Of a DNA stretch of 64,000 nt, positions 1 through 64,000 are shown one piece after another. Source of the DNA: Bacteroidales bacterium (lineage in GTDB: Bacteria; Bacteroidota; Bacteroidia; Bacteroidales; WCHB1-69); the NCBI GenBank assembly GCA_024400785.1, contig JAKSME010000001.1, positions 16,198-80,197 on the forward strand. The letters are read 5' to 3'. Below the pieces are notes generated by a model that saw nothing but the letters and a program-made list of their open reading frames with translations, ran no database searches and had not been told where the DNA came from. Positions within the stretch are counted from its first letter, which is position 1, and every line of letters starts with the position of its first letter. The position numbers were made by a program, and so were the translations under genes.

Positions 1-1596
1 TGGTACTTCTCCCCTAAGAGCAACTACATCGCTTTCTACCGTATGGATCAATCCATGGTGGAAGATTATCCGCTGTTGCAAACCAGCGATGGCGAGGGTG
101 CCGCCCACATCGCTTACTTCAAGAACATCAAATATCCCATGGCCGGCCGCACCAGCCATCAAGTGAAAGTCGGCATCTTCGACGCTAAACAGTCCTTGCA
201 ACAAAAAAGAACTGTTTATCACTACATACAAACCGACCTCGCAGATGGCGAATTTTTAACCAATGTAACCTTCTCTCCCGATGAAAAATATCTGTATATC
301 ACACACTTAAATCGTGAGCAGAACCATTCCAAACTTATCCGCTACGACGTTGTAACCGGCAAAAAATTGGCAGTGTTGGTCGAAGAAACCGATGCCCGCT
401 ACGTTGAACCCCAACACCGCATTCTTTTCCTGAACAACGGCAATTTCATCTATCATAGCGACCGAGACGGTTGGAACCATCTTTACCTCTATAGCTTTGA
501 TGGTCAGTTGATTAAACAAATCACTAAGGGCAACTGGCCCGTCATCGAAGATCTGGGCATGGATGAAAAACAACAATATGTTTACTTTATGACCAACAAA
601 GACAATTCGGTTGATCAATATCTTTATGCTGTAAACATTTCCACCGGCGCACTTACCAACCTTACTCCAGCTTCCGGCACTCACACCATTACAATGTCCG
701 CCGACAAAAAATACTTTTTTGACCAATTCAGCAGTTTGCACATTCCCCTTCAATATTTTGCCGGCAGCAGCGATGGCAAAAGTTTGCGCATGTTCAAAGA
801 ATCCAAAAATCCTTTTGCCGACTGCGAACTGGGGTACGATACCATCTTTTCATTGAAAAATGCAGAAGGCATCGAACTTTATTGCAATATGATTTTCCCG
901 CCTCACTTCGATAAGAGCAAGAAATATCCTTGCTTGGTTTATGTTTACGGAGGTCCTCATTCTCAATTAGTTACAAATACTTACATGTCAGCTGGCTCCT
1001 TCTTGCATTACATGGCGCAAAAAGGTTACATCATCTTTGTTTTGGATAACAGAGGAACCAGCAACCGTGGCGCGGCATTTGAAAAATGTATCCATCGCCA
1101 GCTTGGCGTTTTGGAAAGCCAAGACCAGATGGTTGGTGTAAATTACTTACAATCATTACCTTACATCGATAAAAACAGAATGGGCATCGACGGTTGGAGC
1201 TTCGGCGGTTTCATGACACTCACCATGGTGACCGAACATCCCGACGTTTTTGCCTCCGCAACCTGCGGCGGACCCGTCGTTAACTGGGAATGGTATGAAA
1301 TTATGTATGGTGAACGCTACATGGACACACCGCAAGAGAACCCTGAAGGCTACGAACATGCCAACATCATCAACAAAATCCATAAGCTGAAATGTCCCCT
1401 TCTCATCATGCACGGACAACAAGACAATACTGTTGTTCAACAACATAGCTTAGAACTCCTCCACCAATCCGTTCTCGACGACATTCAAATCAACTACTTC
1501 CCCTACACCACACACGAACACAACGTCAGAGGACTCGACAGAGTTCAAATGTGGCACAAAATCGAACAATTCCACAACAAAAATTTGATGAAATAA
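1..1596 (+). CDS. S9-family serine peptidase, dipeptidyl-peptidase IV-like (5' end cut by window edge)
   Basis: Frame 1 is open from base 1 (WYFSPKSNYIAFYRMDQS...), so the Met at 43 is internal. The C-terminal hydrolase part has the nucleophile motif GWSFGG plus downstream Asp (HGQQDNTV) and His (HEHNV) contexts typical of S9B peptidases. Confidence 0.85.
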   Translation, partial: WYFSPKSNYIAFYRMDQSMVEDYPLLQTSDGEGAAHIAYFKNIKYPMAGRTSHQVKVGIFDAKQSLQQKRTVYHYIQTDLADGEFLTNVTFSPDEKYLYITHLNREQNHSKLIRYDVVTGKKLAVLVEETDARYVEPQHRILFLNNGNFIYHSDRDGWNHLYLYSFDGQLIKQITKGNWPVIEDLGMDEKQQYVYFMTNKDNSVDQYLYAVNISTGALTNLTPASGTHTITMSADKKYFFDQFSSLHIPLQYFAGSSDGKSLRMFKESKNPFADCELGYDTIFSLKNAEGIELYCNMIFPPHFDKSKKYPCLVYVYGGPHSQLVTNTYMSAGSFLHYMAQKGYIIFVLDNRGTSNRGAAFEKCIHRQLGVLESQDQMVGVNYLQSLPYIDKNRMGIDGWSFGGFMTLTMVTEHPDVFASATCGGPVVNWEWYEIMYGERYMDTPQENPEGYEHANIINKIHKLKCPLLIMHGQQDNTVVQQHSLELLHQSVLDDIQINYFPYTTHEHNVRGLDRVQMWHKIEQFHNKNLMK

Positions 1597-1611
1597 TCCA
1601 AACTTATCATT

Positions 1612-2508
1612 ATGAACAAAACCTCTTTCAATCGAAGCATCTGGCTGCTCAACACTATTTATCAATCTGGTACTGAGGGTATTACATTTGAAGAAATCTG
1701 CTCCCAATGGGCAAAAAGCGGAATGTCAAATGGAAAGGATTACCCCCTCCGTTCCTTTCATAACCACCGAAAGGAAATTGAAAAAACTTTCAATATCCCC
1801 ATCCTTTGTAAAAAAAGCACCAATTCCTACTACATCCGGCCCAACAGCCAGCACACCCAACTGGTTTCCAAGTTGTTGGGGCTAATTTCATTGAGCCAAG
1901 TATTGGAAAATGACAACAAAACACTGCCTTTCATTTCCGTAAATGTTCAAGCGGGTGGAGAAGGTTTCATCACTGTTGTTACCAAAGCCATTCAGGAAAA
2001 AAGGTTGGTAAAAGTGGAAATTTTTCCAATGAGCAATTCAAAATCAGTAACTTACGATTCCTTTCAACCTATGGGAATTAAAAATTACAAGGGCTGTTGG
2101 TACCTCTTAGGTGCTGATTCCAACCAAGAATTTCATTTGCTGAATCTTCAACAGGTAGCCAGCATTTCTTTGTTGGAAGAAACGTTTGAACCCGTGGAAA
2201 ATGCAACTTTGAGGGAATTATTGGTGGAAAATTACGGCAGCCGCCTGGAAAAAATTCCGACCATGGAAATCACTTTCAAAGTTCCCTCTTTGTTGGCAGA
2301 CCAACTATTGAGAAATCCTATTCACGTTTCTCAGCGCCAGATTGAGAAAAAGAACAGCTACTCCATTTTTTACCTAAATGTCAAACCTACTACAGATTTT
2401 ATCAGAGATTGGATGACTTTGGGAACTTCTGTCGAAATTCTCACACCGGAAATTTTGAAAGAGGCCGTCGTGGTTGAAGCAAAGAAAATTTCTCGGAAAA
2501 ATTCATAA
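1612..2508 (+). CDS. WYL-domain transcriptional regulator (N-terminal HTH-like region, central WYL motif)
   Basis: 298 aa. The literal CWYLLGADS motif sits in the expected central position after an N-terminal region resembling winged-HTH regulators. Size is typical of the BrxR/CapW/PafBC-type WYL family. Confidence 0.7.
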   Translation: MNKTSFNRSIWLLNTIYQSGTEGITFEEICSQWAKSGMSNGKDYPLRSFHNHRKEIEKTFNIPILCKKSTNSYYIRPNSQHTQLVSKLLGLISLSQVLENDNKTLPFISVNVQAGGEGFITVVTKAIQEKRLVKVEIFPMSNSKSVTYDSFQPMGIKNYKGCWYLLGADSNQEFHLLNLQQVASISLLEETFEPVENATLRELLVENYGSRLEKIPTMEITFKVPSLLADQLLRNPIHVSQRQIEKKNSYSIFYLNVKPTTDFIRDWMTLGTSVEILTPEILKEAVVVEAKKISRKNS

Positions 2509-2529
2509 ATATTTGAAAATTAATTAACT

Positions 2530-3750
2530 ATGAAATACAAATTAATCTGTAAAAAGTGTGGTCACGAAATTGCCTCCTTTAACGAATGGTTTAATCACAA
2601 CCAAGTTTGTCCTGCTTGTGGAAGCAATTATGTTGAAGTGCAATATACGGCCGACTATCATCAGTTGCCCGAACTTTTTAAAGGGAATCCAACCAGTTTT
2701 TGGCATTATTTCGACTTCTTACCTTTGGAAGACAAAAAGAATATTGTCACTTGTAATGAAGGTGCCATTCCGATTGAGAATTGGGATTTTTTGGAAAAAT
2801 TTGCCAAAGAAAAATATGGAATTGACTGTAAAGTAATGGTTTACAGAAATGATTTGAACGGTGGAACGAACACTTTCAAAGATGTAGCTGCTGCAATGGG
2901 AGCAGCCATTATGAAAGAAAATGGCATTAAAGAATATTGTATCGCTTCCACAGGGAATACAGCAACGGCGTTTAGTAAGTACTTAGCGCTGGCAGGTATC
3001 AAGTTGAATGTTTTCGTTCCGAACTGCGTTTGCCAAGACACCGTGGACGAAATCCGCTCATATAACCAAAATTTGGTCATTTCTACGGGTGATTACGGCG
3101 CAGCAAAGCGCGAGGCGGCTGAGTACCAAAAGAGCCACAATCTGCTAATTTCTGGCGGTAATATCGATCCTATTAGGGTGGAGGCAAAGAAGACGATGGT
3201 TTTTGAATTTTTGCGTCAGATGGGAAAGATGCCCGACGTATATGTTCAGGCGGTGAGCGGCGGTACCGGCCCCATCGCGGTGGACAAGGGCGTGCGCGAA
3301 ATCAGCACCGCTTTCCCAAATGCCAAGTTACCGAAACTTATTCTGGTTCAGCAAGATACTTGCGACCCGATGGTACAAGGTTGGGAAAAAGCGGAAAAAG
3401 ACGGTTTCCCAGAAGGTTACGAGAAGAACTTCCCCTCCATCGCCAACCCGCAGACCAAGGTATCCATCCTTTCTACTGGCACGCCGGGCATGTTCCCCAT
3501 TGTGGCACCCATCGTGCGAAAAAGCGGAGGTGGCTTCGTGAGGGTGAAAGAGGCCGAGCTGGTGGATTATGCGAAGATTGCGAAACGCGAGCGCAACGTG
3601 ATGCTCGGTCCGGCGGCGGCGGTCTGCTTTGCCGGATTCTACCAGGCCTTGGCAGAGGGGAAAATCAAAGATGGCGAGACCGTGCTGATCAACACCGGCG
3701 AGGGAGCAGCCCGTGCGAAGGACTTCGCAGCAGCCGTGGAGAAGGCGTAA
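2530..3750 (+). CDS. Threonine-synthase-like PLP-dependent enzyme with N-terminal 4-Cys zinc ribbon (possible cysteate synthase)
   Basis: 406 aa. CKKCGH...CPACGS zinc ribbon, TFKD lysine context and STGNTATAF motif of fold-type II PLP enzymes of the threonine synthase/cysteate synthase type. Confidence 0.7.
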   Translation: MKYKLICKKCGHEIASFNEWFNHNQVCPACGSNYVEVQYTADYHQLPELFKGNPTSFWHYFDFLPLEDKKNIVTCNEGAIPIENWDFLEKFAKEKYGIDCKVMVYRNDLNGGTNTFKDVAAAMGAAIMKENGIKEYCIASTGNTATAFSKYLALAGIKLNVFVPNCVCQDTVDEIRSYNQNLVISTGDYGAAKREAAEYQKSHNLLISGGNIDPIRVEAKKTMVFEFLRQMGKMPDVYVQAVSGGTGPIAVDKGVREISTAFPNAKLPKLILVQQDTCDPMVQGWEKAEKDGFPEGYEKNFPSIANPQTKVSILSTGTPGMFPIVAPIVRKSGGGFVRVKEAELVDYAKIAKRERNVMLGPAAAVCFAGFYQALAEGKIKDGETVLINTGEGAARAKDFAAAVEKA

Positions 3751-3799
3751 GAACAAATAATATTTCCATTATTTTGCGAGCACAAAATCTCTGTAACAA

Positions 3800-4456
3800 A
3801 TGAAACATTTTCTGTTTAAACATCTATGGAAAATGACAGGAATATTCTTCCTCGCTGCTCTTGCATTCAGTTGTGAAAAAGAACCCGTTGATCCTGTCAC
3901 TCCCGAACCAGGCCCTGTAGAAATTGATATTCCGGGAGCTGACAGCAATATTCTGATTATGAAAGTGGATTACCAAACCTTTCATTATGAGGGATATACC
4001 ACTGTGAATGTTGATAGTGTTAATGATTCCTCTGACACCATCCCCTTTTTGGCAACGTATTGTCCTCCTACTGATTTTGGATATATAAAATTATTCTATG
4101 AGAACCCCAGCCAGCTCCTTTTTTATGGAGGTATTTTTTGGATGGGATGCGGGAATCTCCATTTCCCAACTTCCTTCATGGAATTACCTGCTCAAACCTC
4201 TGGACTCCTCTACCCAGGAAACGACAAAATCTGCGTCATTGATTATTCTGGTGCACAACAATCGCTCCCCTGGAATTATAATCTTGTAGATGAAACCATG
4301 ATTGAAAACGTTTGGGGAACCATATCCAAGCAGCCTGAATTTCAGCATTATTATAGCAAGACCAACAAAAAAGTCGCAGTATTCTTGTACACACCAAGTG
4401 TAGGAGTTGGGAATCCCGCTGATTGGGATTTTATCATTTTTGTAGAAAAAGAATGA
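3800..4456 (+). CDS. Hypothetical lipoprotein
   Basis: 218 aa ORF with a hydrophobic signal sequence ending in the lipobox-like AFSC. No recognisable domain. Confidence 0.5.
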   Translation: MKHFLFKHLWKMTGIFFLAALAFSCEKEPVDPVTPEPGPVEIDIPGADSNILIMKVDYQTFHYEGYTTVNVDSVNDSSDTIPFLATYCPPTDFGYIKLFYENPSQLLFYGGIFWMGCGNLHFPTSFMELPAQTSGLLYPGNDKICVIDYSGAQQSLPWNYNLVDETMIENVWGTISKQPEFQHYYSKTNKKVAVFLYTPSVGVGNPADWDFIIFVEKE

Positions 4457-4466
4457 AAAATCTGTT

Positions 4467-5387
4467 ATGACTTCAGGGCGATTCAAAGAAATCACTGCCC
4501 GTTGCCAGCCGCACCCAGTATTTTCAAGCGACTGGACGCACTATTATTCTAATGATTTCGCCGACTCGCTCCTGCCTGAGGCTGGCATTGTTAAAGGGAA
4601 GCACCTCCAGTTTTACGAGGTATGGCTGCATTCTTTAGGTGAAATCCACAATTTTCGATGGAGAATGTGCAAAACCATTTCATTATTGGGGCTATTCCTG
4701 CCCATCCTTTTTTATTTAAAGTTTAGGAATTCGGATATGCAAGATTTTCTTCTTGTCTTTCTGTATTATTCAATGTTTCCTATTTTCAATACATTTATTT
4801 GGCTATTCAAAAAAAATAAAACCAAAAGAGATGTTCCTTTTTTGAGATTTATAGTCATTCTTACCACAGATTTTCTCTTCTTTCTATCCTGTACTTTCCC
4901 TTATAACCACCAACTTAAAGAGATTCTTCTCTTTATCCCAATTTCTGCAGCAACTGCTGTTATATATATATGTTGGGCAGACTCGACTGACATTGTGGCC
5001 AAAATGGCTATAACTACAAATCCTGAAAATGGATTCAAGACTGTGGTTCCCAAATTGCCTATAGAAATGAAAAGCCTCATCAAAAACAGGCAGGCCATAC
5101 CCTTTATGGATAGTGCTTTTTCACGATACTATATCTTCTTTATCCTTCTTTCTTTCATCCCGTTAATAGGTATCTGGTGTAATGGGGGGAATCTTGTTGA
5201 GCACCATTCTGCCAGTCAGCATGCACTTACTCTTATCGCGTTTGGAGTGCCTATTTTTTTTATGTGTTGGGGGATTTTCCTCATCACTCATCCGAAAGGG
5301 GTTGGTGTTAAAATTTGTACTATCATTTCATTAACTGCCCTTATTCCTTGCCTTGTCTATGCCTTGTTTACACTATTTCTTATATGA
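4467..5387 (+). CDS. Hypothetical polytopic membrane protein
   Basis: 306 aa ORF starting 11 nt after the preceding gene, with multiple long hydrophobic segments. No recognisable family. Confidence 0.5.
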   Translation: MTSGRFKEITARCQPHPVFSSDWTHYYSNDFADSLLPEAGIVKGKHLQFYEVWLHSLGEIHNFRWRMCKTISLLGLFLPILFYLKFRNSDMQDFLLVFLYYSMFPIFNTFIWLFKKNKTKRDVPFLRFIVILTTDFLFFLSCTFPYNHQLKEILLFIPISAATAVIYICWADSTDIVAKMAITTNPENGFKTVVPKLPIEMKSLIKNRQAIPFMDSAFSRYYIFFILLSFIPLIGIWCNGGNLVEHHSASQHALTLIAFGVPIFFMCWGIFLITHPKGVGVKICTIISLTALIPCLVYALFTLFLI

Positions 5388-5709
5388 AGGAATCTCTGTT
5401 GATCTATGAAAATGGTTATATCATCTCCTTATCAGAATTTTTCACTCCCATACCGTATTTTACTTTTTTGGTGACTTCTAATTAAAACTAATTGATTTTC
5501 AGGAATATATAACGTAAAATGGCACGATTTTCGTTATTATTTTTCCTGTTTTGTTAAATAAATATCAATTTAACAGAATCAATATTTTCGAGCCGATTCC
5601 AACTGCGATATGCCACTTCGCTCCAAATGTTTTATTAAAAAAATGATATAAATCTTTGATAATCAAATAATTATTTGTATATTTGCAGAATAATTTGAGC
5701 GACATTAAA

Positions 5710-6090
5710 ATGGAAAAGGCAAACCTACAAACGGACCGGAATCTGCGGATTATTTGATTTGGAAGAAAACACCGCAAAATTGTGCTCGCTCGGCAATCCT
5801 TTGGAAAAATTGTTGAAAGTGGTTGATTTCGAGATGTTTAGAGAAACCCTTGAAGCGGGGCTTTACAAAGAAAAACTGACGAATGTCGGAGCGAAACCAT
5901 ACGATTACGTGCTGATGTTCAAGATTCTCGGGCGCGGGTTGAACACGTGTTCGGCTATTGCGAGCAGAGCATGCGCGGGATGTTCAGTCGCGCCGTGGGT
6001 TTTGCGCGAAATGCCGCCAGAAACATCCTGACAAGCTTGGTTTACAATATGATGCGTTACGAGCAAATTCAAAGACTTGGAATGAATTAG
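5710..6090 (+). pseudogene. IS5-family (DUF772/DDE_Tnp_1-type) transposase remnant, frameshifted and internally deleted
   Basis: ATG at 5710 reads MEKANLQTDRNLRII*. After a frameshift the sequence continues LFDLEENTAKLCSLGNPLEKLLKVVDFEMFRETL...KPYDYVLMFKILG (N-terminal DUF772-like). Around 5935 it switches frame into VEHVFGYCEQSMRGMFSRAVGFARNAARNILTSLVYNMMRYEQIQRLGMN* (typical IS5 C-terminus). The catalytic DDE core is missing. Confidence 0.6.
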
Positions 6091-6096
6091 TTTAAT

Positions 6097-6285
6097 ATAA
6101 CACATTGATTATCAATAAATTACCCCCCTAAAATTTTTATAAAAATATTGCTAAACTGTTGGGAATGAAAAAATAGTATGTAAATTTGCAGCGTCGTTTC
6201 CTTTTGAAATTTTGTTTAACGGACTTCGCAAAATTCAGAGGGACGGTGCGAAAAGAGTAAAAATAGAAGTCCCCTTTTGATTATA
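6097..6285 (+). repeat. Repeat R1 copy a (~190 bp promoter + leader module)
   Basis: By-eye alignment to 7335-7523 shows only scattered mismatches and one 3-nt indel. Contains a TTG -33-like element, a TAAATTTG -7 box (6181-6188) and a leader hairpin. Confidence 0.85.
6181..6188 (+). promoter_or_regulatory. Bacteroidota-type -7 promoter box TAAATTTG inside repeat R1a
   Basis: Perfect TAnnTTTG, with TGTTG 19 nt upstream as a -33-like element. Conserved in copy R1b. Confidence 0.5.
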
Positions 6286-6408
6286 GGTGGCTTGCTCTTT
6301 GCGGTTACTATGGTATTAATGATAAAAAAGAGAATCCTTATTACCCATATTATAATGGAGATACAATTAACAAGCATAAATTCGGCACTGTTTTTATGAG
6401 AGAGTCTG

Positions 6409-7287
6409 ATGAATTTAACAACAGAATACCCTATGGTAAAATCAAAAAAAATCATTAACTTTAAGATATTTCTTTATACAATCTCTTTCTTATTATCCTA
6501 TTTCCTTTCTTCTTGCAACGGACCGAAAGCTGTCTCCTGTAGTAGTATTACCAATGACTGTATCATGACCCTGACAGATTCCACAGACCAACATCTTGTT
6601 TTTTTCCAATGGGTGAAAATCAACAATAGCTGCTATGAAGCAAAGTGCATCTATACCTTCATAGAGCCCAATCCCACCTTTCAATTGATTAAGGGCAAGG
6701 ACACGTTGTCTTTTGAGAGGGATGCGCTATTTATTTGCGATACGGTTGCTGATCGCAACCAAGATGGTTATGTGGATTGGATCATTCGGTCTCGCATGTC
6801 GCGCGGCAAGATGGAGGTGGTCTATTATTTTATCCCTGAAGAAAAACGACTTGACCCCATTCCTGACACGATTTTTGATGAGCCTTGGGAACAAGATTAT
6901 TTTTGGTCATTTGATACGGTGGCCTATTGTATTCCCATTGATAGCCATCGCAAAATAGAATTTACCGAATTAATAGTAATTCTTGCCGATGAGGAAAAAC
7001 GCTGCGACTCCGCATACGGGAAGCCTATATTGATTGACGGAAGGGATACCATTTCTCTTAGTTACGATGCGGAATATGAAGGTGCTCACATTATCTCGCC
7101 AGACAAACAAAAGGTGGCGTTTCTCACCCGACGTTGTTCTTGGTTGGGTAATGTATGGATAGACCGTGAGGATTGCTGCATTCTTGATTTGGAAAGCAAA
7201 GAATTTTCATTTGGTGTATGCGGCGACGGGCATTTCGACAATCACAACCGCTGGGTGTGCGATGGAGAATTGATGTGGGTATGGTAG
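6409..7287 (+). CDS. Hypothetical lipoprotein
   Basis: 292 aa ORF downstream of R1a. Hydrophobic N-terminus ending in LSSC (lipobox-like). No recognisable domain. Confidence 0.55.
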   Translation: MNLTTEYPMVKSKKIINFKIFLYTISFLLSYFLSSCNGPKAVSCSSITNDCIMTLTDSTDQHLVFFQWVKINNSCYEAKCIYTFIEPNPTFQLIKGKDTLSFERDALFICDTVADRNQDGYVDWIIRSRMSRGKMEVVYYFIPEEKRLDPIPDTIFDEPWEQDYFWSFDTVAYCIPIDSHRKIEFTELIVILADEEKRCDSAYGKPILIDGRDTISLSYDAEYEGAHIISPDKQKVAFLTRRCSWLGNVWIDREDCCILDLESKEFSFGVCGDGHFDNHNRWVCDGELMWVW

Positions 7288-7334
7288 TAATGCCCTGTTT
7301 CAAATATACAGAGATTAGGCATGATTTGATATTT

Positions 7335-7523
7335 ATAACACATTGGTTATCAATATATTACCCCACCTAAAATTTTTATAAAAATATTACTAAACTGTTG
7401 GGAATGAAAAAATAATATGTAAATTTGCAGCGTCGTTTCCTTTTGGAATTTTGTTTAACGGACTTCGCAAAATTCAAAGGTGCGGCGTGAAAACATTAAA
7501 AATGGAAGTCCCCTATTGATTAT
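7335..7523 (+). repeat. Repeat R1 copy b (~190 bp promoter + leader module)
   Basis: Direct repeat of 6097-6285. The 30 nt before it weakly resemble the end of the IS5 remnant. Confidence 0.85.
7420..7427 (+). promoter_or_regulatory. Bacteroidota-type -7 promoter box TAAATTTG inside repeat R1b
   Basis: Perfect TAnnTTTG at the same relative position as in R1a. Confidence 0.5.
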
Positions 7524-7722
7524 TTTAGTAGATAAAACTGACAATGGACATCCCCGTTTTATAATCATAGACCAAATTAAATGTAGAGAATGGGATGATT
7601 TATCGAATTTAGATACAGAATTATTAGATATAACAATTAGAAATTATGAACATGCTTGCGATATCGCAAATAGACACAATTTTGATTCTTCTATAAACCT
7701 ATGCTGCATTCAACGAAAATAA
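7480..7722 (+). CDS. Small hypothetical protein (doubtful; GTG start inside repeat R1b)
   Basis: 80-codon ORF beginning within the repeated leader and overlapping the next gene by 22 nt. No family recognised. Confidence 0.25.
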   Translation: MRRENIKNGSPLLIILVDKTDNGHPRFIIIDQIKCREWDDLSNLDTELLDITIRNYEHACDIANRHNFDSSINLCCIQRK

Positions 7723-8330
7723 TCTTCGCTTCACTAATTGTTGCATATATGGCCCTTCTGGTCTCCTGCGAGAAGAAGCCTCAAATGAAAGACCACTATT
7801 ACCACTATATTTCAAAAGAATCTGACAGCATCGTTCCTTTTCACTCCCAAGGAGACATCCAATGTCTGAAAGCGAATCTATTTATTGCAGACGAGAACCT
7901 GTACATCGGTCTTCCATACTATATTGACACTTTACAAGGCGAGAACCAGATTGTTCAGAAAAAAGTCGGCACTATACTTTTCAATCCTGTAGATTACGGC
8001 ATCAACATTGACACTGCCTCCTATCAATTTATAGTAAAGGATATGATTGCTAAGGATGAGAACCACGTATATGCCTATCCTAAAGGATTGTTTAAATTGC
8101 CTTTTATCCAAGTACTAGACCTCAACCCTGCTCACACTATTGTCCTTGACCATGAAGCGACCTATCTGCGAGATGACAGCCTCGTATATTGCTTTCCCAC
8201 CAACACCTATCTGGACGTTAAAGCAAAAGATTTTGAAGTAATATATATCCAACACGTACCATTTGGAAAATATCACAGTATACTATACTATTGGGACGAA
8301 CCACAAGAATTACCCACGACATCAGAATGA
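7701..8330 (+). CDS. DKNYY-like lipoprotein
   Basis: 209 aa. Signal sequence ending LVSC. Repeated motifs of the DKNYY type (KDENHVYAYPKG, RDDSLVYCFP), each followed by FEV/IY. Confidence 0.6.
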   Translation: MLHSTKIIFASLIVAYMALLVSCEKKPQMKDHYYHYISKESDSIVPFHSQGDIQCLKANLFIADENLYIGLPYYIDTLQGENQIVQKKVGTILFNPVDYGINIDTASYQFIVKDMIAKDENHVYAYPKGLFKLPFIQVLDLNPAHTIVLDHEATYLRDDSLVYCFPTNTYLDVKAKDFEVIYIQHVPFGKYHSILYYWDEPQELPTTSE

Positions 8331-8971
8331 AACCGCTAACATTCCCATTGTTATTCCTCGCTCTCCTGCTGTGCGTCGCCTGCAACCGACATTGCCCATG
8401 CACGCAGCAAGGCACTGGTTTCGTTTGGCATTCTGAACCCAAAGAGGCAAATGTCCTCCACATATCTATTCATCCGTCAATACTCCCCTTCTCTGGAAAA
8501 ACCCTCGAAGTGAAATATGTAAAGATGAATGGCGCTCTACATCCTGTGTCAGAGGTGGTGGATTGCAAATCTTTCATCAATATCTACGACAGCGAGGACT
8601 CTGTTGCTCGGAGAAACAACGAATATTATCGTATAAACCCTATCGTGAACTATTTCAAGGACAAAAATTACCTTTACTTTTATATAGAACAAGAAAAACC
8701 TCCTTACGACGATTTTCTGACCGTGATGGGAAAATGCGATGACTATGAGGTACTTGGAGGAGAATATTTGCGAGTGGGTGACAAAATCTACTGCGAAGGA
8801 ATTGAGGTTGTAGATGCCGATATGGCTACTTTTCATACCATAGAAGTCTTACGGAAATATAGCGAATGGCAGGCTATCTTGGGGAAAGACAAGAATCATA
8901 TCTACCTGTATGACAAGCCGATGACCAAAAGCCAATCGGAAGGTTTTTATATTTCTGACTTTCCTTATTGA
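8327..8971 (+). CDS. DKNYY-like secreted/lipoprotein
   Basis: ATG at 8327 overlaps the previous stop (ATGA). Signal peptide MKPLTFPLLFLALLLCVAC. Motifs KDKNYLYFY, GDKIYCEGIEVVDADMATFHTI and GKDKNHIYLYDKP match the DKNYY family pattern. Confidence 0.6.
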   Translation: MKPLTFPLLFLALLLCVACNRHCPCTQQGTGFVWHSEPKEANVLHISIHPSILPFSGKTLEVKYVKMNGALHPVSEVVDCKSFINIYDSEDSVARRNNEYYRINPIVNYFKDKNYLYFYIEQEKPPYDDFLTVMGKCDDYEVLGGEYLRVGDKIYCEGIEVVDADMATFHTIEVLRKYSEWQAILGKDKNHIYLYDKPMTKSQSEGFYISDFPY

Positions 8972-9068
8972 TTATTATTCCTTCGACAGAAACGTGTAAT
9001 ATTATTCGTACTTTTGCAACCAAAATTCCTAAAACAATACACTCAAATGATAAAGAATATTTTCGATT

Positions 9069-9902
9069 ATGAAACCGCCTGTCATTAGTTTGTGCCTTGT
9101 GTTGCTTATTTTGGGCGGTTCCTGCCAGTATAAAACCTCTCAAAAAGAGACAACGGACAAGATCCATACGACACAGTCCTCGTCTTTATCCTATCCCATA
9201 TCCTTGCAAACACAACTGGATTCCATCAATCGCAATTTGCACATTCTTTCAACCTATACGGAAGGGGATTACCCTAAAGGTTTTGACGCACTCTCTGCTG
9301 CTTCCGCCACTGCGGATGGAATTGTTTCTGCCATCAATAACCATCCCATCCATATTGATTCCGACATCCCTAATTTGAACAAAACAGCAGATTTTAACGG
9401 GATGGTGACAATCTATAATATCAGGGCTTATATCGACGGAACAAAGCAATACGAAGACCATCCCATTCTGGTGTGGCACGCCAACGGCACCAATCAGGCT
9501 GTACGATTTCCAATGATGACCAACATTCATACTATCGATGAATTGAATGAGGAAAAAGGATTGTACCTTTTGCTGGGTACAGAACGACTGTCTGGTTGGT
9601 GCACACTTCAAACTGCTTATGTCATACAAATAAAGGATGGGGAGCTGAATCTCCACTATCCTGCTTTTGCCGAAAGTCCGCAACTGTCGCTATGCAGCTG
9701 TTCTTTCCCCTTCTCATATGATGCAAAAAAGAAAACGCTGAATTACAAAACGGACATTCATAACTACTTGATGGAGGAGCTGATGGGTTACAACGACTCC
9801 CTCACGGCACAAGCTATCTATCCATGGATTATCGACAGCTACATGAAAGATTTCTCTTTCTCCCTGAAATTCGACGGTAATCGCTTCAAACCAGAAAATT
9901 AA
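9069..9902 (+). CDS. Hypothetical lipoprotein
   Basis: 277 aa. Signal sequence ending LGGSC. TACTTTTG box at 9009-9016 upstream. Confidence 0.55.
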   Translation: MKPPVISLCLVLLILGGSCQYKTSQKETTDKIHTTQSSSLSYPISLQTQLDSINRNLHILSTYTEGDYPKGFDALSAASATADGIVSAINNHPIHIDSDIPNLNKTADFNGMVTIYNIRAYIDGTKQYEDHPILVWHANGTNQAVRFPMMTNIHTIDELNEEKGLYLLLGTERLSGWCTLQTAYVIQIKDGELNLHYPAFAESPQLSLCSCSFPFSYDAKKKTLNYKTDIHNYLMEELMGYNDSLTAQAIYPWIIDSYMKDFSFSLKFDGNRFKPEN

Positions 9903-9916
9903 CCGTACTTTTGCGT

Positions 9917-10684
9917 ATGAAACCGCTAACGTTCACATTGTTGCTTTTTGCCTTCCTGCCGTGCATCGCCTGCGGACAATTGGCGACTGAAGAATTGGAC
10001 GGCACAGCAACTCCCGTCCCCGACACGAGTGCTATAATTGCTACCGTGGAACGGAATTTGGCCACAATGGAAGAAATGCCCCATGACAATATTGAGGACG
10101 ACACCCTTCCGGAAAATCTCGCTCAACAGCTGCGTCTTTTCTTTTCATGCTCCTCCATAAAAGAAATCAATCGGTTCATCGACCCTGAAATTGGACTAAC
10201 TGTTCTTTACGCAAATGGCTGCTATCCCGAATATTCCCAATTGGATAGTCTTGACCCTAACAGAAATGTCTATCAATACACTCTTCCTTTTTGGATTTCT
10301 GAATCGCTCTTTCAATCTATTGATTTCAAGAATTTAAAAATCAATCATTTCCAATATACATACACTCCTGTCTTCCAGCGGGAAACCATTTTCAGGGAGG
10401 GCGTGTTCATCGACCAAAGTGAGGACAAAACGGTGATGAGCAATGCCATCAAGAACCTCATCCTAACACGGGGTAAGGAGGGTGCGGATGCGAGCTACCT
10501 GAAAAAACTGAAAAAAGATCTTGCCTTTTATAAAAAGATGGAAAAGAACTCTCTACGGATTGTTATAACCGAAAATAAGTCATCCACTATTGGAGGGGAA
10601 ACAAGGATTTTCCACTTCCATAAAAAGAACGGCAGATTGTACCTCTTCCTCATTGATTTTTATTCCATTGACGGGAGCGTGTAA
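9917..10684 (+). CDS. Hypothetical lipoprotein with shared MKPLTF signal-peptide cassette
   Basis: ATG at 9917 (the ORF-track start at 9911 is TTG). Signal peptide MKPLTFTLLLFAFLPCIAC. The mature part is unrelated to the neighbouring genes. Confidence 0.55.
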   Translation: MKPLTFTLLLFAFLPCIACGQLATEELDGTATPVPDTSAIIATVERNLATMEEMPHDNIEDDTLPENLAQQLRLFFSCSSIKEINRFIDPEIGLTVLYANGCYPEYSQLDSLDPNRNVYQYTLPFWISESLFQSIDFKNLKINHFQYTYTPVFQRETIFREGVFIDQSEDKTVMSNAIKNLILTRGKEGADASYLKKLKKDLAFYKKMEKNSLRIVITENKSSTIGGETRIFHFHKKNGRLYLFLIDFYSIDGSV

Positions 10685-10716
10685 GGGGAACCGGACACAC
10701 GCGGTGCGTCCCTGCG

Positions 10717-10862
10717 AAACCGACCGATTGGATGCCATGTTATGACAAATGTAGGGCTGCCATAATATGACAGCCCTACATCCCCCTTTAATCTTTTAAT
10801 CTCTTCATCTCTAATCTTTCATTTTTCAATTTAACGAACTTGTCGTATCTTTGCGGGCTGAA
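10717..10862 (+). repeat. Repeat R2 copy a (~145 bp hairpin + promoter module)
   Basis: Aligns with 11491-11639. Contains an 11-bp-stem hairpin (10749-10781), a CT-rich tract and a TATCTTTG box (10846-10853). Confidence 0.85.
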
Positions 10863-10887
10863 AAAACCCAGATAATTTCTGCTATTT

Positions 10888-11214
10888 ATGCTGCACAGGA
10901 TGTTTAGTCGAGACACTCTTCGGCAATTTGCCAAAATATTTCTATTCAGTTGCATTGTGCTGGGTTGTATCGTTCTGCTGCTCAGTTTCTTATCCGCTGG
11001 CTACGAAGAAGAGACGAACCTGTCACCATTAGCTGTCACATGCTATAAGCTGTTAAAAGGTCTGCACTTTTCATTGGGATTTTGGAATCGCCTGCTACCC
11101 GCTTGCTCATATTTCGCTTCCATAGCTACCACCAGTTTCTTGGTCAGTCTTGTGATTCTCACACTCATCAGATTACATCTTTTTATTGGAAGGAGAAATC
11201 CGTCTGGGAATTAA
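10888..11214 (+). CDS. Hypothetical small membrane protein
   Basis: 108 aa ORF 35 nt downstream of the R2a -7 box, with about 3 hydrophobic segments. No family recognised. Confidence 0.35.
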   Translation: MLHRMFSRDTLRQFAKIFLFSCIVLGCIVLLLSFLSAGYEEETNLSPLAVTCYKLLKGLHFSLGFWNRLLPACSYFASIATTSFLVSLVILTLIRLHLFIGRRNPSGN

Positions 11215-11372
11215 CTGTACTTGTGCCATCAAATCCCCTTTAAGTGCAATTCTCTTTTCCGCGGCATCACCTGCGGTGTTCTTCCATACCTGCCGCCCGT
11301 GCCTCAGACAGATGCGAGAGGCCTTTCAAACCCCACGTTACGGCGTTCATTTCAGTACACACCTCCAACCAC

Positions 11373-11468
11373 AAAACGTCCAAATCTATACTTTTAACCA
11401 TATATTTGGACAAGATTATAAATTATTTTGTCCAAATGTACATTATTAAGGTATGATTTGGACGTTTT
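11373..11468. repeat. 96-bp nested palindrome carrying four TTTGGAC/GTCCAAA motifs
   Basis: The outer 14-bp arms AAAACGTCCAAATC (11373-11386) and GATTTGGACGTTTT (11455-11468) are perfect inverted repeats. So are the inner 9-bp arms TTTGGACAA (11405-11413) and TTGTCCAAA (11428-11436). Confidence 0.8.
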
Positions 11469-11490
11469 AGTCTTATAGGCATCCCTAAAA

Positions 11491-11639
11491 AAACCACCGA
11501 TTAGCCGCCATGTTATGACAAATGTAGGGCTGCCATAATATGACAGCCCTACATCCTTTAATCCTTTCATCTCTTCATCTCTAATCTTTCAATTTTCAAT
11601 TTTCAGTTTAACGAACTTGTTGTATCTTTGCGGGCTGAA
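11491..11639 (+). repeat. Repeat R2 copy b (hairpin + promoter module)
   Basis: Direct repeat of 10717-10862. Hairpin at 11522-11554, TATCTTTG at 11623-11630. Confidence 0.85.
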
Positions 11640-11658
11640 TACCCACCAACTTTTGCGT

Positions 11659-12288
11659 ATGAAACCGCTAACATTCATATTGTTGTTCCTAGCCTTGCTG
11701 TTGCCTACCACCGCTGACGCACAGCAACGCGACCGATTGGCGGAACTTAACGTGGCGTGCCTCAACGAACACACCCTACAAAGCGGTGACCTGATATTTT
11801 GTAAAGGGTGGTCTGAGATGGATAAGGCCATTACTGCCAGTACAGGAGAATACACACACGTAGCGTTAGTGGAACGCGATAGCGCGGATAACGTGTGGAT
11901 AATAGAGGCCTTACCAGAGGAAGGTGTGCTGCGGAGATCTTTTAGAGAGTTTGAAAGAAGATTCTCCATGTTAAGTACCTTTGACGTATATCGCCTTACC
12001 CAACCCTTTGACACCTCCGCCGTTATCGCCCGTGCCAAGAGTCTTGTCGGAAAGCCGTACGACGAGGCCTTCCTGCCCGACAACGATGCCTACTACTGTT
12101 CGGAACTCATCGAGGTGGTCTTCGGCGGCCTTTTCCCGTTGCAACCGATGAACTGGCGCGATGCTAAAGGCAACCTGCCCGCGTATTGGAAAAAGCATTT
12201 TGAAAAGCTTGGCATACCCGTACCCGAAGGGGTTCCCGGTACCAATCCTACCGACATGAGCCGCTCACCGATACTGAAAAAGTTGTAG
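11659..12288 (+). CDS. YiiX-family permuted papain-like (NlpC/P60-related) amidase/peptidase, secreted
   Basis: ATG at 11659. Signal peptide MKPLTFILLFLALLLPTTADA. Motifs SGDLIFCKG, GEYTHVALV, VWIIEA, VGKPYD and YYCSELI match the YiiX/Peptidase_C92 pattern. Confidence 0.65.
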   Translation: MKPLTFILLFLALLLPTTADAQQRDRLAELNVACLNEHTLQSGDLIFCKGWSEMDKAITASTGEYTHVALVERDSADNVWIIEALPEEGVLRRSFREFERRFSMLSTFDVYRLTQPFDTSAVIARAKSLVGKPYDEAFLPDNDAYYCSELIEVVFGGLFPLQPMNWRDAKGNLPAYWKKHFEKLGIPVPEGVPGTNPTDMSRSPILKKL

Positions 12289-12440
12289 CAGAAGAGGGTA
12301 AGATTTTTACGACATCTTATATACTATTTCTTCCGTTCTCAGCGTTTTATTTCTCGGATTTTGTGCAACGGACTCCACAAAGTCTATGTCAAGTGCGTGT
12401 CATGCCATGATGAAAAACAGATGTCCATTGAAAAAAAATT

Positions 12441-13790
12441 ATGTCTAAAAAGTCCAATCTTTTCCTGTTTTTGAAGGCCCTCATCATTTTGGGGCTGATT
12501 CTTATTCTTTTAATTCCGGCCATGCTGATCAGTAATTTGATTGACGAAAGAGAGTCATTGAGAAGCGAAGCCGTAGTAGAAGTTTCCGGGAAATGGGCCC
12601 ACGACCAAAACCTGGTCGGTCCCTACCTCTCCATCCCCTATTACAATGAAAATGGGAAAGCCTCTGAGAAATGTTTCTTGCAGGTGATGCCTGAAAACTT
12701 GAAGATTACAGGCGATGTGACCACAGAAACTTTACATAGAGGTATTTACGATGTGGTGGTGTACCACTCGAACCTGAAAATCACGGGCAATTTCAGCAAA
12801 AAAGATTTTAAAGATATTCCCTTGGAGGAGCTCTGCCTCGAACGCGCCATTTTGTCAATGGGTATCACCGATTTACGAGGAATAGAGAACCAGTTAGACA
12901 TTCAACTTGGCGACCAAAACTATCGCTTTGAGGCCGGACTTTATAATCAGGACGTGGTCTCTGGTGACGGGATACATGCCATCGTCAATCTTGAAGATAC
13001 CTGTTCAACAGATGATTCTCTTTTGAACAACATTCCCTTCTCCATGTCGCTTTCGCTGAAAGGTTCTGAGCAACTGATGATTTCGCCTATCGGCGGTAAT
13101 ACTGATGTGAATCTCCACTCCAACTGGAACAATCCCAGTTTCACGGGCGATTTTCTCACTTCTGACAAGGAAATCCGTAAAGACGGCTTTGATGCACATT
13201 GGAAAATGATGCACCTCAACCGCGATTTCCCGCAATCATGGAACAGTCATGAAAAGAATTTTTTTCCCCAACACACCACCTTTGGAGTCACTTTCCTATT
13301 GCCGGTGGATGGCTACCAGAAGGCCACCCGCTGCGTGAAATACTCGATCCTCTTCACTACCATTACCTTCCTGGTCTTCTTCTTTGTGGAGATTTTGCGC
13401 AAAAAACGTGTCCATCCGCTACAATACCTGTTGGTGGGCGTTGCGTTGATTGTGTTTTACACGTTGCTGGTTTCCCTCTCCGAGTATTTGGCCTTCAATT
13501 TAGCCTATATTCTTGCCGCTTTGGCCACCATCATCCTCATCACCCTATACTCTAAAGCCGTGCTGAAATCATGGGCACAAGGCGGTTTTGTGGGCGGTGT
13601 GCTGGTGGTGCTTTACGGTTATCTTTTTACCATCATCCAGCTACAGGATTACGCCCTGTTGGCAGGCAGTATCTTTATCTTCATCATCCTCGGTGTGGTG
13701 ATGTTCTTCTCACGGAAGGTGGATTGGTACAATTTGAACGGAGGCGGCAAAGATGAGGGTAACACCCCGCCGCCACCAGCAATACAATAA
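12441..13790 (+). CDS. creD: Cell envelope integrity inner-membrane protein CreD
   Basis: 449 aa. N-terminal TM segment followed by LIDERESLRSEAVVEVSGKWAHDQNLVGPYLSIPY, then a C-terminal cluster of TM helices, as in the CreD family. Confidence 0.8.
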   Translation: MSKKSNLFLFLKALIILGLILILLIPAMLISNLIDERESLRSEAVVEVSGKWAHDQNLVGPYLSIPYYNENGKASEKCFLQVMPENLKITGDVTTETLHRGIYDVVVYHSNLKITGNFSKKDFKDIPLEELCLERAILSMGITDLRGIENQLDIQLGDQNYRFEAGLYNQDVVSGDGIHAIVNLEDTCSTDDSLLNNIPFSMSLSLKGSEQLMISPIGGNTDVNLHSNWNNPSFTGDFLTSDKEIRKDGFDAHWKMMHLNRDFPQSWNSHEKNFFPQHTTFGVTFLLPVDGYQKATRCVKYSILFTTITFLVFFFVEILRKKRVHPLQYLLVGVALIVFYTLLVSLSEYLAFNLAYILAALATIILITLYSKAVLKSWAQGGFVGGVLVVLYGYLFTIIQLQDYALLAGSIFIFIILGVVMFFSRKVDWYNLNGGGKDEGNTPPPPAIQ

Positions 13791-13801
13791 CTATTGTAAA
13801 C

Positions 13802-13834
13802 AAAAAAAGCCGCAGGGATCTGCGGCTTTTTTTT
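13802..13834. terminator. Bidirectional rho-independent terminator
   Basis: A-run, GCCGCAG-GGAT-CTGCGGC hairpin, then T-run, lying between the convergent genes creD and DUF3467. Confidence 0.75.
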
Positions 13835-13848
13835 CGTAATCTGATTTT

Positions 13849-14148
13849 TTACGCCAGCCCGCCATCGCCGCCTATCATCGGAATAACATTCTGTCTCTCT
13901 TCGATTCGGCCATTCTTTTCCTCAAATTTACCAATGCTTTCACGCAATGCCACCAATAATCTCTTGGCATTTTGAGGAGTAAGGATGATGCGAGAACTTA
14001 CTTCACCCTTGGGCATGCCGGGAAGCATGGCGATAAAATCCAAAATGAACTCATTGTCGGAATGAGTAATGATGGTGAGGTTGGAGTATTTTCCTTTGGC
14101 TACCTCTTCGCTGAGGTTGAGGTCTAATTTTTGTTCTTGCTTATTCAT
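13849..14148 (-). CDS. DUF3467-family protein
   Basis: MNKQEQKLDLNLSEEVAKGKYSNLTIITHSDNEFILDF... matches the small DUF3467 family commonly found downstream of rpoC in Bacteroidota. Start taken at the internal Met (14148). Confidence 0.7.
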   Translation of the reverse strand: MNKQEQKLDLNLSEEVAKGKYSNLTIITHSDNEFILDFIAMLPGMPKGEVSSRIILTPQNAKRLLVALRESIGKFEEKNGRIEERQNVIPMIGGDGGLA

Positions 14149-14170
14149 AATTGTGTAATTTCTAATCATT

Positions 14171-14200
14171 AAAAAAGGGGTTAGTGTTTGGCTAACCCCT
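14171..14200 (-). terminator. Rho-independent terminator after rpoC
   Basis: On the minus strand: AGGGGTTAG-CCAAACA-CTAACCCCT followed by TTTTTT, 8 nt after the rpoC stop. Confidence 0.55.
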
Positions 14201-14207
14201 TGAAATT

Positions 14208-17200
14208 TTATTCTTTGGAAGCCATCAGGCTTTCGTATTCTTCCATCGAGGAAACCTCGAGGTTTTGGTATCGTTTCAAACCGGTACCTGCCGGGATGAG
14301 GTGACCTACGATAACGTTTTCCTTCAAGCCAAGCAAGTGGTCTGCCTGAGCGTTGATGGCTGCGTTGGTAAGCACCTTCGTTGTTTCCTGGAAGGATGCG
14401 GCGGAGATGAAGCTACGAATTTGCAGAGAAGCTCGTGTGATACCTTGGAGAATCGGTTTACCGGTAGCCGGGTTGGCATCGCGGACTTCAACCAATTTCT
14501 GGTCACGGCGTTTCAGCAGTGAGTTTTCATCACGCAGCTGTTTCGGAGTGATGATTTGACCTTCATGGAATTCGGTGCTGTCGCCGGCTTCGGTAACAAC
14601 CTTCATTTCCCAAATGTTGTCGTTTTCTTCCTGGAAGTCAACCTTGTTAATCAACTCACCTTGGAGGAATTTGGTATCACCCGGATCTTCGATTTCCATT
14701 TTGCGCATCATCTGGCGAACGATGACTTCGAAGTGTTTGTCATTGATTTTTACACCCTGCAAACGGTAAACTTCCTGAATTTCGTTGACGATGTACTCTT
14801 GAACCTTCATGGCACCCTTAATGTTCAAGATGTCTGACGGTGTGAGAGCACCTTCTGACAACGGAGTACCTGCTTTGACATAGTCGTTTTCCTGAGCCAA
14901 AATTTGTTTGGAAGAAGGAATAAGGTACTGTTTGGTTTCACCGGTTTTAGAAGTGATGTTAACCACACGGTTACCACGTTTGAGTTTCTTTTCAAAGGAG
15001 ACGACACCGTCGATTTCAGAAACGATAGCCGGATCTGAGGGGTTACGTGCTTCAAACAATTCCGTAACGCGCGGAAGACCGCCGGTGATATCGCCCGACT
15101 TACCGAAGGAACGAGGAATCTTAACGAGAATAGCACCAGATTCAATAGTGTCACCCGGTTCTACGGCCAAACGTGCACCTACCGGGATGTCAAAGGTCTT
15201 AATGGTGTTTCCTTCTTCATCGTTTACCAAAATGGTAGGAGTTTTGGTTTTCAAACGGCTTTCAACGATGACACAGTCGTGTGTACCAGCTTGTTCGTCG
15301 GTTTCAACACGATAGGTAACACCTTCGATAATGTCTTTGAAATCGATTTTACCTGAAACTTCAGAAATAATGACTGCATTGAAAGGATCCCAATCAGCAA
15401 TAATGTCACCTTTCTTCACATTGTCACCATGTTTGAAGTACAATTTAGCACCATAAGGAATATTTGCGGAGAACAAAGCAACGGAAGTATTCACGTCGAT
15501 AATCTTCAATTCGGCGGAACGTCCGATGACGATGTAATAGGTCTTGCCTGTTTCGTCTACTTTTTCCAAAGCTCTCAATTCGTCGATGCTCAACAAACCT
15601 TCATTTTTGGCTTGAATACGGCTGTTCGCAACAACGTTGCCAGCCACACCACCAACGTGGAACGTACGAAGAGTCAGCTGCGTACCCGGTTCACCGATGG
15701 ACTGAGCAGCGATAACGCCGACTGCCTCACCAATTTGAACCAACTTGCCGGTAGCCAAGTTACGACCGTAACATTTTTGGCAAATACCGTGTCTGGATTC
15801 ACATGTCGGTACCGAACGAATTTCAACTTCTTCAATACCAGAATCTTCTATTAATTTACAATAGTCTTCGTTAAGTTCCTGACCGGCTTTGACGATAACT
15901 TCGTTGGTTTTCGGGTTGTAAACATCGTGCAGTGTTACACGGCCCAACAAACGGTTTCCGAGGGTTTCGATGATTTCCTCGTTTTTCTTCAAAGCAGTAA
16001 TGGTCAAACCTCTCAAAGTACCGCAATCCTCTTCGGTAATGATAACGTCGTGAGCAACGTCAACCAAACGACGGGTCAAATAACCAGCGTCAGCGGTCTT
16101 CAAAGCGGTATCTGCCAAACCTTTACGAGCACCGTGGGTAGAGATGAAGTATTCCAAAACTGACAAACCTTCCTTGAAGTTTGACAAAATCGGGTTTTCA
16201 ATAATTTCACCGCCGGAAGCACCTGCTTTGGTAGGTTTTGCCATCAAACCACGCATACCTGCCAACTGACGAATCTGAGTTTCAGAACCACGAGCTCCAG
16301 AATCCAACATCATGTATACCGGGTTGAAGCCCTGACGGTCGGCTGCAATCTTCTTAATCAAAACCTTTGACAAAGCTGCATTGGTATGAGTCCAAACGTC
16401 AATGATTTGGTTGGAACGTTCTGTGTTGGTAATATTACCATATTCATACTGCATCTGGATTTCATCCACCTTCTCATTTGATTCAGCAATCAATTGAGCT
16501 TTTTCTTCGGGAATCAATACATCGCCCAAGTTGAAGGACAAACCGCCGACGAATGCCATGCGGAATCCCATGCCCATGATATCATCCAAGAATTTGGTAG
16601 TTGCTGCATTACCGCATTTGTAAAGAACGCTACCGATGATGTCGCGAAGAGCTTTCTTGGTGAGCAGTTTATTAATATAGGGATAATTGCTCGGAACAAC
16701 CTGGTTGAACAACACTCTACCCACCGTGGTTTCGGTAAGAACCAATTTGCCATCGCCTTCCAAGTTCACGCGGCATTTGATTTGTGCATTGAGGTGAACT
16801 TTCTTTTCATTATAAGCGATGATGACTTCTTCCGGGGAGTAGAAGCTCATGCCCTCACCGGCAATCTTCATATCTTCCGTGGATTTCATCGGTTTGGTAA
16901 TGTAATACAAACCGAGAACCATGTCCTGAGAAGGAACGGTGATAGGAGAACCGTTGGCCGGGTTCAAGATGTTATGGGAGGAAAGCATCAACATTTGGGC
17001 TTCCATTACCGCGGCATTGCCCAGCGGAACATGAACTGCCATCTGGTCACCATCGAAGTCAGCGTTGAATGCCGTACAAACGAGGGGGTGCAAACGGAGT
17101 GCCTTGCCTTCGACCAAACGAGGTTGGAAAGCTTGGATACCCAAACGGTGCAAGGTAGGAGCACGGTTCAAAAGTACCGGATGTCCCTTCAAAATATTTT

Positions 17201-18503
17201 CAAGAATATCCCAAATCAACGGATCCTTGCGGTCAACAATCTTCTTTGCTGATTTCACCGTTTTCACAATGCCTCTTTCGAGAATTTTACGGATGATGAA
17301 CGGCTTGAACAATTCGGCTGCCATATCTTTGGGAAGACCGCATTCGTTCATGTGCAATTCCGGACCTACAACGATAACCGAACGGCCTGAGTAGTCAACA
17401 CGCTTACCCAACAAGTTCTGACGGAAACGACCTTGTTTACCTTTCAAACTGTCGGACAATGATTTAAGAGCGCGATTGGTTTCAGTTTTGACGGCGTTGG
17501 TTTTCTTAGAGTTATCGAACAATGAGTCAACAGCTTCCTGCAGCATACGTTTTTCGTTACGCATGATGACATCGGGAGCTTTGATTTCGATCAAGCGTTT
17601 CAGACGGTTGTTTCTGATGATGACGCGACGATAGAGGTCGTTCAAGTCGGAAGTTGCGAAACGGCCGCCATCGAGGGGAACCAAAGGACGGAGTTCGGGA
17701 GGTGTGACAGGGATGATTTTCACAATCATCCATTCCGGTTTGTTTTCGGCACGCTTGTGAGAGTCACGGAAAGCTTCGAAAACCTGCAATCTCTTGAGGA
17801 TGTCTTGCTTTCTTTGCTGTGAAGTTTCCACATTGGCACGTGCGCGAAGTTCATAGGATTCTTTGTCCAAATCAACTTTCTGGAGAAGGTCATAAAGAGC
17901 CTCAGCACCCATCTTAGCAATGAACTTGTTAGGATCAGTGTCATCCAAGAACTTGTTATCTTCCGGCAATTGGTCTACGATTTCAAAATACTCTTCTTCT
18001 GTAAGGAGGGTGAGTTCTTGAACGCCGTCTTTATCTTTGTCTTTGTCTTTATCTTTGTACTTAATACCAGCGGCAACACCGGGTTGGATGACTACAAATT
18101 TTTCATAATAGATGATAGCATCCACCTGTTTTGACTGAATACCAAGCAAAGCGGCAATTTTTTTGAAAAACCAGATATGGGCAACGGGAACTACCAACTG
18201 GATGTGGCCCATTCTTTCACGACGCACTTTGCGTTCAGTGACTTCAACACCGCAACGGTCGCAAACAACACCTTTGTAACGGATGCGTTTGTATTTTCCG
18301 CAATGACATTCCCAGTCTTTGGTGGGACCGAAAATCTTTTCACAGAAAAGACCGTCACGTTCGGGCTTATAAGTCCTATAGTTGATGGTTTCCGGTTTGA
18401 CAACCTCGCCATGTGACTGTTCCAAAATCATTTCCGGAGAAGCCAGACTGACGGTAATTGTTGAAAACTCTTTTCTAGTATTCGTATCTTTTCTAAAAGC
18501 CAT
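14208..18503 (-). CDS. rpoC: DNA-directed RNA polymerase subunit beta'
   Basis: 1431 aa. Zn-finger [23 protein letters not shown], catalytic NADFDGD motif, full-length conservation. Confidence 0.98.
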
Positions 18504-18526
18504 ACTTTTATAGGTTTTATTTTTTA

Positions 18527-21500
18527 CTAATCAAATTGAACGTTCAGTGACAAGCCACGCAACTCGTTAACAAGCACGTTGAAGGATTCCGGCAAGCCGG
18601 GAACTGGCATCACATCACCCTTGACGATGGATTCGTAAGCCTTTGCACGGCCAACCACGTCATCGGACTTAACGGTCAGAATTTCCTGAAGCACGTTGGC
18701 TGCACCGAAGGCTTCGATAGCCCAGACTTCCATTTCACCGAAACGCTGACCACCGAATTGGGCTTTACCACCCAGAGGTTGTTGCGTAATCATGGAGTAA
18801 GGTCCGATGGAACGGGCGTGCATCTTATCATCAACCATGTGGTGCAACTTAATCATGTAAATGTAGCCCACAGTGACTTTTTGATGGAATTTTTCGCCCG
18901 TGCCGCCGTCGTACAGGTCGACACTACCATTGGCGGGAAGACCAGCCTCTGCCAAGAGTTCGTTAATTTGATCAATACTTGCACCGTCGAAAATCGGGGT
19001 GGCAAACTTCTTACCCAAAGTTTTACCTGCCCAACCCAAAACGGTTTCGTAAATCTGTCCCAAGTTCATACGTGAAGGCACACCCAGCGGGTTCAGCACG
19101 ATGTCAACCGGAGTTCCGTCTGCCAAGAACGGCATATCTTCTTCCTTGACAATCTTGGCCACAATACCCTTGTTACCATGACGACCTGCCATCTTGTCAC
19201 CAACACGCAATTTACGTTTGTTGGCCACATAAACTTTAGCCATCTGAACAATGCCTGTCGGAAGCTCGCTGCCAATGGTGGCATCAAATTTCTCACGCAT
19301 CATCTTTGCGGTCAGCGCACGCTCTTCAATCAAATAGTTGCGGATGATTTCTGTTACCAAATCATTGATCTTGGCATCATTGGTCCACTTTGAAACTGAT
19401 ACGGTGGAATAATTGATGGTAGCCAACAACTTTTGTGAGAACTTAGCACCCTTTTGGATGATTACGTTCTTGGCATTGTCGTAAATGTTATGGGCAATCT
19501 TGCCATTCAACAAGTCGTACAACTTGATGACAATCTTTTCTTTCAATGCGGACAATTCTTTTTCGAAAGCTGCATCGATTTCTTTCAAAATGTCCTTGTC
19601 TTTTGATTTTGCCTTGCGGTCTTTCATCAAACGAGAGAGGGACTTAGCAGCGATAACCACACCCTTCATTGATGGCGGTGCCTTGAGGGAGGCATCTTTC
19701 ACATCGCCGGCCTTGTCACCGAAGATGGCGCGGAGAAGTTTCTCTTCAGGAGTCGGATATGACTCGCCCTTAGGAGTAATCTTACCAATCAAAATGTCGC
19801 CTTCGTTGACTTCGGCACCGACGCGGATCAAACCGTCTTCGCCCAAATCTTTTGTGGCTTCGGTAGATACGTTCGGAATATCGTTGGTAAATTCTTCAAC
19901 ACCACGTTTGGTGTCACGGACTTCGAGGGTGAGTTCGTCGATATGAATGGAGGTGAAGATATCTTCTTTCACCACTCTTTCAGAAATAACGATTGCATCC
20001 TCGTAGTTATAACCTTTCCAAGGCATGAAAGCAACCTTCATATTACGGCCGAGTGCGAGTTCACCGCCCTTGGTTGCATAACCTTCGGTAAGAACCTGGC
20101 CTTTGACAACGCGTTCGCCTTTGCGGACAATCGGTTTGTCGTTGATACATGAGTTCTGGTTGGTTCTTCTGAATTTTTGGAGGTTGTAAGTTTTTTCTTC
20201 TGAATCGAAGCGGACAAGTTTTTCTGCTTCGGTACGGTCATATTTGATGCTGATTTTGGTAGCATCGGCATAAGTAACCACACCGTTGCCTTCTGCGCGA
20301 AGGAGTGCGCGTGAGTCGAGGGCAACTTGGCGTTCCAAACCGGTACCTACAATCGGAGCTTCCGGATCCAACAAAGGAACGGCCTGACGCATCATGTTAG
20401 AACCCATCAATGCACGGTTAGCGTCATCGTTTTCCAAGAACGGAATTAAGGATGCTGCGATAGAGGCAATCTGGTTGGGGGCAACATCGATGAGGTCGAT
20501 TTCTTCTTTCGGAAGAATCGGGAAGTCGGCCAAATTACGGGCTTTGACTTTGTCGCACAGTTTGCCGTCGGCATCCATCGGGGTACGGGCCTGCGCGATA
20601 GATTTGTTTTCTTCCTCTTCTGCGCTAAGGTATACCGGCGGTTCATTGAATTGAACGACGCCATCAACAACCTTACGGTAAGGTGTTTCAATGAAACCGA
20701 GATTGTTGATTTTTGCGAAAACGCACAAAGATGAAATCAAACCGATGTTAGGACCTTCAGGGGTTTCGATGGTACACAAACGACCATAGTGGGTGTAGTG
20801 TACGTCACGGACTTCGAAACCTGCACGTTCACGGGACAGACCGCCAGGACCGAGGGCAGAAATTCTGCGCTTGTGGGTGAGTTCTGACAGCGGGTTGGTT
20901 TGGTCCATGAACTGTGACAGCTGGTTGGTACCGAAGAAAGAGTTAATGACGGATGACAAAGTCTTGGCGTTGATCAAGTCAATCGGGCTGAAGACTTCGT
21001 TGTCGCGTACATTCATTTTTTCGCGGATGGTTCTCGACATACGCATGAGCCCCATTCCGAACTGGTTGTATAATTGTTCTCCAACGGTGCGGATACGACG
21101 GTTGCTCAAGTGGTCGATATCGTCGACTTCCGTTTTGGAGTTGATCAATTCAATCAAATATTTGATAATCTCGATGATGTCTTCTTTGGTAAGCACGCAG
21201 ACATCCATCGGGATGTTAAGATTCAATTTCTTATTGATACGGTAGCGGCCTACTTCACCGAGGTCGTAACGTTTGTCGGAGAAGAACAGTTTTTCCAAGG
21301 TGGAGCGAGCGGTTTCTTCATCCGGCGGAGCTGCGTTACGCAACTGTTGGTAAATGTATTCAATGGCCTGTTTTTCCGTATTGGTCGGGTCTTTCGCCAT
21401 CGTATTGGTGATGATCGAAAAGTCGGTTTGTTTTTCACCTTCTTTATGGAAGTAGACCGTTTTGATGCCTGCTTCAGCAATCATGTTGATATGCTTTTCT

Positions 21501-22330
21501 TCGAGGAAGGCACCTCTTTCGATAATCACTTCAGTACGTTCGATATTGACGACTTCTCCTGTTCCTTCATCTACTAAGTCTTCGTTTCTCTTACGGACAA
21601 CGCGAGCGGCGAATTTATGGCCGATGAACTTTTTGAGGTTCACCTTGGTAGCTTTAACTTCCTGAGCGATGTCGAAGATTTCCAAGATATCTTTATCATC
21701 TTCATAACCGATGGCGCGGAGCAACGTGGTAACCGGTAATTTCTTTTTACGGTCGATGTAAGCATACATCACGTTGTTGATATCGGTTGTGAATTCCATC
21801 CAAGAACCTTTGAAGGGGATGATTCTGGCGGAATAAAGCTGTGTTCCGTTGGTGTGGAACGACGAGCCGAAGAAAACGCCGGGGGAACGGTGGAGTTGGG
21901 ATACCACTACACGTTCGGCACCGTTAATGATAAAGGTGCCACGGGGCGTCATATAAGGAATTGTGCCCAGATATACGTCCTGAATTACGGTTTCAAAATC
22001 CTCATGATCGGCATCGTTGCACGACAATTTCATCTTGGCTTTCAACGGTACGCTGAAGGTGAGACCTCTTTCTATGCATTCTTCCATAGAATAGCGGGGG
22101 CCGTCGATATAGTAATCCAAGAATTCGAGAACGAAACTATTTCGCGCGTCGGTGATGGGGAAGTTTTCAGAGAACACCTTGAAAAGACCTTCTTTGTGTC
22201 TTCTTTCGGCATCGGTGTCAATTTGGAAAAACTCCTGAAACGACTTCAACTGAATATCCAACAAATCGGGATATTCTGCTGGGCGCGTTTTTGCAAAACT
22301 ATGTCTGGTATTTGTATTATTTGTTGCCAA
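18527..22330 (-). CDS. rpoB: DNA-directed RNA polymerase subunit beta
   Basis: Conserved throughout (e.g. [20 protein letters not shown]). The start is uncertain. TTG at 22330 gives about 1267 aa, with the N-terminus (L)[33 protein letters not shown] aligning with typical Bacteroidota RpoB. The in-frame ATGs at 22387 and 22432 add non-conserved residues. Confidence 0.95.
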
Positions 22331-22419
22331 TGTTGTTTTACTTTTTAAGTTTGTAAAAAAAGTGTGAAAGGTCGGTGGTATCGGCATTAAACCGGAGCGC
22401 GAGACAATACGCGGGGAGC

Positions 22420-22472
22420 GTAAAAAAAACACAATAAGTACAAGGCCCCGTGTTTATCGGGAGCCTTGTACT
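22420..22472 (-). terminator. rplL-rpoB intergenic attenuator/terminator hairpin
   Basis: On the minus strand: AGTACAAGGC...GCCTTGTACT stem (22437-22472) followed by a T-run (plus-strand A-run 22422-22430). Confidence 0.5.
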
Positions 22473-22494
22473 TGATTGTCAGAGGTAAAACAAA

Positions 22495-22872
22495 TTATTT
22501 TACTTCTACTTCAGCGCCGGCTTCTTCCAGAGACTTCTTGAGGCCTTCAGCTTCGTCTTTGGAAACACCTTCCTTGATAGCCTTCGGAGCACCGTCAACT
22601 AATTCCTTAGCTTCCTTAAGTCCGAGACCGGTGAGTTCTTTCACTAATTTTACAACTGCCAATTTCTGAGCGCCAGCGTTTTTGAGGATGACGTCGAATT
22701 CGGTTTTTTCTTCAGCTGCTGCTGCTGCGCCACCTGCTGCGGGAGCTGCTACTGCTACTGCTGCTGCTGCGGGTTCAATACCGTATTCTTCTTTCAAAAT
22801 TTGAGCGAGTTCGTTAACTTCCTTAACGGTCAAATTTACTAATTGTTCTGCAAATGCTTTCAAATCTGCCAT
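22495..22872 (-). CDS. rplL: 50S ribosomal protein L7/L12
   Basis: 125 aa. Ala-rich hinge and C-terminal [23 protein letters not shown] motif. Confidence 0.97.
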
Positions 22873-22910
22873 GATTTTATTTTTTTAAATGGTTTCTAAA
22901 TTGATTTTTA

Positions 22911-23432
22911 TTATTCTGCTCTTTCTGACAAAGTTTTTACGATGCCAGCGAGTTTGCCACCACCAGACTGCAAAGCGGAGATGACATTCTTTGCGGGAGA
23001 CTGCAACAAACCGATGATGTCACCGATGAGTTCTTCTCTCGACTTAATGTTGCAAAGATTTTCTAATTGATCGTCACCGATGTAAGCAGCACTTTCAATA
23101 AAAGCTGCCTTCACAATAGGTTTTTTGTTTTTTGCACGGAATTCTTTGATTAATCTTGCCGGTGCGTTACCTACTGTTGACAACATGATAGCGGTGCTAC
23201 CTTCCAATACCGGATAGATTTCCGAGTAATCAGCTGCGGACTGGTCCATTGCGCGTTTCAAGAGGGTGTTTTTCACAACCTTCAATTTGATTTCGCGTTT
23301 GAAACATTGTCTTCTCAACTGGTTAACCGTTTCAACAGTGAATCCCGAAATATCCGTTACATATACGTTCGGATAATTAGCTAAATCGTTCGCAATCTCG
23401 TCAATGATTTGACCTTTTTGTTCTTGTTTCAT
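22911..23432 (-). CDS. rplJ: 50S ribosomal protein L10
   Basis: 173 aa. Position between rplA and rplL, with an L10-like sequence. Confidence 0.93.
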   Translation of the reverse strand: MKQEQKGQIIDEIANDLANYPNVYVTDISGFTVETVNQLRRQCFKREIKLKVVKNTLLKRAMDQSAADYSEIYPVLEGSTAIMLSTVGNAPARLIKEFRAKNKKPIVKAAFIESAAYIGDDQLENLCNIKSREELIGDIIGLLQSPAKNVISALQSGGGKLAGIVKTLSERAE

Positions 23433-23450
23433 ACTAATTTAGCGTTTAGA

Positions 23451-24146
23451 TTATACTGTAACCGATTTAACATCAACTTGTACACCAGGACTCATCGTAG
23501 AGGAGATGTAAATGCTCTTGATATAGGTTCCCTTTGCTGCGGTCGGTTTCAATTTGATAATGGTTGCCATCATCTCACGGGCATTCTCAACCAACTTGTC
23601 GGCGCTGAAATTAATCTTGCCAATACCAGTGTGGATGATACCGTATTTGTCAACCTTGAAGTCAATCTTACCGGCTTTCACATCTGCTACTGCCTTACCA
23701 ATTTCCATGGTAACGGTACCAGCTTTCGGGTTCGGCATCAAGCCGCGGGGACCCAAAATCTTACCCAGCGCACCAATCTTCGGCATTACGCTCGGCATGG
23801 TGATGATAACATCTACGTCTGTCCAACCTTTTTTGATTTTGTCAACGTATTCTTCCAAGCCTACATAATCTGCGCCGGCAGCCTTTGCTTCTTCCTCCTT
23901 GTCGGGGGTACAAAGAACCAAAACTCTAACCACTTTGCCAGTGCCGTGCGGGAGGGTTACAATACCTCTCACCATCTGATTGGCCTTACGGGGGTCAACT
24001 CCCAGACGGACGTCAATATCAAAAGATGCATCGAATTTGGTATAGGTGATGTTCTTTACGATATTTACGGCTTCGGTCAACGGGTAAGCCTTGGTCTTAT
24101 CAAATTTTGCAAAAGCTTCTTTGCGTTTTTTTGATATTTTAGCCAT
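23451..24146 (-). CDS. rplA: 50S ribosomal protein L1
   Basis: 231 aa. Motifs [22 protein letters not shown] and [10 protein letters not shown]. Confidence 0.97.
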
Positions 24147-24170
24147 TTTGTCTTACTTTAACTTTGATAA

Positions 24171-24620
24171 TTAATTTTTCTCGAAAGGATTCGTGCCACC
24201 TTTGACCACGATACCCATGCTGCGGGCTGTGCCTGCAACCATTGACATTGCTGATTCAGTTGTGAAACAGTTCAAATCGGGCATCTTGTCATCTGCAATA
24301 GCCTTTACCTGATCCCAGGTAATGGTTGCCACTTTGTTTCTGTTCGGTTCTGCTGAACCGGATTTCAACTTAGCAGCATCCTTCAGTTGCACTGCAACCG
24401 GAGGAGTCTTGATGACAAAGTCAAAAGATTTGTCCTTATAAACAGTAATGATAACCGGAATGATTTTTCCGGCTTTGTCCTGCGTACGGGCATTGAACTG
24501 CTTACAGAACTCCATGATGTTCACACCTTTAGAACCCAATGCGGGGCCTACTGGCGGTGACGGATTGGCGGCACCTCCCTTGATTTGTAACTTAATAAGT
24601 CCAGCTACTTCTTTTGCCAT
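24171..24620 (-). CDS. rplK: 50S ribosomal protein L11
   Basis: 149 aa. Motifs [21 protein letters not shown] and [11 protein letters not shown]. Confidence 0.97.
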
Positions 24621-24661
24621 TTTTAATTTTTTTAATTGTGTAACAGTTTTTCGTCAGTACC

Positions 24662-25213
24662 TTACATCTTTTCAACCTGCATAAAACTCAACTCAAGCGG
24701 AGTCTTACGACCGAAGATTTTCACCATAACCTTCAGTTTCTTCTTCTCGGTGTTGATTTCTTCAATCACACCGGTAAAAGTGTTGAAAGGACCATCAACC
24801 ACTTTGATTTCCTCACCTACAATGAAGGGGGGAGCAAAGGTTTCGTCTTGCTCAAGCAATTCGTCAACCTTCCCTAACATTCGGGTGACTTCTGCAGGAC
24901 GGAGAGGTGTAGGAATGTCGGTTTTGTGTTTGCAACCTACAAAGCCCAGCACGCCAGGTATGTTCAGCAAAATATGCAATACTTCCGTCAAGTGCATGAC
25001 CTCTACGAAGACATACCCCGGAAAGTAGGTCGTTTCTTTGCTAATCTTTTTACCATTGCGAATCTGGTAAACCTTTTCGGTCGGAATCAAGATGTTGGTG
25101 ACAAATTCCTTCAAGTGGGAAGACTCAATCTCGCTTTCGATATTTTGCTTCACCTTCTTTTCGGTACCGGTCACCGCTCTGATCACATACCACTTTCTTT
25201 CAATTTCTGCCAT
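24662..25213 (-). CDS. nusG: Transcription termination/antitermination factor NusG
   Basis: Start taken at MAEIERKWYVIRAVTGTEKK (25213). NGN domain plus C-terminal KOW (GEEIKVVDGPF). Confidence 0.93.
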   Translation of the reverse strand: MAEIERKWYVIRAVTGTEKKVKQNIESEIESSHLKEFVTNILIPTEKVYQIRNGKKISKETTYFPGYVFVEVMHLTEVLHILLNIPGVLGFVGCKHKTDIPTPLRPAEVTRMLGKVDELLEQDETFAPPFIVGEEIKVVDGPFNTFTGVIEEINTEKKKLKVMVKIFGRKTPLELSFMQVEKM

Positions 25214-25258
25214 ACAGCCAAAGTGTTTTACGGTAAATACCAACTAAATTATTCTACT

Positions 25259-25459
25259 TTAAGCAAGTCCCGGAATTTTGAACATAAGGTCCATGCCCCA
25301 TGAAAAGAAAACATCCATCAACCATACGATTAACGCAATGATTAGGGAAGCAATGGATACAACAATGACACTGCTCTGCAAGTCATCGGCTGACGGCCAG
25401 GTTACTTTGTTCACCAATTCGTCATAAGTTTCTTTCAAATATTTTCCTAACTTTCTCAT
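25259..25459 (-). CDS. secE: Preprotein translocase subunit SecE
   Basis: MRKLGKYLKETYDELVNKVTWPS... followed by a single TM segment. Start taken at Met 25459; an upstream in-frame Met at 25543 is possible. Confidence 0.75.
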   Translation of the reverse strand: MRKLGKYLKETYDELVNKVTWPSADDLQSSVIVVSIASLIIALIVWLMDVFFSWGMDLMFKIPGLA

Positions 25460-25769
25460 TTTGGATAATTTTTTTTCGATTATTTTCTTTTTTTGGAAGT
25501 TTTGGAAGCGATTTTTACCATTTTCATCACCTTTTTGAGCCATTTTTATTGCAGTTAAGCACAAACACAACTGCCTTATAAACAAATATTTATAAGCGCA
25601 ATTGCGTAACCCATCGCCCCATAGCATACTTCACTTCAATAAGCTGGCAAATATAGTCATTTTTTCTATCCCGCAAACTATTGTTGAAAAAATGTGCAAA
25701 AAATTTTTTTTATTTCTCGTTTTTTTTTCTACAAAGAAATTCGGCATGCCCCGTTTCAATATTTTTATG

Positions 25770-25777
25770 TACTTTTG
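25770..25777 (+). promoter_or_regulatory. -7 promoter box TACTTTTG upstream of the purine nucleoside phosphorylase gene
   Basis: Perfect TAnnTTTG 40 nt before the ATG at 25818. Confidence 0.45.
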
Positions 25778-25817
25778 CCTCCAATTTTGAAAAATTGTAG
25801 ATAAATATATATATGGT

Positions 25818-26636
25818 ATGTTAGACATTCAGAAGATTAAAGAAAGCGCACGCTTTATAGAAAGCCAAATTACAGCCAAACCCACCATCGCTATCGTTCT
25901 CGGCTCCGGTTTGGGCGGTTTGGTGAAAAACGTCAAGATTCAACAAGAAATTTCTTATAAAAATATTCCGAATTTCCCCGTTTCCACCGTGCAAGGTCAC
26001 AAGGGAACGCTCATCTTCGGCGAACTCAACGGAGTGAACGTGCTCGTAATGAACGGCCGCTTCCACTATTACGAAGGCCATTCCATGCAGACCCTCACCT
26101 TCCCCATCCAAGTTTTCAACGAAATGGGAATCAAGAAACTCATCCTTTCCAATGCGGCCGGCGGCCTCAATCCCTCGTTTGACATTGCCGACGTGATGAT
26201 CATCCGCGACCATATCAACCTCATGGGCAACAACCCGTTGATGGGTCCCAACAACGATGACCTCGGTCCGAGATTCCCCGACATGAGCGAAGCCTACTCG
26301 CACAGATTCATCAAGTTGGCAAAGAAGATTGGCGAGGAACAGAAAATCAAACTGCAATGCGGTGTGTACCTTGGCGTTACCGGCCCCTGCTACGAAACCC
26401 CCGCCGAATATGTTGCCTTCCACGCACTCGGCGCCGATGCCGTGGGCATGTCTACCGTTCCTGAAACCATCATGGCCCGCTACCTCGGAATGGAGGTCTT
26501 CGCACTTTCCGTCATTACCGACCTCGGCGTCATCGGGCAGATTGAAAAAGCTTCTCACGAAGACGTCCTCAACGCCGCTGCCAAAGCCGAACCCAACATG
26601 GTGAAACTCGTCAGCGAGCTCGTTGCTCAACTGTAG
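25818..26636 (+). CDS. Purine nucleoside phosphorylase (trimeric PNP family)
   Basis: 272 aa. Motifs IVLGSGLGGL, VQGHKGTLIFGELNG, GRFHYYEGH, MSTVPE and VITD are typical of inosine/guanosine PNP. Confidence 0.9.
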   Translation: MLDIQKIKESARFIESQITAKPTIAIVLGSGLGGLVKNVKIQQEISYKNIPNFPVSTVQGHKGTLIFGELNGVNVLVMNGRFHYYEGHSMQTLTFPIQVFNEMGIKKLILSNAAGGLNPSFDIADVMIIRDHINLMGNNPLMGPNNDDLGPRFPDMSEAYSHRFIKLAKKIGEEQKIKLQCGVYLGVTGPCYETPAEYVAFHALGADAVGMSTVPETIMARYLGMEVFALSVITDLGVIGQIEKASHEDVLNAAAKAEPNMVKLVSELVAQL

Positions 26637-27055
26637 ATTCTTAGGCGCCGGCCATCGTAGCTGGTGTGATAATATTTCAAATGATATCTGGAGGGTCCGT
26701 CAATCACGGACCCGTCTAGTATGTTGAAGCGCGAACCGCAATGCGGGTCCACAATCATCAACCCACTTTCATCCACTTCCAACCAAGAGTCCGTATCTTC
26801 CCAATCGTACGGACAAGCGCGGTCGTATGCCACAAATGTGCTCATGTCAATACGGTACACAATGATGCCCGCGACGCCGCCGGTCAGATACTCATGCCCC
26901 CCTATGTAATTTAAATTGTAATAATTGACATTGTCGGGATAGATGGTGAAATTCACCTGCACATTGGGAATGGTTTCGTGTTCGAAACCGTTGCAGCGCC
27001 AAAACAAAACGGCCGACAACAAAACAAGCGCGACAACTTTGCAGAAACTTTTCAT
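26627..27055 (-). CDS. Rieske-fold-like small secreted/lipoprotein (metal ligands apparently degenerate)
   Basis: 142 aa. Signal sequence ending in Cys. ACPYDW...DPHCGSRFNILDGSVIDGP resembles the Rieske CxH...CxxH region but lacks the first His. Confidence 0.5.
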   Translation of the reverse strand: MKSFCKVVALVLLSAVLFWRCNGFEHETIPNVQVNFTIYPDNVNYYNLNYIGGHEYLTGGVAGIIVYRIDMSTFVAYDRACPYDWEDTDSWLEVDESGLMIVDPHCGSRFNILDGSVIDGPSRYHLKYYHTSYDGRRLRIYS

Positions 27056-27066
27056 CGTTATAATAA

Positions 27067-27669
27067 TTATTTTTCGCTGGGTTCTACTTTTTCAGCTTTT
27101 ACCGTCATGGCCTTAATGCCCGTAAAGGAGAATTTGGCATCCGGCGGAACGATTTCCACTTTGAATGTGGCCATACCCTTCGAGGGGAATTTTATGTTTT
27201 GAAAGATGGTATGCGCGTGGCGCATCAGGCGTTTGCCATTCGTCTCTTCCAACACTCTGTCGTCCTTGTTTTCAGTGAACATGATTTTGTATTGCTGGGT
27301 GCGCTTGAACGTGGAGTCGGGAGAATAGGCCGTGACAACGATGGGCAAATAACTAATGTCGATATCCGAATAATAATCGGTATAAACGGTAACCGCGTAC
27401 TGAGCATTCTCATCCGGGATTTCACCCTTCATTAAAACTTCGTGATGTAGAATGATATCGCCATTGTCGAGAAATTCTTTTCGAGGAATGTATGTGTTAT
27501 TCGGGAATTTGTGGGTGGCAGAAAAACCGAGTTCCTTTTCAACGGCAATTTCTTGTTCCGGGGTTTGAAACTCTTTGCTTTTTTCTTTTTTATCTTTACA
27601 AGAAACAACTAATGCGCTGATTATCATTACAATGAGAATGAGTTGGATGTTGTTGAAAAGAATTTTCAT
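27067..27669 (-). CDS. Lipoprotein, possibly GldH-like
   Basis: 200 aa. Lipobox VVSC. The C-terminal half (FQNIKFPSKGMATFKVEI...FTGIKAMTV) loosely resembles the gliding lipoprotein GldH. The family assignment is tentative. Confidence 0.45.
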   Translation of the reverse strand: MKILFNNIQLILIVMIISALVVSCKDKKEKSKEFQTPEQEIAVEKELGFSATHKFPNNTYIPRKEFLDNGDIILHHEVLMKGEIPDENAQYAVTVYTDYYSDIDISYLPIVVTAYSPDSTFKRTQQYKIMFTENKDDRVLEETNGKRLMRHAHTIFQNIKFPSKGMATFKVEIVPPDAKFSFTGIKAMTVKAEKVEPSEK

Positions 27670-27815
27670 TTTTGAAATATTTGAGTTAGGATTTTTGATA
27701 CTTTCGCGTTCGAAAATTGCTGCAAAGTTACATTAAATTTCAAAAACTCAAAGTGTCGTTTTTTATAACTGGTGGCAAAATGTAAAATTCTATATTTCTA
27801 ACAATTAACTAAAAT

Positions 27816-28460
27816 TTGCAAGCAATGAAAGTGAAAAAATTTTACGTAGTATGGCAAGGTCGCATTCCTGGAATTTATGATACCTGGAACGAGTGCAAGG
27901 CCCAAGTCGATGGATTTGAGAATGCCAAATACAAAAGTTTTGAAAGTTTGGCCGAAGCACATCGGCAATACAAAGCAGGATATGAAAGTTTTCGGCAGAC
28001 GCATCCCATTATACCGAAAACTCCTCCCACCCTTTTCACCGATGAAAAAGACCACCCCATCTGGGAAAGTCTTTCCGTGGATGCGGCCTGCAACATGTCC
28101 ACTCGCGTAATGGAATATCGCGGCGTTGATACCAAAACGAAAGCAGAAATCTTCCACATTGGCCCTTTCAAAAACGCCACAAACAACATGGGCGAGTTTT
28201 TAGCACTCGTCCATGGTTTAGCATATCTTAAAAAGAAGGGTAGTAACATGCCCATTTATTCTGACAGCATTACGGCGATTGCGTGGGTGCGCCAGAAAAA
28301 GCACAAGTCAACGGTTAAGCCCACTCCTGAAAATGCCCAACTTTTCGATTTACTCACTCGGGCCGAAAACTGGTTGAAAAACAACACTTTCAGCAATCCA
28401 ATTTTGAAATGGAACACTCCTTCGTGGGGAGAAATTCCAGCCGACTTCGGCAGAAAATAG
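27816..28460 (+). CDS. rnhA: Ribonuclease H1 with N-terminal hybrid-binding (Cauli_VI-type) domain
   Basis: KKFYVVWQGRIPGIYDTWNECKAQVDGFENAKYKSFESLAEA is the dsRNA/hybrid-binding domain. The C-terminal part has an RNase H-like MGEFLALVHGL...IYSDS motif. Confidence 0.8.
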   Translation: MQAMKVKKFYVVWQGRIPGIYDTWNECKAQVDGFENAKYKSFESLAEAHRQYKAGYESFRQTHPIIPKTPPTLFTDEKDHPIWESLSVDAACNMSTRVMEYRGVDTKTKAEIFHIGPFKNATNNMGEFLALVHGLAYLKKKGSNMPIYSDSITAIAWVRQKKHKSTVKPTPENAQLFDLLTRAENWLKNNTFSNPILKWNTPSWGEIPADFGRK

Positions 28461-28479
28461 GCAGAGTGGATATAATCTA

Positions 28480-29424
28480 TTAGCTGTTGCCCACTTCGAA
28501 GTGAGAAGCGATAGAAGTATGATCACTAACACTCTTGATAACATCGGCCACCAAATTGGCGATGGTGCAAACTTCAACTTTGTCGGAAGGACGTTTCAAG
28601 GGAACTGTGTCGGTAACAACGACTTTGTCAAGCACTGAGTTTTCCAATTTTTCGAGGGCGTTGCCAGAGAGGAGCGGATGGGTACACATGGCATAAACTT
28701 TCTTGGCACCCAATTCTTTCACTCTTTCAGCAGCTTTGCAGATGGTTCCGCCGGTGTCCATGATATCATCCAACAAAATGACGTTTTTGTCTTTGACGTT
28801 ACCAATAATTTGCATAGCGGCAACTTCATTGGCTTTTACACGTTGTTTGAAACCGATGGCAAAGTCGCAGTCCAAAGCCTTGGCATAAAGGGAAGCACGT
28901 TTGGTGCCTCCGGTATCGGGAGAAACAATGCAAAGGTTATCCCAATTCAAACTGCGAATGTAGGGAAGAAATACCGTGGAAGCGTAGAGATGATCAACAG
29001 GAACTTCGAAGAAACCCTGAATTTGATCAGCGTGTAAATCCATAGTAATCAGACGATTGATACCTGCGGCAGTGAGAAGGTTTGCCATTAATTTGGCACC
29101 GATAGAAGTTCTCGGTTTGTCTTTTCTGTCTTGACGAGAATAACCATAGTAGGGAACTACAGCGATGATTTCGGCAGCAGATGCTCGTTTGGCGGCATCA
29201 ATCAAAATCAGCAATTCAAGAATGTTTTCTGCGGGAGAGAAGGTGGGCTGAATAATGAAAACGTGGCGTCCGCGGATGGTTTCATTGTAATACGCTTGAA
29301 TTTCACCATCTTTGAATTGTACGATTTCTTCATCCAATAATGAAGTTCCTAACTGTTTGGCAATCTTTTCTGCCAACTCACGATTCGCACGTCCTGTTAC
29401 TAATGCGATGTCAGTTGTTTTCAT
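28480..29424 (-). CDS. prs: Ribose-phosphate pyrophosphokinase
   Basis: Start taken at MKTTDIALVTGRAN (29424). Motifs VVPYYGYSRQDRK, DLHADQIQGFF and PRPP-binding VILLDDIMDTGGT. Confidence 0.92.
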   Translation of the reverse strand: MKTTDIALVTGRANRELAEKIAKQLGTSLLDEEIVQFKDGEIQAYYNETIRGRHVFIIQPTFSPAENILELLILIDAAKRASAAEIIAVVPYYGYSRQDRKDKPRTSIGAKLMANLLTAAGINRLITMDLHADQIQGFFEVPVDHLYASTVFLPYIRSLNWDNLCIVSPDTGGTKRASLYAKALDCDFAIGFKQRVKANEVAAMQIIGNVKDKNVILLDDIMDTGGTICKAAERVKELGAKKVYAMCTHPLLSGNALEKLENSVLDKVVVTDTVPLKRPSDKVEVCTIANLVADVIKSVSDHTSIASHFEVGNS

Positions 29425-29532
29425 AATGTATTGATTATTAAGGATTAATGTTTTCAACTTGGATAATGCAAAAATAAAGGTTTTTTCTTTATTGATTCCA
29501 TTTTTTGAAAATATTCTTGTAATTTTGCAGTC

Positions 29533-30036
29533 ATGAAAAAATGGTGGACAATTTTATTTGCACTCGGATGTTTTGCATTATTCTATGGATGCAAAAAGGA
29601 GGATTCCGGAAACAGTGTATTCTCAAAAAAACCAAAGGATTTGATAGAAGAAGACACGTTGGCCGCGTTGATTGCGGAACAGCTTCTATTTGAATCCACA
29701 ATGGACTTTGTAAAGCAAAATATAGAACAGGAAGATACCGTTCTTTATTCGCAAATCAACCAATTGGCTGGCGACCAACCCATTTCAACGGATACAATGG
29801 CCATGGGGTCCATGTACACTTTAGTAAAATTGGCGAGAACTCACTACGCCTCTTGGTTACAGCAACATAATATAACAGCCTATCAGTACGAGAGGTCTGT
29901 CCGTTACTACTTTGTTACGCCGGAGCGTATCAAGCATTTAATGACGAAGGTGCAAAATATTCTTGCCACCATTCCCACAAATCCGGAGCCGATACCGGAG
30001 GACTCCACGCTCGGTCGCACCTTCATTAATCAATAG
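29533..30036 (+). CDS. Lipoprotein, DUF4296-like
   Basis: 167 aa. Lipobox FYGC. The PKDLIEEDTLAALIAEQLLFE pattern resembles DUF4296. TAATTTTG box at 29520-29527. Confidence 0.5.
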   Translation: MKKWWTILFALGCFALFYGCKKEDSGNSVFSKKPKDLIEEDTLAALIAEQLLFESTMDFVKQNIEQEDTVLYSQINQLAGDQPISTDTMAMGSMYTLVKLARTHYASWLQQHNITAYQYERSVRYYFVTPERIKHLMTKVQNILATIPTNPEPIPEDSTLGRTFINQ

Positions 30037-30038
30037 CC

Positions 30039-30533
30039 ATGCCAACTTTTAGCATCATAGCCGCCGCCGGCCTCAACAACGAAATCGGTATTCATAACCA
30101 ACTGCTCTGCCATTTACCAGCAGACTTGCGCCGCTTTAAAGAACTCACCACCGGCCACCCCGTCGTCATGGGACATAATACCTGGGACTCCCTGCCCATA
30201 AAACCTCTCCCCCATCGCACCAACTTCGTACTTAGCCACAATCTGGCACTCTCCATTCCCAACGCCACCGTCTTTCATTCCCTTGCTGAATTGCAACAAC
30301 TTCTTGACAATCATCAAGAAACATTCATCATCGGAGGTGAAAAAGTGTACCAGCTTTTTATGGGCATTGCTGACAATATCTACCTCACCCGCATCTTGGG
30401 AAACTTCACTGCCGATGCTTTTTTCCCCATCATCGATGAAAAAAAATGGCACCTCGCTGAAGAAACCTTCCGCCCTCGCGATGAAAAAAATCCTTACGAT
30501 TTAGAGTTCCAAAAATGGGTTAGAATGGAGTGA
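30039..30533 (+). CDS. folA: Dihydrofolate reductase
   Basis: 164 aa. Motifs IIAAAGLNNEIG, LPADLRRFKELTTGHPVVMGHNTWDSLP, RTNFVLS and IIGGEKVY. Confidence 0.88.
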   Translation: MPTFSIIAAAGLNNEIGIHNQLLCHLPADLRRFKELTTGHPVVMGHNTWDSLPIKPLPHRTNFVLSHNLALSIPNATVFHSLAELQQLLDNHQETFIIGGEKVYQLFMGIADNIYLTRILGNFTADAFFPIIDEKKWHLAEETFRPRDEKNPYDLEFQKWVRME

Positions 30534-31062
30534 CGAACTCTCGCAAAGTCGGCCCGATACTGTCTTTTTCTGACAAAATCGGATGCTCAACCCCCCATTC
30601 CACATGAATGTCGGGATCATTGTAAACAATGTTCCCCTCGGAAGCTTTGTTGTAAAAATTGGAACACTTATAAGCAAAAATAGTGTTATCCTCCAAGACA
30701 GAAAATCCATGGGCAAAACCCTTGGGGACAAATAGTTGGTAATGGTTTTCACCCGTCAGCACGGCAGAAACATACTGGCCATAAGTCGGGCTTCCCGCGC
30801 GAAGGTCAACGGCGACATCAAGCACTGCACCTTGAATCACACTCACCAATTTCGCCTGTGTGAATGGTGGCTTTTGGAAATGAAGCCCACGTACTACATT
30901 TTTCTGTGAAAAAGATTGATTGTCTTGCACAAACACTTCATCAATGCCGGCGGCACGGTATCTTTCTTCATTATATGTTTCGTAAAACCATCCTCTCGCA
31001 TCTCCGAAGATTTGAGGTTTTACCAATTTCACTCCTTCAATCTGCAAATCAATAACTTCCAT
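30520..31062 (-). CDS. rfbC: dTDP-4-dehydrorhamnose 3,5-epimerase
   Basis: 180 aa. Motifs FGDARGWFYETY, QDNQSFS, VRGLHFQ, KLVSVIQGAVLDVAVDLR, SPTYGQ and PKGFAHGF. Confidence 0.92.
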   Translation of the reverse strand: MEVIDLQIEGVKLVKPQIFGDARGWFYETYNEERYRAAGIDEVFVQDNQSFSQKNVVRGLHFQKPPFTQAKLVSVIQGAVLDVAVDLRAGSPTYGQYVSAVLTGENHYQLFVPKGFAHGFSVLEDNTIFAYKCSNFYNKASEGNIVYNDPDIHVEWGVEHPILSEKDSIGPTLREFVTPF

Positions 31063-31082
31063 ATCTATGGCTTTTATTTCTA

Positions 31083-31856
31083 TTATTCAAATACTTGCGC
31101 TTCAATTCCGAGAGCGCGCACTCTGGCAGCCACCTTCTCCAAATCAGCTTTATATACTTTTACTAACTGCTTCGCGGGAGTTTCGCGGTCAAGAGAGTAA
31201 AGCACAACCTTCCGCGGTTTCAGCTCTTCCAACACCTTCAACCATGCAGAAACATTTTCCTCTGAAGTATTATCAAACTTCACCCCGTCAATTTCCCCTT
31301 TCAAAAACATCGACTGCATTATGAAGTTACCTTGGAAAGCTCGAATTCCTTTCACCGTGTCGGCCATGGTTATAGGAATGGTCGGACGATTGATGAGTGT
31401 GTAAAGTTCTGGCAGACCTGCGTCAAGTTTCAACATCGGATTATCAATCTTTAAAAGGGCGGCACGCACATCTGCATTCTGCAACTTTGTGGCATTGGAA
31501 AGACAAGTGATTTCCGCATGCGGGTAATATTTATCTCTAATAACTATCAGTCTATCAATAATTTCTCCGAACTGCGGATGCAATGTCGGCTCACCATTCC
31601 CTGAAAAGGTAATGCTATCGATATGCGTGTTGTCTTCGCGACATTTTTGCAACTTCTGCTCAATGGCCTGAATCACGATGTCGGCACTAACGAAATGTGT
31701 TGCAGTGATATCTTTTTCCAAAGTCCAACCGCATTCGCAATAAATGCAGTCGAACGAACAAATTTTCACGTCCGTAGGCGAAACATTGATACCCAAAGAG
31801 CTGCCCAAACGGCGGCTGTGAATCGGACCAAAAGCAATACTTTCCCAAAGAAACAT
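31083..31856 (-). CDS. Radical SAM protein
   Basis: 257 aa. FGPIHSRRLGSSLGINV followed by the CxxxCxxC-type cluster motif CSFDCIYCECGW. Confidence 0.8.
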   Translation of the reverse strand: MFLWESIAFGPIHSRRLGSSLGINVSPTDVKICSFDCIYCECGWTLEKDITATHFVSADIVIQAIEQKLQKCREDNTHIDSITFSGNGEPTLHPQFGEIIDRLIVIRDKYYPHAEITCLSNATKLQNADVRAALLKIDNPMLKLDAGLPELYTLINRPTIPITMADTVKGIRAFQGNFIMQSMFLKGEIDGVKFDNTSEENVSAWLKVLEELKPRKVVLYSLDRETPAKQLVKVYKADLEKVAARVRALGIEAQVFE

Positions 31857-31857
31857 T

Positions 31858-32421
31858 TTATAACAAATTAGAAGGTGATTTCATCAATTCATCGGTTTGG
31901 GCGAAAAGTTCGTCCATGGTGCCATTATTGTACAAAACAGCGTTAGCGCGGCGGATGCACTCCGACAGATTTTGCTTGTTGGGGTCGGTGGAAGTCATTT
32001 CCCGCTGCTCGTTAGCGATAAAGGTTTCATAATCAACGTGGTCGGTTTCAGAATTACGGATTACCGCGCGTTGATAACGGATTTTCGGATCGGCGTCAAC
32101 GGCCCACAGTTGGAAGTGTGCTTTCTGGCTCAGCGCATCGATTTCTCCCGGAGTGCGGATGCTCTCAATGATGGCATTCCGCCCCTTCGCCGCAGCCCGC
32201 TCGTAAAGTTGGTCGGCAATATACGACGGTGAATGCTGAGCCCGCAAGTCGTTAGCCACCAGCGTAAAAGAATCGCGGTTGGGCACCAGTCCCCGTCGAA
32301 TTACCTCCTCTCGCAAAAAATCACGTACAGAAAAATGCACAAAACCATATCTCTCCTTCAGGTATTCCACCACAGTTCCTTTCCCTGCCCCCAAAGTTCC
32401 TGTTATGCCAATAATTATCAT
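31858..32421 (-). CDS. P-loop nucleoside/nucleotide kinase-like protein (dephospho-CoA kinase/AAA_18-like)
   Basis: 187 aa. Walker A motif GITGTLGAGKGT at the N-terminus. Stop is 1 nt before the radical SAM gene start. Confidence 0.65.
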   Translation of the reverse strand: MIIIGITGTLGAGKGTVVEYLKERYGFVHFSVRDFLREEVIRRGLVPNRDSFTLVANDLRAQHSPSYIADQLYERAAAKGRNAIIESIRTPGEIDALSQKAHFQLWAVDADPKIRYQRAVIRNSETDHVDYETFIANEQREMTSTDPNKQNLSECIRRANAVLYNNGTMDELFAQTDELMKSPSNLL

Positions 32422-32432
32422 AGTATGTTTGT

Positions 32433-33560
32433 TTATTTACCAATAATAATGTTACAAATTTTTCGCTGCACCTCCTCTGTCAACTCGGTGTGCATCGGCA
32501 ACGAAAGCACTGTTTGTGCCAGCGCCTCGGCCACCGGAAAATCTCCGGGATGATAACCCCAAGCAGAAAATGCTGGTTGCAGATGCAGCGGAACCGGATA
32601 ATATACCATGCTCGCGATACCCGCCTCGGTGAGTTTCTGCTGCAACGCGGACCGACGATCACCGCTGTCGAGACGAAGCGTATATTGATGGTAAACGTGC
32701 GTGCAATTTGAAGCCACAAGCGGTTTTTTCAGCCACGCAACTCCCGACAACATGCGGTTGTACGTGGCTGCTGCTGCTTGGCGCGCCGCAGTATATTCGT
32801 TCAAATGACGGAGTTTTACCTCCAATACCGCGGCCTGAATCGTGTCTAAGCGCGAGTTGAGGCCGACGCGCTCGTGATGATACTTTTGCGTGGAACCGTG
32901 GTTGGCGATGCTGCAAAGTTGCTGCGCCAGCGCATCATCCTGCGTGAAGATGGCACCGCCGTCGCCAAAACAACCCAGGTTCTTGGAGGGGAAAAACGAC
33001 ATACAACCGATATTTCCCATCGTTCCCGCCATACATTTTCTTCCATCGGAAAAAGTATATTCGGCGCCGATGGCCTGACAGGCATCTTCCACCACATAAA
33101 GGTTGTGGCGGCGCGCTATTTCCAAAAGCGGCTCCATGTCGGCGCACTGCCCAAACAAGTGTACGGGAAGGATGACGCGGGTGCGCGGGGTGATGGCTGA
33201 TTCGATGAGTGATACATTAATATTATATGTGTCTGCATCCACGTCCACGAAAACAGGTTTTAGACCGAGAAGAGCTACCACTTCGGCGGTAGCCACGAAA
33301 GTAAAGGGGGTGGTGATGACTTCATCGCCAGGCCGGAGATTGAGCGCCATCAGCGCAATTTGTAAGGCGTCGGTGCCGTTTCCACACGTTATCACGTGGC
33401 GACAATGGAGAAAAAGAGAGAGTTTTTGCTGAAAATTCTGAACTTTTCCTCCGTTGATGAACACACCTTGTGACAATACTTCGGCCAGGGCTGAATCAAC
33501 TTCATCCTTTATTTTTTGGTACTGCCCGCACAAATCCACCATGGGAATAGAAAAACTCAT
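32433..33560 (-). CDS. DegT/DnrJ/EryC1/StrS-family sugar aminotransferase
   Basis: 375 aa. Motifs GNGTDALQIAL, DVDADTYNI, PVHLFGQ, SFFPSKNLG and GDGGAI. Confidence 0.9.
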   Translation of the reverse strand: MSFSIPMVDLCGQYQKIKDEVDSALAEVLSQGVFINGGKVQNFQQKLSLFLHCRHVITCGNGTDALQIALMALNLRPGDEVITTPFTFVATAEVVALLGLKPVFVDVDADTYNINVSLIESAITPRTRVILPVHLFGQCADMEPLLEIARRHNLYVVEDACQAIGAEYTFSDGRKCMAGTMGNIGCMSFFPSKNLGCFGDGGAIFTQDDALAQQLCSIANHGSTQKYHHERVGLNSRLDTIQAAVLEVKLRHLNEYTAARQAAAATYNRMLSGVAWLKKPLVASNCTHVYHQYTLRLDSGDRRSALQQKLTEAGIASMVYYPVPLHLQPAFSAWGYHPGDFPVAEALAQTVLSLPMHTELTEEVQRKICNIIIGK

Positions 33561-33635
33561 CTCTCTTTTTTTGGGACGGCAAAATTACAAAAAACATTAA
33601 ATTTTTGCGTGTCCTATTATTTCCAAAAAAAATTG

Positions 33636-33643
33636 TATTTTTG
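33636..33643 (+). promoter_or_regulatory. -7 promoter box TATTTTTG upstream of the T9SS-substrate gene
   Basis: Perfect TAnnTTTG 38 nt before the ATG at 33682. Confidence 0.45.
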
Positions 33644-33681
33644 CACCCAAAATTTCATTATTAACCTAAATTAAAAAAGTT

Positions 33682-35046
33682 ATGAAAAAATTGTTTACCT
33701 TCTTTGCTGCAATGGCATTGGTTACCATGTCATTTGCACAGCTGACGGAAAGCACCGTAACTAACGTTGACAACGGTAATCTCAACCGTAGCGACTGGTT
33801 TGGTTACACTTCAAACTCCAGCTCAGCTTTCATTTTCGACGCAGAAGCTGAATATCTGCTTCGTATTCCCGCTGGCGAATTGGTAGCTGGTACCACCATT
33901 ACCAAAGTTACCTTCCAGCACCTTACCAGCGATAACTTCAGCGGTTACACTGGAACTCCTTTCGCTTGCGAAACCTACACCATCAAAATTTACACCGGTA
34001 CCACTCTTACCCCCGTTACTTACATGGGTTCTGACGAACAAGAACACACCTACGATTCTTTAGCTCCTGGTACTATTACCTACTCACAGACTTACAGCCC
34101 GACCGAAACTGGTATTCAGGAAGTAACCCTTACCACTCCTTTCACCGTTCCGACTACTGATTTCTGTGTTGCTATCTATGCTCCTGACAAAAGTGCAGGC
34201 GGCCTTTGCCCGACCGATCCCTCTAGTGCAGACCGTTCATTCGCTTATATGGATGACGAAACTGGTTGGTGGCACTATCAATTCGGCAATGAAGTTAGTG
34301 GTTACACTGACAAACCGTGGTTCCTCGCTGTTTACAATGATGATGGCGTAGGTTATCAACCGAAGAGCGACTGGCACACTGAAATGTACGATCCCGATGA
34401 CGCTCAAACCTATCCGGATGAAATCACCTCTCTTTACATTGACCAATATGTTGACTCACTCCGCGTTTATTTAGGCGCTTTCAACATGGGTATTGACTCT
34501 TCTTACGGTGCATACTACCTCAACCTCTATGTTGACGGTACCACTCCGCTCTATTTCTGGGAACATGAATCACTTTTCGAAGAAGGTGTTTTCGACAGCT
34601 ATCAACCGAACTATGGTTTCCGTTTCCAAGAAACCATCTGCGCTATCGCTGACCTCGAAGCTGAATATGGTCTTAGCTTCCCCTTCGATTTCTGCTTCAA
34701 CCTTGAATATGAATCAGCTCCTGATTACAACGGTTATGATCCGAACTTGGAAAACAACACTTGGTGTGTTACTTATACCAATGAAGAAAATCCGGGACCT
34801 GGCGTACACGAAAACGCTGACAACCTGAATGTTTATCCGAACCCGGCTTGCAACGTAATCAACGTTGAAAACGTAGCTGGTGCTCAGATTTCTATCTTCA
34901 ACATCGCTGGTCAAGAAGTTTTGGCTATCGAAGCTGCTAACGCTAACGAAACCATCAACGTAGCTAACCTCACCGAAGGTGTTTACGTTGTTCGCGTTGT
35001 TAACGGCAACGAAGTTGCTACCAGCAAGGTTAGCATCGTTCGCTAA
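33682..35046 (+). CDS. Secreted protein with T9SS type-A C-terminal sorting domain
   Basis: 454 aa. Signal peptide. The C-terminal about 80 aa (LNVYPNPACNVINVENVAGAQISIFNIAGQEVL...GVYVVRVVNGNEVATSKVSIVR) match the Por/T9SS CTD pattern. Confidence 0.75.
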   Translation: MKKLFTFFAAMALVTMSFAQLTESTVTNVDNGNLNRSDWFGYTSNSSSAFIFDAEAEYLLRIPAGELVAGTTITKVTFQHLTSDNFSGYTGTPFACETYTIKIYTGTTLTPVTYMGSDEQEHTYDSLAPGTITYSQTYSPTETGIQEVTLTTPFTVPTTDFCVAIYAPDKSAGGLCPTDPSSADRSFAYMDDETGWWHYQFGNEVSGYTDKPWFLAVYNDDGVGYQPKSDWHTEMYDPDDAQTYPDEITSLYIDQYVDSLRVYLGAFNMGIDSSYGAYYLNLYVDGTTPLYFWEHESLFEEGVFDSYQPNYGFRFQETICAIADLEAEYGLSFPFDFCFNLEYESAPDYNGYDPNLENNTWCVTYTNEENPGPGVHENADNLNVYPNPACNVINVENVAGAQISIFNIAGQEVLAIEAANANETINVANLTEGVYVVRVVNGNEVATSKVSIVR

Positions 35047-35073
35047 TTTTAGACTTTAGTCTTTATATATCAC

Positions 35074-35107
35074 AAAAAAGGTCCTCGGATTCCGAGGATC
35101 TTTTTTT
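35074..35107 (+). terminator. Rho-independent terminator
   Basis: GGTCCTCGG-ATT-CCGAGGATC hairpin followed by TTTTTTT, 28 nt after the stop at 35046. Confidence 0.75.
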
Positions 35108-35172
35108 ATTTATACTACCCCGCCTTGACTACCCCGCCCTTCGGGCACCACTTCTAAAAGAAGGGGAAGTAT

Positions 35173-35324
35173 CCCGTTTAACCGATTTTAACCGTTTCCA
35201 CGCTTAACCGTTTCCACGCTTAACCGTTTCCACGCTTAACCGTTTCCACGCTTAACCGTTTCCACGTTTAACCGTTTCCCCCATTTACCAAAATTAACCG
35301 TTTAATCGTTTAACCGTTTAACCG
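35173..35324 (+). repeat. Tandem repeat array: TTAACCGTTTCCACGC x5, flanked by 8-bp-periodic CGTTTAAC units
   Basis: Four perfect 16-mers (35188-35251) plus one lacking the last base (35252-35266). Flanks contain CCGTTTAACCG, TTAACCGTTTAATCGTTTAACCGTTTAACCG. Confidence 0.9.
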
Positions 35325-35332
35325 AAAAAAAG

Positions 35333-35340
35333 TATCTTTG
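35333..35340 (+). promoter_or_regulatory. -7 promoter box TATCTTTG upstream of thpR
   Basis: Perfect TAnnTTTG immediately after the tandem array and 27 nt before the ATG at 35368. Confidence 0.45.
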
Positions 35341-35367
35341 CACTTCCAAATTCGTCAAACCTTTATT

Positions 35368-35925
35368 ATGAAAAGAACCTTTATTGCGCTGCCAATTTCC
35401 CTTGATTCTCAATACGATGCGTTGCAGTCTGAACTGCGCCGCCGCACCGTTTACGACAACATCGTTTGGCAGGCCGGCAATCTTTCCCACCTCACCCTCC
35501 GCTTCATCGGTAAAACTCCAGAAGACAAAATTCCACGCATCATCACCACACTCGACACCATTGCGCAACAAACTCCCGCCCTCGATCTGCGCATCAACAA
35601 ACTCGGAGTTTTCGGAAGCCATTATGCGCCACAGGTGCTGTGGCTCGGTATAGAACCCACTCCCGAATTGAAGCTCCTGGTTTCGCAAATAGAGACCGAA
35701 GTCCGCGCACTCGGCTTCGAACCCAGCCAAGGTAACTTCGTCCCCCATATCACACTGGGGCGCATCAAGAAAATCGACAACAAAAACCGGTTCTGGAAAA
35801 TGTTCGAAGAACTGCAACCCTCTTTCCACCAAGAATTTCACATCTCAGAACTGCATTTTATACGCAGTCGGTTAGAGACTTCCGGACCGATTTATTCATC
35901 ACTTCATATTTCCCAATTACAATAA
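35368..35925 (+). CDS. thpR: RNA 2',3'-cyclic phosphodiesterase (2H phosphoesterase, LigT/ThpR)
   Basis: Two HxTx motifs (HLTLRF and HITLGR) at the expected spacing. Start taken at MKRTFIALPI (35368), downstream of the -7 box. Confidence 0.8.
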   Translation: MKRTFIALPISLDSQYDALQSELRRRTVYDNIVWQAGNLSHLTLRFIGKTPEDKIPRIITTLDTIAQQTPALDLRINKLGVFGSHYAPQVLWLGIEPTPELKLLVSQIETEVRALGFEPSQGNFVPHITLGRIKKIDNKNRFWKMFEELQPSFHQEFHISELHFIRSRLETSGPIYSSLHISQLQ

Positions 35926-35935
35926 ACATCTGAAA

Positions 35936-36943
35936 ATGAAACAACGTCTCGCCATCATTCTCGCGCCCATCATCCTGCTGGCTTCAGCCGTGGCAGTTAG
36001 TTTGGTGGGGGCAGTGCACATACCCGCGGAGGCGTTATGGACAATACTCAAGGCCAAGGTCTGTGGCCATTCGGTGCCAGAACAGTGGCAAATGTACGAA
36101 ATCACGGTGTGGAATCTGCGTTTTCCGCGCATTTTGCTCAGCATGCTGGCAGGAGGGGCATTGGCTGTATGCGGAGCGGCGTTCCAGTCGATTTTCCGCA
36201 ATCCCGTTTGTGACCCGTACATACTCGGCATTTCCTCCGGAGCGTCGCTCGGGGCGGCTTTCGCCATTATCGTTGGTTTGGATGCCTTTATGTTCGGTAT
36301 TCCGGCGGCCGCGCTCGTTACGGCCCTGCTCACACTGCTGCTCATTTTCGGAATCTCGCTGGCGGGAAACCGCAAATCCGTGGAAACCATTCTGCTTGTG
36401 GGCATCGCCCTCAACTTCCTCATTTCTGCAGTGGTTACCCTGTTGATGGTTTTGCACCAAGAATCGCTCGAACAAATCATCTTTTGGACCATGGGAAGTT
36501 TCGCTTCCTGTTCGTGGTTGGAAGTGGGCGGTTTGGCGGTCATGTTATTGTTTTGCGGATTTTTCCTCTTCTTTTATTCCAAAAATCTGAACATTATGCA
36601 GTTGGGGGACGAAACCGCGCAAACTTCCGGGGTGAATGTCAAAAAAACCTCCTATGCGGTTTTGATTTTTGCCTCTCTATTAATAGCGGGAACGGTGGCG
36701 ACCTGTGGGGTTATCGGCTTCGTAGGGCTCATCATTCCGCACATCGTCCGTCTGATTTTTGGCAACAATAACCGTACGGTTTTCACCTTTTCGCTTTTCT
36801 TCGGTGCTTTCTTCTGTCTCCTCGCCGACACCCTCGCCCGCACCGTGGCAGTACCCGCTGAATTGCCCGTCGGAAGCATAACTGCCATAGTGGGAGCACC
36901 TTACTTCATTTCTCTCCTTCTATCTCAAAAATCCCGTAAATAA
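35936..36943 (+). CDS. Iron-siderophore/B12-type ABC transporter permease (FecCD family)
   Basis: 335 aa, about 9-10 TM segments. Typical FecCD motifs: RFPRILLSMLAGGALAVCGAAFQSIFRNPVCDPYILGISSGASLG, IIPHIVRL, LPVGSITAIVGAPYF. Confidence 0.9.
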   Translation: MKQRLAIILAPIILLASAVAVSLVGAVHIPAEALWTILKAKVCGHSVPEQWQMYEITVWNLRFPRILLSMLAGGALAVCGAAFQSIFRNPVCDPYILGISSGASLGAAFAIIVGLDAFMFGIPAAALVTALLTLLLIFGISLAGNRKSVETILLVGIALNFLISAVVTLLMVLHQESLEQIIFWTMGSFASCSWLEVGGLAVMLLFCGFFLFFYSKNLNIMQLGDETAQTSGVNVKKTSYAVLIFASLLIAGTVATCGVIGFVGLIIPHIVRLIFGNNNRTVFTFSLFFGAFFCLLADTLARTVAVPAELPVGSITAIVGAPYFISLLLSQKSRK

Positions 36944-37019
36944 ATCTTCCGATTTTCCAACTTTTTTGACTCATTTTTTGCCCACTTTTTCCTAACTTTC
37001 TATCTCACAGATTGATAAT

Positions 37020-37337
37020 TTTTCAACGCTCTAATTGTTGAAAAGTATTGAAAAATAAAGGGTTTTCAACTATTTCAAAAGGTTACAAAATGACCAAAAG
37101 TTTTTATCATTTTTTTTCAAAAAGTCTCCCGTTTTTTTCACTTCTTTTTTCAACAAAAAAAGAATTTTCTCCCTCAAAATCTTTTCAACAATTCCCCTGC
37201 AAAGAAAAAATTTTCGGAAAATTTTCCTTCTTCAAAATCAGTGGTTTGACCTTTTTTAATCTTGTTGAAAAGCCGTTAATAAATATTGGAAACTATAAAA
37301 ACAAATTTTTCTTGAAAAAGTTTTCAGCGTTTTCAAC
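37020..37337. repeat. Array of TTTTCAAC/GTTGAAAA octamers in a ~490-bp AT-rich intergenic region
   Basis: Forward copies start at 37020, 37063, 37147, 37182 and 37330. Reverse copies start at 37037 and 37264. The first pair forms the inverted repeat TTTTCAAC-N9-GTTGAAAA. Several one-mismatch variants are also present. Confidence 0.8.
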
Positions 37338-37441
37338 AACAATATATCATTAAAAAAAATCATATATTTATTTTTTCTTTTTAATAAATAAAATCAAAAA
37401 ACGGGAGTTTTGAAGTTTGAGATTTTCTGTACTTTTGCCGC

Positions 37442-38227
37442 ATGAAAAAATGGTTGGCTTTTTTTGGAATTTTTGTTGTTGGCATGGCCACTTATGGCCA
37501 GAGGAAAGCCATTTCTGGAACGGCATACGACGCGTCAGCTGTTTTTCCTATTGAAAACGTGGTGGTTTACAATTTGAACACCGGGCACTACGAATTTGGT
37601 GAAAAAGACGGTTCGTATCGGATTGTGGCGGGGCTTCACGACACGCTTTTGTTCTCCTCCGCCCGCTATCGCCAGTCGGTTTACGTGGTGGATTCGCGCG
37701 ACTTCAGCAGGGGCCGCAAAGACGTGATTTTGTACCACAAGGCTTTTGTGTTGCCCAATGTTACCATTTACGGTTTGAATCCGACGTATGAAGGTTTTAA
37801 GAAGGATGTCGCCTCTGTGAAATTGCCCGACTCATATAAGAATTTGGATGATGTCCATTTGTCGAAAGAGGAGCGTGCCAATGCTGCGTATAAGGAAGAG
37901 GCAGCCAATGTGCTGAAAGGAACGAAAGTGGGAAGTCCGATTACTTGGCTTTACTCTGCTTTCAACAAAAAGGAAAAGATGCGTCAGCTGGCGGCGGAAA
38001 TGGAAAGCTATGGCGATGAAATTCAGCAGGTTTCATTGAAATATAATCAGAATCTCGTATCTGAAATCACCGGTTTGGAAGGCGATGAATTGTTGAATTT
38101 TATGATGTACTGCCACTTTAGTTATTACGACATTGTTCGATGGTCGCGCGAGCGCATCATTGAAAATGTAAGATCAAAATATTACGAATACGAATATCTT
38201 AAGGCTTTAGACGACGATGACCAATAA
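37442..38227 (+). CDS. Carboxypeptidase-regulatory-like domain protein
   Basis: 261 aa. Signal peptide, then ISGTAYDASAVFPIENVVVYNLNTGHYEFGEKDGSYRIVAGLHDTLLFSSARY, typical of the CarboxypepD_reg fold. Confidence 0.6.
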   Translation: MKKWLAFFGIFVVGMATYGQRKAISGTAYDASAVFPIENVVVYNLNTGHYEFGEKDGSYRIVAGLHDTLLFSSARYRQSVYVVDSRDFSRGRKDVILYHKAFVLPNVTIYGLNPTYEGFKKDVASVKLPDSYKNLDDVHLSKEERANAAYKEEAANVLKGTKVGSPITWLYSAFNKKEKMRQLAAEMESYGDEIQQVSLKYNQNLVSEITGLEGDELLNFMMYCHFSYYDIVRWSRERIIENVRSKYYEYEYLKALDDDDQ

Positions 38228-38426
38228 GGAATTTTTCAAGAAAAATTGCAACCATTTTCACATTTTTTCCATGGCGATATTTTTAATATTGGCCATTTTT
38301 TACTGGTGGAAATCGGGACAATATTCCGAATATTTCTTCAAAAACACCTTGTGGGTTGTCATTTTGTGGGGACTGTTAGTCGGCTGGATTACCGGCGACT
38401 TCATCTATCATTCCCGAAACAAATAA
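38217..38426 (+). CDS. Small hypothetical membrane protein
   Basis: 69 aa with two hydrophobic segments. Overlaps the previous gene by 11 nt. Confidence 0.35.
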   Translation: MTNKEFFKKNCNHFHIFSMAIFLILAIFYWWKSGQYSEYFFKNTLWVVILWGLLVGWITGDFIYHSRNK

Positions 38427-38435
38427 GCCCAAATC

Positions 38436-38530
38436 CGCATTCACAATTATGCATTATGCATTCATAATTATGCATTGATAATTATGCATTATGCATTGAT
38501 AATTCTGCATTCATAATTATGCATTGTGCA
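38436..38530. repeat. GCATT/ATGCATT-based degenerate tandem repeat
   Basis: Nine GCATT cores separated alternately by 2 nt (AT/GT) and 9 nt (NATAATTAT-like). Fills the gap between convergent gene ends. Confidence 0.8.
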
Positions 38531-40459
38531 TTACTTCTCGTATCCCGTGATTTTGAACTCGGTACGGCGGTTGAGCGCCCGACCCTCTTCGGTTTCGTTG
38601 GTGGCGATGGGCTTGCTGGCACCATAGCCTTTGAATGACATTCTATTTTTATCTATTCCTTTGTTAATCAAATAGTTATAAACTGATTTGGCGCGGTCGA
38701 GGGATAATTTTTCATTGTATTCGGCGCTGCCCTGGTTGTCGGTGTGGCCGCCCAGCTCAATGCGGATGGCGCTGTTTTCTTTCAAATAATCGGCGAGTTT
38801 GTCGAGTTCGACGTGAGATTCATTTTTCAGGGAACTCTGGTCAAAATCAAAGAAAACGTTTCTTAAAACGAAAGTTTCACCCACTTCGGGACGGCGGAGT
38901 GCGATGTCTTTGTGATAGGGTTCGAGTTCGGTATATTTTTTTTCAATCTGGAAATTCTCAGAATAGAAAGGATAATAGGGGTGAGAAACATTGAGCAGGA
39001 CATTGGAACCTGTAAGGATGCAGGCCAAAAATTCGCCGGTTGTAGGATCTGAGAATGTAGAAGTTATTACTGTGCCGTTGGTAAGGTCCGTGAGCTCGAT
39101 ATAGGCTTTCAGCGGTTGCTTGGTTAATTCGTCGTAAACTTTTCCCTTGATGTAAGTTACGGGAGTTGGGCGCAGTCTTTCATCGAGTTCGAAACTGTAA
39201 ATGTCTTGTCCGCCAAAGCCGCCATCCTTGTCGGAAGAATAGTACGCGGTTGTTCCTGCAGCGTTGATCAGCAGGTTGATTTCGTCGGCGGCAGTGTTGA
39301 TGGGATAACCGAGATTGACGGGTTTTGTCCAGCCGGTATCGGAAAGAGTGGAGTAGTAAATGTCCATGCCGCCCAAGCCCACGTGACCGTTGGAAGAGAA
39401 ATAGAGCGTGCGGCCGTCCACGTGGATAAAGGGAGCGGCTTCATCATCGGCGGTGTTGATGGTGGGGCCGAGGTTTTCGGGAATGGAAAAAATGCCTTCT
39501 TCCAACATCACGGTTTTCCAAATGTCCATGCCCCCAATACTGCCTGGGCGATTGGAGACGAAGTAGATGGTTTTTCCATCTGGACCGATGGAAGGTTGTG
39601 ATTCCCAGTAATTTGTATTGACGGGTTTATCAAAGTTGCGAGGGCGGGACCAGCGGTTTCCAATACGTTTCGACCAATATAGGTCGCAGCTTCCTTCGCC
39701 GGTTTCCTCCATGTCGCAGAGGGTGTAAAACAGATACTTTCCGTCGGGAGAAACGCATTGCGCGCCTTCGTTGTAGCTTGTGTTGATGGGATAAGGGAGT
39801 TTGTAGCGTGGCTGCCATTCTCCATTTTCCTTGACGCTTCCGTAAAAGTCTTCTTCCGATTGGCAGAAGATGCAGACTGTGTTTTTGTCGCGGGGGCGCA
39901 TCACGGTGAAGATGATTTCTTCTTCGTCGGCAGTAATGGCGGGGAGGTATTCGTCGTATTCGGAATTAATGCTTGAACCGAGGTTCACCGGATTGAAGCT
40001 CACGGGGTTTTTCATAGCTTCTATGGCGAATTTGCAGTTTTCAATTCCGCGGATGGATTCTTTTTGGAGGGGGTCGTTGGGTTGGGTTTTATCGAGGTAG
40101 GTATTGTAATGTTCGAGTGCCTGGGCATAAAGAGAGGCTCTGACTTCTTCTTCCGCGGTAATGAAATAAAGAATGGGTTTGGGATTTTTGGCTAAGGAAA
40201 TAGCTTTGTTATAATACTTTACAGAAAGTTCGTTTTGAAGGGTGAAGTTGTAGATGTCGCCTTGGATGACATAAATATCGGCGAATGTAGAATCAATTTT
40301 CAGTGCTTTTTTCAAATAGGATTCCGCTTTGCTGAAATTTTGTTCGTTGATTTCGTGTTTGGCTTTTTTACATAAATCAACCACTTTCGGATTTACTTCA
40401 TTTTGTCCGAAACATATTGATATACAGAATAATAATACTAAAAAAAATCTCAATTTCAT
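38531..40459 (-). CDS. OmpA-family outer-membrane/peptidoglycan-associated protein with TPR, PD40/WD40-like and CarboxypepD_reg-like regions
   Basis: Start taken at MKLRFFLVLLFCISICFG (40459). TPR-like N-terminus and repeated SPDGK/GPDGKTIYF PD40 motifs. C-terminal OmpA domain (GHTDNQGSAEYNEKLSLDRAKSV...NRRTEF). Confidence 0.85.
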   Translation of the reverse strand: MKLRFFLVLLFCISICFGQNEVNPKVVDLCKKAKHEINEQNFSKAESYLKKALKIDSTFADIYVIQGDIYNFTLQNELSVKYYNKAISLAKNPKPILYFITAEEEVRASLYAQALEHYNTYLDKTQPNDPLQKESIRGIENCKFAIEAMKNPVSFNPVNLGSSINSEYDEYLPAITADEEEIIFTVMRPRDKNTVCIFCQSEEDFYGSVKENGEWQPRYKLPYPINTSYNEGAQCVSPDGKYLFYTLCDMEETGEGSCDLYWSKRIGNRWSRPRNFDKPVNTNYWESQPSIGPDGKTIYFVSNRPGSIGGMDIWKTVMLEEGIFSIPENLGPTINTADDEAAPFIHVDGRTLYFSSNGHVGLGGMDIYYSTLSDTGWTKPVNLGYPINTAADEINLLINAAGTTAYYSSDKDGGFGGQDIYSFELDERLRPTPVTYIKGKVYDELTKQPLKAYIELTDLTNGTVITSTFSDPTTGEFLACILTGSNVLLNVSHPYYPFYSENFQIEKKYTELEPYHKDIALRRPEVGETFVLRNVFFDFDQSSLKNESHVELDKLADYLKENSAIRIELGGHTDNQGSAEYNEKLSLDRAKSVYNYLINKGIDKNRMSFKGYGASKPIATNETEEGRALNRRTEFKITGYEK

Positions 40460-41274
40460 AAATTCTCCTTTCGTCCATTCACCGTTTCCCCGTTTCCCCG
40501 TTTCGTCCATTCCCCCATCTTCGCTTTCTGCCAGAGGTTTTCCATTTCATCGATGGAGAGGTCGGCGATGGAGCGGCCTTGTTTGTGAGCTTGTTCTTCG
40601 ATGAATTTGAAGCGGGAGATGAATTTTTTGTTTGTTTTTTCGAGGGCGTCTTCCGGGTGGATGTGGTTGTGTCGGGCGAAGTTGATGAGAGCGAACAGGA
40701 GGTCACCGAATTCTTCTTCCTTTTTATTGGAGTTTTTGTCCATTTCGGTTTTAAATTCCGACATTTCTTCAACCACTTTGTCCCAAACTTGTTCACTGTT
40801 GTCCCAATCGAAGCCGACTCCATGGGCTTTGTCTTGGATGCGGTAGGCTTTCACCATAGCCGGCAATGATTGTGGAACGCCGCCGAGCACGGATTTATTG
40901 CCTTCTTTCAGTTTGATTTTTTCCCAGTTCATTTTTACATCTTCCTCATTATCAACATGAGTTGAGCTAAAGATGTGGGGATGCCGGCGGATGAGTTTTT
41001 CGCAAATCCCATTTAATACGTCAGTAATGTTGAAAAGTCCCTTTTCGTCAGCGATTTTGGAATAGAAGACGAGGTGGAGCATTAAGTCACCGAGTTCTCC
41101 GCGCATATCATCGGGTTTGTTTTCGATGATGGCATCGGTAAGTTCGTAAGTTTCCTCAATGGTGAGGCAACGAAGGGATTCGAAGGTTTGTTTGCTGTCC
41201 CAGGGACACTTTTCGCGAAGTTGGTCCATGATGTCCAGCAGCCTTTTGAAGGCTTCTGTGCGGGGATCTTCCAT
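40456..41274 (-). CDS. mazG: Nucleoside triphosphate pyrophosphohydrolase MazG
   Basis: 272 aa. Tandem MazG domains (CPWDSKQTFESLRCLTIEETYEL, EELGDLMLHLVF, EEFGDLLFALINFAR). The last about 19 codons are encoded by a short-repeat element. Confidence 0.9.
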   Translation of the reverse strand: MEDPRTEAFKRLLDIMDQLREKCPWDSKQTFESLRCLTIEETYELTDAIIENKPDDMRGELGDLMLHLVFYSKIADEKGLFNITDVLNGICEKLIRRHPHIFSSTHVDNEEDVKMNWEKIKLKEGNKSVLGGVPQSLPAMVKAYRIQDKAHGVGFDWDNSEQVWDKVVEEMSEFKTEMDKNSNKKEEEFGDLLFALINFARHNHIHPEDALEKTNKKFISRFKFIEEQAHKQGRSIADLSIDEMENLWQKAKMGEWTKRGNGETVNGRKENL

Positions 41275-41297
41275 GGTAGGATTTTAAAAAAAAGAAG

Positions 41298-41370
<73 letters not shown>

Positions 41371-41417
41371 TTGTAGGTTGCCTCGGCAACCTTTATTTTT
41401 CTATGAAAAGTAAGAAC

Positions 41418-41933
41418 TTATTTTTTGCAGTCGTGTTTGCAATCACCGCCTTTGCAGTTGTCTTTGCAACATTCGGTTTTGCAATCTTTGCCGCATTTGT
41501 TGTCGCAGGCAGCTTTTTCTTCATGGTTGCAACCGCCTTCGCCAACTACTTTGTGTTTCCAATGAGCGCCATCAAATTCGTTGATGAGTTCTTTTTTGGC
41601 GGCTTCGTCTTTAGCTGCGGCAAATTTGGCTTTGAAGTCTTCGATTGCCTTTTTAGCGTTTTCGCAACCGATTTCATCCATATTCAATGCATTTAATTTT
41701 TTGGTGATGCATTCGTAGCGTTTGTTGATGAGTTCGGTTTGTTCTGCAGAGGTCATGTTATTGATGTTCTGCCATTGTTCCATCATTTTCTTGCAGCAGT
41801 CACCTTTGCATTCTTTTTGTTCAACCTGTTCGGTTTTATTTTCGTTAGTGGCTTCTTGGTTTTCTTGGTTTTTGTTATTGCAAGCGCAGAAAATCATGCA
41901 ACATGCAGCAACCAATAACATTAATTTTTTCAT
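41418..41933 (-). CDS. Lipoprotein with Cys/Lys-rich C-terminal tail
   Basis: Start taken at MKKLMLLVAACCMIFCAC (41933). The C-terminus is GGCNHEEKAACDNKCGKDCKTECCKDNCKGGDCKHDCKK. Confidence 0.6.
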   Translation of the reverse strand: MKKLMLLVAACCMIFCACNNKNQENQEATNENKTEQVEQKECKGDCCKKMMEQWQNINNMTSAEQTELINKRYECITKKLNALNMDEIGCENAKKAIEDFKAKFAAAKDEAAKKELINEFDGAHWKHKVVGEGGCNHEEKAACDNKCGKDCKTECCKDNCKGGDCKHDCKK

Positions 41934-42051
41934 CTGATAAATTTTAAGGTTATATCTATGATTTTCGGGCTGCAAAATTACAATTTTTTTTATTTGTGGG
42001 GGCTTTCAAAAAAAATTTTTTCCTCTGGGTGCATTTATTTCAATTTTTTTG

Positions 42052-42059
42052 TATTTTTG
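42052..42059 (+). promoter_or_regulatory. -7 promoter box TATTTTTG upstream of tRNA-Cys
   Basis: Perfect TAnnTTTG 12 nt before the mature tRNA 5' end. Confidence 0.5.
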
Positions 42060-42071
42060 CAGCCTCAAAAA

Positions 42072-42142
42072 GGTCTTGTGGCCGAGGGGCTAGGCGCCGG
42101 TCTGCAAAACCGTTTACAGCGGTTCGAATCCGCTCGAGACCT
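42072..42142 (+). tRNA. tRNA-Cys (anticodon GCA)
   Basis: Manual fold: acceptor GGTCTTG/CGAGACC, anticodon loop CTGCAAA, T arm AGCGG-TTCGAAT-CCGCT. 71 nt. Followed by a hairpin plus T-run at about 42152-42183. Confidence 0.85.
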
Positions 42143-42186
42143 CAGATATAACCTATTGTAATTCATTGCAATAGGTTTTTTTGTTT

Positions 42187-42696
42187 ATGGAAAGAATTGT
42201 CATTGTTGGTTTTCCTGGAGCGGGAAAAAGTTCCGTTGGCCGTCGCTTGGCAGCGCGCCTAAACTGGAATTTTGTTGATACGGATACTTATTTTGAGAGC
42301 AAGTATCATATTTCCATTCCTGATTTTTTTTCCAAGTATGGTGAAGATTTTTTCCGCATTAGCGAAGCGACTGTGCTGAAGGAGGTGTTGAAATTGTCAC
42401 ATGTGGTGATTTCCACGGGTGGTGGAATGCCTTGTTTTTTTGAAAATATGGATTTGATTGTATCCTCTTCTTGTGCGGTTTATTTAAAACTTTCCCCCAA
42501 GTCTCTGGCAACGCGATTGGCGGTATCGCACAAAGTTCGTCCTTTGGTAACGGGAAATGGTTTGGAAGAAATTACCGAGTATGTGGAAAAAACTCTTGTT
42601 GAGCGCGAAGTTTTCTATTCTCGCGCTCAAATTACCGTTAAGGGTGAAAGTCTGGTACTGGATGATTTACTCGCCTTACTGCGAGATTCCGCTTAA
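42187..42696 (+). CDS. aroK: Shikimate kinase
   Basis: MERIVIVGFPGAGKSSVGRRLA (Walker A), FVDTD, STGGG. ATG at 42187. Confidence 0.88.
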   Translation: MERIVIVGFPGAGKSSVGRRLAARLNWNFVDTDTYFESKYHISIPDFFSKYGEDFFRISEATVLKEVLKLSHVVISTGGGMPCFFENMDLIVSSSCAVYLKLSPKSLATRLAVSHKVRPLVTGNGLEEITEYVEKTLVEREVFYSRAQITVKGESLVLDDLLALLRDSA

Positions 42697-42730
42697 CCCT
42701 TTCCACGTTTAACCGATTTCACGAAAAAAG

Positions 42731-42802
42731 TAGCCTCGTCGGGAATCGAACCCGAATCTAAAGTTTAGGAAACTTCCATTCTATCCATTGAACTACAAGG
42801 CC
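42731..42802 (-). tRNA. tRNA-Arg (anticodon CCT)
   Basis: Manual fold: acceptor GGCCTTG/CGAGGCT (G1:U72), D arm GTTC-AATGGATA-GAAT, anticodon arm GAAGT-TTCCTAA-ACTTT, T arm TCGGG-TTCGATT-CCCGA. 72 nt. Confidence 0.85.
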
Positions 42803-42847
42803 TCTTTTGGAGGCGCAAAATTACGTCAATTTCGCCAATTATTTTTG

Positions 42848-42855
42848 TACTTTTG
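42848..42855 (+). promoter_or_regulatory. -7 promoter box TACTTTTG upstream of ybeY
   Basis: Perfect TAnnTTTG. It overlaps the ORF-track TTG at 42853, which argues for the ATG at 42871 as the real start. Confidence 0.45.
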
Positions 42856-42870
42856 CCAAATTTTTTTCGC

Positions 42871-43302
42871 ATGATACTTTTCCATTCTGAAAATGATTTC
42901 CAACTGAAGCAAAAGCTGCTTCATAAAAGCTGGCTAAAATCTCTGGCTGCCACTGAAAATTTCAAGATTGGCGACATCAATTACATTTTTTGTGATGATG
43001 ACTATTTGTTGCAGATTAATCTCCAGTACCTTCAGCATGATACCCTCACTGATATTATTACCTTTGATTATGTTGAGGGTAAAATTCTTTCAGGTGACAT
43101 TTACATCAGTATTGAGCGCGTGAAGGAAAATGCTGCAATTTTTGGAGTTTCTTTTGAAAATGAGTTGCTTCGTGTCTTAGCGCATGGTGTTTTGCATTTG
43201 ATGGGTTATAAGGATAAGACCGACACTGATGCCCAGCAGATGCGAAGAATGGAGGAATTTGCCATTCAGCTTTTTTCTAAATTCTCTCTATCAAATAATT
43301 GA
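42871..43302 (+). CDS. ybeY: rRNA maturation endoribonuclease YbeY
   Basis: The HGVLHLMGYKD zinc-binding motif (HxxxHxxGxxH) near the C-terminus, with typical size. Confidence 0.88.
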   Translation: MILFHSENDFQLKQKLLHKSWLKSLAATENFKIGDINYIFCDDDYLLQINLQYLQHDTLTDIITFDYVEGKILSGDIYISIERVKENAAIFGVSFENELLRVLAHGVLHLMGYKDKTDTDAQQMRRMEEFAIQLFSKFSLSNN

Positions 43303-43329
43303 TTATCAAATAAATATAACTTTTTTCAC

Positions 43330-45213
43330 GTGAAAACCGATGATAATTTCGATATTGTTGTAGTGGGTGCTGGTCATGCTGGTTGCGAAGCCGCAGTGGC
43401 TGCAGCTAAGATGGGTGCAAATACGCTTTTGGTTTCTCTCAACTTATACCTCGTCGCTCAAATGTCGTGTAACCCCGCTATCGGTGGCATCGCCAAAGGG
43501 CAGATCGTCCGCGAAATTGATGCTCTCGGTGGCATGACCGGCGTTGTTACCGATAACACCATGATACAGTTCCGTATGCTCAATGGCTCTAAAGGTCCCG
43601 CTATGTGGAGCCCGCGCGCGCAATGCGATAAACAACAATTTTCGCTTTTCTGGAAACAAATTCTTGAAAATCAATCTCACCTCTCCCTCCGACAAGATTT
43701 GGTTACCTCTCTTCTGATTAATGATGGAGTCGTCTCTGGCGTGTCTACCCTCGCTGGCAAAATCATCCATGCCCAAAAAGTCATTATCACTGCCGGCACT
43801 TTCCTTAATGGCAGAATCCATATCGGCGAGGTCAATTTCTCCGGCGGACGTTTGGGTGAAATGGCCGCCCCCCTCCTCTCAGATCAGCTGAAAGACGCAG
43901 GCATTCGTACCGACAAGCTAAAAACAGGTACCCCTGTCCGCATTGATGGCCGCTCCGTTCATTTCGACCAAATGACTGAACAACCCGGCGACGCTGTCCC
44001 TGGCCGGTTCTCTTATTCCGATACTCCCAACCTTATTAACCAACTGCCTTGCTTTATTACCTATACCAACACTACTGTTCACGACATCCTTCGTACGGGC
44101 TTCCAATATTCGCCCATGTTTCAGGGCCGCATACAAGGTGTTGGTCCGCGTTACTGTCCCTCCATTGAGGATAAACTTGACCGCTTTGCTGAAAAAGATA
44201 AACACCAATTGTTCCTTGAGCCCGAAGGGCGCAATACCCATGAGTATTATCTGAATGGTTTCTCCTCGTCGCTTCCGGAGCAGGTTCAAATTGATGCTTT
44301 ACATCACATTCCCGGCTTACAAGATGCAGTGGTTTTGAAACCCGGTTATGCTATCGAGTACGATTACTTCGATCCGACTCAACTCCATTACACGCTCGAA
44401 TCGCGTGTTTTGACTAATTTGTATTTGGCGGGCCAGGTAAACGGTACTACCGGCTATGAGGAAGCGGCGTGTCAGGGCCTAATGGCCGGTATTAATGCCG
44501 CTCTTTCCATCCAAAATAAACCTGCTCTAATACTCTCTCGTTCACAAGCATACATCGGCGTTTTAATCGATGATCTCATCACTAAGGGCGTCCAAGACCC
44601 CTATAGAATGTTTACTTCTAGAGCCGAATATCGCACCCTTTTGCGACAGGATAATGCCGATTTACGACTCTCTCCCATTGGTTATCAACTTGGACTTATT
44701 TCACAGAGCCGTTATGATGATATGTTGAGAAAGTACGAGATTCAAGCACAAATCGTCGACTATTTGAAGGTTACAGGCATCACGCCTTCGCAAGTTAATC
44801 CTTTTCTTGCTTCTATTTCTTCTCCTGAAATCTCGCAGAAGGTGAAATACGAAATCCTCCTTCGTCGTCCAGAAGTCCGTTTATTTGATCTTTTGCAGCA
44901 CATTCCCTCTTTATCCAGAGAAATACAGTCCTTTGGCGCAGAAGAAATTCATATCTCTCATGCCGAAATTGACATAAAATATGCGTCTTACATTCAGAAA
45001 GAGCAAGAATTAGCTCAAAAGATGCAAGATTTGGAAAATGTAAAAATATCGCCCAAAGTAGATTACTCTTCCCTCTCCTTCCTTTCAAAGGAAGCACGTG
45101 AAAAATTGACTAAAATTTCTCCTATGAATTTGGGGCAGGCTTCCCGAATTAGTGGAGTCAGCCCAGCAGACATTTCAGGACTGCTAATCTACCTTAGTCA
45201 CACCTCTCTTTAA
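43330..45213 (+). CDS. mnmG: tRNA uridine 5-carboxymethylaminomethyl modification enzyme MnmG (GidA)
   Basis: 627 aa. FAD motif DIVVVGAGHAGCEAA, SCNPAIGGIAKGQIVREIDALGG, GPRYCPSIEDK. GTG start. Confidence 0.96.
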   Translation: MKTDDNFDIVVVGAGHAGCEAAVAAAKMGANTLLVSLNLYLVAQMSCNPAIGGIAKGQIVREIDALGGMTGVVTDNTMIQFRMLNGSKGPAMWSPRAQCDKQQFSLFWKQILENQSHLSLRQDLVTSLLINDGVVSGVSTLAGKIIHAQKVIITAGTFLNGRIHIGEVNFSGGRLGEMAAPLLSDQLKDAGIRTDKLKTGTPVRIDGRSVHFDQMTEQPGDAVPGRFSYSDTPNLINQLPCFITYTNTTVHDILRTGFQYSPMFQGRIQGVGPRYCPSIEDKLDRFAEKDKHQLFLEPEGRNTHEYYLNGFSSSLPEQVQIDALHHIPGLQDAVVLKPGYAIEYDYFDPTQLHYTLESRVLTNLYLAGQVNGTTGYEEAACQGLMAGINAALSIQNKPALILSRSQAYIGVLIDDLITKGVQDPYRMFTSRAEYRTLLRQDNADLRLSPIGYQLGLISQSRYDDMLRKYEIQAQIVDYLKVTGITPSQVNPFLASISSPEISQKVKYEILLRRPEVRLFDLLQHIPSLSREIQSFGAEEIHISHAEIDIKYASYIQKEQELAQKMQDLENVKISPKVDYSSLSFLSKEAREKLTKISPMNLGQASRISGVSPADISGLLIYLSHTSL

Positions 45214-45364
45214 TCGTATAATACTGATATTCAGTATTCTGTAGTAAAATTTGCGATATGGGGAGTCTTTTTCATTTTTTGGAGCCCAAAGTCTTTTTTT
45301 TTCTCAAAAGGGCGTATTATCGCCTTTTTTTCAATCATTATTGATTGATAGGAAGTTATGTGAC

Positions 45365-46168
45365 TTAGAACCTTGCGTCAGCAGTTGTTTTCATCAGAGT
45401 GCTGTGTTCGATGCTATTCTTACGAATCATTTCTTTCAATTTTGGGGCAAAGATTCTGGACACCACAAAAGTTTGCTTGTTGATGTGAATTTTGTTTTGT
45501 TCAATTCTTTCCATCTTAGAGAAGTTGATGATGGTGGACTTGTTGATTTTCACGAATTGCTCAGGGGGTAAAATTTTTGCAAACTTTTTCATTGTGGAGC
45601 TGTGAAAAACGGGTTTTCCTTTGATGAGATGGATTTTAAGTCCATCGCGTGTGCTGGTGACCAAGGCGATGTTGTCAATTTCAATTCTGCTTTGAACTCT
45701 TTGGTAATTAAGGTATACGAAGTTGGAAGAAGAAGGTTCCTCTTCTTTTTTGGCAGTGTAGGCCATGGGTGGCTCTTTAAGTACCAGGGTTGAGCTGTTG
45801 AATAGTGAATTGCTGATATTCAGCAATTTACAGATTTTCTTACAAAAGATTTCGATGTCTAATTTAGGGTTAATGACATCAAAAAAGCCGTTGTCAATCA
45901 GTTCTAAGGTTCGGAGTTTGTTGTTGGTGATGGCAAAAATGAAAGCGGGCCTTTGAATCAGCTTTAAGGTTTCTACGGCGTTGAAATTCGCGAAGTCTGT
46001 GTTCACAAACAAGATGTCGGGTTTCTTGCTGTTGAGTTCTTCAATCATTTCAATGGGTGTTGAGAACATTCTTACGACTTCAATCGTGTCGAAATTGCTG
46101 ATTCTTTGCAATAAAGTTTCTTGCAGCTGAGTATCACCTGCGAAAATAGCACAATTTAATTTTCTCAT
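45365..46168 (-). CDS. LytTR-family DNA-binding regulator with atypical receiver-like N-terminal domain
   Basis: 267 aa. C-terminal LytTR pattern (IEIDNIALVTSTRDGLKIHL...FVKINKSTIINFSKMERI). The N-terminal CheY-like region appears, by eye, to lack the acidic pocket and phospho-acceptor Asp. Confidence 0.8.
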   Translation of the reverse strand: MRKLNCAIFAGDTQLQETLLQRISNFDTIEVVRMFSTPIEMIEELNSKKPDILFVNTDFANFNAVETLKLIQRPAFIFAITNNKLRTLELIDNGFFDVINPKLDIEIFCKKICKLLNISNSLFNSSTLVLKEPPMAYTAKKEEEPSSSNFVYLNYQRVQSRIEIDNIALVTSTRDGLKIHLIKGKPVFHSSTMKKFAKILPPEQFVKINKSTIINFSKMERIEQNKIHINKQTFVVSRIFAPKLKEMIRKNSIEHSTLMKTTADARF

Positions 46169-46402
46169 ATGGCTTTTATTTTTAAAATTTGATTTGCAAA
46201 GATAGTAAAATTTTTAATAAAGAGTAATTTCTTAATTATAATTTAAAATGGACGTTTTCCACGTGGAAATTGGCAACTTAGGACTTTAAATGACGATTAA
46301 TATCCCTAAATTGCAACATTTGGCCGAAAAAATGCATTTTTTCGAAAGTAGTTTCCTGATATTCTGCCTCTCTTCCCCCCCTCTTTTTTCATTTTTTATT
46401 TG

Positions 46403-46410
46403 TACCTTTG
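46403..46410 (+). promoter_or_regulatory. -7 promoter box TACCTTTG upstream of comEC
   Basis: Perfect TAnnTTTG. It overlaps the ORF-track TTG at 46408, which argues for the ATG at 46429. Confidence 0.45.
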
Positions 46411-46428
46411 ATAAAATATTTATTAGAA

Positions 46429-48516
46429 ATGAATCTTTCAAACTATCCTATTCTCCGTTTGCTCTTGCCCCTTCTTTGCGGTATCTGTTTGGTGTATTCT
46501 AATTGTCTGAGTTTTCATAACTATTTGATACCCTTTATATTGATATTTACTTCTCTGTCTTTGGGCTTGTTCCTGCGACTTTTCTTCCCAAGGTTTCTTC
46601 CCTGGTTTCCCTTTGTCTTGCTTTTCAGTGCTATGCTGTTTCTTGGAATGATCCTAACTTCATTTAAATTTTCACCACCCTCACTTCATAAAAATGAAAA
46701 ATTGGTAGAAAGCAGTCGCTTTTTTGCAGCAAGAATTATTGAAAAACCCCTGCAAAAAGAAAAATCTGTGAAACTTCTTGTCGCACTCGAGAGAGACCAA
46801 CATAATATTAGTCTCAATGCTAACGCCACCCTCTATTTGCAAAAATCTCCTCAAGTGCAAAAACTTCAAGCAGGCGATATCATTTTTCTCCACTCCAACC
46901 TTATCCCCATCTCTCCACCGCAAAACCCCTACGCCTTCAACAATCAAGTCTATATGAAACGGCGCTCCGTATTCTTTACGGGTTACTCCGCTCATTGGAC
47001 TCCACTCACCCACCAACCCATCAACCCCATCTCTCGAACCGCAAACTCCTTACAGTCTTTTTTCTCTAAAACATTCTCTGACAACGGATTAAATGGAGAG
47101 GAGTACGCCGTCATTACCGCCGTCCTCCTTGGCAATAATGAATCCATGGAACCTGAACTGAAAGCTCGATACGCCTCCGCAGGTGTTAGCCATATCCTTT
47201 GCGTTTCAGGTATGCATGTCGGTATTATCTTCATGATTATCAACTTCTTACTCTCGCCACTCGACCATCTGCCCAAACTTAGGTTTCTCAAAGCTCTTCT
47301 CCTCTTTGTCTCCATTTGGTTTTATGCCAATATCACCGGCCTCGCCCCCTCCGTTAAACGCGCAGCCACCATGTTCACCTTTGTCCTCTTGGGACAGTCG
47401 CTCTCGCGTAATGTCAACGTCTTTCACAGCCTCTTCGCTTCAATGTTTATCTTACTGTTAATCAGTCCATTACTACTATTCGAAATCGGTTTCCAAATGA
47501 GCTACCTCGCTGTCTTCGGCATTGTGATCTTTCAACCCAAAATCTCCAACCTCCTACATCCCAAAACTAAGCTCGCTAAGTATTTCTGGGAACTCGCCGC
47601 TGTCTCTATCTCCGCCCAACTCTCCACCTTTCCCCTCTCTGTATACTACTTCGGTCAATTCCCTAACTACTTCTTACTCTCCAACTTATCGGTCATCTCG
47701 CTCTCTTTCGTCGTGGTCGTTACCGGCGTTGTCCTCCTGTCTGTTTCCTGGGCCCCTCTTCTCTCAAATGGCATCGGTTGGCTTCTCTCTTACGAAATTA
47801 AAATCCTCAATGGCATCGTCTCAGGCATAGATGCCTTGCCCGGTTCCGTAACCCAAAATATTTGTGTTAATTTTCTTCAGATGCTGCTATTTTATGGCAT
47901 TATCATTTTCTTCTTCCTTTTTATCATAAAAAAGAAAAAATTATATAAATACTTAAATCTTAGCTCTTTACTGCTACTTTCCTCCTCGTTTTGCTATAGC
48001 AAAATCCAAACCTCATATCACCACGAAGTCACTTTTTATGCTGTGGATAAAATGAGTGTCATAGGACTGAACGATGGTGGTAGTGGCATTATTCTCGAAG
48101 ACTCAGCCGCCCTCCGCAATCCTTACTGCTACGATTTTAACATCAAAAATCATGCACGAATGAATCGTATTGAAAATCAATGCTTTAGTATAGACTCCAT
48201 CTTCATTTCCCAAGACAATATTGCCAAAATCGGCCCCTTTATTCTTTTAGACAACCAAATGATTTTTCTACTCTCCGCTCATGAATATCTCTACCCAGCT
48301 CCCCACCCTATGAAAATTGACGTGCTTTGCCTTAGCAATAATCCCAAAATTCCAATGAATAAATTACTCAAAACATTTGATTGTAAGCAAATTATCATCG
48401 ACGGATCCAATTCGCGATACACAGAAAACCGTTGGATTGATTCCTGTAAAACATATCATATTCCCTGTCATTCTCTACGGCGGGACGGTTATTTTTCAGT
48501 CCAAAAAAAGTTTTGA
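46429..48516 (+). CDS. comEC: ComEC/Rec2-family DNA internalization channel protein
   Basis: About 695 aa. Many TM segments, the competence-domain motif YASAGVSHILCVSGMHVG, and a C-terminal beta-lactamase-like region. Confidence 0.85.
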   Translation: MNLSNYPILRLLLPLLCGICLVYSNCLSFHNYLIPFILIFTSLSLGLFLRLFFPRFLPWFPFVLLFSAMLFLGMILTSFKFSPPSLHKNEKLVESSRFFAARIIEKPLQKEKSVKLLVALERDQHNISLNANATLYLQKSPQVQKLQAGDIIFLHSNLIPISPPQNPYAFNNQVYMKRRSVFFTGYSAHWTPLTHQPINPISRTANSLQSFFSKTFSDNGLNGEEYAVITAVLLGNNESMEPELKARYASAGVSHILCVSGMHVGIIFMIINFLLSPLDHLPKLRFLKALLLFVSIWFYANITGLAPSVKRAATMFTFVLLGQSLSRNVNVFHSLFASMFILLLISPLLLFEIGFQMSYLAVFGIVIFQPKISNLLHPKTKLAKYFWELAAVSISAQLSTFPLSVYYFGQFPNYFLLSNLSVISLSFVVVVTGVVLLSVSWAPLLSNGIGWLLSYEIKILNGIVSGIDALPGSVTQNICVNFLQMLLFYGIIIFFFLFIIKKKKLYKYLNLSSLLLLSSSFCYSKIQTSYHHEVTFYAVDKMSVIGLNDGGSGIILEDSAALRNPYCYDFNIKNHARMNRIENQCFSIDSIFISQDNIAKIGPFILLDNQMIFLLSAHEYLYPAPHPMKIDVLCLSNNPKIPMNKLLKTFDCKQIIIDGSNSRYTENRWIDSCKTYHIPCHSLRRDGYFSVQKKF

Positions 48517-48537
48517 AAAAATGTTTATATTTGCAAG

Positions 48538-49527
48538 ATGGAAAAATATAAAGTACAATTTTGTATTGCACTGATTTTCAGTGTGTTATTCGTTGCGATG
48601 CCAGGCGATGTGGCGGCATTTTCCAACGAAATTTTCCCTTTTCGCACTTCTACACATCGTGCTGAATTTGTGAAAGTTACGTCTTCCCCCGCCCAATCTG
48701 ACCTTCTCCCCTCCCCCACAAAGAAAAAACCCCGCTCAAAATCGTCTTCCCGTAAAAACAACAAAAAAATCACCTTCGAAACCTACGAGGAAAACTACCA
48801 AAAAGCTTGCGATTTCTATAATCGCCAAATGTTTATCACTGCCGCCCGCCTCTTTGAAGAACTCTATCCCCTCTCCCTGGGAACACCTCGTGCCGATAGC
48901 ATCCTCTTCCTTTTTGCCGACTGCTATTACCAAAACCGCGATTATGAAATGGCCGCCTTCCATTTCAAAGAGTATGCCGGTAAATATTCTACCAATCCGC
49001 GTGCCGAAGATGCTCATTATAAGGCTATTCTCTCCCTCTCCCACTGCTCACCAGAATATAGCCTTGACCAAACCGACACCTATTATGTCATTGAGGAAAT
49101 TCAAGATTTCATTCGCCAATACCCTCACAGCTCTCACATGGAAGAATGTAACCAATTGCTGGATAAAATGCGTAACAAATTGGCACAAAAGCAATTCGAG
49201 ATTTTGAAACTTTACTATAACACCGAAAACTATAAAGCGGCTCAAATCATTGCCAAAAACTTTTTCAAAGAATATTCCTCCTCCTCTTTCGCCGATGACG
49301 CCTATGCGATTTTGGTGAAAAACAATTATGAATATGCGCAGAAAAGTGTTGAAAGTAAGAAAGTTGAACGTTTTAATGAATGTATTGAAGCATACCAAAA
49401 TTTGAGAATTAATTATCCGACTTCTCCCCTCATTCACGAAGTTGAAAAGTATGCTGCCGATGCCAAAAATAAAATTGAAAAGAAAGAAATTAAAAAATCC
49501 AAAAAGAAGATAAAGAATGAAGACTGA
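48538..49527 (+). CDS. bamD: Outer membrane protein assembly factor BamD (TPR lipoprotein-like)
   Basis: 329 aa. TPR-like repeats with the typical YPxS... pattern. Conserved bamD-rpoZ-coaBC neighbourhood. Confidence 0.8.
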   Translation: MEKYKVQFCIALIFSVLFVAMPGDVAAFSNEIFPFRTSTHRAEFVKVTSSPAQSDLLPSPTKKKPRSKSSSRKNNKKITFETYEENYQKACDFYNRQMFITAARLFEELYPLSLGTPRADSILFLFADCYYQNRDYEMAAFHFKEYAGKYSTNPRAEDAHYKAILSLSHCSPEYSLDQTDTYYVIEEIQDFIRQYPHSSHMEECNQLLDKMRNKLAQKQFEILKLYYNTENYKAAQIIAKNFFKEYSSSSFADDAYAILVKNNYEYAQKSVESKKVERFNECIEAYQNLRINYPTSPLIHEVEKYAADAKNKIEKKEIKKSKKKIKNED

Positions 49528-49855
49528 TTTCAAAAAAAGTAATGCGGAAACCATGGCAATTACCCGTAATATCCGCGAATTTGACAAAGAAACCGACAAC
49601 ATCTACGAAACTGTAGTGATTATGTCGAAAAGAGCCGACCAGATTTCTTTGGAAATCAAAGATGAAATGCAAAAGGAAATGCAGGAATTTGCACCGGCAC
49701 AGGATTCGCTTGATGAAGTCTATGAAAACCGCGACCAAATTGATTTGGCAAAAACGTATGAACGCCTTCCCAAACCGACTTTGATGGCCATCAAAGAATT
49801 CGAAGACCACAAAATTCATTACAAACTTAACAATGAGGAAGGGGAAAATGCATAA
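49517..49855 (+). CDS. rpoZ: DNA-directed RNA polymerase subunit omega (Bacteroidota long form)
   Basis: 112 aa. The NIYETVVIMSKRADQI motif corresponds to the omega N.Y..V....KRA.Q. signature. Position between bamD and coaBC. Confidence 0.7.
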   Translation: MKTDFKKSNAETMAITRNIREFDKETDNIYETVVIMSKRADQISLEIKDEMQKEMQEFAPAQDSLDEVYENRDQIDLAKTYERLPKPTLMAIKEFEDHKIHYKLNNEEGENA

Positions 49856-51059
49856 TTCCCCATTGCACATAGTATTAGGAATTTCAGGAGGGATAGCGGC
49901 CTATAAGTCGCTATCTCTCATTCGTTTATTGCAAAAATTGAATGCCGAGGTCCGCGTTGTCGCTACCCCGAATGCCTTGCAATTCGTTACCCCGCTTTCG
50001 TTGCAAACCCTCTCGCAAAATCCTGTCTATGTGGATCCCTTTCAACGGCTCGAAAATGTTGAAGTAGAGCACGTTGCTTTGGCAGATTGGGCCGATGCCC
50101 TGCTCGTTGCGCCCGCTACAGCCAATGTCATCGGAAAGTTCGCCCATGGCATCGCCGATGATGCTCTTTCCACACTCTTCCTCGCTTGTAACAAGCCAGT
50201 GTTCATTGCTCCCGCCATGAACAAAAATATGCTCCATAACCCCGCTCTCCAACAGAATATCAAGCTCCTTCAACAAAGAGGATGCCATATTTTAGCACCG
50301 TCTGCTGGATATTTGGCTTGCGGCACCACGGGAGACGGCCGGATGCAGGAACCAGAAGAAATTTCTCAAACAGTTGTAAACCAACTGCTTAAATCTCAAG
50401 ATTTACAGGGATTTTCAGCCTTGGTCACCGCTGGACCAACTTACGAACCTATCGACCCCGTGCGTTTCATCGGCAACTATTCTTCTGGGCTTATGGGCTT
50501 CTCCATCGCCGAAGAACTTGCTCGAAGAGGAGCTCAAGTCACTCTCATCGCTGGTCCTACCTATTTGACGACCTATCATCCTAATATACAACGAGTTGAT
50601 GTTAAAACCGCCGAGCAAATGCTCCGCGCCTGTCTCCACGTATTCCCCTCCGCACAAATCGCTATCATGTCTGCCGCTGTTGCAGATTATACTCCGGAAA
50701 CTGTTGCCCCTGAGAAAATCAAAAAGTCAGACGCCTCCCTTACCCTTCCACTGAAAAAAACAGTCGACATTTTGGCTACACTTGGTAAACAAAAGTCTGA
50801 TAATCAATATCTTGTAGGATTTGCCCTTGAAACTGAAAACGAACTCGAAAACGCTAAAATAAAACTTAAAAATAAAAATGCCGACTTTATCGTTCTAAAT
50901 TCTCTTAGAAATGATGGAGCCGGTTTTCAATGTTCCACTAATCTCGTAACTATTATCGACAAATTGGGGAATATTACTACTGGAGAATTAAAAGATAAAA
51001 AGGAAGTCGCTACGGATATTGTATCGTATCTCGTTGATTTTATGAAAGTTAAAAAATAA
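49833..51059 (+). CDS. coaBC: Bifunctional phosphopantothenoylcysteine decarboxylase/phosphopantothenate-cysteine ligase
   Basis: IVLGISGGIAAYK, PAMNKNM, ACGTTGDGRM and ITAGPTYEPIDPVRFIGNYSSG motifs. The start may instead be the ATG at 49848. Confidence 0.93.
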   Translation: MRKGKMHNSPLHIVLGISGGIAAYKSLSLIRLLQKLNAEVRVVATPNALQFVTPLSLQTLSQNPVYVDPFQRLENVEVEHVALADWADALLVAPATANVIGKFAHGIADDALSTLFLACNKPVFIAPAMNKNMLHNPALQQNIKLLQQRGCHILAPSAGYLACGTTGDGRMQEPEEISQTVVNQLLKSQDLQGFSALVTAGPTYEPIDPVRFIGNYSSGLMGFSIAEELARRGAQVTLIAGPTYLTTYHPNIQRVDVKTAEQMLRACLHVFPSAQIAIMSAAVADYTPETVAPEKIKKSDASLTLPLKKTVDILATLGKQKSDNQYLVGFALETENELENAKIKLKNKNADFIVLNSLRNDGAGFQCSTNLVTIIDKLGNITTGELKDKKEVATDIVSYLVDFMKVKK

Positions 51060-51085
51060 ATTGATTGCTTATTTCGATTCATTGT

Positions 51086-51985
51086 ATGAAAAAAATTGGC
51101 GCATTTCTTCTGTTATTAGCCCTGGTTTTCTCGCTTTCTGCGCAGGATTTTCAGTGCCAACTTTCTGTTAATTCCTCTCAAGTTGCTGGATCTAATAGAA
51201 ACAAATTCAATACTTTACAACAAGAACTCTATAAGTTTGTGAATGATAGGAAATGGTGCCAGTATAATCTCAAAACCAACGAGAGAATTGAGTGCGCTAT
51301 CATGATCAATATCAACGAGGCCGCAGGTGATACCTATACCTGCACGATGACCATCCAATTGCAACGCCCCATTTATAACACAAGCTATAAGTCGCCCGTC
51401 CTCAATTTTCAAGATAAAAGTGTGAAATTTACTTACGAAGAAGGCGCTCCGCTCGAATATGCCGAAAATAGCAACTTGTCGCAATTGACCTCACTGATAG
51501 CGTTTTACCTCAACCTTTTCCTCGCCATTGACTTCGACACGTTTTCTTCCAATGGTGGCGCACCATATTACACGCTCGCCCAGGGCGTCGTTAATGCTTG
51601 TCAAAACGCCACCGAACCTGGTTGGAAATCATACGAAACCGGACAGCGTAATCGTTACTGGATCATCGAAAATCTTACGAATCCTTCCTACAGCAAAATT
51701 CACGATTTCTTCTATAAATATCACCGCTTGGGGTTGGATATGATGTCTGAATCCGTGGACGTCGGCCGCGCTTCAATCTTGGATGCCATTCGCGATTTAC
51801 AAAAGGTAAATTCTCAAAAATCAAACATTTACATCGTTCAAATCGTCGTTCAAGCCAAGGCCGACGAGATTGTAAATATTTTCAAAGAATCGACCCCGGT
51901 GGAAAAGACGGAGGTTATTCGTTTGATGAAACAAATTGATCCTGCTAATTCAGCCAAATATAACGCTATCAATCAAGCTAATTAG
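51086..51985 (+). CDS. DUF4835-family protein
   Basis: Start taken at MKKIGAFLLLLALVFSLSAQ. Conserved position between coaBC and recN in Bacteroidota. Confidence 0.65.
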   Translation: MKKIGAFLLLLALVFSLSAQDFQCQLSVNSSQVAGSNRNKFNTLQQELYKFVNDRKWCQYNLKTNERIECAIMININEAAGDTYTCTMTIQLQRPIYNTSYKSPVLNFQDKSVKFTYEEGAPLEYAENSNLSQLTSLIAFYLNLFLAIDFDTFSSNGGAPYYTLAQGVVNACQNATEPGWKSYETGQRNRYWIIENLTNPSYSKIHDFFYKYHRLGLDMMSESVDVGRASILDAIRDLQKVNSQKSNIYIVQIVVQAKADEIVNIFKESTPVEKTEVIRLMKQIDPANSAKYNAINQAN

Positions 51986-51988
51986 TTT

Positions 51989-53641
51989 ATGCTGAGCTCG
52001 TTATACATCCAAGATTATGCGCTGATTTCCTCCCTGCAAATCCAGCTCGATAACGGAATGACCGTTATCACCGGTGAAACAGGCGCTGGAAAGTCTATCA
52101 TTATGGGCGCTCTCTCCTTGATCTTGGGTAATCGCGCTGACTCTTCCGCCCTCTTCGATAAGTCAAAAAAATGTGTGGTGGAGGCTTCTTTTGTTTTGGA
52201 AGATTTGGATGTGAAGCGTTTTTTTGAAGTTTATGACCTTGATTATCAAGATACTACAATCGTAAGGAGAGAAATTCTGCCTAACGGTAAAAGTCGCGCT
52301 TTTATTAACGATACTCCTGTCAATCTGCCCACTCTCAAGGAGTTCGCCTCCTTGATGATTGACATCCATTCCCAACATCAAAATCTCCTTTTCCAAAACG
52401 CAGATTTTCGAACGGATGTCGTTGATCTTTTCGCTGGAATTAAAAATAAAGTTTCTGACTATCAACTACTTCTCGAAGAACTGAAACAAACGCAAAAACA
52501 ATTTGACACGCTCACCGCTGAAAATCAAGCGCGTCTTGAAAAACAAGATTTTCTCCAATTCGTTTTTCAAGAATTGGAACAGGCCAATTTGAGGGAAAAT
52601 GAGCAGGAAGAATTGGAGCAAAGTATTGATTTTCTGTCACATACTGAAACAATCAAAGCCAATTTATTCCAAATTCTGCATCTTATTTCCGATGCTGACG
52701 AGTCCGCCCTCAACTCACTGCGGGAATCGAAATCATTAAGTGCTCAGATAGCACCTTATCGTTCAGATATTGAGGAACTTAATAACAGAATTGAGTCGAA
52801 TTTCATCGATTTGAAAGATATTGCGGATGAAATTTCCGCACTTAACGACCGTATCGATTACAATCCAGAGGAGTTGGAAGCTATGCGCCAACGCCTCGAC
52901 CTCATTTATGCACTTGAACAAAAGCATCACGTCTCCTCCCTTCCCCAATTGATTGAAAAGAAAAACACTATCAATCAGGAACTTGCACTTTTTTCCAGCG
53001 ATGAACAGCAACTCAATATCCTTCAACAGAAATTAGACGAAATTAAAAAGAATCTTGTTCTTCAGGCAAAACAACTCCATCAAGCTCGTGAAAAAGTGCT
53101 TCTGCCTTTACAAAAACAAATTCTGGAAAAAGTGATTGCTCTCGGAATGCCTGATGCTCAGTTTGTTATTAAGTTGGAAGAAACAACAACTCTGCAAAAA
53201 TTTGGTATAGACAACGTACAGTTTCTCTTTTCCGCTAACAAAGGAGTCCCCCTCGCCGAACTGGAAAAAGTGGCATCCGGAGGCGAAATTTCCCGACTCA
53301 TGTTGGCTGTAAAATCCACGTTATCAGAGCGTTCAGTTCTTCCCACTGTTGTCTTCGATGAAATTGATGTCGGCATCTCAGGCGAAATGGCCGGTAAAGT
53401 CGCCACGCTCATGTCCCAAATGTCTCAAAAACATCAACTGCTCGTTATTACTCACTTACCTCAAATTGCCGCTAAGGGAACCTCTCACTATCAAGTATTT
53501 AAGGAAGTTGAGAATGGGAAAAGCCATTCTCGCATACGCAAACTTTCAAAAGAAGATCGGATCATCGAAATCGCTAAAATGATGAGTGGGGAAAAGTGTA
53601 GCGATACTACACTTAAAGCCGCACAAGAACTTATAGATTAG
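51989..53641 (+). CDS. recN: DNA repair protein RecN
   Basis: 550 aa. Walker A GETGAGKS, long coiled-coil middle, signature SGGEISR, Walker B VVFDEIDVG. Confidence 0.95.
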   Translation: MLSSLYIQDYALISSLQIQLDNGMTVITGETGAGKSIIMGALSLILGNRADSSALFDKSKKCVVEASFVLEDLDVKRFFEVYDLDYQDTTIVRREILPNGKSRAFINDTPVNLPTLKEFASLMIDIHSQHQNLLFQNADFRTDVVDLFAGIKNKVSDYQLLLEELKQTQKQFDTLTAENQARLEKQDFLQFVFQELEQANLRENEQEELEQSIDFLSHTETIKANLFQILHLISDADESALNSLRESKSLSAQIAPYRSDIEELNNRIESNFIDLKDIADEISALNDRIDYNPEELEAMRQRLDLIYALEQKHHVSSLPQLIEKKNTINQELALFSSDEQQLNILQQKLDEIKKNLVLQAKQLHQAREKVLLPLQKQILEKVIALGMPDAQFVIKLEETTTLQKFGIDNVQFLFSANKGVPLAELEKVASGGEISRLMLAVKSTLSERSVLPTVVFDEIDVGISGEMAGKVATLMSQMSQKHQLLVITHLPQIAAKGTSHYQVFKEVENGKSHSRIRKLSKEDRIIEIAKMMSGEKCSDTTLKAAQELID

Positions 53642-53647
53642 TAAATT

Positions 53648-54289
53648 ATGAAAAATAAATCATTGATTTTATGGCTTCTTCTTGTCCTTCTTGCTTCTTC
53701 TGGAGCAGTTGGGCAAAATATGATGCACACCAAACATTATCGCTCCCATTTCACTTATCAAACGGGCATAGCATTTAATGCCGGCGTGGGACAGTTGAAT
53801 TTCGGTGGTCGCCACCTGGCTAACAAATTACCTAACTTCTGCGTTGATCAGGTAATCGCTTACCAATTCAACCCGTATTTTACCCTTGGTGTCGATTTGG
53901 GACTTAACGTCTGGAAAAAAACAGCCTTTATCCCCGTTGCTCTCCACATGAGCGTTGATTTTATGGACAACATCGTTTCTCCCCATTGGTATCTCAATGG
54001 TGGCTATTCTTTCAAGTGGTATGTTACCTCCAAGCCTGAAAAAATGACCAAGGTTATTTATGGCGCAAAGCCCGGATGGTACATTAATACCGGACTCGGT
54101 GCCAAAATCCGCATCAAAGAACAGATTTTTCTCGTTATCGCAGCCGATTACAAAACACAGTATTCCACCATCCAATACTCTGTAGATGAACATAATTCTG
54201 ATTTCGACTATTCCTCCGTTACAACCAACAGAACCAAAAACCTCTTCTATCATTTCGTCGGCGTCAAATTCGCCCTCCTCTATTGGTAA
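53648..54289 (+). CDS. Hypothetical outer-membrane beta-barrel-like protein
   Basis: 213 aa. Signal peptide, alternating hydrophobic pattern, C-terminal aromatic residue (YW). Confidence 0.5.
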   Translation: MKNKSLILWLLLVLLASSGAVGQNMMHTKHYRSHFTYQTGIAFNAGVGQLNFGGRHLANKLPNFCVDQVIAYQFNPYFTLGVDLGLNVWKKTAFIPVALHMSVDFMDNIVSPHWYLNGGYSFKWYVTSKPEKMTKVIYGAKPGWYINTGLGAKIRIKEQIFLVIAADYKTQYSTIQYSVDEHNSDFDYSSVTTNRTKNLFYHFVGVKFALLYW

Positions 54290-54296
54290 TTTCCCG

Positions 54297-54344
54297 TTTA
54301 ACCCTTTAACCCTTTAACCCTTTAACCCTTTAACCCTTTAACCC
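54297..54344 (+). repeat. Perfect tandem repeat TTTAACCC x6
   Basis: Six uninterrupted 8-mers lying between the stop at 54289 and the ATG at 54353. Confidence 0.95.
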
Positions 54345-54352
54345 ATTTCACC

Positions 54353-54910
54353 ATGAAACGTTTATCCCTTTTTGTCCTGTTCATCTCCGTTGCCATGCTC
54401 GGATTTGCACAAAAGAAAAACACAACGGCTCCGGTTGCACCGGACATGCCGATTGATGACGAAACACAGCTCATCACTTACAAAGAAGTTATCCAGGAAA
54501 ATGGTACTGCAAAAGAGTTGTATGCCCGTGCTTTGAATTGGGCTAAATCCTTCTACCATAATCCTTCTGAAGTGATTAAGGAACAAGATGATAAAAATTT
54601 TGTCATTAAAATGCGTGGCTCCGTTCGCATCTATTCTCATCTCAAAGATGGCAGTAAAATTACAAAAAATGTTGTCTATTACAACTTTACCTTGCAGTGT
54701 AGAGAAGGTCGTTACCGTTATACCATTACCGATTTCAATGAAAAAGCCACAGCGGCCTGCCCCATTGAAAAATGGCTCAATCCCGAAGATACCAAATGGG
54801 ATCCCGAATGTTATTTGAACCTCCAAGAGGTGGATGAACAAATCCAGGCACTCCTCTCTTCTTTGGTGGATGGTATGCAACCCGTTCAAGAAAAGGAAGA
54901 TGAGTGGTAA
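54353..54910 (+). CDS. DUF4468-like secreted protein
   Basis: 185 aa. Signal peptide. ITYKEVIQENGTAKELYARALNWAKSFY...FVIKMRGSVRIY resembles the DUF4468 (TBP-like fold) family. Confidence 0.6.
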   Translation: MKRLSLFVLFISVAMLGFAQKKNTTAPVAPDMPIDDETQLITYKEVIQENGTAKELYARALNWAKSFYHNPSEVIKEQDDKNFVIKMRGSVRIYSHLKDGSKITKNVVYYNFTLQCREGRYRYTITDFNEKATAACPIEKWLNPEDTKWDPECYLNLQEVDEQIQALLSSLVDGMQPVQEKEDEW

Positions 54911-55664
54911 AATAGTTATTATCCTCTGTCTCTTTGCACTTTTGTTGGGTTGCAAACCCAAACCTGAATCAAAGTCTACCCTTTCTTTCAATTTCAAAAT
55001 TGAAGTTGATGGAACGGATATTTCTTATCATTCTGTTGATTATGAGAATCTTGCAGGGAATAAATATCAGGTCGATGAAGTCAAATTCTTCATCTCAGGT
55101 GTCCGTTTTCATGCCAAAGAAGGCCAATGGCATTCTATACAAAAGGATGAGGGCATTCATTACTTTGATTCTAATCTTCCAAATACATATAATTGGCTGA
55201 TTGATAATGAATTAAATATTGGAAACTACGACAGTGTTTCTTTTATTTTCGGGTTGCCTCCGGAGCAAAATGTGACGGGATATTTTGTTAATCCTCCTGA
55301 AAATAATATGGCTTGGCCTGAATTGCTGGGAGGTGGGTATCATTATATGCAGATTAATGGTAAGTGGTTGAATACCAATAATATATTACAACCATTTAAT
55401 CTGCATACAGGAATAGGACAAATTTATGAAAATGGACAAGTCGCTGCCTTTGTTCACAACCATTTTTCAGTTACGCTTCCGATGAGTGAATTTGTTATGG
55501 TTGAGAACGAAGTGAGGGAAATATCTTTGGTGATGAATGTAAATGATTGGTTTAACACCCCTAATCAGTTGGATTGGAATGAGATAGGGGGGAGCATTAT
55601 GCAAAATCAGCCCGTTCAAGAACTTCTTCGCGCCAATGGTCCAACAGTTTTTTCTTTAAAATAA
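54900..55664 (+). CDS. Lipoprotein, possibly MbnP-like
   Basis: Start taken at MSGKIVIILCLFALLLGC (54900; overlaps the previous gene by 11 nt). FNFKIEVDG...YENLAGNKYQVDEVKFFISGVRF...YDSVSFIFGLP loosely resembles the MbnP family. Tentative. Confidence 0.45.
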   Translation: MSGKIVIILCLFALLLGCKPKPESKSTLSFNFKIEVDGTDISYHSVDYENLAGNKYQVDEVKFFISGVRFHAKEGQWHSIQKDEGIHYFDSNLPNTYNWLIDNELNIGNYDSVSFIFGLPPEQNVTGYFVNPPENNMAWPELLGGGYHYMQINGKWLNTNNILQPFNLHTGIGQIYENGQVAAFVHNHFSVTLPMSEFVMVENEVREISLVMNVNDWFNTPNQLDWNEIGGSIMQNQPVQELLRANGPTVFSLK

Positions 55665-55710
55665 CTCGCCCTTCCCAAAAGTTAACCGTTTTCACGTTTA
55701 ACCGTTTTTA

Positions 55711-58320
55711 CTATCTCTTCTTCTTCTTCACCAGTAAATTCTTGATGTCGTTCAATTTCATCAAGGCCTCCACCGGTGTAAGCGAATTGATGTCCAAATC
55801 AACAATTTGTTCCTTTACATCCAACAGCAGCGGGTCATCTAATGCAATGAAACTCAATTGATAACCTGGGTCGGCTTTCTTTTCAATGTGTTTTTCCACT
55901 TTGTTGTCGTGGCTGTCCTCCAATTGGGCTAAAACTTCCTCCGCGCGCTTCAGCACACTCTTTGGCATTCCAGCCATTCGTGCCACGTGGATACCAAAGC
56001 TGTGTTCGCTCCCTCCTTCTTCTAACTTCCTTAAAAACAATATTTTATTGTTAATTTCCTTGACCGTCACATGGTAGTTTTTAATGCGTGGAAATTGGGA
56101 AGCCATATCGTTTAACTCATGGTAGTGTGTGGCAAAAAGCACCTTTGCCCGGTAAAGCGGGTGCTCGTGCAAATATTCCGCAATGCTCCACGCAATTGAA
56201 ACACCATCGTAAGTACTTGTGCCACGGCCGATTTCGTCCAACAAAACCAAGCTCCTGTCAGACACATTGTTCAAAATGCTGGCTGTTTCATTCATTTCAA
56301 CCATAAAAGTGGATTCTCCCGTTGAAATGTTGTCAGAGGCCCCCACTCTCGTGAATATCTTGTCGATAATGCCGATTTTTGCGCTGGCCGCCGGAACATA
56401 ACAGCCCATCTGCGCCATCAACACAATCAAGGCCGTTTGGCGCAGCAATGCCGACTTACCCGACATGTTCGGACCTGTGATGATGATGATTTGCTGTTGT
56501 TCGTTATCAAGGTACACGTCGTTGGCGATATACGGTTCACCCGGAGGAAGTTGCGTCTCAATTACTGGATGCCGCCCACCCTTGATGTCAATAACATCGC
56601 CATCGTAGATTTCCGGCCGTGTGTACCGGTTGGCCATGGAGGTATTGGCAAAGCAACCTAAAACGTCAATGCGCGCAACTATTCGCGCATCCAACTGAAT
56701 CATAGGAATATAATCCATCAACGACAATACCAACTCGTTGAATAATCGCGATTCAATGTTCAAAATGCGGTCTTCAGCACCCAAAATCTTGCTCTCTAAC
56801 TCCTTCAGCTCCTCGGTGATGTAGCGTTCACCATTCGTAAGTGTTTGTTTGCGAATCCATTCTGCTGGGACTTTGCTCTTATGCGCATTCGTAACTTCAA
56901 TGTAATATCCGAACACATTGTTGAAACCTATTTTCAAAGAAGGAATCCCTGTGTTCGCCGACTCCCTCTGCTGAATTTCCGCCAAAATATTCTTGCTGTT
57001 GGTCGCCAATGCCGTCAGTTCATCTAACTCGGCATCTACTCCGCGATTGAAAACACGTCCCTTGTTCAAAGCTACCGGAGCATCCTCATTAATCTCTGTT
57101 TCAATACGTTGACAAATGGTTTGACAAGCATTCAACTGTTCAGCCATCTTCTGAAATGCGGGTTGTTTCTGAATCTGGCATTGCGCCTGCAACTTTTCAA
57201 TCGCTCGCAATGCCCGCGCAAGCTGTAGCAATTCGCGCGGATTGATTTTGCCCGTCGCAATTTTAGAACAAATACGCTCTACATCTCCAACACTGCGAAT
57301 ACTATCCTCAACTTCGTTTTTAAAGCTTTCATTATCAATAAAATACTGAACAGCACAAAGTCTTTCTTCTATCAGCATTTTCTCTTTTAATGGCATTAAG
57401 ATCCATTTTTTCAAAAGTCGCCCGCCCATCGGAGTCAGCGTCTGGTCCAGTATCTGCAACAAAGTCACCGCATTCTCATTGGGTGAGTGTATCAGCTCTA
57501 AATTGCGAATCGTAAATCGGTCCAACCACACGTATAATTCTTCCTCAATACGATTCAACTTGTTGATATGTTGTACTTTGTGATTTTGTGTTTCGCTTAA
57601 ATAATGCAGCGCGACACCCGCTGCAATGATGCCGTGTGTCAAATTGTCAATACCGAAACCCTTGAGCGAGTTGGTTTGAAAATGTTTGGTCAGCAACGGC
57701 ACAGCATAATCTGTTGTAAAAACCCAGTCATCAAAGGTTGTAAGCAAAATCTTCTCTCCAAAATGCTCGCGGAAATCATTCACCTTCCCTTTTTGTATCG
57801 CCATTTCTGCCGGCTTGAAATTCTGCAACAGTTTGTCAATGTATTCGTGATTGCCTTCCGCCAGATAAAACTCCCCGGTGGAAGCATCTACGAAGGCGAT
57901 GCCGCTCTCCTTCTCCCCATAATGAATGGCTCCCAGAAAGTTGTTCTCCTTTTGCTCCAAAATCTTATCACTGGTGGCAATGCCCGGAGTTACCAATTCC
58001 GTAATTCCTCGCTTTACCAGCGTTTTAGTCATCTTCGGATCTTCTAACTGCTCGCAAATGGCAACTCGATAACCCGCTCTGACCAACTTCGGCAGGTACG
58101 TGTCGATGGCGTGGTGCGGGAAACCAGCCAAATCCATATCCGCCGCGGCACCATTCGATCGCTTCGTCAATACTATCCCCAATATTTGTGAGGCCTTGAT
58201 GGCATCTTCTCCAAAAGTTTCGTAAAAGTCCCCAACCCTGAATAATAATATCGCATCCGGATATTGCGACTTGAATTGGTTGTATTGCTTCATCAACGGT
58301 GTCTCAGTCTGTTTCGCCAT
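55711..58320 (-). CDS. mutS: DNA mismatch repair protein MutS
   Basis: 869 aa. TPLMKQY N-terminus, [11 protein letters not shown], Walker [21 protein letters not shown]. Confidence 0.97.
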
Positions 58321-58432
58321 TTTTCCTTAGGTTTTTTAAGGGCGCAAAGATACGCACTTTTCAAAAATTATTCCTCTCAAATCTTCGGAAAAAATATTGT
58401 ACTTTTGCAGCCGTATTTTATTCCTTGATAAA

Positions 58433-58822
58433 ATGGATATCGGCATTTTTTGGTTGGGCTTAGTCCTCTTTCTAATCATCATCTTTCGCAGCAATAAGAA
58501 AAAAAAGACCTCTCCGCCACCGCAACAGCAAAGGCCATCGGAGGCCGTTTTCAACAGCATTTCGGAGGATGAGGATTTTCAGCATTTGCGTAAAAATCAA
58601 CAAAAATGTCCGAAAAATGAAGAGGATTTTTCTTATGAAAACATTTCTGATGAGGATTTTGAAAATTTGAAAGAAGAAAATGTTTCTCAAAGTACAACAG
58701 TTGAAAAAAATATTCAAAGCGTTGATAATGAGCAAACTAAAAATATTGATTTACAATTCAATATGGAAGAAATAAAAAAAGGGATAATTTATTCAGAGAT
58801 ATTGAAAAGACCTGATTTTTAA
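58433..58822 (+). CDS. Hypothetical membrane-anchored acidic protein
   Basis: Start taken at MDIGIFWLGLVLFLIIIF, downstream of the TACTTTTG box at 58400-58407. Single TM segment, then a low-complexity acidic region. Confidence 0.45.
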   Translation: MDIGIFWLGLVLFLIIIFRSNKKKKTSPPPQQQRPSEAVFNSISEDEDFQHLRKNQQKCPKNEEDFSYENISDEDFENLKEENVSQSTTVEKNIQSVDNEQTKNIDLQFNMEEIKKGIIYSEILKRPDF

Positions 58823-58949
58823 ATAGTTATAAAATCGTTTAAAAAACAAAAAAAAATTAAGAATATTTAAGTTTCAATTTGCTGATTTTTTGTAAATTAG
58901 CGGGCTTAATTTTAGAGTGAAAGTAATGTTTAATATAAATTAATTCAGT

Positions 58950-61900
58950 ATGGTTAAAAAGTTACTCTTGACGTTCGTTGCAGTCGTCCTTTTTAGCAGT
59001 TTTGCAGTCGCTCAAGGTACCATCAAAGGTGCCGTGACAGACCAAACGGGCACACCCATCGCCTTTGCTTACGTTTACTTGCAAAAGGAAGGCAATGATG
59101 TCAACTATTGCACGACTGACCCCAATGGTCAGTATCAATTGCATGGTGTAAGTGCTGGTACCTATGATTTGATCATCGACGCAGAACTTACCGCCTGTGC
59201 AAAAAAACAAACAATCTCTGGACTTAGATTTTCCGGAGGAACATTAATCCATGACGTCACAATTCAATGCGGTTCTACTGACCTTGATATCGATGTCACT
59301 ATCGTATTTGAACGTCCCTTGATTGATGTCGACCAAACAAAAACATCATCCATCATTGATGGTGATGCCGCTCGTAAGCAACCGGGTCACGATGTGACAA
59401 GCGCAATCGCTACTTCTGCTGGTGTTACCTCTATCGATGGTAAAATGACGGCAGTTCGTGGTAACCGTGCCGATGGTCAGAAAACCATGATTGACGGTGT
59501 GGTGGTCCGCGGTAGCGGCGGCGTATCCATGGCCTCCATCGAACAGGTCGAACTTATCCAAGGTGGTGTGCCCGCTGAATATGGCGACGGTAACTCTTTC
59601 ACCATTATTACTACGAAAGGTATCTCTAAATCTTACCACGGCGGTGTCGAATTGATGGGCTCACTCGAAGGTTACAACAATTTCCTCGCTTCTGTCAACT
59701 TGACCGGTCCGCTCGTAAAACCGAAATTAGGTCAGCCTGCCCGCGTCGGCTTCCTCCTCACCGGTGACTTTAACTACGATAAAGACGGTTCTCCCGCTCG
59801 TGGCGGTACTTGGAGAGCAAACGATGACGTTATTGACTACCTCATCAAAAATCCTTTCCGCTATAGCTCAACTGAGTTCGGTGCACATTACTCAAATGCT
59901 GAATACCTCACCTCCGAAAACTTCCACAAACAACGCGTTAGAGATAATGCAGGTAGCATCAATTACCTTATCCAAGCTAAACTCGACTTCCTCCTCGGAA
60001 AGAATAATAATGTCAACCTCTCATTCGGCGGTATGTACGAATTCACCAGAGGCAAAAACTGGGGAACCACTTCCGCTCTTTTCAATGCTCAGAACAATGG
60101 CGAATCTCAAGTTAGCACCTGGCGTGTTAATGCAAGATTGCAACATCGTATCAACCTCAAAAATACCGATTCGAGTGCTATTAAAAATATAATGTATAAT
60201 ATTAATGTAAACTATACTCATTATAGCACCTGGACCCGCGACTCACGTCATAAAGACAACCTCTTCGACTACGGTCACATCGGTTACTACAAAACCACCA
60301 AAGCTCAACACTTCAAACGCGATTCTATCACTATCGATGGCATTACCTACTATGACATGAATATCCTTGACAATATTTATGACTCCATCGTTGATTTTAG
60401 CGCTACTCCTTTCGGAAGCAATGACCAATCCCTCATTTCTAATCCCGACCTCGTCAATTATGTAACTTTGTTTACCGAAAATTATGATCCTCAAACAATT
60501 TATGATTATTACGGTGTCATCCCTTATGACAAAACCCTCTACCAACAATTTGGTGCTCTTTTGAATGGTGGTTCCCCCGACGGCATCTACGGAATGTATA
60601 GCATGCCTGGTACCGTTAGCTCCGGTTACAGCAAATCAGAAGAATCTCAGATCGGTGCTAACGCAAGTTTGTCAATTACCATTAAAAACCATGATTTGAA
60701 ACTCGGTTACATCTTCGAAAAACGTGCCAGCCGCTCTTTCAGTGCTGCCCCCTACAGCCTTTGGACTTTGATGAGAAGCAGCGCCAACTATCATATCTCT
60801 CAGTTGGATGTTGATAATCCATACCTCATTAGCGAAGATTCTGTTATGTTCGACAGATTGTTCGACCAAGAAGCCCAAACCACTTTCGATAGAAATCTTC
60901 GTAAATCCCTCGGTTTGAACCCCGATGGTACCGATTGGATCGATATTGATAATATGTCTCCCGATCAGTTCTCATTGAGCATGTTCTCTCCCGAAGAATT
61001 GTTCAACGGCGGTTCTAACTATATTTCATATTATGGTTATGATTACACCGGAACCAAGAAATATAACAAGAAAACCGATATCAATGACTTCTTCAATAAA
61101 ACTGATAAATTCGGTGACAAACTCTACAACATTGGTGCTTACGAACCCATTTACATGGCAATGTACATCCAGGATAAATTCTCTATCAATACTATGATGT
61201 TCAATATCGGTTTGCGTGTTGACCGTTTCGACGCTAACCAATATGTATTGAATGACCCCTACCTCTTCAGAGAAGCATATACCGTGAAAGAAGTCCGCGA
61301 TGTTTATGATGTGGCTTCCAATGCTCAAGATGATTGGGTTGTCTATGTTAATCAATTGGATAAAACTTTGGATCCGGACAATGCTAATATCGTAGCTTAT
61401 CGTCATGGTCACAATTGGTATGATGCCAACGGTGCAGTCGTTACCGACCCCTCCACCGTTCTTGGTGCTACCGGCGGACCGATCTTGAAAAATGAACTTG
61501 ATCCCACAGCAGTTTCTAAAGTTGAAGGTTCAGCATTCTCAAAATACGAACCCCAATGGTCTATCATGCCTCGTCTCTCATTCTCATTCAACGTTTCAAG
61601 TAAGTCACTCTTCTATGCTCACTATAACATTATTACTGTCCGTCCTACTGACCTCCGTCTCGATCCTATTAGCTATCTCTGGATTGAAAAATTGGGTTCA
61701 CAACAAGGCAACATCATCAATAATCCTAATTTGAAACCTTCTAAGAGTATTGACTACGAAATCGGTTTCCGTCAAGCTATTGGTGAAAATTCAGCTATCA
61801 GCCTCTCCGCTTACTATTCAGAAAAACGTGATCAAGTACAATGTTATCGTTATACCGGTGCATATCCGTCACTTTATTACTCTTATGACAACATCGACTT

Positions 61901-62657
61901 CGGTACTGTTCAAGGTTTCACCATCGGTTATGACCTCCGTAATACCAAAAACGTCACCCTTCGCGCAAGCTACACTCTTCAGTTCGCTAAAGGTACCGGT
62001 TCAGACGCTACTTCAAGTGCCGCTATTATCCAGTCCGGTCAGCCGAACTTGAGAACTTTGACCAACCTCAGCTTTGACCAACGTCACAAATTGAGCGCTA
62101 ACTTGGACTACAGATTTGGTTACGGTACCGACTATAATGGTCCGACTACCACCAAAGCCACCAAAGATGGAAAATCTAAAGAAATCAAATGGTTACAAAA
62201 CTTTGGTGTTAACATTAACTTCTCAGCTGGTTCAGGTCTCCCCTACAGCCGTTCAAGCAAACCTTACTCTAATATCGTAGGTGCTGGTAAACGTCAGCTC
62301 ACCGGTACCATCAACGGTTCTAATATGCCTTGGATTTATCAGTGTGATATCCGTATTGATAAAACCTTCGTTCTTAATTTGAAGAAAGATGAAGAAGGCA
62401 AACCCACTAAGAAAGCATTCCTCAATGTTTATCTTGATGTGATGAACCTCTTCAATTTCAAAAATGTCATCTACGTTTATGATTATACTGGAAATGCTGA
62501 TGATGATGGTTACCTCGCAGCTAGCGAATACCAACAACTCATCAACTCTCAGGTTGACGTAGCTTCTTATTGTGATTACTATAGAATGAGAGTGGCAGAC
62601 CCGTATAACTATACAATGCCTACTCGTGTACGTTTGGGTGTTAACTTCTCATTTTAA
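58950..62657 (+). CDS. Large TonB-dependent-receptor-like outer membrane protein with N-terminal carboxypeptidase-regulatory-like domain
   Basis: 1235 aa. Signal peptide, GTIKGAVTDQTGTPIAFAYVYL...G.Y.L CarboxypepD_reg pattern, plug-like region (IDGKMTAVRGNR...IDGVVVRG...IEQVELIQGGVPAEYGD), long beta-barrel, C-terminal aromatic residue F. Confidence 0.8.
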   Translation: MVKKLLLTFVAVVLFSSFAVAQGTIKGAVTDQTGTPIAFAYVYLQKEGNDVNYCTTDPNGQYQLHGVSAGTYDLIIDAELTACAKKQTISGLRFSGGTLIHDVTIQCGSTDLDIDVTIVFERPLIDVDQTKTSSIIDGDAARKQPGHDVTSAIATSAGVTSIDGKMTAVRGNRADGQKTMIDGVVVRGSGGVSMASIEQVELIQGGVPAEYGDGNSFTIITTKGISKSYHGGVELMGSLEGYNNFLASVNLTGPLVKPKLGQPARVGFLLTGDFNYDKDGSPARGGTWRANDDVIDYLIKNPFRYSSTEFGAHYSNAEYLTSENFHKQRVRDNAGSINYLIQAKLDFLLGKNNNVNLSFGGMYEFTRGKNWGTTSALFNAQNNGESQVSTWRVNARLQHRINLKNTDSSAIKNIMYNINVNYTHYSTWTRDSRHKDNLFDYGHIGYYKTTKAQHFKRDSITIDGITYYDMNILDNIYDSIVDFSATPFGSNDQSLISNPDLVNYVTLFTENYDPQTIYDYYGVIPYDKTLYQQFGALLNGGSPDGIYGMYSMPGTVSSGYSKSEESQIGANASLSITIKNHDLKLGYIFEKRASRSFSAAPYSLWTLMRSSANYHISQLDVDNPYLISEDSVMFDRLFDQEAQTTFDRNLRKSLGLNPDGTDWIDIDNMSPDQFSLSMFSPEELFNGGSNYISYYGYDYTGTKKYNKKTDINDFFNKTDKFGDKLYNIGAYEPIYMAMYIQDKFSINTMMFNIGLRVDRFDANQYVLNDPYLFREAYTVKEVRDVYDVASNAQDDWVVYVNQLDKTLDPDNANIVAYRHGHNWYDANGAVVTDPSTVLGATGGPILKNELDPTAVSKVEGSAFSKYEPQWSIMPRLSFSFNVSSKSLFYAHYNIITVRPTDLRLDPISYLWIEKLGSQQGNIINNPNLKPSKSIDYEIGFRQAIGENSAISLSAYYSEKRDQVQCYRYTGAYPSLYYSYDNIDFGTVQGFTIGYDLRNTKNVTLRASYTLQFAKGTGSDATSSAAIIQSGQPNLRTLTNLSFDQRHKLSANLDYRFGYGTDYNGPTTTKATKDGKSKEIKWLQNFGVNINFSAGSGLPYSRSSKPYSNIVGAGKRQLTGTINGSNMPWIYQCDIRIDKTFVLNLKKDEEGKPTKKAFLNVYLDVMNLFNFKNVIYVYDYTGNADDDGYLAASEYQQLINSQVDVASYCDYYRMRVADPYNYTMPTRVRLGVNFSF

Positions 62658-62685
62658 TTAACCGTAGCAAAAAATATCTAGAAAT

Positions 62686-64000
62686 ATGAAAAATACATTT
62701 AAGATTTTATTTTTAGCAGTATTGTTGCTTGCCACTGGGACTCTCCATGCTGAAAAGTATAGAGGTGCTGTCGCCGTCACTAAAGGTGCACAAACCCGCG
62801 CAGCCTCTACCTGTTTGCCCGCAACTAACTCTAATGAGTTGACGGTTAATAATGTTAGAGCTTACCTCGAAACAAATGGTACTATGTGGTTCGAAGAAAT
62901 CGCACAGTATGAGGTTCCTTATGGTTCTGGCAAAACCTCTATGTTCGCCGCAGCTCTCTGGATCGGAGGTAAGGACGTTAATGACCAGCTGAAATTGGCC
63001 GCCGTTCGTTTCCGCCAAAGAGGTGATGACTTCTGGACGGGTCCTCTGACCCTCAACGGTGCTTCTGTTACCCAGGAAACTTGCGCAGCTTATGATAAGC
63101 ATTTCAAAATCACCCGCGCTGAAGTTGAAGCTCACAAAGCTAATTGGCAGAATTCTGACTATGTAATGCCTAACAGCATTCGTGAATGGCCTGCCCACCC
63201 CTATGACCTCTCCGCCGGTCAGTCTTATTACCTCGCTCCCTTCTTCGATGCCGATGGTGATGGTGACTACAACCCGGAAAATGGTGATTATCCTTACTAC
63301 GATTTGGATAATGAACTTTGCCCCTGGACTGAAGCTAACCGTGCTTTGGCCGCCGCGGACCAACTTCCTAAAACTCCCGAAGAAAGAATGGGCATCTCCA
63401 AAGGTATGGTTTATGCTGACCACGTTCTGAAAGGTGATGCTACCCTCTTCTGGATTTTCAATGATAAAGGTGGTCCACACACCGAATCACAAGGTGAAGC
63501 TATTGGTCTTGAAATCCGTGCACAGGCATTCGGTTTCTCAACCAATGATGAATTGAACAACATGACGTTCTATTCCTATGAAATCATTAACCGTTCAACC
63601 TTCGACTTGACCAATACCTTCTTCTCTCAGTGGGTTGACCCTGACTTGGGTTGGGCTGATGATGACTATGTAGGTTGTGATGTTGCTCGTGGTTTGGGTT
63701 ACTGCTACAATGGACGTAACATCGATGGTCAAGGCTTGGCACAGCATTACGGTGCTCAGCCGCCCGCGGTCGGTGTAGACTTCTTCCAAGGTCCTTATTT
63801 GGATCCTGATGGTTACGATAACCCCTCATTCAACGGTAAAGCCGAATACGGTCCTTCTATGTTGGGTAGCTGTGACATTGTTACAAATAACGGACAACTC
63901 GGTTCATTCTCTTGGGTTGTTGACCCCGATTCTGAAAATCCGACCACAGTTTCTGATTCAATGATCTTGATTCGTGCTGAAGCTATCAATGGTGTTAACT
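62686..64000 (+). CDS. Secreted hypothetical protein (3' end cut by window edge; absent from the ORF track)
   Basis: Manual translation of frame 1 from the ATG at 62686 is open to base 64000: MKNTFKILFLAVLLLATGTLHAEKYRG...DADGDGDYNPENGDYPYYD...FWIFNDKGGPHTES...FYSYEIINRST...GCDVARGLGYCYNG. It has a signal peptide and a codon pattern like its neighbours. The track's minus-strand ORF 62713-63480 is its shadow. Confidence 0.7.
   Translation, partial: MKNTFKILFLAVLLLATGTLHAEKYRGAVAVTKGAQTRAASTCLPATNSNELTVNNVRAYLETNGTMWFEEIAQYEVPYGSGKTSMFAAALWIGGKDVNDQLKLAAVRFRQRGDDFWTGPLTLNGASVTQETCAAYDKHFKITRAEVEAHKANWQNSDYVMPNSIREWPAHPYDLSAGQSYYLAPFFDADGDGDYNPENGDYPYYDLDNELCPWTEANRALAAADQLPKTPEERMGISKGMVYADHVLKGDATLFWIFNDKGGPHTESQGEAIGLEIRAQAFGFSTNDELNNMTFYSYEIINRSTFDLTNTFFSQWVDPDLGWADDDYVGCDVARGLGYCYNGRNIDGQGLAQHYGAQPPAVGVDFFQGPYLDPDGYDNPSFNGKAEYGPSMLGSCDIVTNNGQLGSFSWVVDPDSENPTTVSDSMILIRAEAINGVN

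Follow-up and report, generated by a model that had tools for sequence, protein, structure and literature searches.

The 64,000-nucleotide stretch of DNA analysed here (the window) probably carries a toxin-less, or "disarmed," allele of a polymorphic toxin-immunity island, located at a fixed chromosomal site in an uncultured genus of rumen Bacteroidales. If so, the locus would illustrate how toxin-defence arrays are built by bacteria without a dedicated recombinase. For six of the nine island genes (g0b, g1, g2, g3, g5, and g6), homologues were found immediately behind toxin genes, often with an overlap; these toxins belong to two polymorphic families. Truncated 3' ends of toxin genes remain upstream of g1 and g2. 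These observations support the original prediction, offered as an analogy, of an orphan-immunity layout resembling that of rAID clusters. Toxin-adjacent homologues of g0a, g4, and g7 were not found in the loci sampled.

The Island and its Alleles

The borders of the island, and two features within it that bear on its history, are as follows.

3751..12440 (+): hypervariable island, between the gene of a PLP-dependent enzyme (2530-3750) and creD
12441..13850 (+): right border, creD and its terminator
5440..5469 (+): breakpoint flank, which elsewhere precedes intact toxin operons in other alleles
5690..6089 (+): transposase remnant of the IS4/IS5 type, internally deleted and with a broken frame

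The array had been thought to begin immediately after a decayed IS5 transposase. A broken IS4/IS5-type remnant is indeed present, its match limited to the last 42 positions of DDE_Tnp_1 (C-terminal 42 aa; E 1e-4, 22.5 bits where the cut-off is 23), but the variable region begins at the stop codon of the PLP-enzyme gene (3751). Variation by presence and absence of units, envisaged in the original prediction, was borne out by at least 10 alleles from related rumen genomes and metagenomes: the locus is hypervariable, with zero to approximately nine genes between the PLP-enzyme gene and creD, and in relatives sharing 95-96% amino acid identity in CreD this site is occupied by 0, 2, 4, or 7+ genes. 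Window positions 4458-12282 are wholly missing in L004 and L005, and the gene sets of the other alleles differ from that of the window. These differences coincide with the repeat modules that bound the units; the window, L090, and contig L081+L082 differ exactly by segments lying between copies of one composite repeat, comprising the 3' end ...FDGNRFKPEN*, a junction, a signal peptide, and a linker.

The GC content of the island is 40.5% compared to 45-48% in its flanks. Between species, island and creD together are 94-98% identical, and flanks of the same species are 71-87% identical; with L002-L005, the creD block shares 94-98% nucleotide identity, and 71-84% is seen past approximately 13850. 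Judging from these identities, the block including creD appears to have been exchanged recently between species. The breakpoint flank matches positions 1-30 of L095 at 30 of 30 nucleotides, upstream of a gene for an 895-aa protein. Likewise, L115 2-172 equals window 5299-5469 at 100% (171 nt of the island), and past position 172 it continues with a gene for an 820-aa protein, toxin P0036, a g6 homologue, and later g2 and g3.

Toxin Modules and the Island Genes

Intact modules elsewhere are ordered as a gene for an approximately 820-900 aa protein, a toxin gene, and a third gene, encoding a lipoprotein or a small membrane protein, which begins at the stop codon of the toxin gene or overlaps it. 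The N-terminal 30 or so residues of the toxins (MDxEYWKSSPFGE...) are held in common at 81-97% identity, and their C-terminal domains are unrelated and swappable. Those typed include Amidase_2, phage lysozyme (Phage_lysozyme), polysaccharide deacetylase (Polysacc_deac_1), metallophosphatase (Metallophos), and a SleB-like fold, with DUF6402 typed in a second toxin family, and they mostly attack peptidoglycan; the SleB-like assignment comes from the model of P0014, for which the top fold hits were SleB (probability 0.97, TM 0.67). The window itself retains three toxin scars (4467-4620, 6276-6458, and 7514-7722), the first of which forms part of g0b.

3800..4456 (+): g0a, lipoprotein-like; its L086 homologue is recorded as DUF8347
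4467..5387 (+): g0b, N-terminus of a second toxin family (51 aa, 4467-4620) fused to a multi-TM immunity-like protein
6276..6458 (+): scar of a P0014-type toxin gene (SleB-like fold), last 60 codons
6409..7287 (+): g1, two-domain lipoprotein, putative immunity protein
7514..7722 (+): scar of a P0035-type toxin gene, last ~66 codons, overlapping the start of g2 by 22 nt
7701..8330 (+): g2, lipoprotein, putative immunity to a P0035-type toxin
8327..8971 (+): g3, DKNYY lipoprotein with the common signal-peptide module; ATGA overlap with g2
9069..9902 (+): g4, lipoprotein
9917..10684 (+): g5, composed of the common signal peptide, a linker, and a domain; putative immunity protein against Amidase_2-type toxins
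10888..11214 (+): g6, 108 aa with two hydrophobic stretches; putative immunity to the P0036 toxin (GYSWG motif)
11659..12288 (+): g7, secreted enzyme (YiiX/Peptidase_C92); resident gene at the end of the island

The mature parts of the array proteins are mutually unrelated, as had been noted from the sequence. Eight genes had been counted, and the "eighth," ORF 7480-7722, was rejected as a gene, being the 3' remnant of a toxin gene. Searches with HMMs matched the families of g7 and g3, and no island protein matched any Pfam immunity family or PADLOC model. The YiiX-like protein foreseen in the original prediction is g7 (Pfam Peptidase_C92/YiiX, E 9e-22); of two proposed DKNYY-like proteins, g3 stands (E 1e-5, just above the cut-off) and g2 fails the Pfam DKNYY model. 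Signal peptides and lipoboxes were called by eye only.

Outside the window, g0a was seen in L004, L005, and L086 only, with 94-97% nucleotide identity to the first two against approximately 78% in the flanks. Residues 1-51 of g0b share 60% identity with the N-termini of L110_534 (DUF6402) and L107_493, and its residues 67-306 match L110_303, encoded directly after the L110_534 toxin gene (E 6e-11). The g1 product, which probably starts at ATG 6433, is 99% identical to P0010, and in L095 the P0010 gene overlaps the end of that for toxin P0014; homologues of the C-terminal half of g1 (P0012 and L107_169) overlap the ends of two other toxins. The scar preceding g1 encodes FDYRWLALCGYYGINDKK...GKIKKNH*, the C-terminus of P0014, and window 6275-7513 is 95.4% identical to L095 3558-4791. 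With g2, 91% amino acid identity was observed to the gene overlapping the end of P0035 in L102-L106, and window 7514-8309 matches L102 10785-11580 at 93% nucleotide identity, spanning the P0035 end (209 nt) and a 210-aa gene.

The g3 protein is 53% identical to L107_221 (DKNYY; E 9e-80), whose gene shares an overlap with the end of the P0038 toxin gene. In L003, the mature part of g3 is found under a different signal peptide, the homology breaking at the lipobox Cys codon. A paralogue of the g4 domain is fused to the g5 domain in P0005. The structure model of g5 was unusable (pLDDT 43); its amino acid identity is 79% to L113_237 and 53% to L110_233, encoded directly after the Amidase_2 toxins P0033 and P0039, respectively. 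The g6 product is 95% identical to that of a 108-aa gene in L115 overlapping the P0036 end by 20 nt, and the region after P0036 in L114 likewise matches g6; this homology begins at window 10880, 8 nt ahead of the ATG. Variants of g7 carry a 568-aa in-frame insert (L002 and L090) or an internal deletion (L084). Given this gene context, the island lipoproteins would be expected to neutralise the toxins.

Repeat Modules and Promoters

Between the genes lie the following modules.

6096..6274 (+): R1a, promoter TTG-N19-TAAATTTG with its -7 box at 6181; ends in a hairpin and CCCC
7334..7513 (+): R1b, native 3' flank of g1; promoter with its -7 box at 7420
9894..9916 (+): junction of the g4 stop, a -7 box TACTTTTG, and the signal-peptide module's conserved lead-in
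10703..10862 (+): R2a, comprising a hairpin, T-rich repeats of 8 nt, and a promoter whose -7 box is at 10846; native 3' flank of g5
11238..11324 (+): R3, terminator-like module; native 3' flank of g6
11373..11468 (no strand): AT-rich palindromic element, 96 nt, MITE-like (folding energy -43.5 kcal/mol, z = -9.5)
11479..11639 (+): R2b, second R2 copy; g7 promoter, -7 box at 11623

The duplications described previously were recovered. The R1 copies (6096-6284 and 7334-7523) are 92% identical over 190 nt (blastn, E 4e-74); of their description as promoter plus leader, the promoter was upheld, and R1 is followed by remnants of toxin genes, not by a leader alone. The R2 copies (10706-10862 and 11479-11639) are about 86-88% identical (E 3e-50) and contain a perfect 29-nt hairpin (fold z = -3.05) with a run of 8-nt T-rich repeats, in addition to the promoter. 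The signal-peptide module, 57 nt of DNA at 8327, 9917, and 11659, is 70-81% identical among its three predicted copies, and a fourth, diverged copy occurs at 9069. A junction motif said to overlap two stop codons is present at 9896, as the -7 box and module lead-in, and at 11207 as an imperfect match (TACTTGTG); the same junction as at 9894..9916 follows a different gene in contig L081+L082.

R1-like sequence lies 3' of g1 or P0012 in L095, L096, and L098-L101, and R3 sits after stop codons in L081, L082, L083, L086, L114, and L115. Window 10100-10864 is 87% identical to L113 5763-6518, spanning the g5 homologue and R2. Only one R2, upstream of g7, is present in L002, L003, and L090. In its interior, the R2a-g6-R2b block shares 98.05% identity with L086, though its context there differs and neighbouring genes are 70-87% identical; the 96-nt palindrome is found also in L083 and L086. 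No further copies of R1, R2, or the signal-peptide module were detected in the 64 kb window (shuffle expectation 0); further occurrences of the modules were seen in other loci and contigs.

Boxes at -7 were found upstream of g1, g2, g4, g5, g6, and g7, and a common promoter and signal-peptide (plus linker) module heads several unrelated mature domains. The -33/-7 promoters were called from consensus matches alone; those of R1 and R2 match the canonical Bacteroidetes TTG-N19-TAnnTTTG and would be expected to fire. As R1 and R2 carry promoters, each orphan immunity gene probably has a transcript of its own.

Origin of the Array

It is proposed that the toxins and their partner genes were deleted from the window allele, and that the immunity genes persist there with short scars of the toxins and the conserved flanks of modules that were once intact. 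R1, R2, and R3 are the native 3' flanks of g1, g5, and g6 and would have been re-used, such that each orphan immunity gene would be driven by a re-used promoter module. The toxin 3' scars, together with an allele bearing an intact toxin at the same site, make this look like toxin loss that occurred partly in situ rather than pure acquisition. Being direct repeats, the modules would permit unequal homologous recombination, presumably RecA-type, to add, remove, and swap cassettes and to split and fuse domains; microhomology deletions would be a further source of change.

With one exception, the junctions have the appearance of deletions and of exchanges by homology, not of site-specific joining. 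The exception, the 3' end of R1, is fixed at ...AAAAATAGAAGTCCCC after a GGACTT/AAGTCC hairpin and joined to five partners: two different points in the P0014 gene, the P0035 gene, the promoter portion of R2, and one further sequence. That five partners meet R1 at one and the same nucleotide is not easily reconciled with random deletion. This fixed end, a C-run terminating the R2 hairpin, of which a distant relative has kept the loop and compensated a change in the stem, and the rAID-1-like layout (short genes in one orientation, spacers that repeat, and a low GC content) would all suit a true site-specific cassette system of integron or rAID type, in which a recombinase encoded elsewhere in the genome captures immunity cassettes and sets promoters before them, with the hairpin ends of R1 and R2 as recombination sites. 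Such a system is nonetheless unlikely. Neither a tyrosine nor a serine recombinase turned up in the ORFs tested from the 64 kb window, at least 10 alleles, and related loci, which points instead to a toxin-less orphan-immunity array. Moreover, the junctions vary (the P0035 scar in L115 is approximately 40 nt longer and joined to an R2-type promoter), the g7 deletion in L084 has an 8-nt overlap, and the module boundaries are ends of homology, as homologous exchange predicts.

The absence of matches to known immunity families, the enzymatic nature of g7, and the tiny size of the families (g5 has 9 clusters and g1 has 6 among 5.8 billion) could also denote an ordinary group of lineage-specific paralogues, lipoproteins of the surface or periplasm that serve, for instance, in binding nutrients or varying the surface. 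Local duplication would then have produced the repeats as a by-product, and it would be incidental that homologues lie near toxin genes elsewhere; conserved 5' modules occur on unrelated lipoprotein genes in other bacteria. That six families each lie directly after a different toxin gene, often overlapping it, on independent contigs makes this quite improbable, as do the three toxin remnants of the window and the same-island allele with an intact toxin. Least probable is an origin of the modules in phages or phage-tail-like elements, with the island as prophage debris, the "toxins" as virion-associated or lysis peptidoglycan hydrolases, and the lipoproteins as spanin-like or superinfection-exclusion proteins. 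Lysozyme, Amidase_2, and SleB-like domains are typical of endolysins too, and toxin arrays in four loci (L098, L102, L113, and L114) abut genes for a virion structural protein (phrog_15220, E 5e-37) and a tape-measure protein, by which a phage-related role is possible. However, these phage-like genes are convergent on the opposite strand, the arrays of L107-L112 lie between housekeeping genes, and 2.9 million IMG/VR contigs contain no relative of the toxin family or of its 896-aa partner. Furthermore, toxin-lipoprotein pairs of different kinds occur in tandem, some beside 3000-aa SpvB/TcdB/RHS proteins, the pattern of a polymorphic toxin locus.

Comparison with Known Systems

[quoted passage not shown] Also common to both are a GC content below that of the surroundings and a relationship to immunity genes of toxin loci, with several divergent copies or domains per immunity type. 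The rAID-1 clusters differ in possessing a XerD-like recombinase and in immunities that pair with GA1-3 T6SS effectors; the putative immunities here are lipoproteins or membrane proteins that go with an uncharacterised family of toxins, no T6SS genes being in view, and the island occupies a fixed site between core genes, retains toxin 3' scars, and has an intact-toxin allele at the same site. AID-1 and AID-2 are orphan-immunity clusters on Bacteroides mobile elements (bioRxiv 10.1101/471110). They too involve consolidated orphan immunity genes spreading between species, which here is reflected in a block 94-98% identical where core genes are about 80% identical; unlike them, the island has no ICE or transposon genes but one dead IS remnant, and the cognate toxins differ.

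Orphan toxin-CT/immunity modules lie downstream of rhs and cdiA genes, and the T6SS auxiliary clusters of Vibrio cholerae carry orphan immunity genes. The island resembles these in its toxin 3' fragments directly upstream of intact immunity genes and in the tandem accumulation of displaced modules. In contrast to these systems, no full-length toxin gene heads the array in this genome, its remnants (8-209 nt) are too short for re-arming by recombination, and every immunity gene comes with a promoter module of its own. Integron arrays share the short same-strand genes, the structured repeats between them, and cassette-by-cassette presence and absence, but the island has no IntI, attI, or attC, its cassettes are not promoterless, and its variation is explained by homologous and microhomology recombination.

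Setting and Variability of the Island

With the host, an uncultured rumen member of the Bacteroidales, the entire stretch from the stop codon of the PLP-dependent enzyme gene to creD (3751-12440) constitutes an island, its limits being set by a gene content that varies among the related genomes L002-L005 and the alleles (versions of the same island) found on metagenome contigs. Nine + strand genes of 108-306 codons lie between 3800 and 12288 (g0a, g0b and g1-g7, left to right). The flanks are core genes, those for DPP-IV, a WYL regulator and the PLP-dependent enzyme on the left, and creD, a DUF3467 gene (so named in the annotation of L090), rpoC and rpoB on the right; conjugation, integration and transposition genes were not found flanking the array. 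A CreD query identified four genomes at 95-96% amino acid identity (sheep, yak and two 'ruminal' MAGs), and five or more further alleles came from metagenome contigs. The site holds four genes in L002 and two in L003, and in both L004 and L005 the whole of window 4458-12282 is absent, such that g0a abuts creD. A look-up of the exact sequences of CreD and g7 gave no record.

Island pieces shared among species are 94-98% identical, whereas the surrounding core genes are only 71-87% identical, and the high-identity block extends through creD to the creD terminator at about 13850. The GC content of the island (40.5%; left half, 37.8%) is likewise lower than that of the PLP gene (47.8%), creD (46.0%) and rpoC (45.4%). 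Together, these contrasts argue that the block has probably moved between species recently, with turnover of its content outpacing divergence of its sequence. Over window 11659-13850 and about 3600-4456 (creD, g7 and g0a), nucleotide identity to four other species is 94-98%, and the core neighbors encoding the PLP enzyme and RpoC are 71-87% identical to the same four; this points to a recent exchange between species that would have taken in the block in its entirety, the envelope-integrity gene creD with it. The possibility that the island is a discrete mobile element with att repeats was rejected, border alignments having shown no direct repeats. A gene for a ComEC-type competence protein at 46408-48516 (Competence, E 2e-54) could offer a route of DNA uptake, which would fit island exchange by homologous recombination. 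The WYL/WCX-domain regulator gene (1612-2508; PADLOC WYL model, E 9e-17), two genes upstream of the island, is kept in all alleles.

Re-used Modules and Promoter Boxes

The original prediction described an array joined by re-used modules, an observation that was confirmed; each of the repeats it listed was found where it had been placed.

Re-used modules and promoter boxes of the island
6096-6284 and 7334-7523, spacer R1 (copies a and b), 92% identity over 190 nt, blastn E 4e-74
10706-10862 and 11479-11639, spacer R2 (copies a and b), 86-88% identity, E 3e-50
8327, 9917 and 11659, signal-peptide module (57 nt of shared coding DNA), 70-81% identity; diverged fourth copy at 9069
6181, 7420, 9009, 9906, 10846 and 11623, TAnnTTTG boxes

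Neither R1, R2 nor the signal-peptide module has a further copy in the rest of the 64 kb window (shuffle expectation, 0). A sigma-70 promoter scan returned 27 sites against 26.7 expected from shuffles and, being the wrong model for Bacteroidetes, was replaced by a scan for TAnnTTTG, the -7 box of this group. One such box precedes each of g1, g2, g4, g5, g6 and g7, those of g1 and g2 lying inside R1 and those of g6 and g7 inside R2. R1 and R2 would each thereby carry a promoter, as judged by match to the -7 consensus, reading into whichever sequence comes next. The 'junction motif' proposed at 9896 consists of such a -7 box together with the lead-in, likewise conserved, to the signal-peptide module.

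Within R2 lie a perfect hairpin of 29 nt (z = -3.05) and a tract of 8-nt T-rich repeats. The hairpin (10751-10779 and 11524-11552) recurs at 13811-13837 of L006, a distant relative (62% CreD identity), after a T9SS-sorting-domain gene, with its loop CCATAATATGAC unchanged and a compensatory change in the stem (GGGCTG/CAGCCC to GGGATG/CATCCC); it resembles a structured terminator or REP-like element that has been conserved. The T-rich units TTTAATCT/TTCATCTC lie between the R2 hairpin and promoter (10785-10840 and 11547-11610) and differ in copy number among alleles (a 16-nt indel relative to L086); the R1 junction of L098 falls within this zone. Separately, a 96-nt AT-rich near-perfect palindrome at 11373-11468 (-43.5 kcal/mol, z = -9.5; ends AAAACGTCCAAAT/ATTTGGACGTTTT) is MITE-like and has further copies in L083 and L086. 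An Rfam scan (gathering and E-value thresholds) found nothing meaningful in the island, the long palindrome giving chance miRNA-like matches.

Island Proteins and Their Toxin-Linked Relatives

As originally predicted, the mature parts of the island proteins proved unrelated to one another. The Pfam search that the original prediction had proposed recognized g7 as Peptidase_C92/YiiX (E 9e-22) and g3 as DKNYY (E 1e-5), and no other protein; there was no match to Pfam immunity families, PADLOC and NCBIfam gave nothing useful on the island proteins, and a literature search on DKNYY and DUF6402 found nothing relevant. An AF2 model of g5 was unusable (pLDDT 43). The families are very small, with nine clusters for g5 and six for g1 in 5.8 billion, and their members are mosaic: P0002 joins a signal peptide and the N-terminal half of g1 to the g5 domain; in P0005, one ORF combines a g4-like domain with the linker and domain of g5; and in P0007, a g4-like domain accompanies the signal peptide and linker of g5.

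Six of the island genes have homologues immediately downstream of polymorphic toxin genes, with no T6SS link seen. P0010, 99% identical to g1, overlaps the 3' end of the gene for P0014 (320 aa), which itself comes after an 895-aa gene. P0012, a homologue of the C-terminal half of g1, overlaps a 469-aa gene at its end; a 3138-aa SpvB/TcdB/RHS protein is encoded in the same locus. For g2, window 7514-8309 is 93% identical to the end of the toxin P0035 gene together with its overlapping 210-aa gene; g3 has 53% identity (E 9e-80) to a DKNYY gene overlapping that of toxin P0038; g5 has 79 and 53% identity to genes after the Amidase_2 toxins P0033 and P0039; and g6 has 95% identity to a 108-aa gene overlapping that of toxin P0036. 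Over residues 1-51, g0b corresponds to the N-terminus of a second toxin family (DUF6402, E 3e-8), and its remainder matches a multi-TM gene located after a toxin of that family. No toxin-adjacent homologue of g0a, g4 or g7 was found in the loci sampled. The immunity role of the island proteins is inferred from this gene context and is putative.

The Toxin Family and Its Partner

Similarity between P0014 and the 469-aa protein is confined to the first ~30 residues (MD[ST]EYWKSSPFGENSIFHP...), and the same N-terminus is found in P0033 and P0039 (Amidase_2), P0040 (Polysacc_deac_1) and P0034-P0038; throughout P0014 and P0032-P0040, all from related loci and none in the window, it is joined to unrelated C-domains. 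Further members bear Phage_lysozyme and Metallophos domains. A constant N-terminus with swapped C-domains is the architecture of a polymorphic toxin family; the domains amenable to typing are mostly of peptidoglycan-attacking kinds. Toxin and downstream genes overlap by 4-26 nt in L095, L098, L102, L107 and L115, and each toxin type of the related loci is paired with a different downstream gene. Pfam gave nothing significant on P0014, P0032 and P0034-P0038, and a PDB sequence search of P0014 and L098_469 (a protein encoded in L098) found no match. In a fold search with the AF2 model of P0014 (pLDDT 69, core above 85), the SleB lytic transglycosylase was the only sensible match (probability 0.97, target TM 0.67, E 0.24), which is no more than suggestive of a SleB-like fold.

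In L095 and L098-L116, a ~820-900-aa protein (N-terminus ...LF.FKTFRSPDRI...) is encoded first, its stop codon 2-13 nt before the start of a toxin with a conserved ~30-aa leader (MDxEYWKSSPFGE.SIFHP) and swappable C-domains, and a lipoprotein or membrane-protein gene follows. The partner has no Pfam, NCBIfam or PHROG match, PHROGs having matched only neighboring phage-like genes, and these loci apparently represent an undescribed polymorphic toxin system of the Bacteroidota. T6SS genes were absent from the 10 kb around every toxin locus. In IMG/VR, scans found no relative of the toxin family or of the 896-aa partner, and a viral-contig scan for the R1 end likewise gave nothing. Four toxin arrays end against convergent phage-like genes (L098 10892-13225(-), L102 16483-20993(-), L113 6591-12860(-) and L114 4490-10767(-)), one encoding a virion structural protein of 774-777 aa (phrog_15220, E 5e-37) and one a tape-measure-like protein of 1253 aa; these may belong to a prophage or tail-like particle beside the toxins.

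Toxin Scars and an Intact Allele

The toxin N-terminal motif is absent from every frame of the 64 kb window, and the only toxin traces are three scars, or short remnants of toxin genes.

Toxin scars in the window
4467-4620, first 51 codons of g0b (+ strand), a toxin N-terminus
6276-6458, translates to the final 60 residues of P0014
7514-7722, last ~66 codons of a P0035-type toxin

The last of these had been counted as a small gene in the original prediction, a reading now withdrawn. L095 matches window 6275-7513 at 95.4% identity. L115 matches window 5299-5469 at 100% and continues with an intact 820-aa gene, toxin P0036, a g6 homologue, the spacer R3, a promoter resembling that of R2, a P0035 scar that exceeds that of the window by about 40 nt, g2 and g3; the same breakpoint at 5469 precedes the 895-aa gene of L095. 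Given the intact toxin, the shared breakpoint and the scars, the island appears to be a genuine toxin-immunity locus in some strains, the window carrying a version stripped of every toxin.

Origin of the Modules and Remodeling of the Array

In toxin loci, R1 is found 3' of g1 or P0012, R2 3' of a g5 homologue (L113) and R3 3' of g6 (L114 and L115); each module is thus the 3' flank that natively accompanies a putative immunity gene. R1 was also considered as the end of an IS element, a candidate rejected on its presence 3' of g1 homologues in IS-free toxin loci, and as a structured RNA leader, for which the folding z-scores reached no more than -1.5 and -2.0 and covariation would require more than two copies. 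In all alleles with g7, the signal-peptide module, together with the R2 promoter, forms the native head of that gene; the module also stands before at least eight unrelated mature sequences. In L003, the mature part of g3 has another signal peptide, resembling that of the toxin-linked DKNYY gene, and homology to the window version stops exactly at the lipobox Cys codon.

The presence/absence variation across related genomes that had been proposed as a check was found: alleles have differing gene sets, the differences being segments situated between direct module copies. L081+L082 have two tandem units (signal peptide-linker-g4-like and signal peptide-linker-g5 domain), of which a single one is found in the others, the first in L090 and the second in the window; common to all is a ~130-190 nt unit ('...FDGNRFKPEN* + junction + signal peptide + linker'). 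A single R2 precedes g7 in L002, L003 and L090, whereas in the window and L086 the arrangement is R2a-g6-R3-palindrome-R2b; over the 616 nt inside this R2a-to-R2b block the two are 98.05% identical, whereas neighboring genes are only 70-87% identical and the contexts differ. A g7 deletion in L084, with matched segments overlapping by 8 nt, is one example of the microhomology events that also occur. Unequal homologous recombination between direct repeats, with occasional illegitimate deletion, would generate these differences.

Other rearrangements were observed within genes. The YiiX protein g7 takes three forms: short (window and L003), enlarged by an in-frame insert of 568 aa after 'LNE', which matches BNR faintly (L002 7516-9849 and L090 8135-10510), and with an internal deletion of approximately the first 100 residues of the mature protein (L084 3457-3789). 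Domain-level mosaics occur at L003 7985-9052, L086 1570-2628, L115 5360-6121 and L083 90-698(-). The mature part of g3 is joined there to a C-terminal domain that in other places is part of a different lipoprotein (L002 6525-7349), and L083 and L090 have a lipoprotein of the latter type with its middle domain cleanly deleted.

Random deletion does not predict the behavior of R1, which always ends in ...AAAAATAGAAGTCCCC, after a GGACTT/AAGTCC hairpin, and is joined there to five different sequences.

Sequences joined to the end of R1
Window 6275, P0014 gene
L096, P0014 gene, 128 nt further upstream
Window 7514, P0035 gene
L098, promoter part of R2
L086, unrelated sequence

On account of this fixed end, a site-specific mechanism survives as a minority reading, by which the 3' end of R1 (hairpin and CCCC), and perhaps the R2 hairpin, would be the joints of a trans-acting enzyme that excises the partner and toxin genes and leaves a promoter before the immunity gene. 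If true, the process would amount to a dedicated cassette mechanism of the 'disarm but stay immune' kind, serving an undescribed Bacteroidota toxin pathway of ~820-900-aa partner, MDxEYWKSSPFGE-leader toxin and lipoprotein immunity. In agreement with the original prediction, which had seen no recombinase, Phage_integrase and other recombinase domains were absent from the island, 30 further ORFs of the window and the called genes of alleles L090-L094, and the island has one dead IS4/IS5-type DDE transposase remnant. Such an enzyme is considered improbable, and recombination between repeats the better account.

Implications for Immunity Arrays

The cautious orphan-immunity reading of the original prediction is supported and can now be stated more strongly: the island is probably an orphan-immunity array, its immunity putative, that derives from a polymorphic toxin locus and was reshaped as its re-used modules (promoter, terminator and signal peptide) recombined. 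The assembly of orphan-immunity arrays, rAID among them, has been stated to be unresolved (PMC12247911). Here, one chromosomal site offers a natural series of intermediates, comprising an intact-toxin allele, scars of varied length, clean promoter-immunity fusions, and immunity domains fused or split by a portable promoter and signal-peptide module, all without a recombinase in view. The series suggests that immunity arrays can originate from toxin loss and recombination between the conserved flanks of tandem toxin modules. Orphan-immunity arrays are thereby extended to rumen Bacteroidales, and the locus points to an uncharacterized toxin family with peptidoglycan-cleaving domains among those typed.

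Comparison with Known Systems

The island differs from an integron in that IntI with an adjacent attI and Pc promoter was not found, attC is absent, the spacers are of several kinds (R1, R2, R3 or direct overlap of genes), and most cassettes have a TAnnTTTG promoter box of their own rather than being promoterless. Unlike AID clusters borne on mobile elements (ICE or transposon), it is flanked by core genes rather than mobility genes. Orphan toxin-CT/immunity modules of rhs and cdi loci keep toxin 3' fragments, as does the island; however, the island lacks a toxin gene at its head, and every immunity gene comes with a promoter of its own. An intact toxin gene, as in a polymorphic toxin-immunity locus, is missing from the window, but the related loci resemble such a locus in their constant-N/variable-C toxins with overlapping, co-varying downstream genes. 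Three features define rAID-1: a tyrosine recombinase, short orphan-immunity genes in one orientation, and conserved motifs between the genes. The XerD-family tyrosine recombinase of the array head is absent from the island, which is also unconnected to GA1-3 T6SS effectors; the likeness lies in its short, co-oriented genes, all on the + strand, and its low GC relative to the surroundings. Its repeated spacers R1, R2 and R3 may be a form of the third feature, the rAID motif being published only as a figure. By analogy, the island, yet no member of the group, would function like an AID/rAID array.

Follow-up and report, generated by a model that had tools for sequence, protein, structure and literature searches.

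The usual way for silent resistance genes to be activated in Bacteroides is through insertion sequences (IS) with outward-reading promoters. To our knowledge, the transcribed part of such IS ends has hitherto been treated as plain sequence. Three of these elements, IS1168, IS1169, and IS1186, are listed as members of the IS5 family with complete outward promoters that activate nimA/B, nimD, and cfiA (PMC9330008, Table 2), and the distances between nim genes and their IS are constant, amounting to 19 nt for nimA and IS1168 (PMC13597742, 2026). In both IS1168 and IS1169, the transposase stop is followed by ∼90 nt, a TAnnTTTG-type box, a hairpin, an A-rich linker, and the terminal repeat, with the activated gene starting a few nucleotides further on. 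On plasmid pBFO18_1, for instance, the stop of the IS1169 transposase lies 175 nt before the nimD ATG, and the interval comprises TAAATTTG, then a hairpin followed by an A-rich stretch, and finally ...ATAGAACTCACC, the IS terminus, at a distance of 8 nt from the ATG.

The stretch of DNA analyzed here (hereafter the window: 64,000 nt of contig JAKSME010000001.1, assembly GCA_024400785.1, Bacteroidales bacterium) contains a ∼190-bp direct repeat, whose copies a and b an earlier interpretation made without database searches (the sequence-only reading) took for the possible promoter-bearing right end of an IS5-type element. The closest annotated transposases are those of IS1168 (46% amino acid identity) and IS1169 (45%), over 96% of the length, and this relationship, together with the shared layout, supports the IS reading and identifies an element of a known kind. 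The setting differs from that of IS1168 and IS1169: the hosts belong to uncultured Bacteroidales of the rumen and the horse gut, the genes that follow are of the secreted or lipoprotein type instead of resistance genes, and a genome may hold up to 23 copies, mostly decayed or reduced to solo ends.

The Direct Repeat and Its Parent Element

The repeat is real, being recovered by repeat search, blastn, and MAFFT alignment, and its copies are ∼92% identical. With blastn, window positions 6096–6284 and 7334–7523 align over 190 nt at 92.1% identity; the repeat search splits the pair into a longer segment (6123–6284 and 7362–7523, 92%) and a shorter one (6096–6145 and 7334–7383, 82%). The mismatches are scattered and there is a single indel, as had been described, except that the indel measures 1 nt (CCCC-CC versus CCCCACC) and not 3 nt. 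Chance is excluded as the origin of the repeat, given its 17 blastn matches in the source genome and hundreds across the family. The 17 matches fall on 12 contigs of this 2.1-Mb, 179-contig metagenome-assembled genome (MAG), and the flanks of the multiple copies are unrelated to one another.

A whole-genome search had been suggested as the check on whether intact IS copies end with this sequence, and elements in related genomes do so. The intact relatives span the whole repeat and end at the base matching window position 6274; intact copies stopping before position ∼6097 would have spoken against the IS reading, and the opposite is found in L053 (1456 bp), L061 (1471 bp), and L117 (1457 bp), all of which end exactly at ...GAAGTCCCC. 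Intact relatives start with the left inverted repeat (IRL) GGTGACTTCTAATTA and finish exactly at ...ATAGAAGTCCCC, so that the termini form an inverted repeat, in which the IRL GGTGACTTCTAATTATTTCTCTC matches the reverse complement of the right end (IRR), GGGGACTTCTATTTTTACTCTTT, at 17 of 23 positions. Sixteen copies have the IRL GG[T/G]GAC[T/C]TCTAATTA; on the right, the terminus always reads ...GA[A/G]GTCCCC. Where the transposase is intact, the element is in most cases 1447–1471 bp long and encodes a 363-aa DDE transposase. In L053 (contig G010:C39), this protein has the Pfam domains DUF772 and DDE_Tnp_1, and scores 251 bits against the NCBIfam model for the IS5 family (NF033581; cutoff 140). 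A C-terminal peptide search recovered 24 transposase ends in 10 of the 19 genomes of the genus, with 52–100% amino acid identity to the window remnant, and all but two of their 3′ ends are followed, 70–200 nt downstream and on the same strand, by the promoter/RNA module. The repeat thus very probably represents the last 180 bp, on the right, of an IS from the IS1168/IS1169 clade of the IS5 family, with a predicted outward promoter and a folded leader RNA.

In the window itself, the element survives as a deletion derivative whose features are listed in Table 1. Copy a does start 6 nt past the stop of the transposase remnant (TAG at 6088–6090). The near-palindrome TTGATTATCAA had been pointed out at the beginning of each copy, along with its inverse near position 5666; the motif is internal to the IS and is not the terminal repeat. 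The inverse is present as TTGATAATCAA at 5655–5665, and likewise is no IS terminus, the left end being at 5470.

Table 1. Features of the IS-derived repeat and of neighboring genes in the window.
Feature	Position	Strand	Details
Internally deleted, non-autonomous IS5-family element, 805 bp	5470..6274	+	IRL at 5470 and IRR end at 6274 match intact copies
Left terminal inverted repeat GGTGACTTCTAATTAAAAC	5470..5488	+	Read from sequence; common to 16 copies
TATATTTG box, putative transposase promoter	5678..5685	+	Same arrangement before the intact L053 transposase
Transposase remnant	5710..6090	+	Residues ∼1–75 joined to 311–363, DDE core deleted (tblastn with intact 363-aa protein)
Predicted outward promoter, copy a	6159..6188	+	TTG 6159–6161, 19-nt spacer, TAAATTTG 6181–6188
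Predicted structured leader RNA, copy a	6188..6274	+	Arms 6191–6214 and 6229–6249; covariance-model score 112.8 bits
Predicted loop-tail helix, copy a	6221..6227 with 6266..6272	+	GGACTTC with GAAGTCC; IS terminus at 6274
Lipoprotein-like gene after copy a	6409..7287	+	ORF, lipobox-like ...FLSSC; 135 nt past IS terminus
Copy b, solo IS right end	7300..7513	+	∼35–45 nt of decayed transposase 3′ end, spacer, box 7420–7427, leader RNA 7427–7513
Lipoprotein-like gene after copy b	7701..8330	+	ORF, ...ALLVSCEKK; 188 nt past IS terminus
Third, decayed leader RNA copy	12339..12428	+	13 nt before ATG 12442; -7 box degenerate

Within the 179-contig assembly of the source genome, tblastn found deletion derivatives and no intact transposase; because several copies abut contig ends, the assembly may have missed intact ones. 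Of 18 copies, 4 are flanked by exact 3-bp duplications (ata in L053 and L099, tta in L061, and ttt/ttt in the window), compared with ∼0.7 expected in such AT-rich flanks, and the other copies show no such match. Although above chance, these are not decisive, and the ttt/ttt in the window is a possible target duplication. No empty site orthologous to the window locus was found, the left flank having no orthologue in the 18 other species of the genus.

The Predicted Outward Promoter and the Leader RNA

Each window copy contains the TTG and the perfect -7 box TAAATTTG that the sequence-only reading pointed out, with the TTG 19 nt upstream of the box and thus in the -33 position (Table 1). In copy a, the boxes fit the Bacteroides -33/-7 consensus as quoted in PMC9330008. 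An exact TAnnTTTG box is present in 81 of 92 copies; among solo ends it is exact in 36 of 42, with positions farther upstream down to 40–60% conservation. The consensus match, the conservation in solo ends, and the behavior of IS1168 and IS1169 in the literature together suggest that the outward promoter fires. In the window, other promoters may contribute as well, since the two following genes have their ATGs 135 and 188 nt past the end of the IS, beyond the family median.

The predicted outward transcript covers 87 nt up to the IS terminus. On copies from the source genome, RNAalifold recovered the loop-tail helix alone, with weak z-scores for single-sequence folds, and the hairpin became evident solely once divergent subfamilies were added. 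Because MAFFT put the 5′ arm out of register between subfamilies, alignment to a covariance model was adopted; the model, built from 11 window-type copies and containing the nested hairpin only, aligned 57 matches (50 distinct). The arm sequences are wholly different among subfamilies, yet they pair (GCGTCGTTTCCTTTTGAAATTTTG with CAAAATTCAGAGGGACGGTGC; GCGTCAACTTTTCAGTCTTTG with CAAGGTCTGGGGAGTTGGC; GCGTTGTTTGCTTATCTTGATG with CATCAAGGTCGGCGGCAACGC). In this first set of 50 distinct sequences, with alignments fitted to a model that contains the hairpin and lacks the loop-tail helix, the two helices together are 92.8% paired, versus 38–54% in slid controls. In a second, independent set, made up of 38 distinct copies that come from other genera and were aligned in the same manner, the figure is 95.0%, versus at most 49% (slid controls over both sets, 37–54%). 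Pairs with changes on both sides number 18 in the first set and 17 in the second, where, at one position of the loop-tail helix, 26 sequences have U-A and 11 have C-G, and the observed covariation score was equalled by none of 500 shuffles. As the loop-tail helix is absent from the alignment model, its 96–97% pairing is not due to fitting.

Substitutions within the helices are also informative as to the strand. G·U pairs outnumber A·C pairs in the hairpin by 244 to 22 in the first set and 184 to 10 in the second, and in the loop-tail helix by 27 to 9 in total. This excess is expected of an RNA of the outward strand, and not of a double-stranded DNA palindrome nor of the opposite strand. As judged by this strand-specific substitution pattern, the leader shows an RNA-level fold under selection. 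The unpaired nucleotides of the loop and the linker are also highly conserved. A third helix, TTCGCA/TGCGAA, was spotted by eye and seemed compensatory in two copies; it was dropped, being no better than shuffles over 50 sequences.

Complementarity between loop and terminus extends to the known elements, where it reads GGGTTC/GAACCC in IS1168 and GAGTTC/GAACTC in IS1169. Across these two and four clade members from other Bacteroidales families, the complementarity is kept while the letters differ; further variants in the clade are GGGTTC/GAACTC, with one G·U, and GGATTC/GAACCC, with one A·C. More distant relatives (∼47% identity) have a simple hairpin and a T-run at the position of the leader. 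The window-type covariance model gave no score on IS1168 or IS1169, the nucleotide sequences being too diverged, and homology of the leader to theirs is drawn from inspection of the sequences and single-sequence folds. The leader would, on these grounds, be a conserved folded RNA common to rumen MAGs and to the clinical IS1168 and IS1169.

Several described RNAs invite comparison. IS10 RNA-OUT (Simons et al. 1983, as cited in PMC9330008) reportedly arises from pOUT, a promoter near the IS end that reads outward and yields a stably folded stem-loop RNA. The IS end described here resembles it in having an outward promoter near the IS end and a folded RNA. RNA-OUT belongs to the end at which the transposase starts and is antisense to the transposase mRNA; the present RNA, in contrast, lies at the opposite end, on the transposase strand, and does not overlap the 5′ end of the transposase gene. 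In TnpB elements of the IS200/IS605 and IS607 types, a conserved, structured omega or reRNA overlaps the right end (PMC11061315). Those RNAs guide a nuclease, whereas the sole ORF of the element here encodes a DDE transposase and there is no hint of RNA guidance; with no RNA-guided nuclease gene adjacent, a guide RNA of the TnpB/IscB type was rejected. The FopS/GibS family comprises multicopy Bacteroides sRNAs with canonical promoters, at ∼12–15 copies per genome (PMC11697453). In FopS RNAs, a single-stranded 5′ seed is combined with a terminator hairpin, whereas the RNA here has no terminator, continues into the gene, and is part of an IS. Identity with FopS/GibS was rejected, as the Rfam scan at E ≤ 1 returned a chance nuoG match alone (E = 0.1, below the gathering score).

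Genomic Position and Distribution

Two layers can be distinguished in the copies. One consists of the transposase 3′ end and the ∼90-nt spacer; the other, comprising the promoter box and ∼87 transcribed nucleotides, also occurs alone, usually 5–30 nt before the ATG of an unrelated gene. Among 93 unique copies, 8 have a full-length transposase upstream, 25 a partial one, and 42 are solo ends without a transposase within 1.5–1.9 kb, with the upstream flank too short to classify the other 18. For 69 of these 93 copies, the ATG of a co-oriented ORF of at least 60 aa lies no farther than 60 nt beyond the end of the IS (median 23 nt; 24.7% at random genome positions), and in 53 of the 93 this ORF is also signal-peptide-like at its N-terminus (random, 2.7%). 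The bias toward gene starts is also seen in copies with a full-length transposase (7 of 8). The position pattern fits insertion between a gene and its own promoter, or the survival of such insertions, with the IS promoter taking over.

By covariance-model search, the RNA is present in 90 of 151 family genomes, which represent 9 of its 22 genera, at 1–23 copies per genome, and in only 3 of ∼248 genomes of an order-wide sample outside the family. The carriers named by an exact-pattern scan are MAGs of uncultured Bacteroidales that come from the rumen of goat, sheep, and yak or from horse feces, Candidatus Limimorpha caballi among them. Near-identical copies in different genera indicate horizontal spread. 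Promoters at IS ends would thus be widely used beyond antibiotic resistance, in most species of an uncultured Bacteroidales family and at up to 23 copies per genome. Most copies lie 6–60 nt upstream of a gene whose product is secreted or at the cell surface, and this position, together with the copy number, suggests that IS ends contribute substantially to the promoters of the cell-surface repertoire in these gut bacteria. For annotation, such repeats are better labeled as IS remnants than as new regulatory motifs or cassette junctions.

Proposed Mechanism and Alternative Explanations

We tentatively propose that the outward transcript of the IS1168/IS1169 clade opens with a previously undescribed, selected fold that acts as a portable, self-insulating expression leader, in which the loop pairs with the terminal repeat. 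The element is ordered as follows: IRL, ∼200 nt, the putative transposase promoter, the gene for the 363-aa DDE transposase, a ∼90-nt spacer, the predicted outward promoter, and a predicted 87-nt transcribed segment. The outward promoter is of the Bacteroidetes type (TTG-N19-TAnnTTTG), and the transcribed segment stops at the last base of the IS. Upon a co-oriented landing just upstream of a gene, the IS promoter would transcribe that gene, whose 5′ UTR would then be the leader derived from the IS. This leader very probably forms an imperfect ∼21-bp hairpin starting a few nucleotides from the 5′ end, and its apical loop (GGACUUC) could pair with the terminal repeat (GAAGUCC) over the A-rich linker, giving an H-type pseudoknot. 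A hairpin at the very 5′ end stabilizes mRNA in bacteria. The fold may likewise stabilize the 5′ end here and insulate the transcript, making downstream expression independent of flanking sequence, and a leader folded upon itself would keep the A/U-rich start region of the downstream gene accessible. What the copies themselves show is that they are IS ends, that inverted repeats bound the element, that the promoter boxes are conserved, that the structure is specific to the RNA strand, and that their positions are biased toward gene starts. If the proposal is correct, it would explain how any gene a few nucleotides beyond the IS end can be activated, nim genes included, and why, in Bacteroidales of the rumen and horse gut, dozens of decayed right ends persist as promoters before genes for secreted proteins. 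The 180-bp end is also a candidate compact expression part for Bacteroidales genetics.

The match between loop and terminus could instead be a matter of DNA, the loop being a third copy of a transposase-binding core (after the IRL and the IRR, as an internal site) and the hairpin alone an RNA feature. In each of the clades examined, loop and IRL core do share one sequence (GACTTC in the present elements, GGGTTCT in IS1168, GAGTTCT in IS1169), and the IRL, loop, and terminus sites agree in the intact L053, L061, and L117. Against this, loop and tail stay complementary though the IRL differs in 5 of 8 informative copies; identity at the DNA level would not favor the G·U over A·C excess in the loop-tail helix; and that helix is almost fully paired while standing outside the alignment model. 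We consider a pure DNA-site origin rather unlikely and nonetheless keep it under consideration, because the loop copies the IRL core and because loop and tail, only 40 nt apart, are inherited jointly in recombinants. The RNA could also serve the IS itself, either by driving the transposase across an IRR-IRL junction in a circle or tandem, or by pairing of its tail in trans with read-in transcripts, which would damp external activation. Promoter and fold are kept across transposases down to 45% identity, which implies selection on the element itself, and the tail is complementary to the IRL by construction. The transposase, however, has its own putative promoter ∼200 nt inside the IRL, and both box and fold persist in solo ends, which lack a transposase and stand in front of genes, a finding that fits use at the level of the host; a role confined to the element is unlikely.

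That the leader is instead a chromosomal cis-regulatory element, riboswitch-like or protein-binding, of a secreted-protein regulon that the IS merely targets is very improbable. Such a view could draw on the ∼45% of copies without a transposase within 1.5–1.9 kb, on the high conservation of the unpaired loop and linker, and on the enrichment of secreted proteins among downstream genes. It is countered by the fact that the RNA ends at one base in all copies, namely the outermost base of a terminal repeat that is matched, in inverted form, upstream of the transposase, by the occurrence of near-identical copies in different genera, by the sporadic occurrence of the RNA outside the family, and by IS1168 and IS1169, which show the same layout on B. 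fragilis plasmids. Copies a and b bracket one lipoprotein gene as direct repeats within an array of such genes, and might be taken for the recombination sites of an integron-like cassette array that shuffles lipoprotein genes. IS right ends, however, account fully for the repeats, which elsewhere in the genome are single and stand before unrelated genes, and we give this cassette interpretation hardly any credence.

The Second and Third Copies in the Window

The suggestion that copy b is a solo right end is borne out, as it has neither an IRL nor a transposase body upstream. The DNA before it had been noted to resemble the transposase end weakly, and the 45 nt preceding copy b are indeed a decayed transposase 3′ end, since blastn carries the match of copy b into the transposase ends of other copies. 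Its leader scores 103.5 bits with the covariance model. The two copies also share ∼10 nt just beyond the IS terminus (TTTTGATTAT versus TATTGATTAT); because the identity runs past the terminus in this way, copy b is probably a duplicate of copy a with its flank and not a separate insertion. As 190-bp direct repeats, copies a and b could mediate deletion or amplification of the gene at 6409–7287 by ordinary homologous recombination. The products of this gene and of the one at 7701–8330 have no Pfam match. Further along the window, the third and decayed copy of the leader scores 21.9 bits with the covariance model (E = 0.004, filters off).

Shared Deletion and Rearranged Leaders

The 805-bp internally deleted IS5-family element in the window shares its transposase deletion (residues ∼77 to 311) with a second copy, on contig C68 of genome G000 (Table). 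Because the two copies have this one internal deletion in common, their sequences suggest that the 805-bp derivative has itself been copied or mobilised in trans, in the manner of a non-autonomous element.

The structured, outward-transcribed leader RNA is arranged differently in several copies. In element L125, two leader RNAs lie in tandem, 9 nt apart, 3′ of a full-length transposase. In three genomes, the leader is broken directly 3′ of CAGCATCGTTTTTTT by an insertion of at least 110 nt composed of CGGTTAAACG/CGGTTAAGCG-type repeats, and on contig C13 of G000 the remainder of the leader picks up again past the insertion. A lone spacer motif, ATATAACACATTGATTATCAAC...ACCCCCCC, is also present in G000, with neither transposase nor leader; a secreted-protein gene lies ∼130 nt downstream of it.

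Table. Coordinates of element-derived and neighboring features.
Feature	Location	Copy or source
Shared transposase deletion	window 5710-6090	805-bp element
Shared transposase deletion	G000 C68:6-244	
Interrupted leader	G000 C13:22465-22807	L007/L009
Interrupted leader	G017:C41:12863	
Interrupted leader	G003:C77:16261	
Tandem leader RNAs	G134:C5, 2090-2173 and 2182-2265	L125
Lone spacer motif	G000 C122:9293-9329	
TAGGTGGCTT in flank	window 6275-6293	copy a
TAGGTGGCTT in flank	G000 C47:2048-2075	C47 copy
Shared signal-peptide-coding start	window 8327-8383 and 9917-9973	repeat search

Right Ends of Related Elements and Flanking Sequence

In three IS1169-like elements from other Bacteroidales families (L147, L148, and L151), a possibly slippage-prone microsatellite, (GATA)n with 8-11 units, directly follows the transposase stop and precedes the outward promoter region. 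In more distant IS5 relatives (L154, L155, L165, L169, and L170; ∼47% amino acid identity), the place of the promoter and pseudoknot at the right end, immediately internal to the terminal repeat, is taken by a GC-rich hairpin with TTTTT after it. This structure looks like a terminator, and the hairpin may have had this form ancestrally.

Past the IS terminus, TAGGTGGCTT is common to the flanks of copy a (the right end of the 805-bp element) and the C47 copy at a similar offset. The match may reflect a target that the two copies have in common, or else some small feature that is conserved. Farther downstream, two lipoprotein genes open with nearly the same 57 nt of signal-peptide-coding sequence (81% identity).
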